Shown here: piece by piece, positions 1 to 64,000 of the stretch
Position numbering within the stretch: position 1 is the stretch's first letter
Layout of the letters: every line of letters starts with the position of its first letter
Assembly (NCBI GenBank): GCA_051313645.2
Contig: JBNRSN020000009.1
Span: forward strand, 83,452,001 to 83,516,000
Direction: 5' to 3'
Length of the DNA stretch: 64,000 bases
Source of the DNA: Centroscyllium fabricii
Taxonomy: Eukaryota
The notes under the pieces: generated by a model
What the model was told of the DNA's origin: nothing
Databases searched by the model: none
Seen by the model: the letters and a program-made list of their open reading frames with translations, nothing else
Translations under genes and position numbers: made by a program

Positions 1-113
1 GAATACATAGTCAATCAGTGTACAACATGTCAATCGGTGAGCAGGAAACCGCCATCAGTACCATTACAGCCATAGTAATGGCCTCCCAGAGTGTGGCAAA
101 GGTTACATGTAGA

Positions 114-421
114 CGGCACAGTGGCATAGTGGTTAGCACTGTTGCCTCACAGCGCTAGGGGCTCGGGCTCAAATCCGGCCTCGGGTAACTATATGTGTGG
201 AGTTTACACATTCTCCCCATGTCTGCGTGGGTTTCCTCCGGGTGCTCCGGTTTCCTCCCACAGTCCAAAGATGTGCGAGTTAGGTTGATTGGCCATGATA
301 AATTGCCCCTTAGTGTTGGGGGGATTAAATATGTGGGGTTACGGGGATAGGGTGGGATATGTGTCGGTGCAGGCTCGATGGGCCGAAATGGCCTCTATCT
401 GCACTGTAGGGATTCTATGAT
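114..421 (+). mobile_element. tRNA-derived V-domain SINE (shark HE1-like), short tail
   Basis: A-box-like TGGCATAGTGG, B-box-like GGCTCAAATCC, V-domain (TGTGTGGAGTTT...GGGTTTCCTCCGGGTGCTCCGGTTTCCTCCCACA) and CR1-type tail GGGCCGAAATGGCC...ATTCTATG. Confidence 0.85.
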
Positions 422-691
422 TTTGCTGAGCTAGAACGACAGCAATTGTCCATAGTGATAGATAGTCACTCAAAGTGGGTAGAGGTGTTTCCGATGTGGA
501 TAATATCAACAAACAAAACACTAGACAATTTGCAAAGATTGTTTTCTTCATGCGGCCTCCCAGAAGAAATTGTGTCTGATAATGGGCCACAATTTTGTTC
601 AGAAGAGTTCACACAGTTCATGAGCAGAAATGGTGTGAAACATACCAAAGTTCCTACAAACCACCCTGCTTCAAATGGTGCAGCAGAGCGC

Positions 692-963
692 TGTGGTAAA
701 CCACTGTATATATGTATATATGTCTCCCCCTTGTGTCCCCTCCCTGTAACTGTACTGTAACGCCTCCTTGCCAGGGAGGACTCACCTGGGAGGACTCTGC
801 TCCCCGGCTTCCTCCCCAGGCTCCGCCCACTGGGTATAAAAGTGCCAGCACACCTGAGTGTTTTCACTTTGGCTTGGAAGATCATCGGACCTGTGTCCAC
901 TTCTATGTTAATAAAAGCCTCGATTACATCTAACCATCGACTGGAGTAATTGATTGTGCATCA
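692..963 (+). mobile_element. Solo LTR of the same Mag-like family as elements A-E
   Basis: Begins TGTGGTAAACCACTG like the element B LTR. Contains TATAAA and AATAAAAGCC, and ends AATTGATTGTGCATCA. Flanks AGCGC/AGCAT are only an imperfect TSD. Confidence 0.85.
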
Positions 964-3082
964 AGCATTGTCAAACGTGCCCTCATCAAGTAAATGCTGG
1001 ATCCAAATCCAAAGAAATGTCAGTTGGCATTGAACAGCAAACTGGCAAATTTTCTGATTGCCTATCGGAATACTCCTCATACCATTACTGGTAGAAAACC
1101 AGCAGAGTTCTTTCTCAAATGACAGCCATGAACCAGGTTCTCATTGTTAAAGCCAAATTTGGCACAGACTGTAGAAGAGAAACAATCAAGGCAGAAGAAG
1201 AGTCATGATAAAGGTAGAGTTAGAGAGAGAAGTGTCAAGTTGAACCAGAAGGTTAGAGTGAAGAACCATCAACATAAATGTTTAAAGTGGTTACCAGGAA
1301 GAGTAGTGAAGATATGTGGCCCTCGCACATATTTGTTCAAGATTTTTGATCATGGAAAGGTTAGGTTTGTTCACATTGATCATATTTTACCTACAGATGT
1401 GGAAGGAGTTGAAAGCTGGGATGATTCAATTTATTCTGCTGAGTCAGATAGTCTTGTTACAAGTAGAGTACCATCAGATGTACCAGAAACAAGTTCAAGA
1501 CAAAGTCAGAATTTACGTCTGAGCCTGAGTCAGGCAGACAAACAGTCTGAAAGTGTAGAGAGTCCAAATGTAGATCAAGGTCAGCCCTTGGAGAAAAATT
1601 CTCTACAAGCTCAACCTAGAATGAGTCAAAATGCTACAACATGATCTGAAAGTTCTGTTCAAGAAAGAAGGTATCCACTTCGAAACAGAAAACCAGTGGT
1701 TAAGTTTAATCTGTAAATATGGAAAATAAGTTCATATCTTTTGTTTGTGTTACCGAATTCTATAGCAGAATTTGGAAACATAAAATGGGTTCCATTTGAG
1801 AAATGTATACCAAGAGTTGTATATACCATGCCAGTCATGTACAATGATTATTTGCTATGATTAACTTCTTCAATAAGGAGGGAGAAGTGTAATAGAGCCA
1901 TCTGGTGGACTACTGATATATATAATAATAAAGTCACATGCAGTACAGTTCTTACCAGAAGCCATGTTGTGCTGTTGTATATATATGCTGCGCCTCAAGA
2001 TAGCACATATATATATATATATATTGCCAGGTCCAGTCAAATGAAATATAAAAAAACTGAAGGTATGAAAAATACAGCGAGTACTTTTATGTAGTTAGTT
2101 CAAGCTGATGAAAAAGGATAGAGCCATCTTTCTCAGCTGCAAAGAACTACAAAACTATTCAGGTAAATATGGCCAACATCCGCAACCTATTTAGATAGGC
2201 ATTTCTGTTTGAGGGAAAAGTGGCATCCATATCCATATATAATGTTGTAATAATAATTGAGACTCATACCCATATATTTAGGGTGTCCATGAATCCTCTG
2301 CTGAAGTTACAGGGGACAATCGGAAGAACTACCAACCTGACGAGTTCAAATTTCATCTGATTAATGGAGATGCATGGAGTGTAGAGCAAATAGTATAAAT
2401 TAAGAATTTGTACAGGATTTATTAGAGGGTTGGAGGATTGATGGCTGTACGAATTGCTGGGATGGGAAACACTTTTTTATTGTTTTACCTACAACTGAAA
2501 TATCTCTGAAGAATTGTTCTTTGTTTTTTCTCAGATATTGTTAAATTTCAGATCTTAAATAACCAGAATTACTCATGATGGAAAATGCAATAAAGCTATG
2601 CAATCAGGCATATGATCAGTGTAGACATGTATAGGAAGCTGTTGATGGTTGCAAAATAAAAAGTTATACCTAAACAATGGGGGCCTCTTCTGCTCCTATA
2701 TTGTTGACTTGATCTCCTGTCATCCGGCATAGCTATGTGTAAATGTTTCTTATCTGGTGTGCAGAGAAGCTATGCCTCCTTTGAGCATCACTACTAAACT
2801 GTTGTAATGAAGACAGCATACGAAGGTGGAATCAAGGTTCACAATAAGTCACTGTCTTCATCAATTCCATGAGCTCACTATAGCAGGCTAGCATTTAACA
2901 GATATGAGCATTCGGCATATTCATTGCTGAAGCAGATTTTCTCTTTGAAGTAATGCTTTCTGTCTTTTAAATGCTTGCTGCTGCTCCCTTTATTAGCTGG
3001 TCTATTTATAAGTGTTTCTGTATTGTATCTGTTAAACAACGAAAGCTTGAATTCTTGCAAGAAAGAAACATTGATAGACATT

Positions 3083-3831
3083 GCCCAGATATTGCAGTGG
3101 AGCCTTCGTGCGGGTGCAGTGCCTGCTAGTTGCACTTGCACTGCCCATAATCCGGTTTGCTTTTTTGCACTCAGTAATTCCTGTTAGCCCAGCTTGTCAG
3201 AGCTCTGTGCGAGCTTCATGGGCAACTGAAGGGCGTAATTAGTGCGAGATGGGAGCCAATCAGTGGAAGCATTCCTCCGTTCAAAACTTCCACTGAGAAA
3301 TCTGTGCAAGTTTTGAAAGGAGAGATTGCCCAAAAGACATCTAAACTCAAAAATATATATTTTTTAAACACCACAATTTTTTAACATTACCCCAACTAAC
3401 ACAAATAAACTATTTTAAAGAAAAAATAAAAAATTTACAGAATTTTTTTTCAACTTCTAACAGGTCTAAAAAAATACTTGCCTGTCTTTAAAGTTATCAA
3501 CAATTAAAAACCTGAAAAAACAACAATTAAAATCAATAAAATACACCAGATAAAAACAGCTACTTACGACTGCTTTTTCCAGCGTTGAATCTCCTGGTCT
3601 TGGTCCGTAGAAAAAGTTTTTTTTTTTTTTTTTAAACGGAATGACTGGACGCACCCCGCAGTTCGATGGTTCCTGCGCTAGCCCTCGCAGGAACTCTACC
3701 CCCACCCCCCACCCCGCTGGCCGGCACAGGAAAACCTGAGGCAGCGCAAACGGCTGCTTCCTGCGGGTTTAAGCTCTGGTGCGCTCGCACCAGAGCTCAA
3801 ACGCAATATAGGCAGACTGGAATTTCTGGCC
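3083..3831. mobile_element. Putative non-autonomous TIR element (MITE-like)
   Basis: Imperfect terminal inverted repeats GCCCAGATATTGCAGT / ACTGGAATTTCTGGCC; GC-rich ends with an AT-rich core. Confidence 0.4.
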
Positions 3832-5797
3832 CAATCAGATCACCAGCCATTTCCAGGTTAAATAGAGTAAACTGGAAAAGTACATAACAGAAACGTGTGC
3901 TAAGCATTAAGAGCTCATTGATCCAACACAATAAAGCTTCTTCATGGAAAGAAGGGCCAGTGGTATCTACAGGCAATCAGTAATTATACAATGCCTGTCA
4001 ATATTTTAACATGTAATAAAGTATATCGCTAGGGTGATAAAACATTATCAGAACAAAAGATAAATGTAACTTTAAAACATTTTACATATTACCATTGTAA
4101 ATCAGAACTCTGTTCTCAATCACATTGTAAAAACATCGCCACAAATAAGTAGTCAAAGCTACACAGATTTTCTTGCCTTTCTGCATGTTATAATTTGTTA
4201 CATTACATTGATGATGGAAAGTAAGTTTTTTATGAGACATTGTCTTACTTGTTGCAAGAAGGAACCTGAACCCTTATCATTACTTGTCACATCACGTCAA
4301 TGAATAAGATATGACAATTTATATAATGCCAAAAAATGTCACTGTCTAGCAATTCAATGTGTTGGTATTAACATAACATACTTAATATGGAACTACTCAA
4401 CCGGTAATCTACGTAGACACAAATACCATGACATTTTCATTAATTTTCAAAGGCTGAAACAAAGATGCAAATTACTTCTATACTTCAATACACTGGTATT
4501 CTATTGGAATAATTTAGCAGAATTTCCTCTGATCTCTTCTACCTTATTAAGATTAAAGGAAGCTTGCAGTATTCCTCCCATACTGGCAACATGAAAGATA
4601 TTCGCCTTGTGATGACAAATTACATTTGTATATGTTTACAATATTTGTTACAGGGAAATATCTTCAACATAAAAGTGTGGTCTCAAGACTCACTTTGTAG
4701 TACAGAACTACCTGACATGACATTCATGGAGCGGTTTAATCGCGCAAGCAATTATAATATTAAACATTATACTGTCAAATCAGAGACGGTTAAATTTTCA
4801 CTCCGTTTCCATAAGAAGGAACTGGTGATTAATTGAAACACCATGTGAGGCACCCATTCTAAAGCTCCACAGATCTAAATAAAACATATGCGCTGGTGGT
4901 GAAATTCCTAAGTTACCAAACCAGGAAAATAGTGTGCAAATAGTACAGGGTAAGGGCAAACTAACCTGGCAGGGCTAATGCATCTCCAACTTATGGGTAT
5001 CTGTCCCAAGAATTATGGACAAATGAAAGGAATTCAATGGGAATAAGAAAGTGCTACTAAATGTCTGTGCACAACAAACACAAGATGGTTCTCTGCATTT
5101 TTCCACTGTTTGGAAAACAACCACTTGCTCCATTGCAACATCACGCAGCATGCCCTCCAGGTGTGCATTCACCAGGTTACTGATAGCAGTCTTCAGGAGA
5201 GCCAAGGAATTCATAGAACGTGAGGTGACAGTAAGGCAGCGGTGTGATAGGGCTTAATAGTTTTATTGTATTGCTGGCTACCTCAAAGTTCAAGACATTC
5301 TTTTTGCACTCAAACCTCCAACATTCAACCCTTTAAACTTTCTAGACAGAAAGGGATACCATTTGCTCAATGTTCAAATAATCTATGACCAGCTCCAAAG
5401 AATTCCACATGTCAATTTCCGCATTTGCAGGCAGTTATCACAATGCCTTTGTGCTCAGGAATTCCAGCCCCCCGATCTGTTCATGGAAGAAAGTCAAATG
5501 TCCAAATGGCTTTTGAGCAATAGGGCTAATACATTCCTTCCATGAATCATGAGCTCTCTGCGAGCGGTGGGAACAAAAGCTCAATCAGTGATTTCCGCTG
5601 CCTGGAGATGCTCTGCAGTACACCCCGACCAAATTTGTTGCAGCATAAAATGGGCACTAAGAGTCCAATATGGCAGATGGCATAGGGATGGACAAGTGCA
5701 CGTGCCACCTGCCATATTGGACCCTTAGTGGCCCATGAAATGGGCCACTATGTGTTGGGTTCAAGACCCACTCTAGGATCCATGTACATAATCTCAT

Positions 5798-6130
5798 CTG
5801 ACACTCCGAAACAGTACTGATGGGGGGTGCCACGTTGTCAGAGGTGCATTTCTTCAGGTGAAATGTTTAAACTAAAGCCTGGGTACTTGTCCTGGTAGTT
5901 TAGATGGATGTTAAAGATCCAGTGGCACTATTTGAAGAAGGGCAGGGAGCTCTCCTGGTTTCATGGCCAACACCATCAAAAAATGATTAATTGGTCAATC
6001 ATCTCATTTCTATTTGTGAGACTTCCTGTACACAAAATGGTTACTGTGTTTTCCTACATAATAGCAGTCACACACTTCAAAAATAATTCATTGAATATGG
6101 TGAATTGAAGAAGAGCAGTATAAATAAAAG
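5798..6130 (+). mobile_element. Degraded Deu-domain SINE (SacSINE1/AmnSINE-like)
   Basis: Similar to the reverse complement of 10226-10610 (GTGGCACTATTTGAAGAAGGGCAGGGAG...; tail TATAAATAAAAGTCT). Confidence 0.6.
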
Positions 6131-6658
6131 TCTCTCTTTTTTCAACTCCAATATCTACATTTTCCTCATTCCAGTCATAGATGCAACTTGTATCCTTATA
6201 TACCTTCCTCGACTGAAAGCATCTCCAACTCTTCTTAAGTAATTCAATCATTATTGCATTAATGGCATCCTTTGACAGTTTATTCCACGTATTCATTATT
6301 TTCTAGAAGAATTTTGTGTTCTATTTTTGTTACAGAACGACTCATCCTCGACATCAGTGCAGCTTTCCAAGGCCTGCATTCAGCTCTGAAAATGTAGGTG
6401 CAAGGTTAGTTTTCCAGCTTGACATAACTCTGCACGCCAGAATGTTTTAGCCTTACTGCCTTGAATTGATGATGTGCCAATAGATATCGCACAGTTCATT
6501 TACTAAAATTGAAAATTACTTCGCTTATTCATAATGTGATCAACTTTTCTTGCTGCAATATAAAACCTGGCTAGCAATGTAAGTCATAAAATGTGCATTT
6601 ATCCGATTTAAAAAAAAATCTAATTAAAAAAGTTGAGTGGGCCAAATGTGATTGCTTG

Positions 6659-7558
6659 TGTAAGTGAATAAACACCGCCTCTGTAACACATTGAAGAGCT
6701 TAATCAAATGTAACTCAGAATGATGTTCCAGCTCTAATTCCATGTAGATCCCCTAGATGGTGATATAAATCAACAGTCAAGTAGATCATTCAAACCAGAA
6801 TTGCGAAGATCAAAACAAATTTCACTTGTCCATGCATTATTAATGAAACAAAATAAGAAACTAGAAAATAATACAAAGGAATCTATGATGCTAAGTAGAA
6901 ATTGGAATTCGCTTAACAAAACTAATTGCAAAGATATTTAAAAAATAATTCGTACAAGGGCATAAAATGAGAGAGATCATGGAGATAAGGTATTTATCTG
7001 ACAGATTAAAGTGAGATAGTCTGGATACCTCAAGACCAGTGAACTAGCATTGATCTGGGCTCTTGGTATAAAGGCCTTGTACCAGGGTGGCAGGAAATGA
7101 AAGAGATATGGTAAATTCCAATGGGGTGAAAAACTATAAACAACGTAACAAGACAACAGAACAGGGGTGACGGAAAAATACTGGAAAGGCAGGATGTTAC
7201 CCTTAGTCTGAGTGACAATGGTATTTTGACCATTAGAGCTAATTTAAAAAGGTGATTTTGTTAAAGACCATATATGGACACTAGCCACACCAACTTTTGA
7301 TAAGGGTTGAAACCTCGATACTCAAAGAACGACTTTACACAGATTTACTGCGAGAACAAAGGAACAGGCTTAAGACGATGTCATCTGTGTCCGAGAGGTT
7401 CCAGAGACCAAGGCCTACGAGCTACTCATTAAAACTATCACCTTTTGTTAAGTATTGATTCCGCTGTATGTTTAATAAATCTTGATCTATTGCTCAAACA
7501 TGCTGACTGCTGCCTATTAGTGTCTTGTCCAAGAACTGAGAGATGATTAAATCTTACA
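6659..7558 (+). mobile_element. Probable solo LTR (ERV-like)
   Basis: TGTAAG...CTTACA termini, TATA-like boxes, AATAAA near 7474. No clean TSD, so the left end is uncertain. Confidence 0.45.
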
Positions 7559-8941
7559 CTGTGTACATATGTGTGCAGATATGATAAATCATAGACACCT
7601 AAGAGTAATATAGTTCAGCGTTTCACATCACATCAAAAACGAAAAGAGCAAAGCCTGTATAGTTTATAACTGTCGTTCAAAACCGGAGATTAGATTTCAG
7701 CCCAGAAATTGTTCCTATTACATCTTGTGCTATTTACACTATTACTTTTTCTTCATTTTTTTTGCTTCCTCTCCTGAAAATTAAACCTCTTCTTCGGATG
7801 CAATTCAATAAACATCGACAGCCCTCCAGTACCTCCAAGTAGCCATCTCAATATATGATCTTGGACTGCAAATGTCTGCAAGCTACTTGACTATGGGAAG
7901 AGTCTTACCCAAAGCCAATATTCACATATTTCTATTAGAATTCACTGAAACGTGATAAGGAATGGAAACACTGGCCAATTGTTGTCTGCCGCATTTTGGC
8001 ACACTGAGGCCAATTATAGCACCCCACTGCCTCCTTGGCTGAGATCAGTTATCTCAATTCAGACCAAGGGACAAGCAAGGGCCCATTCTGGCCTGCACAG
8101 CTCAGTATCACACTGGACAGGGAATACAATCAGAACAAGCACACGGTTTATGTTGAGCTTGGTTACTGTAATCTTGGCTCTAAATTTAAATGGGATTTCC
8201 CACTGATATCAGTCTACACATGGTTCCTGCTGGTACCACATGCCATTTAACAGTTCATCTTACCTCCTACTGCGACTGCCTCATGTATCTCAGCCAAATT
8301 GAAAACAGAGACTTAATTAAAATGTATTTTAGCTGGTGCGTGTGGATATATATATATCTACACACACATACACACAGTTATACATGGTTATGTAATTTTT
8401 TTAAATTCTAGCATGCAGAGAGAGTGACAGTACAAAGTGAAATGAGTGGACAAAAGGGACCGTTGTTATTGGGAGGGTGTGAATTATCAGAATATGGTTG
8501 GTGATTCTGATTGTTCAATTTTTCTGGAAAGTGCTCTTATGTAGCAGAATTACCTTGAAGTGAGACTTTCCTGTCTGATGGGTCTTGTGCTGCATCTGCA
8601 TTGAAGCACTGTTATCGGAGTTTGCCATTTCTTAAGGCTGGAGGGAAGGGCCTGAGCTCTCAGCCCACCTATACAGGCCAGCAATGTAGGTTTTGCACTG
8701 CTAGCCTGCATAGTGCTTCCTCCCTAACTGAGGAATTTAGTTACCATTGCTACTGTTTGTGTGACTTACTGTGCGGCAATTGGTCACTGCGATTGTGTAT
8801 ATGAAAATTGTGACTACACTTAAAAAGTAATGCATTGGTTGGAAACATACCCTGAGCAAGCGAGAAGGTCCTTTTTAAATGCAAGTTCTTGTATTCTTAA
8901 TGACGCATACAGGAGTTTGTGCACGCGCAGCTGCTTCTAAT

Positions 8942-9787
8942 TGCTGGATTTTGACAATGGGAATTTTTTGAGGCGGGACTCCCACTTGTCGTGTTTTAGT
9001 CCCGCTTCCATCGACTTCTGGCCAACCCACGCTATTTTCCCGCCCAGTGGGCTTGGCAGGCCAATTAAGGGGAAGCCAGTTACAGAGAAGGTCAGCGTAT
9101 GACGTTTCATCTGTCAAACATTTTTGGCAGATGAATTGTCATCATTTGACAGCTCTATGAAGCTGTCAAACACTGACATTCTCTGTTGTTTGATGAGTTC
9201 TTGTATTCAAAACTCATCAAACCTCTTTTGTGAGCAGAAATTAGATGGTTTTTGCATTGGAGAATGCAGCAGCCATCTGTTATCTCTGCCGGTGAGATGC
9301 GAGTTTCTCCGCATCCCCAACATTTGCAGCCTGCAGGAAGGAACAAAGGTAAGCAAACATTTTCTATCACTTTCCACTCACCTCACATACTTACCTCTCC
9401 ACACTTGCACCCATCACTTACCTTCACAGCGCACTTTTGCACCCCCCCCCCCCCCACACCCCGAGACCGACTGCTCGCCTTGCTGACCCTGGCAAGGTTC
9501 GGAGTCTACGGGAAGCTCGCATTTGTGTGGGTAAAATGGGGATAATCCTCTTGTGTGCCTGCTAACAGGCAGTCAAGTGGCTGTAATCCCCTTCCCGGGG
9601 ACGGGGCCTGGCGCGGGTCGACTACCCGCCTCCTGGCAAGATGGCATGGAGGCAGGTTGGGGCGGGATGGGCACCCGCCCCCAGATTCTGCTATTTTCCC
9701 AGCAGTCCTGCCTTTCCAAGGCTGGCAAGACCACACCCTAAGTTCCAGTCATGATTTTAAACAACTACATACATGTAATTTTGCCCC
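8942..9787. mobile_element. Putative MITE-like element
   Basis: Ends GCTGGATTTT / AATTTTGCCCC resemble the termini of other TIR elements in the window; GC-rich subterminal regions. Confidence 0.35.
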
Positions 9788-10225
9788 AATGTTTCTTCTT
9801 TGCTGCCATGCTCTGAGATCTGCCAGTATTGCAAGCAGGACAGCTTCCAGAGTACTGCAGGACAAGGCTTGAATGGAAACAGTTCCACAATATTAACGTG
9901 CTAAAGGTAACCAAGAGAAAGGTTCAAAGCCGAGATTTATAGTGGCAAACAAAGTTTAGATTGGCAGATGATCCTTTCTAATTCTCACTAAATCGAAGTG
10001 CAATTGGGTGCAACAGCTATCTTTCGACATATATGTGACTTAAGTTATTAGATGCAAAATAATTCATGATCCTTTTACAGTTCAATACAATTGGTTTTAT
10101 GAATGGAATGACTGCTGCCAATGAACCGGAAGCTGTGCAGACGAACAACCAAAATCCACAGACTGCGCATGCACAATTACTTCCAGTTCATTGGCAGCAG
10201 TCGCACCCAATAATTATAGATGAGA

Positions 10226-10610
10226 AAGAAAGAAAGACTTGCATTTATATAGCGCCTTTCACGACCACCAGACGTCTCAAAGTGCTTTACAGGCAATGAT
10301 GAATTTTTGAAGTTTAGTCACTGTTGTGATGTGGGAAACGCAGCAGCCAATTAGCGCACAGCAAGCTCCCACAAACAGCAATATGATAATGACCAGATAA
10401 TCTGTTTTTGCTATGTTGGTTGAGGGATAAATATTGGCCAGGACACCAGGGACAACTCCCCTGCTCTTTGAAATAGTGCCACGGGATCTGTTATGTCCAC
10501 CTGAGAGAGTAGACAGGGCCTCGGTTTAACGTCTCATCTGAAAGACGGCACCTCCGACAGTGCAGCACTCCCTCAGCACTGCACTGGAGTGTCAGCCTAG
10601 TTTCATGTGC
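10226..10610 (-). mobile_element. Deu-domain SINE (SacSINE1/AmnSINE-like) with L2-type tail
   Basis: Characteristic CACCTCCGACAGTGCAGCACTCCCTCAG and GGCCTCGGTTTAACGTCTCATC; tail AAGAAAGACTTGCATTTATATAGCGCCTTT. Confidence 0.75.
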
Positions 10611-12329
10611 AATTTAGAGGCAATTTAGACCTATCTTAATTCATCCATCCTGCCATACCCTACATCATCCCCCCACTATCCAGAAGTTTTTTTTAAATGA
10701 TTCCAAAGTTTTCACTTCTGCTACTCTTTGCTTTGTAAAAAAAATTCTAGCATGGAGCATCAAGGTTGACACCATGTAAATTGAAGACAAGAAGGAATAA
10801 ATGGTGGCCACCCAAAACAGGTGTAAATGAGCAATGAGCAAAACAGGCACCAGGCCTGCTCCATTCAGGATGCTTCAGCGGCCTAAGCTGCTGCCAACAA
10901 AAAGTCATTTTTCGTTTATAACAATTCAAAAAACATTGCTGTGGAGCCAGAAGGAGCAGGAGTGTTCCGCTGACTCCACAGTACTCGTAATCTTCCCCTC
11001 CTCCATAATCTCTCAACCATCCCTCCTGCCCACCCCCGGCCCCGCTTACATACCTTAGGGCCGCTCAGTTATTTATAATGGGCGAGCTGCCTATGGAGGC
11101 ACCAGCAGCTCACTGAAATCATAAAAATAAGGCCCGAGGCCCAATTTTCGGCCAGCCTCAGACCTCTTGGCTCGGGTACATGCTGACAGTGTGTCGCTGG
11201 TTATGCATCCGAAAATGGACCATAACTAATTTTTACCTCAAGGTCTCGGACATGGTTACTAAGGGCCACATAAGTCTGCAATGAATTAAATTCATTTACT
11301 AATCCTTACTGATGCACATGGGTTTCCAACTATCCTTCTTTGATAAGAGTAAAACATTTCCTTTGTGGTGTAAATACAGCATCCTAGGAATGATGCCTTG
11401 CAACCCAAAGTAACTGCACTGTTCACATCCAGCGGGTGGTGCAGAATTTATTTCAGTTCCCATGACAACCATAGAATGTGCATCAAGGTCAATCAGCCAA
11501 TGGTCGTAGCCTATAGCTGCGCAGTTGCTCCCCTTATTACATGAGTTGCACATGAACAAAGAAACTAGCTAAGATATTTTTTGCTTCGGAGTCTCGTTAC
11601 TTTCATTACCTAATCTTTGTGTCGGCACACAACAATGCTTTCTTTATCAGGGTAAAAACAGATGTTATACATTTATTTTACTGCAGCTAGCATATACATA
11701 AAGGCTTGCTACATTAATTCAACCGCTGCACGTTCCAGAAGCCAAGCTGAATATATATGCAACAAAATGGGCAATATCAAGCAGCTGTCAGGTGTGGTAA
11801 ATCATAACCAAATCAATGTTTCCTGGCTAGACATCCATTTACTCCATAACTAGCTACATCATGCACACTACACTGTAAACAAGTCTGTGCATTCCTCCAT
11901 ATCACAATCTGTGTGCATTCTGCTGGAGTGACTGACGGGGGGGGGGGGGGGCGGGGAGGGGGGAAAGAAGCCTGATGGGACATCACCACTGCAGCAGTCT
12001 CCACATTGCAAACCAAATTAAATAATCACCAAGTTAACAAGTAGAGATATGACTTAGTTTCACCCCCCTCGGGCCGTATATGATTTCAGTGAGCTGCTGG
12101 TGCCTTCCGTGCCTCCACAGGCAGCTCACCCATTTAAAAAGATGGAAAACTAGCTGTACATATTTGTATAATCAGCTTCAAAATAATAACATCCTAAACA
12201 TTCTTATGGCAATCCCTCAACAAGGCTTTGATGCGTTTTCTATTATTCTCGTTCAATAAAAAAAATCCAACTCTACAGCAACAACAACTTCTATTTATAT
12301 AGTGCCTTTAACGTGGTAAAACATCCCAT

Positions 12330-12586
12330 TGTGGCGGGTCCACATGCCACTGTAGATATCTGTATATAATACCCATGTATATAATTCTCTCTAACAGACT
12401 CCTAACACCCTCCGGACATTCAACCAGGGTGATAGGCACAAATGTAACTGTTAATGTATCCTTTACAGGTTTTTGGCGGGCTTTTGTGTTCAGTGTTGAG
12501 ATTGACTTCAGAAGTAAAAAGACCTGTTTTTCATCGTTCCTCCGTGTGGGCTCCCTCATTTTGTCAGGAAATTGTTCTTTCCTACA
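12330..12586 (+). mobile_element. Solo LTR (Gypsy-like)
   Basis: TGTGG...CTACA termini, near-TSD CCAT/CCAA; splits the L2 tail (AAACATCCCA|AGGTGCTTCACAGG). Confidence 0.65.
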
Positions 12587-12710
12587 CCAAGGTGCTTCAC
12601 AGGAGTGTTAGCAAACAAAATTTGACACCAAGTCACATTAGGAAATGTGACCAAAAGCTCGGTCAAAAGAGGTAGGTTTTAAGAGCGTTATAACATACCG
12701 CTTTCTAATT

Positions 12711-12987
12711 GAAACATAGAAGATAGGAGCAGGAGTAGGCCATTCGGCCCTTCGAGCCTGCTCCGCCATTCGATGAGATCATGGCTGATCATCCAAACCC
12801 AGTACCCTGTCCCTGCCCTCTCCCCATATCCCTCGATCCCAATCGAGCCTGCACCGACACATATCCCACCCTATCCCCGTAACCCCACATATTCAATCCC
12901 CCTAACACTAAGGGTCAATTTATCATGGCCAATCAACCTAACCCACACATCTTTGGACTGTGGCAGGAAACCGGAGCACCCGGAGGA
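12711..12987 (-). mobile_element. 5'-truncated V-domain SINE with long CR1-derived tail
   Basis: Near-identical reverse complement of the SINE at 62826-63998. Confidence 0.85.
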
Positions 12988-13008
12988 GAGAGAGGTAGAG
13001 AGGTTTAG

Positions 13009-13214
13009 GGATGTAGTTGAGGCGAAGTCATTAAATATATTCAAGAAGGAGTTAGATATAATTCTTGGAGCTAAAGGTAGCAAGGGATATGGGGAGAAGG
13101 CAGGTACGGGGTACTGAGTTTGGATGATCAGCCATGATCTCATCGAATGGTGGAGCAGGCTCGAGGGGCCGAATGGCCTACTCCTGCACCTATCTTCTAT
13201 GTTTCTATGTTTCT
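13009..13214 (+). mobile_element. CR1 LINE 3' end fragment
   Basis: Encodes DVVEAKSLNIFKKELD, typical of the CR1 ORF2 end; 3' stem GGCCGAATGGCC and TTCTATG repeats. Confidence 0.8.
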
Positions 13215-13487
13215 GGGGAGGGAGTTCCAGAGCTTAGGGCCTTGACAGCTGAAGGCACGACTGCCAATGGTAGAGCAGTGATTAAAATTGGATGTGCTCA
13301 ACAGGGCAGAATTGGAAGAGTGCAGATATCTCAGAGGGTTGCAGGTCTGGAGGATGTTACAGAGATAGGGAGGGGGGAGACCACAGAGGGATTTGAAAAC
13401 AGCGATGAGTATATTTTTTTTAATCGAGGCATTGCCGAACTGGGAGCCACTGTAGCTCAGCGAGCACAGAGGTGATGGGTGAATGGA

Positions 13488-14241
13488 TGTAAGATTTGGT
13501 TCACAGGTCACACACAGATTACCCAAAGGGTCTTAGGAGTCATAGGTCATTTTATTAAGGAGCAACAGTTCAAATATAGTTAAATCAGGATAGACACAGT
13601 AGACATATAACCCGCAACAGCGGAGAACGGTATACCGGCCCCGGAACAGACTGACAGGCGGGCCGTCGAACTGGGGTTGAGGTAGAACGGTGGTCTCGGA
13701 TCCCTGCATCCTGTGGCAGTGGTCTCTTCCGCAGTGGTCTCTTCCTCGTTGGTCGTCCCACGAGGCTGGCGGAGGTGTTAGGCCGAAGCCAGCATGAGAT
13801 CCACCTGAGAGGAAGCTCTCCCACTCTCTGCCTGGTTTTCCCTTTCGGCTGCCCGTTTATATACGTCAATCATTTGTTTAATCACTTTTACCCATTCAAT
13901 TATCCAATTACAGAGAAATAGGTACCTACGGCAAACCCTGCCTGTCCCCATGAGATCATCCCTCTGCTTATCTGCTTTTTGGACATCTTGCACTTTCTCC
14001 TCGACAGCTTGTTCATCATCAGGCTCTTACTCAACCTCTTATCTCCCGACATGAAAGCCTGTTTCTGCATTATGCCCTTGGAAACGACCTCAGCTCTTTG
14101 TGCAACTCCTTATCTGACATGATTGGTTTCTTCTGTGTCCTCAGTTTATCCTGGCTGCTGAGCTCAGCAAACCCATTTCTTTTATAAAAACCATTATTCC
14201 TTTTACAATACATAATTTCTTCCAATTCACAGTTTCTTACA
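13488..14241 (-). mobile_element. Solo LTR (ERV-like, 754 bp)
   Basis: TGTAAGA...TCTTACA 7-bp terminal inverted repeat, near-TSD TGGA/GGGA, minus-strand TATA and AATAAA; L2 resumes after it. Confidence 0.75.
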
Positions 14242-14851
14242 GGGACTTGTGCGAGTTAGGATACGGGCATCAGAGTTTTGGTTGAGTTCAAGTTTATGTA
14301 GGGTGGAAGCTGGAAGGCCAGCCAGGAGAGTTTTGGAATAGTCAAGTCTAAAGGTAAAAAAAGGCATGGATGAGGGTTTTAGCAGGAAATGAGCTGAGGC
14401 AGTAGTGGAGTCAGGTGATGTTACAGAGGTGGAAATATGCAGTCTTGGTAATGGAGCAGATATGTAGTCAGCAGCTCATCTTGGAGTCAAATACACCAAG
14501 TCTGCAAAACCGTCTGGTTCGGCCTCAGGCAGTTGCCAGGGAGAGGGATGGAGTTGGTGGCTAAGAAATGCAGTTTGTGGTGGAGACTGAAGACAATGGC
14601 TTTGGTCTTCCCACTTTTAGTTGGAGGAAATTCTTGCTCATTCAGTACTGGGTATTGGACAAGCAGTGTGACCTATCAGAGGCAGTGGTAGGGTCGAGAG
14701 AGGTGTTGGTGAGGTGGAACTGGGTGTCAGCAACGTACATGTGGAACCTGCTGTTGTGTTTTCAGATGATGTTGCTGAGGGGCAGCATGTAGATAAGAAT
14801 TAAGAAGGGACCAAGGATAGGTCCTTGGCGATTATTTCCAACTCTACAGTA

Positions 14852-15179
14852 CAGGTTGAGCACCAGTAATCCGGCACCAGGCTGGTGCCAGACCATTGAA
14901 AATTCCAAACCACTGAAGGTTCGGGGGGATGGCGCTGGTAGAACGCTCCCCGGGGCCCGAAGCGTGCCGGTATAACTCTCCCCAGGAGGGAGCCCGAGGA
15001 TAGAAGACTAAAAAGCAGAAACCCAAACGCCCGACACCTTCGCCGCTCGCCCACCCTTCGCAGGAAACAGTGGCGCCGCCGAGCGGCTGTTCCTCAAACT
15101 GAAAACTGCCAGTTTCGATTTGTGCCAGACCACTGAAGGTGCCGAACCATCGGGTGCCGGATTACCGGTGCTCAACCTG
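14852..15179. mobile_element. Tc1/mariner-superfamily (pogo/Tigger-like) MITE
   Basis: TIR CAGGTTGAGCACC(A/G)GTAATCCGGCACC at both ends, TA target duplication. Confidence 0.85.
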
Positions 15180-15186
15180 TAGTATC

Positions 15187-16068
15187 AGTCCGGAATTTGC
15201 GATGAGAATAAAGGTGAGTCTATCAGTGCTCACCGTTATAATGGAGGAAATCTGACAGCAGCTTCTGGAGTACGCATATGCGCAGTTAAACACGGAAATC
15301 CAGACGTTGCTGCCAGATACCCTGGTCCTCCAAAGGTTGTGCTGTTGCATTCCTTGCTGATAAACTCAGTATTGAAATGACTACAATGGTGTGAACTTGC
15401 TGTACTTGCCCACTAGTTTCACACTAAAACTGGCTGAAAAAGTTAGGGCTGGCGCATTCAGGAGCAAGTGAGTTTTTAATGGCACAATAAGTGATGATTA
15501 CTGCTGAATAACCTCTCTGGCCCTGAAAATTTAATTTTGTAAGTGTGGAGCAATGTTCCCTCTAAGCTGCATGGTCACACAGCTCTCTGCTGATCCCGCA
15601 CAACCCCGAGACCGGTTTTTCCAATCTTAAATCTTGTGCATGTGCGAAACTGTGAATGTGCCACACAGGCTGTTAAAGGGGTAGCACACCAGAAAAAAAA
15701 TTAGGGGAACATTAGAAAATTAGTGAGAGAGATTTAAAAAAAAGTTAAAACAAAACTTATTTTTAGTTTTTCTGTCTGTCTCTTTTATCTCTTTCCCTTA
15801 ATCCCATCTGTATTTCCCAATCAAATTTATGCTTCCTGGTTTGGATTCTATGAGTCTCTGAGGATTCCCAATCTGATTGGTTGAAGAGCCTCGCTGTTGC
15901 TTGTCCTGTCCACAGATGCCACAGATCCCCTGTAGAGGGTGCTGCACTGGATCAGACGTCGGATAAGAGTAAATCTCCACTGACAAGTCTGCAAAAGGTC
16001 TGTGGGCAGCTGCCAGCAAAGTGAATGGTGAGCACTTTTCCTTTGCAGCGGAGAACAAAATCCAGGCC
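15187..16068. mobile_element. Putative MITE-like element
   Basis: Imperfect ends GTCCGGAATTTG / CAAAATCCAGGCC; the region is bracketed by a 19-bp direct repeat. Confidence 0.4.
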
Positions 16069-16230
16069 AATATTTCCAACTCTACAGTAATAATTCCAAC
16101 TCTATCATCACCACTTTTAAATTTCACTTCCTGCACTGAAATACTTGTGTGACATTGTTCATTCATACAATCATCCACTTATTCTCATTAACAGATAAAA
16201 TATGTATATTCACTAGCATATCAGGAATGT

Positions 16231-16455
16231 GCAAGAAGTCACACAACACCAGATTATAGTCCAACGGTTTTATTTTAAATCACAAGCTTTCGGAGCTTTT
16301 GCCCCTTCGTCAGGTGAGTCAGATTCTCATTCACCTGACGAAGGGGCAAAAGCTCCGAAAGCTTGTGATTTAAAATAAAACCGTTGGACTATAATCTGGT
16401 GTTGTGTGACTTCTTGCATTTGTCCACCCCAGTCCAACACCGGCACCTCTACATT
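16231..16455 (+). mobile_element. Non-autonomous Penelope-like element: inverted pseudo-LTR pair plus tail
   Basis: Perfect 88-bp inverted repeat (16230-16317 / 16331-16418), 13-bp TSD ATATCAGGAATGT (16218-16230, 16456-16468), hammerhead core in the arms. Confidence 0.8.
16331..16368 (+). ncRNA. Minimal type I hammerhead ribozyme motif (mirror copy on the minus strand at 16280-16317)
   Basis: Stem I UCAC/GUGA, core CUGACGA plus one extra A, stem II GGGGC-AAAA-GCUCC, then GAAA, with palindromic AAGCUU in place of stem III. Confidence 0.65.
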
Positions 16456-17103
16456 ATATCAGGAATGTATCATATCAGAAAGACAAAAGCTGGCATTACA
16501 GTAATAAGGGTGGTAAATGGCTGCAACCTCCTTTTGCTGCATTGCATTTGAAACAGGAATTAATTTAAAATGCTCCTTCCTATCAGCTTCACAAAAAAAA
16601 TAAAAATGTAAAGCATAAAGTCAGTGGCAATGCAAAATAACAGAGGAAGCACATGCTCACTGTTCACAGGCTCGTTCCATATCGCGTGCAACCTATTTCT
16701 ATAGCGTCTTCCTTGATCTCAGGAAGCCCAGTGAAGTACTTTTGTAATGTAGGAACGCGGCAGCCAATTTGCGCACAGCAAGGTTCCACAACAGCAATGC
16801 GATAATGACCAGATTGTAGCGCCAGCAAGGCCTAGAAACCACGCGTGAGCCAGAGAGCTAGAGAAAACACTTGTTGAATGCATTAGAGTTAAACAGGAAA
16901 GAGAGTGAACCACTCGAAGCAAGCTTATTTAAACTGACCGCCGTTGGTGACGTCATCACGCCGGAAGTCGTGGTGACGTCATTGCGTCACCCGGATGAGC
17001 GGGGCCATGCCCCGCAGTGTTCCCGTGGCGGATTCGGTGTCCCAGTGGGCGTGCCGCCACACAGCTCCCCCCCAGAATCCGTCCGGGAGAAATAGAAAAG
17101 AGT

Positions 17104-20100
17104 CTATGTGAGCCGTTGGGGTGGCCGGACGATGCGGCCGGCCCATGTTGTGCGTTGCTCCTGGTTCTGCGGTGGAGTGTGGGCGGGTGTTGTTGCGGGA
17201 GGGCGTCCGCGTTGCGGTGGTTGTGCGGGGACTGTCGTCTCGCCCGCTATAACGTGTGCCGGCTTGAGCCAGTCTATTGATAAAGTTTCTGTCCTGTTGC
17301 CCATTTGAAGCTGGAAAGCTTTAGCTCCCGCCCGAAGCACTCTATAAAGGCCATCGTATGGTGGCTGTAGTGGTGATCGGTGTCCGTCGCGCCGGACGAA
17401 GACAAATTTAGCATTTTTAATGCCGTCCGGTACTCGTGCTGCCGGCTCTCTGTGCCGGGCCACTGGTAGTGGTTTGAAAGCTCGTGCCGGGTTGGCAAAG
17501 TCCTTTAAATACTGGTCGGCTGACCAGGGAGCATTTGGTTCGGCTAAAAACTCGCCCGGCACTGTTAGGGCTTGGCCGTATACGAGTTCTGCTGCCGAGG
17601 CGTTTAGGTCCTCTTTGACTGCCGAGTGCAGCCCGAGGAGGACCCATGGGAGACGGTCGGTGCAAGACGCATCCTTGAGGGTGGCTCGCAGTGATGCTTT
17701 CATAGATCGGTGGAACCGTTTGCAGAGCCCGTTAGCTTGTGGGTGGTATGCAGTGGTTCGATGCAAGGTTACCCTGAGGTCGCGGGCGATGGCCGCCCAT
17801 AGTGCTGACGTGAACTGGGGTCCTCTGTCGGAGGTGATGTCGGTGGGCACGCCGAAGCGGGCGACCCAGGTGGCGATGAACGCCCTGGCCAAGTCCGTGG
17901 TGCCAGTGGCAGCGAGGGGGACTGCTTCTGGCCAGCGAGTGTTGCGGTCGACCATGGTCATTACGTGCGTGTGGCCCCGGGATGGCGGTAGTGGCCCGAC
18001 GAGATCAATATGGACGTGGTCAAAGCGTCTGGCCGGCACTGTAAATGTTTCCAGCGGTGCCCTGATGTGCTTATGCACATTGGAGCGCTGGCAGGCAGTG
18101 CAGGAGTTGACCCAGGCGCTGACATCTTTGCGCAGGCCACGCCATACGAACCGGGCCGAGATTAATTTAATAGATGCGCGGGTGCCGGGGTGGGACAGGT
18201 CATGGAGGGTCTTAAAAATGTGCCGCCTCCAAGCGTGGGGGACGACAGGCCTGGGCTGCGGCAGGGACACGTCGCAGCAGACGACGGTGGCAGCGGGGCC
18301 GTGCGCGATTTTGGCCAGGTGGAGGCCGGGGAGGTTTGCTGCTGGGTTGAGCAGGTCGGGGTCAGCCAGCTGGTCTGCGGCCAGCTGGGCGTAATCGACC
18401 ACCATTTGGGCGGCGTTAATGGTGGGGCATGAGAGGCAGTCAGCGACCACGTTGTCGCGGCCGGAAATGTGCTGAATGTCGGTCGTGAACTCCGACACGG
18501 CCGCGAGCTGGCGCTGCTGCCTGGCCGACCAGGGTTCGGCGACCTTAGCCATCGCAAACGTGAGTGGTTTATGGTCGACGAAGGCTGTGAAGTGGCGGCC
18601 CTCCAGGAGGAAGCGAAAATGTCGCACTGCCAGATGGAGAGCGAGTAGCTCCCTATTGAAGGCGCTGTACTTGACCTCTGGGGGCCGGAGCTGCCGGCTG
18701 AAAAAGGCCAGGGGCTGCCACGAGTTGTCGGTCCACTGCTCAAATACGGCCCCGACCGCGTGGTCGGAGGCATCAGTGGTGAGGGCTACTCTGGCGTTGG
18801 GCCTAGGGTGGGCTAGGAGGGTGGCGTTAGCCAGGGCAGTTTTGGTTGCGGTGAAGGCAGTGTCGGCGTCGGCCGTCCACTCTACCACAGTTTTGCCGGA
18901 CTGCCCGCGTGTGGCCTGGTATAAGGGGGCCATGAGAGCGGATGCTCCCGGGATAAAGCGGTTATAAAAATTGACCATCCCCAGAAATTCCTGCAGCCCC
19001 TTAATGGCGTGCGGGCGGGGAAATTCCTGGACCGCCTGCACCTTGGAGGGCAGAGGTATGGCCCCGGTTTGGGAAATGCGGTGGCCGAGGAAGTCAATGG
19101 TTTGGAGGCCGAATTTACACTTAGTGGGGCTTAATATTAGGTCGTGTTCGACCAGGCGCTGGAACAGGGTCCTGAGGTGCAGGAGGTGTTCCTGGGGGGA
19201 GGTGCTGGCCACGAGGATGTCGTCTAAGTAGACGAAAATGAACGTCAAGTCCCGTAGGACCGAGTCCATGAGGCGCTGGAAGGCCTGGGCCGCGTTTTTA
19301 AGGCCGAAGGGCATCCTGAGAAACTCGAAGAGTCCAAAGGGAGTGATAACGGCCGTTTTAGGAATGTCCACCGGGTGCACCGGAACCTGGTGGTAGCCAC
19401 GCACCAGGTCGATCTTGGAGAAGATCGTACAGCCCGCTAGTCTGGCGGAAAAATCCTGGATGTGGGGTACGGGGTACCTATCCGGGGTAGTGGCGTTGTT
19501 TAGGCGGCGGTAGTCGCCGCAGGGGCGCCAACCCCCGCCCGGCTTGGGGGCTATATGGAGAGGAGAGGCCCAGGGGCTGTTGGAGCGGCGGATAATACCG
19601 GGTTGCTCCATGGTGCGGAACTCGGTGCGCGCAATCTCCTGTTTGGCCGGGTCGAGCCTGCGGGCGTGGGCATGGACGGGAGGGCCTGTGGTAGTTATAA
19701 AATGTTCTACCCCGTGTTTGGCCCGGCGGGCGGCGAACGTGGGGTTGGTTAGGGCGGGGAACTCTGCTAAGAGTGTGCCGTAGGCATCGGAGTTCCGAGC
19801 GCGGCATTGGGCGGCCGCGTGGGCCAGGAGTGCGGGCCCTGTGGAGCATGGGATGGTCGACATGTTTTTAATGTTGACCAAGCGGCGCCGGGTCATATCG
19901 ACCAGCAGGCCGTGGGCGCAGAGGAAATCTGCCCCGAGGAGGGGTGAAGTGACCTGGGCTGTGACAAAGTCCCAGGTATACGTGTGGCCTGCAAGTGTAA
20001 TCGTGAGCTTGCGGGTGCCGTACGTTTTGATATTGGAGCCGTTGGCCGCTGCGAGTGGCGGGCCCCGGGTGCCTTGTTTGGCTTCTGCTGGGGAGGCTGG

Positions 20101-20934
20101 CACGATGCTGTGCTGTGCGCCTGTGTCACAGAGGAACCAGAGGCCTGTGCCGCTGTCTGTAACAAAGAGCAGTGCTCCTGTGTGTCCTACAGACATGGTG
20201 GGGGCTGGGGTGGGCCGTGGCTTAAATGCGCATGGCTGGACGCAGCGGTGTGCTTTACTATCGAACCGCGTGTGGTAGTAGCACCAGTCGGTGCTAGAGG
20301 GACGCGGTTGCCTGGGTGGGCGCGGGTCCCTAGGTTCAGGCATGAAGTTAGGCCTGGGGGGCGAGTGGTTGCGCTCTATGGATGCGGAGTTAGGGTCGCA
20401 CGTGGTTGAGCGGGTGCGCTCTGCCTCCATGAGCCTGTCGGCCTCCTCAGCGAGCTCGTCGTCGCTCCGCTGGCCAAGGGCCGCCAAGGACGGCCTGATG
20501 GAGCGGGGTAGTTTGAGGAGGAAAACGGTGCGGAACAGGGAGGCGGGATTGGCGGTGAGCGCTTGCATCTGACCCAAAAGGTCCGATGGGTCTGCGTCCC
20601 CGAGTTCGGGGAGGTCAACGAGCTGGCAGTCGCGCTCAAATTGAGAGGGGGTAAAAAAAATTATGAGCGCGGCCTTAAGGGATTCGTACCTGCCTGTAGT
20701 GGGCACACGCTGTATTTTTGACCACATCCGATCGATCGTCGATTGCGGTAGGGCTGAGAAAACCAGGTCGTAGCGGTCGTCCCCCTGGATGCCATGTGTG
20801 CGGCAGCTGGTTTCAATGCACATGAACCAGGCCGCTGGCCGTTGCTCCCAGAACTCTGGCAGGGTAAGTCTGCGCCCGAAGTTCTGGCCAAGTCCTTGTG
20901 TTCGTGGAGATTGGTTCCTTGCTCTTGCAGTCAT
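17104..20934 (-). CDS. Intact Gag-Pol polyprotein (Gag, PR, RT, RNase H, IN), 1276 aa
   Basis: [18 protein letters not shown] (CHCC); FLCDTGA protease; FSKIDL...MPFGL...[10 protein letters not shown]; TTDAS RNase H; HHCC and D,D,E region (E read as K in NGLCKR). Confidence 0.95.
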
Positions 20935-21012
20935 GTTTTCTCTTTTAAAGTGTCCTTTGGCTGGTGATCCTTGATCCTGCGGCAGCTTTTTTTCCTTGGA
21001 AGTCGTTCCAAT

Positions 21013-21024
21013 TCGGGGTCACCA
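21013..21024 (-). promoter_or_regulatory. Primer-binding site, tRNA-Trp
   Basis: TGGTGACCCCGA, 1 nt after the 5' LTR, complementary to the tRNA-Trp 3' end. Confidence 0.85.
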
Positions 21025-22359
21025 CTGTAGCGCCAGCAAGGCCTAGAAACCACGCGTGAGCCAGAGAGCTGGAGAAAACACTTGTTTAATGCATTAGAGT
21101 TAAACAGGAAAGAGAGTGAACCACTCGAAGCAAGCTTATTTAAACTGCCCGCCGTTGGTGACGTCATCACGCCGGAAGTCGTGGTGACGACATTGCGTCA
21201 CCCGGATGAGCGGGGCCATGCCCCGCGGTTTTCCCGTGGCAGATTCGGTGTCCCAGTGGGCGTGCCGCCACAAGATAATCTTTTTCGTGCTGTTGGGGGA
21301 GGGGTAAATATTGGCCAAGGCACCAGGAGAACTCCCATGCTCTTCTTTGAGTAGTACCATGGGATCTTTTATATCTACCCGAGAGGTTTAATGTCTCCAT
21401 CAAAAGACAACATCTCCGACAGTGCAGCACTCCCTCAGTAGTGCACTGGAGTGTCAGACAAGCACATGTTCTTATAGGATAGGATTTAGAATTTTCAGAA
21501 GGCCGACTCCCTCCCCAACTAAGATAGAATTGGCAGTGTTTTTCAGGAATGGCCAGTCATGTTAGTTCAATGTTTAATACTATATTTAGTGCAATTTAAT
21601 TGATTTGAAGAACATTAACACATTTTAGCTAGCCACCTAAGTTATCTCTATATTTCTTTTAACAAATTCAGATAATAACAAAATAGCTTCAGTTGTGAGG
21701 AATAATTGAGACCTTGGTTTATCATAAAACCTGCTGGTAATGGCTTCCTTAATAAAATACGTGTCTATATTATGGTTTTGTTTCTATAAGTGTATGATGT
21801 ATATTCATAATCCCCTCAGCAAAATTTTTGCATTATATTAATATTTTTAGGCTGCACTGTAAATCAAAGTTCTATAGTTGCATTCAAGTTAGCACTGTAT
21901 TTTTATAGTGTAAAGTATAGTGTCCTATCAAGTCTATGCTCCCAAAGTTAATTTACAAGGGATTGATTTTAACATGCTGTAACGGGGTGGTAACAACCTC
22001 AAAATGGAATCAGTAGACTTAGTGCCAGTTAACCCTAAAGCTAGCTCATGTCGCTATCACTTTCACAGGGGCCTACCTGTATCAGGCGGTAGACCCCTTT
22101 TAACATAAAAGGAGGACATAGGATCCGAATACCATTTTAGGATAGTACTGGTTAGCAGCATGTGCCGTTCATGCCCTGACTAGTTTCATTGCCGATAGAG
22201 CCAAATAGGCCCTGGAAAGGTAAGTTTGAAATTATATTTGTGAGACTAGGAGGAGGAGGAGGTGTGCTCCTACAGACCTCACAAAAATACCATGGCCTAG
22301 GCACGTCCCCCTCCTCGCCAAGGATCTACCTGCAGCTGCTGCCAGCGTCCAAGCCTGCC

Positions 22360-24055
22360 TGTAAGGGGTGTGCGCCGTGTGTTTTATTCACGACTTGGGG
22401 TCCTTTATTGCCTTGCTCTAGCCGTCTGCCAGGCCTCGCGCAATAAACCTCCTCCCCCGTGAGCGGTTCGAATCGCTCACCCTTACGGTTCTCGACGCTG
22501 GACTTAGATGCAGGAAGAGAGACGAGATGTACAAAGATTGGACTCAGGTTGACTTGAATAAGGGTTTCAAAATTTGGATGATTTCATTACAGTGAATCAC
22601 AAGTTCATATACAGCAATTAACTTGTACGTCATATAACAAACACAGTATGAAATGCAAACATTCGTAGCCCAAATTATATATATATATATGAATACACGA
22701 TTAACTTATAGGATGGGGAACACACGGCACATCGTAAATTGGGGCAAACACTCTATAGATTCAACCAAATAAACCACCCTCCCCTCTATTGCCTAGCTAT
22801 GTCCAGGTGTGTAGGATCAGGGCACATGCTCACCACTCGGTCAAACTCGGGGTCAGCTACGAAGTTCTTCATCCTTTCGGCTGCAGCGTCGGTCGCCACG
22901 TGGCTGTGGAAGATTCGGGAGTCCACTTGTTTGCTTCTCCCTCTTGGCGGCGGCTGTGTCTGCTCAGGCTGGCCCTGGGCAGGTTCCTCAAGGCTTCTCT
23001 ACCTCCTCGCACCAACCACACCGTCTCCCTGGCTGAACCGGGCCCTGTGGTAAGCCGATCCTGCCCTCTCTAGCCGAACTGTGACAAGTCTTAGCTTACT
23101 GCTTTTACCCATGCATCGAACGCCAGCAACTTGTGGTGCCAGACAATCGACTACCTCTCCAGCGATGGCCCAGCCCTGATGCGATGCCACTGCCAGAACC
23201 TGCACCCTGCTCGCCCTGCACCCTGCTCGCCCTGCACCCAGAGATCCGAACGGGAGCCTCCGAAGAGAAACCCTCCCAAAAGTCACTGCTGAAAGTTCAA
23301 GAAGTCCTTCAAGTTCTGCAAGAGAACTGTACCTAGTTCCAAGAGCTTCCCAAGAGCTCCAACCGCTTCCAGAGAATCTGAGTCACAAGAGAAGAGCTAC
23401 CAGTTCCAAGAGTCAAGCCTAAAGTCATCAGAGTTTTTCCAAGAGCAGAAGAGAGAGAACTGTGCAAACTGTCTGCTAGTTATACCCCAAAAGTTGATTG
23501 CTTAATGCCTTTCCACTCATTGCAATGTATTGTCTTATTTAAAAACGGTAACTGCTTCTTTGTCCAGCTAACCTGCTGAGATGGCTTGAGAGCAGCCCTA
23601 ACCGCTCCGGTTAGTGTTTCATTATCTAAAGAGGGTGCAAATTGCTTTATTGCTTAGCTCGCGGTACAATTTCTAAGCCTGGCTATTTGGGCCAGTTAGT
23701 CCATATTTGCGATATATTGGGTGTTTATCATCTGGGTGCATTTTCTTTGTTGGGCTAAGCGGTTCTGGGGGGGGGGGCTGGTTAGTTCTTTACAATCGAA
23801 TACTGGCTTTTGGCGCCCCCATGTCTGGGTTTTCGCGCGCTTTCTGCAAGGCTTTGAAAATACATATGTGGTTTCGTTTTCGGCTCTGGCCGTTATGTCA
23901 TGTGGTCCGGCGGCCATCTTTTGAGGCCCCTTTTCTTTCATCAAGCCGCAGCTTGTTTTTCTCTGCTGCTGACTGCTTAATAAAAATGCTTAATCCATCC
24001 ATCTGTCTCTTGTCTTTATGAATTCCATTTGGATCGGGAATGTTGCGACCTTACA
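22360..24055 (-). repeat. 3' LTR of the retrovirus-like element
   Basis: TGTAAG...CTTACA; direct repeat of 31563-33260. Confidence 0.95.
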
Positions 24056-24928
24056 GTCCCTCCTGTTGATTAGCATAACCCCGCTTAGCGAATCAATTAA
24101 ATAAAAGGTTGAGCAAGATTCCCCGATTCTCCACACCTCAACTTCCCTGAAACTTAAACTAACTCTTGCCCCATGACACATGCGGTTCCCATTCCCTTCG
24201 GTCTAACTCGCGTTGCCTTCACCCTGGGCAACATATATGTACACAACCGTTCCTTACACCTCCTGGTTCCTTCCACGTTCTGCCAGGCCGATGCCTTCGT
24301 TTCCACCTGTACATATCTTTTATTGTTGTAAAAGGAAAACCACACAACCTAACCGAAAATTTAAAACACACACATATATCCCCTCATCAATCCCACCATT
24401 TGTCCCCAAAGGTCTTTCCAGCGTTCTGGCGGTCTTTCCGTAGCCACCACCATCGGCTCGCTGGGATCTTCTATCCCTCAACGAAACAAGTCCTCCTGCC
24501 GATGCTAGCGCTGGTCCTGGGTGTGACGATCTTGATCCGGGGCACAGTAACCAAGTTTCGCTGCGGCAAGCTCCGACGTGCTGGAATGCTCCATTGAGTC
24601 TGTTCCCAGCCGTCCTGGGCATCTGCTCCTTACTCCCCGGTGTGGCCCCGATAGGCCAGTTCATATTTGATGACCGCACGCGTCATCAGAATCTCCACAT
24701 CTCTGGGTCCTGTAACTAAATAAAGGGGTGCCGGCCTCCCAAGAGCGCCTGGCTGTGGTGAGCTGCGCACACATCCTGGACGGATCCAATATTAACTAAC
24801 ATTCCCCTTCACCTCTATACTAAACGTCACACCATTAAAACTTCAAAACTTAATTCGGGCTATTCCCTTAACACTACCGAAACTTATCCATACCTATAAT
24901 ACAGTGCCGCCTCCCCCGGGCGGCCTAC

Positions 24929-27900
24929 CTATCCCCTGTCAGGGTCGCAGCGGGCCGCTCCCTGTGGCGGTGCGTCGCTGGCCCTTCCCTTTGATCCCCC
25001 GCAGCCTGTTGCTGCTTGTCGGGGATATACAATTATTCTCTGGCGGGGGCATTTTCCCCCTGTTCTGTCCCTATACCTGAGGGCATAGGACGGTTCTGGC
25101 CAAGCCTTTCTGGGCTGGGGTTTCCTATCCGATCGACGGAGGATGCTTTTAGGTACTGCCCCCTGGGCCGACGAACTGAGGATCAGGCCAGATCGTGCTG
25201 CAGCCTGTGACCCCGTCACATCTGCCAGCATCGACGTTCCCTCCTCCAGCTCCGCCGACGAACTGAGGACCGAGCCAGGTTGTGCTGCAGCCTGTGACTC
25301 CTTCACAGCTGCCAGCACCAACCTCTCTTCCTCCAGCTTCGCTTCCCTGGGACCGAGAGCCCCCTGGGCCGACGACCTGAGGACTGGGCCAGATCGTGCT
25401 GCAGCCTGTGACCCCGTCACATCTGCCAGCATCGACGTTCCCTCCTCCAGCTTCGCTTCCCCGGGACTGGGATCTCTTGCGGCTTCCGACCTCATCTCAC
25501 CTGTCTCCCAAGGTGGTGAGTCTCCGCCCGCTATCCCTACCTCTTTGGCACTTGAGTTGAGAACGGAACCCCTGTCCTCCGACCCCTCCTTCTCCTCTGC
25601 GACTGGGTCCAACACTTGGTCAGGTTGGTCAGTCAGGTCCAACAATTGGTCGTGTTGGTCAATCGGGTCCAACACTTGGTCGTGTTGGTCAGGCTCTTCC
25701 CCATCTGAATCCCACACAGCACGGGAGACCCTCCTCTCCTCCATAGGGGCCTCTCCTCTCACGCAGGCTACTTTACCTGCCTGCGCGACCTGTGGTCCTA
25801 CACTTGGCTGGGCGTTCCTACTCACAGGGCTTGCCCCTGTGGTCGACCCCTGCATGCCCGACTTATACCTTTTGCATTGGTTAATATGAAACCACTTCGT
25901 GCGTCGGGGCACCTTCACTGCATACACCATGGGGCTTGCCTTGTCTACAATGCTGTAGGGCCCCATGTACAGTGGCTCTAAACTCCCTACCCGGGCATAG
26001 TTCCTCACCATGACCAGGTCTCCTACTTCCCATTCTTGCGTTCTTCGGGGCTCCAGCAACAGCTTGTTCCCCTGATGCTGTCTGCCCATGTTCCCTGCTG
26101 CCTGCTCATGTACTTGCTTTAGGTGCTCGAACAGATTTTGGGCAAACCTGTCCTTCTTTACCTCTTCGAGCTGGCCTTCCGTGAGCACCGGGGCTAGTAC
26201 ATGAGTGGGGGTGCGCATGGCCCTTCCAGTCATTAACTCGTGCGGGGAATACCCCGTACTTTTCGACTGGCTGGCCCTGATCCCCATGAGGATTAAAGGC
26301 AGGATCTCCGCCCATTTCTGGGGCGAGCCCATGGCCTCTTTCCTCAACCTTTCCTTAAGGGTCCGGTTCATGCGTTCCACAATCCCTGATGACTGGGGGT
26401 TGTGCGCTACGTGCCATTTCCCTTTGATGCCTAAGAGCATGAGGGTGTTCTGCATGACTTGGCCGGTGAAGTGACTCCCCTGGTCAGACTCCACAAAACG
26501 GGGAAGTCCCCACCGTGAGAACACCTCCCGGACCAAGATCCTGGCAGTACCTAAGGCCGTAGCCGTCCTACAGGGGAAAGCTTCCACCCACTTGGAGAAC
26601 ACGTCCACCAGGACGAGACAATATTTATAGCCTCCCTGGGCGGTGGGTAGGGGCCCTATATAGTCGACTTGTATCGACTGCCATGGTCCCTCCACCCTCC
26701 TGACGTGACCCATCTGCGCTTTCCTCCTTTGGGGGTCTGGGTTGTTCGCAGCGCACACCAGGCAGCTTGCACAGAACTCGCGGGCATCTTCCCTGAGTCC
26801 CGGCCACCACCCTGCCTGCTCTACCCGTTGCCACGTAACCTCTGGCCCAGGGTGCCCTGCTCCTGGACCCTCGTGGGCCAGTTGGAGAAATTCCCTCCTG
26901 TGCTGCTGCGGCACAACCCATTGTTCCTCCCTGAACAACATTCCTTCCTTAACGGAGAGGGTCGCCCTACTGTACGGGCCCTCTACCTGCTTGTCCTCGC
27001 TAATTGCTTTGAGGACAGCTTTTAAAACGGGATCCTGGGTTTGAACCGTCTTTAGGTCCAAAGGCAGGGGTACCCTGGGGCGGTTCCCCTCCTTATCCCG
27101 GATCGCGGCCACGGGTCCGGACCCATAGGGGTCCCAGAAAGTGCCTTCCCGAGCACCCTCCTTGGCCAGTGCATCCGCCCGCTGATTGCCTCCCCCACAG
27201 GGTTCCGTGGAAGAGTGCGCCTTCACCTTGTGGATGAAGATCTCCCCTTCTTCCCCTACTGCCGCTAGGATCTTCTCCAACAAGGGCTTTACCGCTAATG
27301 GCCGCCCATCCGCGGAAGTGTACCCGCGACGTGACCATATGGCCAGATACTCCGTGCATGAGTTGCACGTAAACATGCTATCTGAACAAATTGTGTACGG
27401 GGTTGGGAAGGTCTCGGGGTGGGTCACCACGTATGCCACCGCCGACAGCTCGGCCTGCTGCGCGCTCATGGTGCGGGGAAGCTTAACCGCCAAGGCAATG
27501 TCTGCCGTAGGGTCAAAAATCCCGCAGCCCGTGAGTCGTTCGCCAGCCACCACTGTGCTGGAACCATCAACATAAATCTCGCGGCCCGTGGGATGTATCC
27601 CGGCTCGCAGACCTATGTTCACCTCCCACACCCCCTCCACGGAACACCGATGGGTCGTTCCGGGGTACATTAAATTTGCTGCGAGCTTGGGCTCACACAA
27701 GCCCTCCACTTTTAAATCCATCTGGGACAGGAGAAGAGTCCAGCGCGCAATCCTCGCGCTGCTCACGGTCCCATCCTTAATCCTTCCATCCAGGAGCATC
27801 CTGGTGGGTGTGTGGTGGGTGAGGAGAGTGATGGGAGAGGTTCCCGTGAAGATTAGTGATCTCTTCACGGCCCAATGCGTGGCTAGAAGATGCCATTCAC

Positions 27901-29527
27901 AGTTGGAGAACCCCCTCTCCACGTCTGTGAGTACCCTTGAGGAATACACTACCGGTCGCAGCTTTCCGTGCCGCTCTTGGAGCAGCACAGCACCCAAGCT
28001 GTCTTCGCCGGCGGCTACCTCCAGGGAAAACTCCTTCCCCCCCTCTATGGCCCCCAGGGCTGGCGCGGTTTGCAAGTCCCTCTTCAACTTTTCAAACGCC
28101 GCCTGGCAACCCTCGTCCCATGACCACCCAACTCCCTTATGTAAGAGTCGGAGCAGCGGAGCTGCTGTGGCTGCATAGTCCTCAATGAAGTCTCTGCAAT
28201 ACCCGGTCAGTCCCAAAAAGGACCTCAGACCCTTTACGGTGGTAGGGATCGGTAGCTCCTGTACCGACTCCCTCCTGGCCTTATCTATGGCCCTTTCCCC
28301 AGCGCGGATGGTTAAACCCAGAAATTTTACTTCTGTCTGGCCGATCCGTGCCTTTTTCGGGTTTACTTTAAAACCCTTCCTAGCCAGTAATTCCAGCAGC
28401 TCGCCTAGCAGTGGCAAGTGCTCTTCCCTAGTGTCCGTGAACAAAAGTATGTCGTCCACGTACTGCACTATCTGATTGGGCTGGCTAAACTCCTTTAAAC
28501 TCCCTGCCATACAATGGTGGAAAATGCTGGGGCTGTTGTGGAAGCCTTGAGGTAGGCAGTTCCACGTGTACTGCTGCCCTTTAAAAGTAAAGGCAAACTT
28601 GTACTGGTCCTCCCTCCGCAGCGGGATGGACCAAAACCCATTGGAAATATCCAATACCGTGAACACCGTGGCGGAAGCAGGAATACTTCCGATCAGGTCG
28701 GCAACTGCTGCCACCATGGGTGCGCAGGCGGGGATGTTACTGTTGAGGACCCGGTAATCCACCGTGGCTCTCCATGAGTTGTCTGGCTTCCTTACGGGCC
28801 ACAACGGAGAGTTCACATGGGTGGCTATCGGCCTCAACACGCCCTGCCGCACCAGTGAAGACATCGCTGTCTCCAGATCGGACTCAGCTTCCTTAGGGAA
28901 GTTATACTGTTTCTGGGGTCGGGACATGGGATCCCCCTGTACGCTAACCTCAAACCCTAGGACCCTCCCGCAATCGTGCTTATGGGTCACAAAGGCGTTT
29001 ATATTATAAGTCACGGCCGCATGCATGTCGGCCGGAACCCCCTTGGACAAACTTTCGAGGTCGTAACCTCCAGACGGCTTCATGGTGCATAGGGTCCCCT
29101 TCTCTTCTTCCTCCCCTATGACCACAACTTCACCTCTTCCACTCTCGGCTGCCCATAAACAGTGGTTCCTTAGGTCGATCATAATCCCGTGTGCTCCCAG
29201 AAAATCTGCCCCGACTATTCCTCTACCACCTCCTTCTTCCCATTTCAGCAGGATGCACTCCCACGTGGTGTGGAGCGCTCCTAACTGAACGGAGAGTGGC
29301 CTAGAGCGCGCGCCCCCCTGTTCCTTGCCCGTAAACCCTGCTAATGCAAAAGGGACTCCGGTGGACATTGGGGAATTAAACGGCTTCTCTGTATGGATCA
29401 CGGTGCATGAGGCCCCCGTATCCAACAGATAATTCCCCTCCTGTCTCTCCACCTCCATTTCCACCAGAGGTCTCCTCCACGCATCATAACGGAGCGGACA
29501 CAGGTAAATGGGCAGCACGGGTCTTAG
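24929..29527 (-). CDS. Intact Pol: PR, RT, tether/RNase H-like, second RNase H, IN and a repetitive C-terminal extension
   Basis: YLLDTGAS; NSPLWPVRKPD, LDISNGFW, LPQGFHNSP, QYVDD; tether with non-catalytic LEVAA; IYVDGSS...AQQAEL...ICSDS...KVKAH...GNQRADALAK; integrase HHCC, QVDYIGPL, ESDQG, GIVER, and MGPY. Confidence 0.93.
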   Translation of the reverse strand, partial: LRPVLPIYLCPLRYDAWRRPLVEMEVERQEGNYLLDTGASCTVIHTEKPFNSPMSTGVPFALAGFTGKEQGGARSRPLSVQLGALHTTWECILLKWEEGGGRGIVGADFLGAHGIMIDLRNHCLWAAESGRGEVVVIGEEEEKGTLCTMKPSGGYDLESLSKGVPADMHAAVTYNINAFVTHKHDCGRVLGFEVSVQGDPMSRPQKQYNFPKEAESDLETAMSSLVRQGVLRPIATHVNSPLWPVRKPDNSWRATVDYRVLNSNIPACAPMVAAVADLIGSIPASATVFTVLDISNGFWSIPLRREDQYKFAFTFKGQQYTWNCLPQGFHNSPSIFHHCMAGSLKEFSQPNQIVQYVDDILLFTDTREEHLPLLGELLELLARKGFKVNPKKARIGQTEVKFLGLTIRAGERAIDKARRESVQELPIPTTVKGLRSFLGLTGYCRDFIEDYAATAAPLLRLLHKGVGWSWDEGCQAAFEKLKRDLQTAPALGAIEGGKEFSLEVAAGEDSLGAVLLQERHGKLRPVVYSSRVLTDVERGFSNCEWHLLATHWAVKRSLIFTGTSPITLLTHHTPTRMLLDGRIKDGTVSSARIARWTLLLSQMDLKVEGLCEPKLAANLMYPGTTHRCSVEGVWEVNIGLRAGIHPTGREIYVDGSSTVVAGERLTGCGIFDPTADIALAVKLPRTMSAQQAELSAVAYVVTHPETFPTPYTICSDSMFTCNSCTEYLAIWSRRGYTSADGRPLAVKPLLEKILAAVGEEGEIFIHKVKAHSSTEPCGGGNQRADALAKEGAREGTFWDPYGSGPVAAIRDKEGNRPRVPLPLDLKTVQTQDPVLKAVLKAISEDKQVEGPYSRATLSVKEGMLFREEQWVVPQQHRREFLQLAHEGPGAGHPGPEVTWQRVEQAGWWPGLREDAREFCASCLVCAANNPDPQRRKAQMGHVRRVEGPWQSIQVDYIGPLPTAQGGYKYCLVLVDVFSKWVEAFPCRTATALGTARILVREVFSRWGLPRFVESDQGSHFTGQVMQNTLMLLGIKGKWHVAHNPQSSGIVERMNRTLKERLRKEAMGSPQKWAEILPLILMGIRASQSKSTGYSPHELMTGRAMRTPTHVLAPVLTEGQLEEVKKDRFAQNLFEHLKQVHEQAAGNMGRQHQGNKLLLEPRRTQEWEVGDLVMVRNYARVGSLEPLYMGPYSIVDKASPMVYAVKVPRRTKWFHINQCKRYKSGMQGSTTGASPVSRNAQPSVGPQVAQAGKVACVRGEAPMEERRVSRAVWDSDGEEPDQHDQVLDPIDQHDQLLDLTDQPDQVLDPVAEEKEGSEDRGSVLNSSAKEVGIAGGDSPPWETGEMRSEAARDPSPGEAKLEEGTSMLADVTGSQAAARSGPVLRSSAQGALGPREAKLEEERLVLAAVKESQAAAQPGSVLSSSAELEEGTSMLADVTGSQAAARSGLILSSSAQGAVPKSILRRSDRKPQPRKAWPEPSYALRYRDRTGGKCPRQRIIVYPRQAATGCGGSKGRASDAPPQGAARCDPDRG

Positions 29528-29579
29528 TCATTGGGTTTCTACGTAAGGGGCTGCGGTGCCTGCGGAACCGGTGGCAACC

Positions 29580-29925
29580 GCTGCCTTCCCCTGGGAAGCC
29601 ATATACAACTTCATGGCCCCCAGCGTAGACTCAATCGTTTCGGGACTTAAAGTCGCACCGGCACCTCCTGTGGGAGTGGGTGCTCGGGTTGGGGCTGCCT
29701 TTCCCTGGGAAGCCATATAAAACTTCATGGCTCCCAGCGTGGACTCAATCGTTTCGGGACTTAAAGTCGCACCGGCACCTCCCGTGGGAGCGGGTGCTCA
29801 GGTTACCGCTGCCTTCCCCTGGGAAGCCATATAAAACTTCATGGCTCCCAGCATGGACTCAATCGTTTCGGGACTTAAAGTCGCACCGGCACCTCCCGTG
29901 GGAGTGGGTGCTCGGGCTGGGGCTG
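29580..29925. repeat. Three tandem 114-bp (38-aa) repeats at the gag C-terminus
   Basis: GGGAAGCCATA recurs at 29593, 29707 and 29821. Confidence 0.9.
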
Positions 29926-31540
29926 CGGGAGCTCTTTCCTTGACCTCCCTCCACGGGGCTCTACAGTCTCTGCGCCAGTGGCCTGCCTTCCCGCACCTAT
30001 GACACGTAGACTGCCCCGGGTTGCCCCCCTCCTGATGCCACTCTCTCTGCACTGGGGCGTCTGCGTTATTCGCATACACCTTCCCCTTATCGCAGTGCAT
30101 CACCGAACTTCTGGTGTTCTTATACGCGACCGTGAGTCAGTTGAGGACCGTCTCCTCTGTTGCCTGGGCGTCGGTGGGATCAAACCACACCTTTGCCTGC
30201 TCTCTAACGGCTGGTAGGCTGTTGGCAACGATACACCGGAGCCACTGGGCTCTCCCGGCATCGCGCAAAACAGCCCGTGCAGGTACATCTGGGCAGCTGC
30301 GCTGATACACAGGCCACAGCCTCCCGGCGAAAACCCGTGGGGGTTCTCCCTCCATCTGCACGGTCCTACCCAGCCACACAAACGGACCTTCATCGTCCAT
30401 CCCCAATACTTCTAAGACCTCGTCCCGTAGGTCGTTGTAGCACTTATCCCCCCTTTTGCTCTCGTCGGAGAGACACTGAAGGATAGAGCTATCTAGGGAG
30501 AAAAGCAGCATCCTGGCTTGCTCCCCTTCGTCACAGCCGTTTACCGCTACGGACTGTTCGACCTCTCTAAAATGCAGGGACGGATCGCCTGCTGCGGACA
30601 GATTCCTAAAGTGCCCGATCATGCCCCTTATTTGTTGCGAGCTATGGGGCATTATAACCTCATTCATGATGGGCCCGGGGTCCCCATCCACGGTGTCGGG
30701 ACCCCGCCTCGTTTCTCGAACCGGACACATGGGTGCCGGGTCCGGATCCCCTACTCTGGGAACCTCCACCGCCACCTCCTCTCTGTTCTCTTTCTCCCAT
30801 GCTTGCGTATAGTGGGGTGATCGCGCGGGGAGCGCGGGGGCTGGTGCCTCCGGCGCCCTCCTCGGCTTTGGCTTCGGGGGTTCCTTAACCACCTTTACCT
30901 CACCCACCGATGGGTCGATCAGGCACACTAGACCATTTGACTTGCTCAGGGCCTCCCTGAGGTCCTGAATCTCTTTTAAACAGGAGCTATGATCAGCGTC
31001 CTCATACTTTGTCTCGAGGGACATCTTATATGCTGCCCTCATTCCCAGCAAATTCTCGTCCTGGGCCTTTAACTGGCCACTTAGGCGGACGCACCGTTCC
31101 CTGAGCTTCCCTTCGCTCGACATGGCCTCTACCACCTGCCGCTCTAGGAGCTCAACCCTGGCCTCATGGCGGCTGGTCTTCACCTGGCGCTCTCTATTTA
31201 GAGCCTCGAGTGCGGTGATTAACTGCTGCCCCCGAGACCTTTTCCTCCACTTCGAGGACTAACCCTTTGATCTGCGCGGTCTGCGCCGCAATCACCTGGT
31301 CCGAAAGTTGGACCTGCCTTTTATAGCACATAAGCCATACCGCCTTCTCCACTGACTTCTTATGCCCCTTGCTACCCGTCCAACGGATAGCTGCGTCCAG
31401 TGCACGTTTGTCTGCCAGCAGGTCCCCAATCCACTGCTTTGTCAGGTTAACCTTACTAAATACATAATCGGCGATTTTCTCATCCATTTGGTTCCTTTTA
31501 TTCAAGGCTGAGTCCAACACATCTCTTTCCTGCTGCCAAC

Positions 31541-31558
31541 GTCCCTTCGTGGTCGCCA
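31541..31558 (-). promoter_or_regulatory. Primer-binding site, tRNA-Arg
   Basis: TGGCGACCACGAAGGGAC, 18 nt, 4 nt after the 5' LTR; complementary to the vertebrate tRNA-Arg(UCG) 3' end as recalled. Confidence 0.8.
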
Positions 31559-31562
31559 TTTC

Positions 31563-33260
31563 TGTAAGGGGTGTGCGCCGTGTGTTTTATTCACGACTTG
31601 GGGTCCTTTATTGCCTTGCTCTAGCCGTCTGCCAGGCCTCGCGCAATAAACCTCCTCCCCCGTGAGCGGTTCGAATCGCTCACCCTTACGGTTCTCGACG
31701 CTGGACTTAGATGCAGGAAGAGAGACGAGATGTACAAAGATTGGACTCAGGTTGACTTGAATAAGGGTTTCAAAATTTGGATGATTTTATTACAGTGAAT
31801 CACAAGTTCATATACAGCAATTAACTTGTACGTCATATAACAAACACAGTATGAAATGCAAACATTCGTAGCCCAAATTATATATATATATATATGAATA
31901 CACGATTAACTTATAGGATGGGGAACACACGGCACATCGTAAATTGGGGCAAACACTCTATAGATTCAACCAAATAAACCACCCTCCCCTCTATTGCCTA
32001 GCTATGTCCAGGTGTGTAGGATCAGGGCACATGCTCACCACTCGGTCAAACTCGGGGTCAGCTACGAAGTTCTTCGTCCTTTCGGCTGCAGCGTCGGTCG
32101 TCACGTGGCTGTGGAAGATTCGGGAGTCCACTTGTTTGCTTCTCCCTCTTGGCGGCGGCTGTGTCTGCTCAGGCTGGCCCTGGGCAGGTTCCTCAAGGCT
32201 TCTCTACCTCCTCGCACCAACCACACCGTCTCCCTGGCTGAACTGGGCCCTGTGGTAAGCCGATCCTGCCCTCTCTAGCCGAACTGTGACAAGTCTTAGC
32301 TTACTGCTTTTACCCATGCATCGAACGCCAGCAACTTGTGGTGCCAGACAATCGACTACCTCTCCAGCGATGGCCCAGCCCTGATGCGATGCCACTGCCA
32401 GAACCTGCACCCTGCTCGCCCTGCACCCTGCTCGCCCTGCACCCAGAGATCCGAACGGGAGCTTCCGAAGAGAAACCCTCCCAAAAGTCACTGCTGAAAG
32501 TTCAAGAAGTCCTCAAGTTCTGCAAGAGAACTGTACCTAGTTCCAAGAGCTTCCCAAGAGCTCCAACCGCTTCCAGAGAATCCGAGTCACAAGAGAAGAG
32601 CTACCAGTTCCAAGAGTCAAGCCTAAAGTCATCAGAGTTTTTCCAAGAGCAGAAGAGAGAGAACTGTGCAAACTGTCTGCTAGTTATACCCCAAAAGTTG
32701 ATTGCGTAATGCCTTTCCACTCATTGCAATGTATTGTCTTATTTAAAAACGGTAACTGCTTCTTTGTCCAGCTAACCTGCTGAGATGGCTTGAGAGCAGC
32801 CCTAACCGCTCCGGTTAGTGTTTCATTATCTAAAGAGGGTGCAAATCGCTTTATTGCTTAGCTCGCGGTACAATTTCTAAGCCTGGCTATTTGGGCCAGT
32901 TAGTCCATATTTGCGATATATTGGGTGTTTATCATCTGGGTGCATTTTCTTTGTTGGGCTAAGCGGTTCTGGGGGGGGGGGGCTGGTTAGTTCTTTACAA
33001 TCGAATACTGGCTTTTGGCGCCCCCATGTCTGGGTTTCCGCGCGCTTTCTGCAAGGCTTTGAAAATACATATGTGGTTTCGTTTTCGGCTCTGGCCGTTA
33101 TGTCATGTGGTCCGGCGGCCATCTTTTGAGGCCCCTTTTCTTTCATCAAGCCGCAGCTTGTTTTTCTCTGCTGCTGACTGCTTAATAAAAATGCTTAATC
33201 CATCCATCTGTCTCTTGTCTTTATGAATTCCATTTGGATCGGGAATGTTGCGAGCTTACA
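31563..33260 (-). repeat. 5' LTR of the retrovirus-like element
   Basis: Direct repeat of 22360-24055, followed on the minus strand by the PBS. Confidence 0.95.
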
Positions 33261-34063
33261 TGCCGACATTCCTGTAGCCATGGAATACCCATTAGGGATC
33301 CACAGCTCACCACTTAGATTCACATGAGGCCCGGGCCTCAAAATTTTGTGCGGCTTCTTGCCGCCTGAACTGGTGGGCAGCTGACGTACAGCGCTAGTTC
33401 GCCGCATGAAAGTTAAAATCTACCCGTACATTGAAAGGTGATTCATATTATCATCAGGGTTGCCAACTCTAGTTTGAAGTATTCCTGGAGATTTGATCAT
33501 GTGACATTTGATCACATGACATCCGATCACATGACACCTGCCCACTGCTTGCAAATGTTATTACATTTACATTAGTTGAGTGTCATAGCCTCACCAAGCC
33601 CTGAATAAAATATTTGACTTTTTGTTTTACAGTGAGATGAAGAACATAATTTAGAATTCAAAGAAAGAACACAAAATAGAAAGATTTAAGGATAAATAAT
33701 TTTTCAATAAAAACTACTTCTGTGATGTTTCTACACCAGACTGCAATGAGAAACATGTGGTAACTGTGGTAAACCACTGTGTTATATATCTGTACCATAT
33801 CTATAACCTTCTATGACCCTATCTGTGTGTATATAGTTCTCCCTGTATAGCTTGTCTGGGCATGCCCGTGCTGACTCCGCCTGTGGCTCCTCCCCCCTGG
33901 ACCAGATATAAAGGTGACTGTCTCTCTCCACCCGATCATTCCGGGAGCAGTCGACTAGCTGGGGCATGCCCATGTCTTAGCGAATAAAAGCCTTTTATTC
34001 ACCCATAACTTCTCGTCTCTGAGGTTATTGATAAGGTATCAATTTTATTCGCTAAATTTCATC

Positions 34064-37000
34064 ATGGAGCTAATGCTAAAACCAGCGACGTTAGAACTGG
34101 ATCCCCAAACACCAGGCGCCTCTAACACGTTTACGCTCTGGTTCAACTGCTTCGAGGCGTACCTCGAAGCTACCGCGTCGATCGTCCAGACGGACAGAGA
34201 CAAACTGCGCCTTCTCAACGCCCGGGTGGGCCCCCAGGTGTACTCAATAATTGCGGATGCTACATCCTATACTGAGGCGGTCCGAATCCTGAAGGCCGAA
34301 TATACCCGGGCACCGAACATCGTCTACGCCAGACACCTCCTGGCCACCAGAAAGCAGCAACCCGGGGAATCGGGCGTGGAGTTCCTACGAGCGCTGAGAG
34401 TCCTCTGCTGGGCCTGCAACTGTAAGTCACAGACGGCCTTGGTGCACTCCGAAAGCCTCATCAGGGACGCTAATGTTATCGGCCTCAGGTCAGATTATAT
34501 CAGACAGAGACTGTTGGAGCAGAATGGCCTGGACCTGCAGGCGACGATTGAACTTGCAAACTCGCTGGACTTGGTGTTACATAATATGGCCGCTTACTCC
34601 TCTGACCACTTGGGCACATCGCGGACGCCGCCATCTTGGACACAGCCGGCCGCATTGCGACCAGCGGATGAGATGACTGCGGCCACAACCTCCAAGGGCT
34701 CAAAGTGTTATTTCTGCGGCCAGGCTCAGCACCCCAGGAGAAATTGCCCGGCAAGAGACGCGGCCTGCTCCAAGTGCGGAAAGAAGGGCCACTATGCGAA
34801 GGTATGCAGAGCGGCAGCGCAATCGATCTCCAAACCGGGCAGCGCCGCGTGTGGCCCGTGGGGGCAGCCATCTTGGACACAGCCATCCCCCACACAGCCC
34901 GCCGCATGGGAGCAGACGCCATCTTGGACACAGCCATCTTACACACAGCCCACCGCGTGGCGGCAGCCATCTTGGGACCAGTCCCCAGACCTCTCAACCG
35001 ACTCGACCGACCCGATACTGGCCTCCATCACCTTTGACCAGAACAGGAGCCAACCACTCAGCAAATCGATGATGACAGTGTAGGTGAATGGGCAAAGTAC
35101 GGACTGCCTTTTCGACAGTGGGAGTACGGCGAGCTTCATACACCCCGATACGGTAAAGCGCTTCTCCCTAACAGTCACACCGGCTAGCCAAAAAATTTCG
35201 ATGGCTTCAAAGTCCGAATCTGCGGACGTCTGCGATCGCTGCGTTGTGACCCTGACAGTGCGGGGCGCGCATTTTCAAAATTTTAAACTATTCGTGCTGC
35301 AGCAGCTATGCGCTCCCTTACTGCTGGGCCTCGATTTCCAGTGTCACCTCCAGAGCATGACTATGGCGTACGATGGGCCCCTTCCCCCGGTCAGCAACCA
35401 GCGCTCCCCGCAGTGCCCACAGCACGCTACCTGCGGTCTCTCGACCCTTAAGGTTGCCCCTCCCTCACTCTTCGCCAACCTCACCCCGGACTGCAAGCCT
35501 GTCGCCACCAAAAGTAGGCGCTACAGTACCGGGGGCAAAGGTTCATTAAGTCTGAGGTGAAACGGCTCCTGAAGGAAGGGGTCATCGAGGCCAGTAATAG
35601 CCCCTGGAGGGCGCAGGTAGTGGTGGTAAAGACCGGAGCCAAGCACCGAATGGTCGTTGACTACAGTCAGACCATTAATCGGTTCACGCAGCTAGATGCG
35701 TATCCCCTTCCCCGCATAGCGGACATGGTGAACCAGATAGCACAGTATCGGGTCTTCTCGACCATCAATCTGAAGTCTGCGTACCACCAGCTCCCCACCC
35801 ACCCAGAGGACCACCACTATACTGCTTTCGAGGCAGACGGCCGCCTCTATCACTTCCTCAGGGTTCCGTTTGGTGTCACCAACGGGGTCTCGGTCTTCCA
35901 AAGGGAGATGGACCGAATGGTTGATCAGTACGGACTGCAGGCCACCTTTCCGTATCTTGATAATGTTACCATCTGCGGCCACGATCAGCAGGACCACGAC
36001 ACCAACCTCCAGAAATTTCTCCACACCGCCAAAAATCTGAACCTGACCTATAACACGGAAAAATGTGTGTTCAGGACAACCCGCCTGGCCATCCTCGGCA
36101 GTGTTGTGGAGAATGGGGTCATCGGTCCCGACCCGGACCGCATGCGCCCCCTCATGGAGCTCCCCTTCCCCCACTCCCTCAAGGCCCTGAAAAGGTGCCT
36201 GGGTTTCTTTTCTTATTATGCCCAGTGGGTCCCCAATTATGCGGACAAGGCCCGCCCACTTATTAAATCAACCTCCTTTCCACTGTCGGCAGAGGACCGC
36301 ACGGCCTTCTGCGGCATAAAACAGGACATTGCAAAGGCCGCGATGCATGCTGTGGACGAGTCCATCCCGTTCCAGGTAGAGAGCGATGCGTCCGACTTTG
36401 CCCTGGCCGCCACCCTTACCCAGGCGGGCAGACCCGTGGCCTTCTTCTCGCGCACCCTCCAGGGCCCCAAGACCCGACACTCTTCCGTTGAGAAGGAGGC
36501 CCAGGCCTTTGTTGAAGCAGTGCAACACTGGAAGCACTACCTGGCCGGCAAACGATTTACCCTGCTGACTGACCAACGCTCGGTCGCTTTTTTGTTCAAC
36601 AACAAAGAGCGGGGTAAAATCAAGAACGACAAGATATTGAGGTGGAGAATTGAGCTCTCTGCTTTCAATTACGATATATCTTGTACCAGCCCGGGAAATT
36701 CAATGAGCCCCCAGATGCCCTGTCCCACGGTACATGTGCCAGCGCACAAGTGGACCGTCTCCAGACCCTGCACAACGACCTCTGCCACCCGGGAGTCACC
36801 AGGTTCGTCCACTTTATCAAGTCCCGCAACCTCCCTTACTCCATCGAGGAGGTCAAGACCATGACCAAGAACTGCCGGGTCTGTGCAGAGTGCAAGCCGC
36901 ACTTCTTCCGGCCGGACCGGGCACACCTGATCAAGGCCACCCGCCCTTTTGAGCGACTCAGTGTCGACTTTAAAGGGCCCCTCACCTCCTCCAACCGCAA

Positions 37001-37941
37001 CATGTACTTTCTAAACGTCATTGACGAGTACTCGCGGTTCCCCTTCGCCATCCCCTGCCCGGACATGACCTCCTCCACGGTCATTAGGGCGCTGCACAGC
37101 ATCTTCTCCCTGTTCGGGTACCCCAGCTACATCCATAGCGACCGGGGGGCCTCTTTCATGAGTGACGAGCTGCGTCAGTTTCTGCTCGCCAAGGGCATCG
37201 CCACGAGCAGGACTACCAGCTATAACCCCCGGGGGAACGGACAGGTAGAGAGGGAGAACATCACCGTCTGGAAGGCCACCCTATTAGCCCTACGGTCTAA
37301 AGGCCTCCCAGTCTCCCGCTGGCAGGACGTCCTCCCCGAAGCGCTCGACTCCATTCGGTCACTCCTATGTACGGCCAATAACGCCACCCCTCACGAGCAA
37401 CTTTTTGCCTTCCCTAGGAAGTCGGCTTCAGGGACCTCGCTGCCATCATGGCTATCGTCCCCAGGACCCGTCCTGCTCCGGAAGCACGTGAGGAGCCATA
37501 AGTCGGACCCCCTGGTCGAACAGGTCCACCTCCTGCACGCCAACCCCCAGTACGCCTACGTGGCGTACCGACGGGAGGGAGGATACGGTGTCCATCAAGG
37601 ACCCGTCACCCTCGGGTGCCCCCGAGACCAGTAGGACCCATCAGCTCGCACCCCCCCCGCCCACCGCCACCTTTGGGGCACCAGCATCACGGTACGTCAT
37701 ACCCCTCGAGGCACCAGCACCACGGTACACCCACCCAGCACCTGCAGGCAGCACGGTATGGCCCCCTAACCTACACACCCGCCAGCCGGATGACGAATGG
37801 GAGAGCGCGCCAGTGACCGTTACCGCAAGGGGCCCCGCATCGGAGCAAACACCATCGCCGACACCCCCACCACCGACTCCGCCGCCAACAGTGCGCCGCT
37901 CAACAAGGCAGACCAGGCCACCCGACAGACTGAACATTTAA
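34064..37941 (+). pseudogene. Element B gag-pol (complete domain set, one stop and several frameshifts)
   Basis: Two knuckles CYFCGQAQHPRRNC / CSKCGKKGHYAKVC; CLFDSGS; FPYLDNV; VESDAS; SVDFKGP, IHSDRG, NGQVER. Confidence 0.9.
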
Positions 37942-38064
37942 TGGTTGCACAGCATTTACCCCGCCGGAATTTATTTAAAAAAAAGGGGTGAATGTGGTAA
38001 ACCACTGTGTTATATATCTGTACCATATCTCTAACCTTCTATGACCCTCTCTGTGTATATATAG

Positions 38065-39990
38065 GACATCATCAAGGCAACCATGCATGCTATTGATGAG
38101 TCTCTCCCCTTCCAGGTCGAAAGCGACGCCTCAGACTTTGCCCTGGCCGCCACCCTCAACCAGGCAGGCAGGCCCGTTGCTTTCTTCTCCCGTACCCTAC
38201 AGGGCCCTGAAGTCCGCCACTCTTCAGTGGAAAAGGAGGCCCAAGCAATCGTGGAAGCAGTGCGCCACTGGCGCCACTATTTGGCTGGTAAGCGTTTTAC
38301 CCTTCTTACTGACCAGCGGTCAGTAGCGTTTATGTTCCACCATAAACAGAAGGGTAAGATCAAGAATGACAAGATCCTCAGGTGGCAGATCGAACTCTCC
38401 GCCTTTGAGTACGACATTCTGTACCGGCCAGGGAAGCTTAATGATCCCCCGGACGCCCTGTCCCGAGGATCGTGTGCCAGTGCCCAGTCGGGTAGTCTGA
38501 AGACCCTCCACGCTAATCTCTGCCACCCGGGGGTCACCAGGCTCGCTCACTTCGTCAAATCACACAATCTCCCTTATTCCATTGCGGAGATCAAGGCGAT
38601 GACGCAGGAGTGCCCTGTCTGTGCTGAGTGCAAGCCCCAGTTTTACAGGCCTGACAGGGCGCACCTCATCAAGGCCACCCGCCCATTCGAGCGCCTGAGT
38701 GTGGACTTCAAAGGTCCCCTCCCCTCTACCAATCGTAACTCGTACATCCTCACTGTGGTCGACGAGTTCTCCCGTTTCCCTTTTGCATTCCCATGCCCAG
38801 ATATGACGAGTGCAACAGTGATAAAGCATTTTATCACGCTATTCGCCATTTTCGGCCTCCCCGGCTTCGTACACAGCGACCGGGAGTCCTCTTTTATGAG
38901 CGATGAACTGCGTCACTTTCTGCTCGCGAGGGGGGTTGCCTCGAGCAGAACGACCAGTTACAACCCCCGGGAAAATGGCCAGGTATAGTGGTTTAATGGG
39001 ACCATCTGGAAGGCCATTTCTCTGGCCCTTCGATCCAAAGGCCTTCCAACCTCCCACTGGCAGGAGGCCCTCCAGGATGCGCTCCACGCTACTCGTTCCC
39101 TTTTGTGTACAGCTACTGGTTGCACTCCTCACGAGAGACTCTTCTCTTTCCACAGGAAATCGACTTCGGGGATGTCGCTGCCGACGTGGCTTACCAACCC
39201 GGGGCCGGTCCTGCTTCGTAGACATGTCCGGGGGCACAAGACGGACCCTCTTGTTGAACGTGTGCACCTGCTGCATGCCAACCCTCAGTACGCTTACGTG
39301 GAGTACCCAGACGGGCATGAGGATACCATCTCGATTAGAGACCTCGCGCCCGCTGGAGACGTTCACGGGGAGTTGTTGGCGGAGCCCTTGCCCTCCCAGG
39401 TCGCACTTCCACAACAGGGGCCTACTTTTCATTCACCGGCGCACATTACATCGGGGCCCTTGCCACCTACAATGCACGACGGAGTTCATCACGTTGCTCA
39501 ACCTCCAGCGGCTGCTACACCACCACCAGATCTTCCTGCGTATGAACCTCCTCTTCCACCGGTGGAGTCCCTGTTCACTTCGGGAGCTCCGTCAGCATCT
39601 TTTCCGATTGCGACTACTCCTGCTTTTTCATGTGAATCGCCATTGCTTCGCAGGTCTTCTCGGACTGTTCGACCTCCTCAAAGACTGATAATGCAGTGCT
39701 GATGTTAGCCCCGCGGGACTTGTTTTTTAAGGAAGGGGTGAATGTGGTGAACCATTTAGTGTAGTTCACACTGTGTTATTATTGTATATAGTTTGTGCTA
39801 ATAAAGTTGTTCCTTTCTGTAAGGACCTGGACCAGCTGACCCCGCCTCCGGGTATGAGTATAAAGGAGGATGCTCCACCCACCTGACTCTCATTCCGGGC
39901 GGGACTCATCGCGGACCAGGTCTTGTTCTTAGCGAATAAAAGCCTTTGGTTACGATTCACCAAAGACTGGCGAAATTGATTAGCGCATCA
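38065..39990 (+). mobile_element. Element C: 5'-deleted Mag-like Gypsy (RNase H-IN plus 3' LTR 39743-39990) inside the 3' LTR of B
   Basis: RNase H-IN ORFs 38083-38988 and 39103-39702, PPT, distinct LTR TGTGGTGAACC...GCATCA; the B LTR resumes at 39991. Confidence 0.88.
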
Positions 39991-40501
39991 CCCTGTATAG
40001 CTTGTCTGGGCATGCCCGTGCTGACTCCGCCTGTGGCTCCTCCCCCCTGGACCAGGTATAAAGGTGACTGTCTCCCTCCCCCCGATCATTCCAGGAGCAG
40101 TCGACTAGCTGGGGCATGCCCATGTCTTAGCGAATAAAAGCCTTTTATTCATCCATAACTTCTCGTCTCCGAGGTTATTGATAAGGTATCAGTAACCGTA
40201 ATTACCAGTATGTATATAGTAATGTGTTCATCGGCAGCTCTGCACATTGTGTGTATATATATGGATGTATTCACCTGCAACTCTGTACCTTATGTGTAAG
40301 GCCAGGTCGGCCACACCTCTAACTCCTCCCCTCAGGTGGGAGCTGATAGGTGAGGGCCACCCTGCCCCCGCTCATTCTCGCCTTGAACTCGACAGGAGAC
40401 TAGCTCCATTATAAGTGAATAAAAGCCTGTAGTTTGGGTAACTACTCGTCTTTCTTGTCTGGATTGATGATAGGTCAATTTTATTCACTTAAATTTAAAA
40501 C

Positions 40502-41303
40502 ATGGAGAGTAACACAGTGAAACCGGATCGCCTCGATATTAATCCTCAGGCACCCGATGCTGCAAACAATTTTAAACACTGGTTCGGCCTGGTCGAGGCC
40601 TACATGAAGGCCGTAAAGGCAACAAGTGATGAGGACAAACTCCAGGTACTCTCATCACGGATCAGCGGTCGGGTGTATTCCTTTACCAGCGGCCTCAAGA
40701 CGTACGGGGAAGCTGTGAAAAAGCTAAAGGACTGCTACATGCGCCCGGCCCACTCGGTCTATGCCAGGCATGTTCTGGCGACCAGACAACAGCGACTCGG
40801 TGAGTCCAATGAACAATTCTTATTGGCGCTTCAAGCCCTCGCACGGGCCTGCGATTGCCAGCCAAGGACGGCGCAGGAGGAAGTGAACCTCCTAATACGG
40901 GATGCATATGTGGCTGGAATCAGGTCCAGCCAGGCCCGCCAGCGGCTGCTGGAACAGGACGCAATAACCCTTTCGAATGCGGTGGAAGGAGCACTCCGAA
41001 AGCTGGAGGCATATGGAGGCCACGGCAAACACGATACCCTTGATCCCTGGGCAGCACCGCGACAGGCCAAGACCCCCACGATGGCAGCGGCGGCTGCAAA
41101 GACACCGGCGGGGCAGAGAATTTACTTCTGCGGCCAGGGGAAGCACCCGCGAGCGCAGTGCCCCGCGAGGAACGCGACCTGCAAGCGGTGCGCGAAGAAG
41201 GGACACTACGCAAGAGTGTGCAAGTCCAACCCAGCATCCAGCTCCAGATCCAACAGTGCAGCCTGCGAAAACAGCGATGCCATTCCATGGCCTAAGGTAC
41301 AGT
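40502..41303 (+). pseudogene. Element A gag, 5' part
   Basis: MESNTVKPDRLDINP...ARHVLATRQQ...CKRCAKKGHYARVC; cut by element D. Confidence 0.88.
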
Positions 41304-41613
41304 TGTGGTAACCATATTGTATGTAATACCACTGCATTATTGTAATCAATAATGGGCTGCGTATATGTATACGCAGCCCTGTAATACCGGTGTAATACTG
41401 TAGGGAGCCAGGTCAGCCACACCCCTAACTCCTCCCCCAGGTGAGGCCTTATAGGTGGAGACTGGCCCAGGCTCCTCATTCCTGTTCAGATGTTCGTTCG
41501 GAGAGTAGCTCCAATCTTAGTGATTAAAAGCCTATAGTTACGGTAACTACTCGTCGTGTCTTTTAATCTCGAGGTATTGACGATACGTCAATTTTAATCA
41601 CTAAAAGTTTAAA

Positions 41614-44202
41614 ATGGAGAGCGGTGCAGTTAAGCCAGAGAAGCTGGACATCAGTCCCCAGGACCCTGCCGCCGCCACCACGTTCGAATACTGGTTCGGC
41701 CTCCTGGAGGCCTACATGGACGCCGCCAAGGCTACAACAGACGGGAACAAATTACAGGTTCTCCGGTCGAGGATCTCCAGCAGGGTTTTCTCCCTCATCC
41801 GAAATGCCTCAACCTACCCAGCGGCTGTGGCAAAACGAAGGAAGTGCTATGAGCGCCCGGTCCATTCGGTCTACGCCAGACATGTGCTCGCAACCAGATC
41901 ACAACTGCCGGGTGAGACCAACGAACAGTTCGAGCAGGTGCTCCAGGCCTTGGTATGGGTCTGTGGCTGCCAAGCACGGACAGCAGAGGAGGAGGCGAAT
42001 CTCCTCGTCCGAGACGCATACGTGACCGGCCTAAGGTGTGTGGAAGCTCGCCAGCGGCTGCTAGAGAAAGACACTTTGTCCCTTGAGGACGCGATGGCGA
42101 TAGCCAACTCTGTGGAAGGAGCCCAAAACAAACTGCAGGCATACAGCGGCACTAACCCGCAGGCCTACAACATGTGGGCCGCGCCACAACAAACCCAGGG
42201 CTGGGCAGCACCACAATGGGTCGAGACCCCCACCATGGCTGCGACAGCCACAAAAGACAAACGCTGCTACTTCTGCAGCCAGGGACTGCACCCGAGAGCG
42301 AGATGCCCAGCAAGGACAGCGACCTGCGAGAGGTGCGCCAAAAAGGGACACTTTGCAAAGGCGTGCAGATCAGCTCCAGCAGCGCCCAACTCCAGGTACA
42401 ACAGCGCAGCCTGTGAAAGCACCGACAGACACCAGGTAAGCTGCAATAGCAGCGCGATCCAGCGACGGTCCGGGGGTAGAAGACAAGCGCCCCCATCTCC
42501 CACCCCGATGCGGCAAAGGCCGGCCAAGCGCGACCCCCCAACGCAGCCGGCTGCGTGCGAATCACGGGCACCGCCAACCCGACCACCGCGTGCGAACCAT
42601 GGGTGCCGCCAACCCAGTTACCGCGGCCCGCTGCGTGCGAACCACGGGCGCCGCCAGCGTGCTCACAGCGGCCCACTGCGTGCGAACCACGGGCGCTGCC
42701 AACCCAGTCACCACGGCCCGCTGCGTGCGAACCACGGGCGCCGCCAGCGCGCTCACAGCGGCCCGCTGTGTGCAAACCATGGGCACCGCCATCTCACCCC
42801 CAGCAGCCCACCATGTGCGACCCCTTGGCGCTGCCATTTTGTCTCCAGGGCCCCACCATGTGCGAGCCAGGGGCGCCGCCATTTTGTCTCCAGGGCCCCA
42901 CCATTTGCGAGCCAGGGGCGCCGCCATTTTGTCTCCAGGGCCCCACCATGTGCGAGCCAGGGGCGCCGCCATTTTGTGTACAGCCCCGACCAGCAGGGGG
43001 CACACACACACGAAAGCACACGTCTGCTTCAGCCAGACCCAGAGTAAACCAGGACAGGCCACATACCCTGTCTAACTCTATAATGCCCATCAAGATAAAC
43101 GGCCATACTGTCAACTGCCTATTTGACACTGGAAGCACGGAGAGTTTTGTGCACCCCGATACAGTGCAGCGCTGCGGACTGCAGGTCCTGCCCACAAACT
43201 ACCAAGTCTCCCTTGCTTCGCAGTCACACACCGCGGACGTCACCGGCTACTGCTCCGTCACGCGTGTACCGAAATTTTAAATTGTACACCCTCCAGCAGT
43301 TGTGTGCCCCAGCCTTACTAGGTCTGGATTTCCAGTGCCACCTCAAGAGCGTGACAATGGAGTTCGGCGGGACCTTGCCCCCCCTCACCGTCAGTAGCCG
43401 GGACAATCCCTTCCCAAAGCGGAGCCCGGCCTGCGGCCTCTCTACCCTGAAAATCGACCCCCCCTCACTGTTCGCCAACCTCGACCCCAAGTGCAAACCT
43501 ATTGCCAAAAAGCGTCGGCGGTACAGAGCGGGGGATCGCACGTTTATCAGGTCGGAGGTCGGCCGTATGCTGAAGGAGGGGATAATCGAAGCCAGCACCA
43601 GCCCCTGGCGCACCCAGGTAGTAGTGGTAAAGTCTGGCGAGAAACAACGGCTGGTAAAGTCTGGCGAGAAACAACGGCTGGTGATCGATTACAGCCAGAC
43701 TATTAACCGCTACACCGGGCTCGACGCCTACCCCCTTCCCCGCATCTCGGAAATGGTCAATCAGATCGGCCAGTACAAGGTGTTCTCCACGATCGACCTT
43801 AAATCGGCGTATCATCAGCTCCCGATCTGGAAAGCCGACCGCCCCTACACCGCCTTCGAGGCGAACGGTCGGCTCTACCACTTCCTCCGGGTCCCCTTTG
43901 GCGTGACGAACGGAGTGTCAGTGTTCCAGCGGGAGATGGACCGCATGGTTGACCAAAACGAGTTGCAGGCCACTTTCCCTTACCTGGACAACGTGACCAT
44001 CTGCGGCCACGACCAGCAGGACCACGATGCCAACCTGGCCAGATTTCTCGACACGGCGGATAAGCTGGACCTTACGTATAACAAAGACAAATGTGTCTTT
44101 AATACAGACCGGCTCGCCATCCTCGGACACGTGGTGGAGAACGGGGTCCTCGGCCCCGACCCACAGCGTATGCGCCCCCTACAAGAACTGCCCCTACCTC
44201 AC
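41614..44202 (+). pseudogene. Element D gag-PR-RT (frameshifted); the integrase C-terminus resumes at 47925-48530
   Basis: Two CCHC knuckles, CLFDTGS, FPYLDNV; cut by element E. Confidence 0.88.
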
Positions 44203-46679
44203 TGTGATAAACCCGTTTATCATATGTATATAGTTAACTGACATGTATCGATATGTATCGATGTAATACCTGTACTGTAATGTGATTACTGGGACATGCC
44301 CAGGTTGGCTCCGCCCATGACTCCTCCCTCCCTGGAGGAGGTATATAACTGGCTACCTCCCATCCCCCAGCCATACCTGGGGACAGTCGACTAGCTGGTG
44401 CATGTTCCAGCTTGTAGTCAATAAAAGCCTAATTGTTTCTTCATCTAACTACTCGTCCACGAGGTCGTTATTTCAGGTCACAATTTTATTGACTACTTTT
44501 GAAAATGGATACCATGCTCAAGCCAGCAACGTTTGAATTGGACCCCCGAACACCAGGCACATCGAACACTTTTACACACTGGCACAGTGTCTTCGATGCG
44601 TATCTAAAAGTGAACGCAGCGGTCGTGGTGACCGAAGAGGACAAACGACGGCTCCTCAACGCCCGGGTGGGCCCTCAGGTGTACTCAATGATCGTGGCTG
44701 CCTCATCTTACATGGATGCCATCAGGATTCTCAAAGCCGAGTACAATTGGGCACCCAATATCATCCACGCTAGGCATATCCTTGCCACTAGAAAACAGCA
44801 ACCCGGTGAGTCAAGTGTAGAGTTTCTAAGAGCTCTGAGAATACTTTCGCGGGCCTGTGACTGCAGAGCGCTAAGAGCCCCGGTCCATGCGGACAGTCTC
44901 ATTAGAGATGCATATGTAACAGACCTCAGGTCGGACTATGTAAGACAGAGGCTGCTAGAGCAGAACGGCCTTGACCTGCAGGCAACGGCGGACCTGGGGA
45001 ATGCGCTGGATGTGGCCTCACTAAATCTGTCATCCTATTCGAGTAATTATACGGGCCCAGCCCCGCCATCTTGGACAACGCCGGCGCAACGACCGGCAGA
45101 AGAATTGATTGCAGCCGCCCACGCGAGGACGGCGGCCAAATGTTACTTTTGTGGGCAGTCTCAGCACCCGAGACGTAACTGCCCTGCTAGAGAAGCGACC
45201 TGTTCGAAATGTGGGAAGAAAGGACATGATGCAAAGGTCTGTAAAGCGACCACGAAATCGAAACCGGGCAGCGCCGCGTGTGGAACATGGGAGCAGCCAT
45301 ATTGGGCTCACCCATCCCCCACTCAGCACCCCTCGTGGCAGCAGTCGCCATATTGGACTCAGCCACCCCCTTCACAGTACACCGCATGGCGGCAGCCATC
45401 TTGGGAACCGGCCCCGGAGGACTACTCCTCGGATCAAGACGAATCGGCTGACCCAGTATTGGCATCGGTGACCCTCGATCAAGACAAGACTCAGCCACTA
45501 GAAAAATCAATGATGCCTGTGGAAGTCAACGGTCAAGAGGTGGTGTGCCTTTTTGACAGTGGGAGCACAGTAAGTTTTATTAATCCTAATACTGTAAAGC
45601 GCCTCTCTCTTAAAGTAATACCTGCGCGCCAGAGAATATCTATGGCTTCCAAGTCAGAATCTGCAGACGTCTCCGGGCGCTGCGCAGTAGCACTAAATGT
45701 CCAGGGCGCGCTGTTCAATAATTTTAGCTTTTACGTGCTGCCGCAGCTCTGCGCCCCATTACTCCTGGGACTGGATTTCCAGTGCCATCTCCAAAGCGTT
45801 ACCATGGTGTTCGGTGGGCCCCTTCCCTCGCTCACGGTTAGAAACCGCAGCCCAGCACGGCACCCCCGACGCACTACCTGTGGCCTCTCGACCCTTAAGG
45901 TCGCCCCTCCATCCCTCTTTGCCAACCTCACCCCAGACTGCAAGCCCGTCGCCACCAAGAGCAGGCGCTACAGTACTGGGGACATGGATTTTATAAAGTC
46001 CGAGGTGCAGCGCCTCCTAAAAGAAGGGGTCATCGAGGCCAGTAATAGCCGCTGGAGGGCGCAGGTAGTGGTGGTCAAAACCGGAGCGAAGAACCGGATG
46101 GTTGTGGACTACAGCCAGACTGTAAACCGGTTCACCCAATTAGATGCCTAACCCCTTCCCCGGAGAGCGGACATGGTGAACCAGATTGCGCAGTTTAAAG
46201 TGTTCTCCACCATAGATCTTAAATCTGCCTATCACCAGCTTCCCATCCGCTCAGAGGACCGTCTCTATACAGCCTTCGAGGCTGACGGTCGCCTCTACCA
46301 ATTCCTTAGGGTCCCGTTTGGCGTCACGAATGGGGTCTCGGTCTTCCAAAGGGAGATGGACCGAATGGTCGATTGGCACGGGCTGCGAGCCACTTTCCCG
46401 TACCTCGATAACGTGACCATCTGCGGCCATGATCAGCAGGACCATGACGCCAACATCCAAAAATTTCTCCACACCGCCAAAACGCTGAACTTAACCTACA
46501 ACACCAAAAAATGCGTGTTTAGCACCACCCGCCTGGCCATCCTCAGCAGCGTTGTGGAGAATGGGGTCATCGGTCCCGACCTGGACCGCATGCGCCCCCT
46601 CATGGAGCTTCCCCTCCCCCACTCCCCCAAGGCCCTTAAACGGTGCTTGGGATTTTTCGCTTACTATGCCCAGTGGGTC
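44203..46679 (+). mobile_element. Element E: 3'-deleted Mag-like Gypsy (5' LTR 44203-44482; gag-PR-RT 44505-46679) inserted in the RT of D
   Basis: TGTGA...TCACA LTR with TATA and AATAAAAGCC; single gag-pol frame with one TAA; FPYLDNV. Confidence 0.88.
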
Positions 46680-47924
46680 TGTAGCGCCGGCAGGCCTAGG
46701 AACCACACGTGAGCCAGAGCTAGAGAAAACACAGCTTTATTACACTAAGTCAAAACAAGGAAGAGAGTGAACCACTCGCAGCAATCGTATTTAAACAGTC
46801 CCGCGGTTGGTGACGTCATCACGTCGGCCGACATGGTGACGTCGTCGCGTTACCCGGATGAGCGGTGCTTTGCTCCGCGGAGTCCCCGTGGCGGATTCGA
46901 TGTCTTAGTGGGCGTGTCGCCACACAGCTCCCCCCAGAATCCGTCCGGGAGGAATAGTGACAGAGTCTATGTTGTGCCGTTGGGGCGGCAGGATGATGCG
47001 GCCGGACCGTGTTGTTCGTTGCTCCTGGTTCTGCGGTGGAGTGTGGGCGGGCTTTGTTGCGGGAGGGCGACCGCGTTGTGGTGGTTGTGCGGGGACCGTA
47101 GTCTCACCCGTTATCACGTGTGCCGGCTTGAGCCGGTCTATTGTCACAGTGTCAGTCCTGTTGCCCATTTGTAACTCGAAAGCTTTAGCTCCCGCCCGAA
47201 GCACTCTGTAGGGGCCATCGTAAGGTGGCTGTAGTGGAGATCGGTGTCCGTCGCGCCGGACGAACACGAATTTCGCATTTTTAATGTTGTCAGGTACCCG
47301 AGCTGCCGGCTCTCCATGCCGGGCCACTGGTAGTGGCTGGAAAGCTCGTGCCGGGTTGGCGAAGTCTTTTAAATACTGGTCGGCTGACCAGGGAGCGTTG
47401 GGCTCAGCCAGGAACTCGCCCGGCATCGTTAAAGTTTGGCTGTAGACGAGCTCCGCTGCCGAGGCGTTAAGGTCTTCTTTGACTGCCGAGCGCAGCCCGA
47501 GTAGGACCCATGGAAGGCGGTCGGTCCACGATGTGTCTTTTAGTGTGGCCCGTAGTGATGCCTTCATCGAGCGGTGGAACCGTTCGCATAGGCCGTTCGC
47601 CTGTGGGTGGTATGCGGTGGTTCGGTGTAGTGTCACCCCGAGGTCGCGGGCGATGGCCGCCCATAATGCCGACGTAAACTGGGGTCCTCTGTCGGAGGTG
47701 ATGTCTGTGGGCACGCCGAAGCGGGCGACCCAGGTGGCGATGAACGCCCTGGCCAAGTCCGTGGTTCCGGTGGCGGTGAGGGGGACTGCTTCTGGCCAGC
47801 GAGTGTTGCGGTCGACCATGGTCATTAGGTGCGTGTGGCCCCGGGATGGCGGTAGTGGCCCGACGAGATCGATGTGGACATGGTCAAAATGTCTGGCCGG
47901 TACTTTAAAAATTTCCAGCGGTGC
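46680..47924 (-). mobile_element. Element F: 5'-deleted CsRn1-like Gypsy (3' LTR 46680-46924 plus integrase) inserted in E
   Basis: LTR and integrase are closely similar to 16815-18060. Confidence 0.9.
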
Positions 47925-48875
47925 AGAGGCCTTCCAGTGGCCCATTGGCAGGCAGTCCTCCCAGACGCGCTGCACTCTATACGCTCGCTCCTGTGTACAG
48001 CTACTAACACCACCCCCCATGATCTGATTTTTGCTTTCCCCAGGAAGTCGACTTCGGGGACAGCTCTTCCTCCATGGCTCACGACAGCAGGGCCGGTCTT
48101 CCTTAGGAGACATGTCCGGAGCCACAAGACCGACCCCCTGGTGGACAAGGTGCAGCTCCTGCATGCGAACCCGCATTATGCATTTGTGCAGTTCCCGGAT
48201 GGGCGTGAGGACACTGTATCCATCAGGGACCTGGCTCCCGCAGGAAGCACCACCGCAGAGCCCCTGGTCGGCCAGCAGATCGCTCAGCCACAGTATCTAG
48301 AACACCCACCAAGTATACGATGGGCCCCGAGTTTCCCAGAGCCCCAGCAGGTGCCAGTACAGGACTACCACTCAGATGGCTCGGACCAGCTGGATCCATC
48401 GCCACCAGAAACCACGGCACCAGAGCCACTGCCACCACCGGCGGACTCGAGGGGCACGGACCAGGAAGGGCCACCACCGGAACGCCGGCGGTCCTCCAGG
48501 CAGACACGTCCACCGGACAGACTTATAGTAAACTGCTCGGTCCATTCACCCCCAGGACTTAAAATTTTCAAGAAGGGGTGAATGTGGTAACCATATTGTA
48601 TGTAATACCACTGCATTATTGTAATCAATAATGGGCTGCGTATATGTAATACACAGCCCTGTAATACCAGTGTAATACTGTAGGGAGCCAGGTCAGCCAC
48701 ACCCCTAACTCCTCCCCCAGGTGAGGCCTTATAGGTGGAGACTGGCCCAGGTTCCTCATTCCTGTTCAGATGTTCGTTCGGAGAGTAACTCCAATCTTAG
48801 TGATTAAAAGCCTATCGTTACGGTAACTACTCGTCGTGTCTTTTAATCTCGAGGTATTGACGATACGTCAACAGT

Positions 48876-51800
48876 GTTGCAGCGCGACCCAGCAGCGGTC
48901 AGCCGGGGGTAAGTCGCGGGCGCCTCAGCCCCCCTAACTGTACGGTGGAGGCCGGCTGCGCGCGCGGCACGGGCGCCGCCAATCCAAAAGCGACAGTGGC
49001 CAGCCATATGCGACCCCCCAGCGCCGCCATCTTATCAACAGCGGCCGGCCATGTGCGACCCACCGGCGCCGCCATCTTGTCCACCGCGGTCTGCCGCGTG
49101 CGAACCACGGGTGCCGCCATCTTATTCTCAGCGGCCGGCCATGTGCGACCCCCCGGCGCCGCCATCTTGTCCACTGCGGTCGGCCGCGTGTGAACCACGG
49201 GCGCCGCCATCTTGTCCACCGTGGTCCGCCGCATGCGAACCAGGGGCGCCGCCATCTTTTCCACAGCAGCCAGACTCGAGCGCATTGCCAGCGCCGCCAT
49301 CTTATGAGCGGCCATCTTGCCAACTGCCCCGGCTGGGGCCCCAGTTAGCGGAGAGCCCCCACTCACACACATACACCTCTGCCTCAGCCACGGTCGACCA
49401 GGCTAGGCTGCACACCCTGTCCAATTCCATGATGGCGATTAAAGTGGACAGGCACGTCACTAACTGCCTGTTCGACACCGATAGCACACAGAGCTTTATA
49501 CACCCCGACACAGTGCGGCGCTACGCACTGCGGACCCAGCCCACGCACGACCAAATCTCCCTTGCCTCAAAGTCCCACATGGCGGACGTCACCGGCTACT
49601 GCAGCGTCACGCTCACGATCAGGGACTGCGTTTATCGCAACTTTAATTTGTACATCCTCCAGCAGTTGTGCGCCCCAGTCTTACTGGGACTGGATTTCCA
49701 GTGCCACCTGAAGAGCGTGACAATGGATTTCGGTGGAACCCTGCCCCCCTCACCGTCAGTAGCCGGGACAATCTCTACTTAAAGTGGAGCTCAACTTGCG
49801 GGCTATCCACCATGAAAGTCGACCCCCCCTCACTGTTCGCCAACCTCGACCCCAGATGCAAGCCCATCGCTACTAAGAGTTGGCGTTACAGCGCAGGGGA
49901 CCGGGCGTTTATCAGGTCGGAAGTCGGGCGTATGCTGCAAGAAGGGATCATTGAGGCCAGCACCAGCCCTTGGCGGGCCCAGGTCGTAGTGGTTAAGACG
50001 GGCGAGAAACTGCGCATGGTCATTGACTATAGCCAGACGATTAACCGCTACACCGGGCTCGACGCCTACCCCCTCCCCCGCATCTCGGATATGGTGAACC
50101 AGATCGCCCAGTACAAGGTCTTTTCAACAATCGACCTTAAGTCGGCGTATCACCAACTCCCCATTCGGAAATCCGACCGCCAGTACACCGCCTTTGAGGC
50201 GAACGGCCAGCTCTATCACTTCCTCCGGGTCCACTTCGGCGTGACCAACAGAGTGTCGGTGTTCCAGAGGGAGATGGACCATATAGTTGACCAGAATGGG
50301 TTGCAGGCCACCTTCCCCTATCTGGACAATTTGACCATCTGCGGCCACGACCAGCAGGACCACGATGCCAACCTCGCCAAATTCCTGCACACGGCGAAAC
50401 GGCTGGATCTCACGTACAATAAAGACAAGTGTGTTTTTAGTACAGATCGGCTCACTATCCTCCGGTACGTGGTGGAAAACGGGGTCCTCGGCTCCGACAC
50501 ACAGCGAATGCGCCCCTTACAAGAGCTGCCCTTACCTCACAACCCCAAAGCCCTGAGGAGATGTCATGGGTTCTTTTCTTATTACGCACAATGGGTCCCC
50601 CAGTACGCAGATAAGGCCAGACCTCTCCTCAAGGCTGACGTCTTCCCCCTCTCGGAAGAAGCCCAAACGGCATTCGCCCGGATTAAGGAAGACATCATCA
50701 AGGCGACGATGCACGCCGTTGATGAGTCCATCCCTTTCCAGGTGGAGAGTGATGCTTCGGACTTCGCCCTTGCCGCCACCCTGAACCAGGCAGGCAGGCC
50801 CGTAGTGTTTTTCTCCCGGACCCTACAGGGACCCGAAACTCGCCACTCAGCAGTGGAAAAGGAGGCCCAGGCCATCGTGGAGGCAGTGCGCTACTGGCGT
50901 CATTACCTGGCCGGTAAGCGTTTTACCCTGCTCACCGACCAACGGTCGGTAGCGTTTATGTTTAATAATAAACAACGGGGTAAAATCAAGAATGATAAGA
51001 TCCTGCGGTGGCGGATCGAGCTCTCGACTTACGAGTACGACATTCTTTACCGTCCAGGCAAGCTCAACGAACCCCCGGACGCACTGTCCAGGGGAACGTG
51101 CGCCAGCGCCCAGCTGGACCGGCTGAAGGCCCTCCACGATCGCCTCTGCCACCCGGGTGTCACCAGACTTGCCCACTTCGTCAAATCCCGTAGCCTCCCC
51201 TACTCCATCACGGAGGTAAAGGCTATGACCAAAGAGTGCCTTGTCTGTGCCGAGTGCAAACCCCAATTTTACAGGCCAGACACGGCGCATATCATCAAGG
51301 CCACCCGCCCCTTTGAACGTCTGAGCGTGGACTTCAAAAGCCCCCTCCCCTCCACTGACCGCAACTCGTATTTCCTCACGGTCATAGACGAGTTCTCACG
51401 CTTCCCCTTCGCCTTCCCCTGCCCAGACATGACGAGCGCAACGGTGATAAAGCACTTCACCACGCTGTTCGCCATTTTCGGTCTCCCCAGCTACATCCAT
51501 AGCGACCGGGGGTCGTCGTTCATGAGCGACAAACTGCGTCAGTTTCTGCTTCAGAAAGGGGTTGCCTCAAGCAGAACGACCAGTTACAACCCCCGGGGGA
51601 ACGGCCAGGTAGAAAGGGAGAACGGGACTATCTGGAAGGCGGTCAACCTGGGCCTGAAGTCCAGAGGCCTTCCAGTTTCCTGTTGGCAGGAGGTCCTCCC
51701 AGACGCGCTCCATGCCATTCGCTCTCTGTTGTGTACCGCTCCCAATTCATTCCCCAGGAAGTCGACTTCGGGGACAGCACTCCCGCTGTGGCTCACAGCG

Positions 51801-52200
51801 CAGGGGCCGGTGTTGCTTGGAAAACACGTCCGCGGCCACAAGACCGACCCCTGGTGGAACGGGTGCATCTGCTCCATGCTAACCCGCAGTATGCCTATGT
51901 GACATTCCCGGACGGGCGCGAGGACACGGTCTCGTTCAGGGACCTGGCGCCCGCCGGGAGCACTAGTGCAGAACCCCCGGTCGAGCCTCAGCCCGACCAG
52001 CCACCACCCACCGAATACTGGCCCCCGTACATACACACCGGGGCCCTCAACTGCACCGATCAACAACCCAGGATCGGACACCGCACCGCCAGCACCGTGG
52101 GCGGAGAGCCCGATCCCAGTCCTGCAACCAGCACCACCACCGTTACCGGCACCCCGGCGGTCCTCAAGGCAGACGTGACCGCAGGAGATACTGATAGTGC
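48876..52200 (+). pseudogene. Element A gag 3' part and pol (frameshifted)
   Basis: CLFDTDS protease; 744-aa RT-RNase H-IN ORF at 49668-51902 with FPYLDNL. Confidence 0.88.
48975..49320 (+). repeat. 45-bp tandem repeat in the gag-PR linker of A
   Basis: GCCGCCATCTT at 49023, 49068, 49113, 49158, 49203, 49248 and 49293. Confidence 0.9.
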
Positions 52201-53179
52201 ATTGGTGATTGCGTCTCACGGACACTTAAATTTTTTGTTTTGTTATTGCTCTCTCTTCCACCCCGCTGGACTTGTTTTTAAAGAAGGGGTGAATGTGGTA
52301 ACTGTAATTACCAGTGTGTATATAGTAATGTGTTCATCGGCCGCTCTGTACATTGTGTGTATATATATGGATATATTCACCTCCAACTCTGTACATTATG
52401 TGTAAGGCCAGGTCGGCCACACCTCTAACTCCTCCCCTCAGTTGGGAGCTTATAGGTGAGGGCCGCCCTGCCCCCGCTCATTCTCGCCTTGAACTCGACA
52501 GGAGACTAGCTCCATTATAAGTGAATAGAAGCCTGTAGTTTGGGTAACTACTCATCTTTCTTGTCTTGATTGATGATACGTCAAAACACTAAGTAAATAC
52601 CACTGATTCAATAAAACCATCGATATAACTTCTAACTAAAGCCACAACCAAACCTAATTCAATTCACTGACTCCCACACCCCGCCACTGAAGTTCAGCTT
52701 AAGGTAGGTGAGGTTCAGTCCTCAGATAGTAGCACCAAAGCTGCCCGACTCTATTAATAAAACATATTACACAACAGCGCAGACCGACATGAATTCTCGC
52801 TCCCTCCCTCCCGCCAGATTGTTTCTCTCTCGCTCCCACTCCCCAGTTTGTGTTTCTCTCTCCCTCCTTCCCTCCCGCAGTTTGTGTTTCTCCCTCTCCC
52901 TCACTCCCCCAGTTTGCGTTTCTCTCTCCCTCCCTCCCCCATTTTGTGTTCCTCTCTCCCTCCTTTTCCATTTTGAGTTTATCTCATCCTCCTTTCCCAT
53001 TTTGTGTTTCTCTCTCCCTCCCTCCCTCGGTTTGTGTTTCTCTCTCCATCCGCCAGTTTGTGTTTCTTTCTCCCTCCCTCCCTCGGTTTGTGTTTCTCTC
53101 CCCCTCCTTGCCCAGTTTGTGTTTCTCTCTCCCTCCCCCGGTTTATTTTTCTCTCTCCCCCCTCCGCCAGTTTGTTTCT

Positions 53180-54589
53180 GCACCCTCCGACTGGGACTCT
53201 GCAATGCTGTCCGTCTCCACAATCTGCTGAGGCTCACTTGTGTTGTCTGAATCACCTGGTGACAAGTCAGATGTAGCTCTAGGGGGGCCACCGAGGTGCT
53301 AGTATCTGCGCTGGTGCCGGGTGGAGTCTGTGGTGCTGACGGTGCACCCTCAGAGGTGGCAGGTTCCTCTGAGGACTGAACAGGGGCGGCCTGGTCCTCA
53401 GCTCTGCTTGGCCGTCCAGCTGCGGATTGGCCTGTGGGGCAGTAAAGGCAGAGGTTAGAGATATGTCAGCAAGGTTACATACAGATAGCATTCAGGAGCT
53501 GAGCAGAGCTGCCTCTGCAGTGTTTTTACATTCATTGTGCCAGTCTCATGTGTTAGTTGTTAGAGAAATATTTAAACCATGCGGTCACCAGCTTGAGATT
53601 GCATGCCTGCCTCGCCGTCACCCACTCCCGGGGCTTGCCCCTCCCCAACGAGGTCTAGAATAGCCTCCTCCCAGGTGGTGAGCTGCTGGATGGTGGGGGG
53701 TCCGCCTCCGGTCCCGGCGCTGTGCCGCTTGTTGGCGGCTGTCTTTTCCTGCAATGATGGAGAGAAGTGGAGGTTGAGTGAGAAGGAAGGAGTTGGTGCA
53801 GCGAGTGAACAGCAAAGTTTGTTGGAGGGTGACAAAGATGCAGTGAGCCTGCAAGACCAAAGGCTCTCCCTGTGTGGTGCCAGATGTGCAGCAAGCATGA
53901 GAGTGAGTGTGAGGGCTGATTGGAGGGAAAGGACCGTGAGTGTGAGCATAGATAGAGAGGGAATGGGTAAGGTTGCTTGGATGTGATGTGCAAGTGGGAT
54001 GTGGAGGAAGGGAATGGTGAAGATAAGTTGTGGTGAGGAGAGGTGAGGGGGATGAGATTGAGGGTGAGGGGAAATGAATACTTACTTTCGCAGTGCGATG
54101 AAGGTCATGCAATCTCTTGTGACACTGGAGCCAGGACTGAGGTGTTGTGCCCAAGGAGCTGACCCCCTCAGCCACCTGCTGCCATGCAGCCTTGGTCTGT
54201 GAGGGAGGTCTCTTCCTCCCTGAGGGGAAGAGAACCTCCCTGTGGGCATTGCCTCCTCGAGTAATGCGTCGAGGGAGGCGTCATCAAATTTGGGGGTGGG
54301 TTGTCCCCTCGCACTGCCCGATGCAGCACCCTCACGCTCTGCCATCCTACTGAAGGTTGTAGAATGCTGAGCAGTGCGGGAGGCGAGCTGTGTTTATTAA
54401 AAGAAACCTGAATCCTGACGTCATATTGTGAGACTTTCTGACTGGAAATCGGTAATTGAGAAGGCTTCCCACAGGCGGGGAATTAATTGGGTACTTAGAC
54501 TAAAATCTCGTGGGCAACGCAGGCACTTTATCGGGCGGGACAAAAACCCGCCCCGACCAATCCCCGCCATTCTGGGAAAATTCCGGCGC
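53180..54589 (-). mobile_element. PIF/Harbinger transposon fragment with an intron-containing Myb/SANT-like DNA-binding gene remnant
   Basis: PKFDDASLDALLE...W..MAEGVS...SWLQCHKRLHDL, then EKTAANKRHSAGTGGGPP...LTTWEEAILDLVG. Donor AAA|GTAAGT at 54086, acceptor TTGCAG|GAA at 53748. One TIR-like end near 54589. Confidence 0.7.
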
Positions 54590-54643
54590 CAGTTTGTGTT
54601 TCTCTCTCCCTCCCTCCCCCGGTTTCTGTTTCTCTCTCCCTCC

Positions 54644-54854
54644 TGTTAAGTCCATGCTATAGATCTATTATAACAACGGACTAGACTTCAAGGTATGAAA
54701 CCAAGAGATGTTTATTCAACCATTAGAGTTTGGAATTGAGCATATCGCTCCACGTACAAACTTATATACAGTTGTGGTAGACCGCGGTACTGCAATATTA
54801 TGGCACTACACAAAGTAGTGCCCAGTACAATTTCTTAAAGGTACATACACCACA
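54644..54854 (-). mobile_element. Solo LTR (211 bp)
   Basis: TGT...ACA termini, 5-bp TSD CCTCC, minus-strand TATA and AATAAA. Confidence 0.75.
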
Positions 54855-55114
54855 CCTCCCTCCCCCAGTTTGTTTCTCTCTCCCTCCTCCCTCCATTTGT
54901 GTTTCTCTCCCTCAGTTTGTGTTTCTCTCTCCGTCCCTCCATCCCCCGGTTTGTGTTTCTCTCTCCCTTCCTCCCTCAGTTTGTGTTTCTCTCCCTCAGT
55001 TCGTGTTTTGCTCTCCCTCCCTCCCCCGGTTTGTGTTTCTCGTTCCCTCCCTCCCTCCCCCAGTTTGTATTTCTCTCTCCCTCCCTCCCAAAGTGGGAGG
55101 ACTGGGAACCTTAA

Positions 55115-55290
55115 TTGTCACAGGTGCATTCAGGGGAAACTCGATAAGTACATGTGGGAGAAAGATATAGGATATATTGATAGAGTTAGATGAAGTAAGG
55201 TGGGAGGAGGCGCGTGTGGAGCATAAACATCGGCACCGACCTGTTGGGCCGAATGGCCTGTTTCTGTGCCATTAAATTCTATGTATTGAT
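55115..55290 (+). mobile_element. CR1 LINE 3' end fragment
   Basis: GKLDKYM-like ORF2 end; GGGCCGAATGGCCTGTTTCTGTGC...ATTCTATG tail. Confidence 0.7.
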
Positions 55291-56131
55291 TCTACAGCTC
55301 AGTGACCTCATTTCACTGCATGCAGCTGTCTATATAATTAGTTTAATTATAGGAGATACGGATACATCAGTTAAATGAACAACGAGCTGCAGTTAATCAC
55401 AGAATGTGTTCTGTAGCAATACACTAAATGGGATTGTAGTTGCATTATTAGGTGAACCATGGGCTGATCCCAGTGAAATAACTTCAGGCATATTTGCATA
55501 TTCATCTGTGAGTATATAGCTCCTATAGAATCTTAAGCTTTAGGAATATTAAACACTAGGGACAGATGTAATTCTAATTGTGCAATTGCTCGTTAGTATT
55601 AAAATCACAGTTTGTGGTAATAACATAAGCTCGCAGGTTACAAAACAGCAATATACTTTAATTTCCCATTGCCCCTTTGTAATGGGATGGAATTTCCACA
55701 GAGGCAAACCAAATCCACTTGAATGTGTGGTATCAAGCCATTTATATTTATATTATCTTGTGGCAGTACAGGACCAGCGGTACAGGGGAGGCACTTCATT
55801 ATCATTCAAAGTGCTCACAAATGGAATTGCTACAAAAAAGAAAACAAGTTCCTGCAAAGAAGCCTTCTGAATGACAGCAATACCATTTGTAGATTGGCTT
55901 CTTATTTTTCACAATGATTCTCAGCCAGGGGATGGTCATTTGTAACTGCAGGTGCTGTGTGTGGCCACTCCTCCAAACATTGCAGCAAATTAATGATGGC
56001 CGGATGAAAACATGTGGGAAGTATATTTAAACAAATGGCGTCAACGTGCGGTGCATCTCGTTACTGTCAATGCACACTGCAAAAATAAAATCTAGTACTC
56101 TTGCTTTCAAAACTAAAGGTTAATGAATATT

Positions 56132-56899
56132 GGGCGCAAAATTTGTGAGCGCATGTTTTCTGGCGCTAAAATGGGCGCCGGCACTAAATTAGCACCGAGG
56201 CACCCGATATTGGCGTTAGCGCCGGCCTTGCAGATTTCAACGCTAATTCAGGTCTTGCACAGCTTCCAGGATGCCAATTTTTTGCTGCTCATTGCTGTTC
56301 CTGGGCGCAGCGCTCCCTCACCAACTGCTTGCTTCCCCATGACCTCTGCAGCCGAATAGGTCTTAAAGGGGAGGCAGAGCAGCATCTTTTCCTCCCCGCT
56401 CTCTCATCAATTGGCCGATCGGGGGCCGCACAACCCCCCTCCCCGCTCTCTCATCAGTTGCCGAGAGGGGGGGTCGGGCAACCCCCGATCCAGCAACTGA
56501 TCAGAGAGCGGGTGGGGGGTGGGGGGTCGGGCAGCCCCCTCCCCGCTCTCTCATCAATTGGCTGCTCGGGCCGACTCCTCCCTATCAGCTGGCCGCTTGG
56601 ACCGAAGAGGGAGCCCTTTTAGCAGCGCTGCAGTGGCCACTCAAACCCACCGCAGCGCTTGCCGAAACTGGCGCTGGCAGCGCGGGGCGGGGTGAACTGG
56701 CGCAAAAGCAAATTTCGGGCGCAGCCTGGCGGGCAGGCATTGCACACGCATTTCCACGAGGATTGCTGATCGCTAATTAGCGCTCGCTAATGTTTAGCAC
56801 CGGCGCTGATCACTATGCCAATTTAGTGCCCAGTGCTAATTCGGCGCAGGCCCATTTTCGGCACTAATGGGCCGGCGCTAAGGTGTCAATTTTGCGCCC
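56132..56899. mobile_element. Harbinger-type MITE
   Basis: TIR GGGCGCAAAATT / AATTTTGCGCCC, 3-bp TSD ATT, repeated subterminal GCGCTAA motifs. Confidence 0.75.
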
Positions 56900-58005
56900 A
56901 TTGTCTTTTAGCTACCATGTTTTTGTATTCTGATGTGGCATTTTGGAAGATAGCCTCAGACTGTGGTTTACATTTGTCAATAAATTATGCAGTTCATGGA
57001 ATTTATACGAGATTGTACAGTATGAATTCTGGGTGTTATTTTTCACACATTGAAAACAGCACTGATGAAATGCCGTTTAAATTTCAGACTTGTCCATATA
57101 TACAATATATATATATTACCTCTGTCAACATTGTTCCTGTAGTGTAGATTTTTCAGTTAACGAACAGTCTTTCAACAGGGAAAAACTTGAAATATTATTT
57201 ATAATATTAATAATAGATCTTATGCTGGCACATTCCATTTTGGAACTATTGGTGCATTTATTCACAATCGAAGAAAATAATTCCAAACTCCTTAACTGGT
57301 TTATTTGTTCTCAACTTTTTTTTATTATACTCTGAGATCGTGGATTTGTGTTCAATTAATAATCATGTGGCTCTGGTAAATTCTTTAACAATGCTCCAAT
57401 GTTATTAGTTGAAATTTCCAAAATTGTGAAAGAGAATTCAAACCATGGAGACAACAGTAGAGATCTCTTACTCTGTGGGAAAACAGCCTATTTTAGACCA
57501 GGGCAACATGCATGGATTGTATCAAATGAGGTCTATAATTACAATTACTGTCACTGTAAGCATTCACATTTATATCTATAGGAGTTGCCATCAAATCTGT
57601 ATCATGCAGGATGACTGTGCAAATGGTTTCTTTCTTCTGTGAAACCAACATTAAAAATCCATTATTGGTAACCTGCAGCACATTTTCCACATTCCTAATG
57701 GAAGTTAACATATTTTGAGACTGAAACAGAGACAAAGTTTGGTCAGGCCCACCTTTAAGGATCTATTTAATGCCAATCATCTATTGCAACTTTACCCCTT
57801 CAATCATATATCTCTAGACTATTTGTTTCGAGGTGTACATCATGAAACAATGTAGACTGAGGAAACAGTGGAACATAAAACATCAATAAATCATTTTTTG
57901 AGCATTTTACAAAAATATAACCTGGAAGACAGTCAAATAGTGGAAAACAGGACAGACCCTTTATGACACTCACTAACACTAAACTGATGAATTTGTATGG
58001 AAAAT

Positions 58006-58011
58006 TTTATT
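58006..58011 (-). terminator. MAGI1: Probable MAGI1 polyadenylation signal (3'UTR about 57985-59524)
   Basis: Minus-strand AATAAA followed by GU-rich GTTTAGTGTTAGTGAGTGT, at the end of a repeat-free AT-rich stretch. Confidence 0.55.
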
Positions 58012-59524
58012 TGATAATAAAAATAGCATTCACAGACTTCTTTTTGTAGCTACATATACATTGTGATCTGTTTCGGGGGGGGGGGAAGAAGCTATACGGA
58101 TATATTAACATCTACTTACTATACTTTACTACACTAAAGCTATGTATATAGCCACATGGGTCAAGCTACGAACAATGTAATATTTATATATGCATAGTGT
58201 TTTATAAAAAGATTTGCCCATATATTGCTTTCAATCTACATAGCGGAACATTAGGTCTATAGCACATTGCAATAATTAATGCTTAAAGAACACACACTGC
58301 ATACAAGTGTTTTATAATATACAGGCAAATTCACCATCAAGAAATAGAATTTCAAAACCAACAAAAACTTAATAATTACTGATATAGTATTCCTTTTGAA
58401 AACAGTTTTATATACCTGAATCATTTTACTTTAAAATATGTCCCATAAATCAGTTTGTTCCATTTCCGAAATATAAACACGATCACATTCCTCACAACTA
58501 GCTTTGCCATAGTTTTACTCTTTTTACAAGAAAGGCAACATTTTCCAACAGGCTCTATTAATTACAATTTAAACTTTGTACACAAGATGGTTAGTCATAC
58601 ATTTGTACAGTACCATGGCAACAACAGTGATAAAACTTGCAATGCTTACTTAGTGTTGTAATGGAAATGTGAACAGTATACATATACACACTGAAGCACT
58701 GAAAGCAGTTCACTTAGTGGTTCAACAGTAATGAAGAGCATCTTCATGGCTCAACTAGGCAGTTTCTCCTCTCATTTTTCAAGCAGTGCCACAGCAGACC
58801 TTCACCACACAGTCCCCTTTTGCAATTGGCTTAGAAATTATCAAATGAACCTACATTACCATTCCACTTCTAATTCTGAATAAACCACCTGTTTACAATT
58901 GATGCTAAAGTCTGCACAATCTTTTTTAGCCATTTTTCTATTGGTCTAAACACACTCTCTCCTTGATAAGTATATCAGCATCATGAGTCTTATTACTCCA
59001 GTTTAGAAGCTTGCTCTTTTGTGTTATCTGGTCAGCAACTCACCAGTTTAAATACCATACCCATCAATTTTTAGATGTTTTGGAAAGCCTCCAAACTTTT
59101 TGTGTGATGTAGAAAAATACTTAGTATTAAAACGGCATAGTGTTTCGACAAAGTGCAATTATTTTGTGCTAATGTCGTCTTGTTTCATTAGTATGTTGGA
59201 GACACCCCAAGAACTAACAAAATATCTGGCAAGTTATCTAAAATCAATAATACAATTAAGGCTTACATTTGACATGTAATTTCAATACTATTTTCCTTTT
59301 GAGCGATCCCTAGCTTGTGTTGGGTCAGGCACATTTTACTGTTAACATTTTCCTGACATATATACAGTGTCATTTTTGTTTGTATTCTGTGTTTTTTTTT
59401 TACATCAGTAGGCCTCAAAAGTCTTTTCAAGCTGACAAACTCTGATCAACTTTTGGGTCTTTTCAGAGAACCTATGTTGTCTTTTTTAGACAGAACTTGA
59501 CTTGTCCAGTGCATAATCCTTCAT

Positions 59525-60255
59525 TCAGATGCTGAGATCAGTGCTGCATTCTCGAACAGCCTTCCTTCTAGGCTGTGGGGATTGCCTAGAACCTCTGGTA
59601 AAATCATTTTTCTCCGTGTTATGTTCATCCCTGTGCCTCGATCTTTCATCACCTTTGCTTCTTTTTTCAGGTGATCTGTCTCTTTTTGTGTCTAGTGACC
59701 TGTGTCTCCTTCTATCAGGTGACCGCTCTCTTCTTCTTTCAACTGCCGCTTCTTTCTTTCTGTAAGGTGACCTTTCCCTCCTCCTATCAGGTAAATCTTC
59801 CCATCTCCCTTCGGGTGACCTTTTTCTCCTTTCAGATGGTCCCTCCTTGTATCTGCCAAGAGATCTTTCATTCCGTTCCATATTTTGACCGGTCATCCTT
59901 GATATTTCCCTACCTCGTTCAGGAGATCTTTGCTGGTATCCATTCTCTGCCTTCCTTTCTTGACGTTGTTTCCTATCAGGTGATCTGTCCTTCCTCCTTC
60001 CAGGTACATTTTCTTTTCTTTTGGAAGTACCATTCCAGGTCGTAGTGTGGTGTTCATTGGTTGGTCTGCTGTGTTCTTTTCTGCCTTTTGGCTCTTCTTG
60101 TTCACTAATCCTCCTTTCCCTGTGCTGTGATGATTTGTGAAATTCTGGTGGATAACTGGATTCCAGTGATGGATGAGGTCGTCTTTCTGATAAGTATTTC
60201 ACTTCCGGTACATTTTGTGAACCTGTTGTGGAACTGCCCCTGTCATTGTTTGGGT
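59525..60255 (-). CDS. MAGI1: Last coding exon of MAGI1 (long, Arg/Ser-rich C-terminal isoform)
   Basis: HPSLESSYPP, NEHH..TWNGTS, RRRERSP repeats and terminal ECSTDLSI* match the recalled MAGI1 C-terminus. Phase-1 acceptor TCTTTCTTTTATCTTTCAG|AC. Confidence 0.9.
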
Positions 60256-62825
60256 CTGAAAGATAAAAGAAAGATAATTTGGTTCAAATATTGGTAAGAG
60301 TAAAACCTTTTAACGTGGTCCATGTTGAAAAAGTACCCCCTCAATTGTTCTGTTATCACTAACATCCTTTAAACTATTCCCCCAGAAGAATTTTATGTGT
60401 GACCTCTCATTGTAAATAATCATTTGTTAATTAACTGTAGGTATTTTATTAAATAAATAACCTGAAATTGATTGCAATTTGTCATTTAATATTTTAAATT
60501 CTGTAAATATTTCATAATTTTAATGCATTATGTGCTCATCAGTGTAAAGAATATTGCTGCATAGATTGCATAAAAACATTGGTTAAAGGAACTTTTTTTT
60601 TGCACAGCGTTATCAAGTAGTTCCACATTAAGCATAGCACAAAATGGATGATGATGAAAGCTCTATCAATTTTGCCCTGAAATTACACTTTGGGATACTA
60701 GGCTGTTGATGATTAGCACTTTCACCTCAAGTTCCTCTCTCCACTATTTTAGTAAACGGGTTAAATTTTCAAGTCACAGAGAGAGGAATTTCAGATGAAT
60801 GCACATCCCACAATGTCATTTCAAGGGCAATGCATCTTAACGTTAACCTCAAAAGAGCACGATCTACTACACAAGCATGATATTTCAAGAACATGGTAAT
60901 CTAAGCTTATATGCATACAAAGGATTTTGTACAGGATTTAGTGGCTGCCTCAATTAAAATTACTTTTGGCACAGTCATTTTCAATTTAAACTTTAACACA
61001 CCAGTATGTGTTATTATGAATGTGATACTTGGAATGTAAAAAAAGTTTGGAATTCCTACATCATTCCCATGGATTGCAACTGATTTACACAGCAACCTTA
61101 TTTAAATAGTAATTTGTAAAAGACTGACCCTATCTTGCTTTTTAAATTACTCAGACCTTGAGAATTGAGTGTCTCCTGGATTCTCTATAACATAGAACCC
61201 TAACTTCAAAGTGCAGCTAACTAAGTGGAACGTTACACACAAAACCCGTTGATGAATAAGTTTCCAGTGGAACAGCAGTCAGTGTCATGGTCACTGAATA
61301 CTTACACTTGCTAAAATACTAAATCAGCACCTACAGTATGATGGCAGCATTTACCTGAGGCATAAACAAATCCTCAAATGACATATAGCTATTTTAAGCA
61401 ACAAAAATAATTAATTTCCAATAAGTAAACCTTTTAAAGTCAGAAATGATGGCAATCAAGCACTTGGCTCCCAACAGGAAAGTTGCATTTGCATCATCTG
61501 CCTGTTTAGATAGAATGCCACATGGAGGCAGAGTGGTGCAGTTACAGGTGTTTGCTGTCCAGGAATTTACTAATCAATTGCAATACCAATTTCTGTCAAG
61601 CAGTAATGTTTTAAGGCAGTAATGCATCTCGGGTTCATAATAAACCACAACCTTCGATCTTGCAGTTTATGATGTAATTGGAATCCTACAATGTGTTGCT
61701 GCCTTGCAGCACATTATAATTTATATCAGATAATGAATTTTCTGATAATCCATGATGGGGGGAAATAGCAATACATAAGGTCAGCCATTACACCTCAAGG
61801 TCCTACATTATGAAATCAATAACACTTTTTGACCTATATCATGAGGCATTACTTTTATCTTCAAACATCATTAGCAAGAGTAAGAAACTATTTTAAATGA
61901 AAACTCAATATCTGGCATGTACTATAAATTATAACATACGTAAAGTGAATTTAAAATGTATCCCAACCTTACGGTCCAGACAAAAAAAGAACTGCTCAAA
62001 TTTAACTCTCATGTCTAGTGACATCTGAAATCCTTGACTGGATAACCATTTTATAATTTACCTAGAGATATCCACTCTCTTCTACAATATATATTTGGTA
62101 GAAATACTTCAATATAATCAAGTACAGGTTAGTTTTTCTGTAACCATGTAGTAAGATGTCATGAACACTAAATAGTTCTGTTAACATTATGCGTCATGAT
62201 CTTCACCTTCTAGCATAAGCCAGAATAGCAACACAAAACTACAAATAAGTTGACAAAAGGACCAATTAGAGAAATAGTGGAACATACTCTACTATACAAA
62301 TACTAGCACACATTCTAAATCACATTCTGAAATTAGACCCTCCTGTCTGTTATCTAAACCATGGGTTCAATAGATTTTCAAAACCCACTTGAGCTTCACT
62401 CTCTCGATTTAGTGTACCTGAACTCCTTGACCATGTTACAGCCTTGTGATCGCTCCCTACTGGGTTTTCAGTTGCATGAATGGCAGCAAACAATTTAAAA
62501 ATTCCCTTCAGATTTGTGGATTTTTTTTTAAAACCAGTCAAGGGCAGTATGTACAATAATGGCAACTGTTACTGACTCCACTGCTGTTCCTATTCCATAC
62601 AGGAAACTGGTTTAGAAAAAAATATTGGTGATCAATTTCTTACTGTCCTCGAATGCCAGAGGCAGTGTGCATGTCTACTCAAAATGTAAAACAAGTCCCA
62701 CAACATAGCAACTACCAGGTGAAAGGTCATGTCTGCAACTCTACAAATGGAAGGAAAGGTGACATGGAACTCTTCCCTTTCTGTGTTATTGCGCTACAAG
62801 TGCAAATGAAAGAACAATGGTATAT

Positions 62826-63998
62826 ACGGTGGCATAGTGGTTAGCACTGTTGCCTCACAGCACTGGAGACCCGGGTTCAAATCCGGCCTCGGGTACTATC
62901 TGTGTGGAGTTTGCGCATTCTCCCCGTGTCTGCGTGGGTTTCCTCCGGGTGCTCCGGTTTCCTCCCACAGTCCAAAGATGTGCGGGTTAAGGCCCTGTCA
63001 CACCTTGACATTTTAGCCAGCGTATGCAAATTTGGCGAAAACGCTGGTTTACGTCGGATACGTTATGGGTAAGTTTTGTGTACGTTAAGAGCACGCTGGC
63101 ATACGCTGGCCATAAGTTGCATACGTCGTTGTACTCCGAGTAAGTCGAGAAATTTTGAGCATGCACAAAATTTCTCGACGTATCCAGCGTATGACTCACA
63201 CGTTCCGCATACGCTGGCCATAAGTTGTAGGCATGTTAGGCGATCGTTGACACACGTCGACACACGTTACTTGTAAGTTAGTCATAAGTCAAAATACGTC
63301 GAGATAATGTCTAGCGTACCCGGAACTTATTTCTAACCTATGAGTAACGTGCTTTGAACCTATGTGTAACGTATCTCCAACGCATATTGACGTATGTGAC
63401 GTCTTCCGGACGACCACAGAACTTATGCCCCTGTCACACCTTGACGATTTAGCTAGCGTATGCCGATGTATCAAAATTTATCTAAAACGTCGGCGATACG
63501 CTGCCGCGCGCTATGCATAAGTTAGACTATCGTTGGGCATAAGTTGTGAACGCCGACAACACGCTAAGCATTCGTTGGTATAAGTTATCTGTAAGTTATC
63601 GATACGTTCTGTGTACGTTACTAATACGTTATGCATACGTCCAACTTGTTATGAATACGCTATTATACGCCCAAAACTGAAAAAAACATCGATAGTTCAG
63701 CGAACGCCAGCGTTTTAGCCAAATTTGCATACGCTGGCTAAAACGTCAAGGTGTGACAGGGCCTTTAGGTTGATTGGCCAGGATAAATTGACCCTTAGTG
63801 TTAGGGGGATTGAATATGTGGGGTTACGGGGATAGGGTGGGATATGTGTCGGTGCAGGCTCGATAGGGATCGAGGGATATGGGGCGAGGGCAGGGGCGGG
63901 GTACTGGATTTGGATGATCAGCCATGATCTCATTGAATGGCGGAGCAGGCTCGAAGGGCCGAATGGCCTACTCCTGCTCCTATCTTCTATGTTTCTAT
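62826..63998 (+). mobile_element. V-domain SINE (HE1-like) with long CR1 tail, split by a DNA transposon
   Basis: A box TGGCATAGTGG, B box GGTTCAAATCC and V domain; resumes at 63765 TTAGGTTGATTGG; ends TTCTATGTTTCTAT. Confidence 0.9.
62990..63764. mobile_element. Non-autonomous PIF/Harbinger element (775 bp)
   Basis: TIRs of about 55 bp starting AGGCCCTGTCACACCTTGAC; TSD TTA (62987-62989, 63765-63767); CpG-rich, consistent with a recent insertion. Confidence 0.88.
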
Positions 63999-64000
63999 AT

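Follow-up and report, generated by a model that had tools for sequence, protein, structure and literature searches.

The env-less provirus in the stretch analyzed here (the window, 64,000 nucleotides of the Centroscyllium fabricii genome) is most probably a recent, gag-broken copy of an early-branching lineage of canonical endogenous retroviruses (ERVs), whose ancestors lost env stepwise and which likely retrotransposes inside germ cells.

A young provirus with retroviral Pol

The provirus occupies 10.9 kb of the minus strand (33260 to 22360), its long terminal repeats (LTRs) run from TG to CA, and a 4-bp target-site duplication, TGCC, flanks it on both sides. Its features are as follows.

33261 to 33264, no strand: target-site duplication TGCC, upstream of the 5' LTR
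31563 to 33260, minus: 5' LTR, 1,698 bp
31541 to 31558, minus: primer binding site (PBS) for tRNA-Arg(UCG), by complementarity, overlapped by the first gag-frame ATG
29531 to 31559, minus: gag, broken, with a predicted coiled-coil start, one CCHC zinc knuckle and three 114-bp repeats
29528 to 29530, minus: UGA in frame at the gag/pol boundary (CAA-UGA-CUA), with likely read-through
24929 to 29527, minus: pol, 1,532 stop-free codons
29195 to 29479, minus: protease (DTG), from Pfam RVP / gag-asp_proteas matches below cut-off plus the motif
28307 to 28795, minus: reverse transcriptase (RT) core with LPQG and YVDD (Pfam RVT_1, E 3.4e-35)
27722 to 28120, minus: tether, an old Ty3-type RNase H without acidic catalytic residues (Pfam RT_RNaseH/RT_RNaseH_2 plus residues)
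27152 to 27580, minus: second, complete RNase H, D-E-D-H-D (Pfam RNase_H, E 5.6e-19)
25865 to 26914, minus: integrase (IN) with HHCC zinc finger, D,D35E core and GPY/SH3 end (Pfam plus motifs)
24932 to 25855, minus: low-complexity, tandem-repeat Pol tail of about 310 codons
24340 to 24770, minus: decayed env remnant, N-terminal part (tblastn and DNA matches)
24056 to 24067, minus: polypurine tract (PPT), also found in the env-bearing sister subfamily
22360 to 24055, minus: 3' LTR, 1,696 bp
22356 to 22359, no strand: target-site duplication TGCC, downstream of the 3' LTR

The two LTRs are 99.4% alike (10 substitutions and 4 gap columns per 1,699), bearing out the young age that the first-pass annotation had drawn from an identity of about 99%. 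Its description of Pol also stands. The frame is uninterrupted beyond 1500 codons, the RT motifs read LPQGFHNSP and QYVDD, the three acidic tether sites are A, H and H (D, E and D in a neighboring Gypsy element), and the second RNase H retains D-E-D-H-D. Retroviruses have this arrangement of a degenerate tether ahead of a second RNase H, and Pfam matches, residues and RT trees agree that this Pol is not of Gypsy type: RT falls outside the Gypsy clades, the placement that would have told against the annotation, and the RNase H is dual rather than single and active. As a dual RNase H is common to all retroviruses, it is not diagnostic of lokiretroviruses. Ratios of nonsynonymous to synonymous change (dN/dS) in Pol are 0.04 to 0.07 between subfamilies and likewise low between two env-less copies, showing that pol is under purifying selection.

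The gag of this copy changes frame near 31.2 kb and contains in-frame stops at 30137-30139 and 29798-29800, and, judged from these lesions, the copy is unable to supply its own Gag. Among 20 siblings gag is open in 15, at about 640 codons. All 20 keep the UGA between gag and pol, and UGA-C also occurs in the sister subfamilies; this codon is likely read through. Two Arg-UCG tRNA variants match the PBS of the window element and its siblings. No accessory frames were seen in the window element.

Probable stepwise loss of env and growth of the family

Between the pol stop and the 3' LTR lie 873 nt, in which the longest sense frame is 120 codons. The earlier statement that no env-like open frame fits in this 0.87 kb is thus literally correct, but a decayed env start is present there. 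The spacer matches residues 1-138 of a shortened sister env (mini-env) at 34.5% identity (tblastn, E 4.7e-20), with DNA matches of 78 to 81%, and it also matches the full sister env (E 3e-5). Sister subfamilies with 81 to 92% identical Pol have full or shortened env. The most divergent, subfamily B (Pol 81% identical to the window element, same PBS and PPT), carries 3' of pol a frame of 841 to 863 codons, open in 9 of 13 loci, with a full env of 841 amino acids. The mini-env is also open, at about 327 amino acids, and lacks the fusion core.

A pol DNA tree of 33 copies orders these forms from full env through mini-env and N-terminal remnants to decayed remnants, with support of 99 to 100 at the ladder nodes; the order assumes a root on B, chosen as the most divergent subfamily, and no recombination among copies. 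The window lineage is not primitively env-less but most probably lost env stepwise, because the spacer holds a remnant and the sisters form an env ladder along the pol tree. In six pairs, mini-env dN/dS is 0.28 to 0.64, a range suggestive of selection on this frame but confounded by neutral changes after insertion.

Exact 21-base probes counted 9,496 copies of the env-less type, by the gag/pol junction, and 960 copies with an env core, with none for controls; as the probes target different genes and score exact matches only, and as haplotype duplicates or tandem arrays may inflate both, the ratio of 10:1 is rough. The env core was found in 0 of 40 copies picked by the junction and in 0 of 19 complete copies picked by integrase. 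LTR pairs differ by a median of 0.54% (30 of 40 copies measurable). The env-less form is a separate lineage of about 9,500 recent copies and an env-loss megafamily, with env degraded family-wide and copies far above those of env-bearing kin. Env-carrying siblings, which by the first-pass annotation would refute an env-less lineage and point to a simple deletion here, do exist one step out, as sister subfamilies; a separate lineage of this size is nonetheless no simple deletion in one copy.

A reading that we consider unlikely is that the env-less copies still spread by infection, with Env supplied in trans by the env-bearing sister subfamily in the same genome. Such a helper is at hand, as the sister is young (LTR pairs 98.9 to 99.8% identical in 8 of 10 copies measurable) and numerous (at least 960 env cores, 148 scored matches at 99 to 100% identity). 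Its PBS type and PPT are those of the env-less form, and integrase-deleted classes among the copies show that trans-mobilization happens in the family. However, the env-less copies exceed their supposed helper about tenfold. Similarity between the two sets of LTRs is limited to a match of about 60 bp, so that co-expression is not implied, and the env-less branch shows a long succession of changes of its own, with purifying selection acting on pol.

Less probable still is that the high count reflects a duplicated genome, tandem arrays or a redundant assembly, and not replication of the element. Head-to-tail copies do occur, at spacings of about 9.2 kb and 11.0 kb, and the assembly consists of 1,598 contigs. 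Against this, junction matches are scattered along contig 1 on both strands, copies have their own LTR pairs with small and different divergences, 4-bp target duplications are found at sister copies as well as at the window copy, and the window flanks match none of the fetched loci.

This single ERV family without env accounts for roughly 1% of the 7.2-Gb genome (up to 11 kb for each of 9,496 copies, not counting solo LTRs); for the elephant shark genome, about 0.007% ERV is reported (PMC4977317). ERV bursts may help account for the large genomes of sharks and rays. The superspreader rule, drawn from mammals, becomes testable within one genome, where every stage of env loss is present alongside a young control that has env.

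Placement of the lineage and type of its sister Env

The element belongs to the canonical Retroviridae, where it branches early together with frog and coelacanth ERVs; the early branching agrees with the first-pass annotation. In a tree of RT plus tether (28 rows) it lies inside the canonical retroviruses (100/99), with lokiretroviruses (Loki) separate (100/99), and an 84-row RT tree, a quick version, places it likewise. The nearest named Pol proteins are from frogs and coelacanth (RT 52 to 55%). RT is 45% identical to that of snakehead retrovirus (SnRV), which stands apart in the best trees, and a clade of SnRV and the element was not rejected (AU p=0.122). RT and IN are outside the foamy clade, represented by SFV and FFV. 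What did not hold was the proposed position at the retrovirus/retrotransposon boundary, given the RT placement, the rejected grouping with Loki and the env remnant. A primitively env-less, Odin-like retrotransposon near the retrovirus origin is the least credible reading, for which speak the dual RNase H, the lack of an env frame, the early-branching position and integrase bit scores of 211-218 to Loki IN versus 124 to SnRV IN, and against which stand the env remnant in the window copy, env in the sisters, an RT motif of LPQG rather than Loki's PFGY.NSP, and rejection of the element with Loki (AU p=0.011) in trees without Odin sequences.

When true Loki RT was sought in the host genome, the best matches reached 35 to 42%, and the top matches fetched were other canonical ERVs or members of the window element's family. 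Frog "NYNRIN-like" matches were considered as Loki and dropped, as their RT is of LPQG type and they cluster with the window element. A scan of viral contigs gave no relative; a metagenome scan gave 48 loci at 29 to 41% identity with gammaretrovirus-like motifs, by reading, none of which match the sister Env.

The sister Env looks F-type (Loki-, foamy- and paramyxovirus-like) despite the canonical RT, to go by language-model features, motif reading and low-confidence folds. Atlas features score 0.92 to 0.94 to Fusion_gly/Baculo_F/Gypsy clusters, and by eye the protein tracks Loki-Bsp Env motif by motif, with an extra N-terminal part of about 280 residues. Foldseek with ectodomain AlphaFold models of low confidence (pLDDT 31.0 and 34.9) ranked F-type proteins first, with foamy Env as the top, non-significant, PDB match, which we treat as a lead only. 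Sequence and profile searches with this Env returned no Pfam match and no relevant PDB match. A genome search with Pfam Fusion_gly found nothing, but it also missed the sister's 960 env cores and is hence uninformative. Named env homologues are found in skate (87%) and sawshark (64 to 68%). An Ig fold for the N-terminal part was rejected (Atlas 0.75 only, no Pfam match), as was a relation to the Ig-like tail of a frog protein, to which it showed no similarity (401 of 1,000 shuffles reached the same score).

The type of this Env bears on how retroviral envelopes arose. If it is F-type, a canonical RT is accompanied by the kind of envelope that Wang and Han considered special to Loki; together with the structure of foamy Env, whose fold is F-related (PMC11468914), this would favor their scenarios of an F-type Env predating the Loki/retrovirus split. 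A bolder proposal, which we regard as possible but rather doubtful, is that this early-branching canonical lineage of sharks and rays keeps the Loki/foamy/paramyxovirus type of F Env, and that the F-type fusogen was the ancestral retroviral Env, replaced later in other orthoretroviruses. A single genome would then preserve, still living, the complete passage from virus to retrotransposon, with a mini-Env that is anchored in the membrane but unable to fuse, was kept open across copies and may have served as a receptor-blocking weapon against the infectious sister.

Proposed life cycle and relation to known systems

Intracellular replication of the env-less lineage in germ cells is likely. Anatomy, RT placement, env remnant, env ladder, copy counts and purifying selection on pol are shown by the data; the later steps, from RNA to integration, are drawn from retrovirus biology. 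The LTR would drive full-length RNA, from which Gag would be translated, and Gag-Pol by occasional read-through of UGA-C. Particles would assemble inside the cell, with reverse transcription primed by tRNA-Arg(UCG), cutting by the second RNase H and a structural role for the tether, and insertion by integrase would leave a 4-bp duplication. The fusion core would have been lost first and then the anchor, after which the rest decayed, thereby confining the lineage to the cell. In mammals, env loss is described as going together with a turn to replication inside the cell and the growth of megafamilies (PMC4335370). Here the loss would have been accompanied by roughly tenfold more copies than in the env-bearing sister, and integrase-deleted derivatives are likely mobilized in trans.

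SnRV uses an Arg primer, like the Arg primer site of the window element. SnRV-like ERVs, or clade Huo (SnRV, CmiERV lineage I, and frog and coelacanth ERVs; PMC4422223, PMC6001957, PMC4977317), are the candidate nearest group, and SnRV shares the canonical RT motifs LDISNGFWSI, LPQGFH.SP and QYVDD (SnRV row, PMC7947760 supplement). It differs in its position in the best trees, where it is not sister, in its RT, 45% identical, and in accessory frames, of which the element shows none. An env-less SnRV-like element was reported from a frog transcriptome (PMC4131045), and about 100-700 ERV insertions are reported in elephant shark (PMC4977317), versus thousands of young copies here.

Lokiretroviruses (PMC7947760) share the tether and second RNase H, an IN of the same broad type and, by eye, the Env motifs of the sister, but differ in RT motif and RT clade and in the extra N-terminal part of the sister Env; they were not found in three chondrichthyan genomes (PMC7947760 supplement). 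Odin retrotransposons of sea anemones, sister to Loki and present in 1 to 6 copies without env, are similar in their dual RNase H and gag-pol-only organization (PMC9040795). Unlike them, the window element carries the remnant of an env, and its RT is canonical.

Foamy viruses resemble the element in LPQG/YVDD RT and long LTRs, but fall in separate RT and IN clades; they are not known to have a Gag CCHC knuckle or a gag/pol fusion through an in-frame stop, whereas the element's Gag has the knuckle and is joined to pol via such a stop.

Besides HERV-H, mammalian env-less megafamilies include IAP, MusD and MERV-L. The env decay, large copy gain and non-autonomous derivatives seen here parallel these megafamilies, as described for HERV-H (PMC4335370). 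They differ in retroviral clade, host class and Env type, and, in contrast to them, the intermediates and the env-bearing sister of the shark lineage all survive, and are young, within a single genome.

Anatomy and age of the provirus

The first-pass annotation had described an env-less element with a dual RNase H Pol and 1.7-kb long terminal repeats (LTRs), and that element is real and was rightly described. Its LTRs of 1,698 and 1,696 bp have TG..CA termini and a 4-bp duplication lies on both sides, while pol runs for 1,532 codons in a single frame: protease and reverse transcriptase (RT) come first, then two RNase H domains, of which the first is a Ty3-type remnant, and finally integrase. 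The acidic catalytic residues are gone from the remnant and present in the second RNase H. In the 873 nt between the pol stop and the 3' LTR, sense frames do not exceed 120 codons, and gag is disrupted in this copy: its frame shifts near 31.2 kb and it contains two in-frame stops. The provirus and its neighbors in the window are as follows.

33260-22360, minus strand: the provirus
17104-21018, minus strand: ordinary Ty3/Gypsy gag-pol frame beside the provirus, 1,304 codons long, with one RNase H
33959-52405: further Gypsy elements in a dense nest
59525-60283, minus strand: Arg/Glu/Ser-rich frame of 252 codons, which may be a host exon

The LTRs are 10 substitutions and 4 gap columns apart. This divergence of 0.59% gives an age of ~1.3 million years at a mammalian rate of 2.2e-9, or ~13 million years at 2.2e-10, the rate that PMC4422223 takes for sharks.

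Loss of env in the window element and its relatives

The window element is a secondarily env-less endogenous retrovirus (ERV); env was lost, not originally absent. The proposal of an env-less lineage near the retrovirus/retrotransposon boundary fails, as relatives carrying env occur in two sister subfamilies of the same genome, B with a full env frame and C with a mini-env, and the window spacer holds a remnant matching mini-env residues 1-138 (34.5%, E 4.7e-20). Subfamily B (13 of 20 loci fetched) came to light when a relative at 78% identity was used as query. It has a Pol 81% identical to that of the window element and has the primer binding site and polypurine tract in common with it. After pol, B loci carry a frame of 841-863 codons, open in 9 of 13. 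The encoded protein begins with a hydrophobic stretch, carries a furin site at ~382 and a long heptad region, and also has a part rich in cysteines and, at its C terminus, a membrane segment. The full frame at L037:3926-6448 has no ATG ahead of the signal-like stretch and so likely needs a spliced upstream start, an arrangement similar to that of snakehead retrovirus (SnRV) env.

Closer relatives retain less. At one locus, with Pol 85-89% identical, env is near-full and frameshifted, and subfamily C (Pol 90-92%; L045, L152, L153, L155 and L156) has an open mini-env of ~327 codons in which the fusion core is deleted and a signal-like start and N-terminal part are joined in frame to the membrane anchor; other copies in the genome retain the N-terminal part only. 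When 33 copies are placed on a tree of pol DNA with B as root, these env states form a ladder with support of 99-100, and the window element lies among the decayed forms. Separately, a contig of run X19, from another organism, lacks 1,308 bases at roughly the mini-env deletion site, with a short side of 49 letters.

An env-core probe is present in 13/13 B loci and has 960 exact genome matches. B is also young, with LTR pairs 98.9-99.8% identical (8 measurable of 10). For each of six pairs, env-less against env-less included, pol dN/dS lies at 0.04-0.07, and that of the env core is 0.08 between B and the frameshifted near-full-env relative. In the sequence of events that we propose, env would have been lost first, with spread inside cells following.

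Copy number, expression signals and non-autonomous classes

An integrase-core search of the 7.21-Gb genome found at least 150 matches at 99-100% identity; of those listed, almost every one lies on a single contig. A 21-base gag/pol-junction probe, which occurs in 19/20 integrase-picked copies and misses subfamilies B and C, had 9,496 exact matches (control, 0). From the first 52 matches listed, on contig 1, we took 40; the other 12 were already integrase-listed or tandem neighbors, and the sample is therefore poor in intact young copies. The env core is absent from all 40. A polypurine tract is detectable in 35; its distance from the junction is ~2.5 kb in 5 copies, 4.5-4.6 kb in 8, 5.5-5.7 kb in 19 and 5.7-6.6 kb in 3, the window distance being 5.48 kb. 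With 30 measurable LTR pairs, the median difference is 0.54%. An open gag is present in 21/40, and gag and full pol are both open in 3/40. Two recurrent classes with shared breakpoints account for 14 of the 40 copies L103-L142, with integrase deleted in nine copies and protease-to-RNase H plus integrase in five; these are non-autonomous. Among the integrase-picked copies, the integrase-to-LTR span is 2,529-2,706 nt in 19/20 and a 640-codon gag is open in 15/20.

Arrays in which two to four proviruses stand head to tail were also seen (G000:C1, C1044 and C113), with a spacing of ~9.2 kb for env-less versus ~11.0 kb for env-bearing forms. Exact 31-mers of the provirus pol occur in nine organisms (runs X1-X20), and long pieces from two of the nine are 92-96% identical; this may reflect wide spread among related hosts or horizontal transfer.

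The primer site of the window element has its match in a tRNA-Arg(UCG) gene of the genome, at the 3' end, and most env-less siblings match a second Arg-UCG variant with 83 pattern matches in the genome; for three of its loci, ARAGORN returned one Arg(tcg), one undetermined and one no call. Arrays of tRNA-Arg-like 3' ends spaced at ~1.9 kb occur at G000:C811:22.7-24.7 Mb. The primer binding site and the first gag-frame ATG overlap (window 31541-31559; siblings L011-L030), leaving hardly any leader, and use of the second variant also alters the first Gag residues. A UGA separates gag and pol within one frame, in the context CAA-UGA-CUA in 20/20 siblings, and UGA-C is kept in the sister subfamilies (10/10 for B; for C, the two of five loci reaching the junction). 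Judged from this arrangement, the stop would be read through.

Envelope type and phylogenetic placement

The sister Env is likely, if unproven, to be F-type, a reading drawn from several observations together. About 450 residues lie C-terminal to its furin site, and gamma-type TM proteins are far shorter. Its top ESM Atlas clusters are Fusion_gly, Baculo_F and Gypsy-Env (0.92-0.94; 201-217 shared features), against a background in which 4-10% of shuffled proteins reach 0.9. By eye and unscored, its motif and cysteine order agrees with that of lokiretrovirus (Loki) Loki-Bsp Env over a stretch that starts just ahead of the cleavage region and reaches the stalk. Searches of Pfam and of PDB sequences gave no match. 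Two AlphaFold models are unreliable (pLDDT 31 and 35); with the second, foamy Env, RSV F and HMPV F fill 9/10 top PDB rows in Foldseek, all at E 0.2 or worse, and among viral models a torovirus spike (E 7.7e-5) and a fish paramyxovirus F (E 3.1e-3) rank at the top.

Named Env homologues are found only in skate (87%) and sawshark (64-68%); the host is likely a shark or ray. A more distant ERV of the same genome (L146), whose RT is 53% identical, carries a decayed env; across residues 293-829 this env is ~30% identical, and the Env type therefore spans at least two lineages. Env pieces fused to Niban-1-like and cadherin-related sawshark gene models (P0283, P0284) are probably annotation artefacts, or possibly exonised proviral DNA.

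Pol is closest to one protein at 86%; next come 'NYNRIN-like' proteins of frogs and coelacanth, 52-55% identical in RT, and further proteins at 38-45%. We built three RT-based trees, one of 84 rows by quick search, hand-picked from 230 extracted RTs, one of 28 rows spanning RT to RNase H, and a careful 28-row RT+tether tree; the rows were without Odin, elephant shark ERV (CmiERV) or fish foamy-like sequences. P0085, matching 5/5 SnRV motifs, stood in for SnRV, and four proteins labeled by motif only stood in for Loki. In all three trees the window element falls among canonical retroviruses and in none of the class I, foamy or ERV-L-like groups; it shares an unresolved early fan with ERVs of frogs and coelacanth. 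Grouping with SnRV was absent from the trees and, at AU p=0.122, not rejected. An integrase tree again gave the early fan; there, Loki integrase joins the frog and coelacanth relatives with weak support. A position near the retrovirus/retrotransposon boundary, as first suggested, does not survive, given an RT inside canonical retroviruses, rejection of grouping with Loki (AU p=0.011) and secondary env loss. We assign the window element to the canonical ERVs, in the early-branching 'SnRV-like/Huo' grade, and claim no membership in SnRV's own clade.

In their available text, earlier reports define Odin retrotransposons (PMC9040795), clade Huo (PMC6001957) and lokiretroviruses, with none in 3 chondrichthyans, no overall similarity of Loki Env to retrovirus Env and four scenarios left open (PMC7947760). 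They also describe an SnRV-like grade and low ERV content in elephant shark (PMC4977317), an old SnRV-like ERV there (PMC4422223), a frog SnRV-like element without env (PMC4131045) and a relation of foamy Env to F (PMC11468914). The family of the window element is absent from the available text of PMC12193657, PMC10435555, PMC12583693, PMC11905727 and bioRxiv 2023.10.26.564294, and the literature searched, mostly non-subscription and apart from repeat databases, contains no account of it and none of an SnRV-like RT paired with an F-type Env.

The RT motifs of the window element are of the SnRV kind (LDISNGFWSI/LPQGFH.SP/QYVDD), unlike the PFGY.NSP/IYVDD of Loki, both as given in the PMC7947760 supplement. 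Env loss followed by intracellular spread is already known, and megafamilies are described as arising by env loss (PMC4335370, in its available text). What is new is the scale of an env-less family in a probable cartilaginous fish, the full series of env-loss intermediates alongside a young env-bearing sister, and a likely F-type envelope on a canonical RT.
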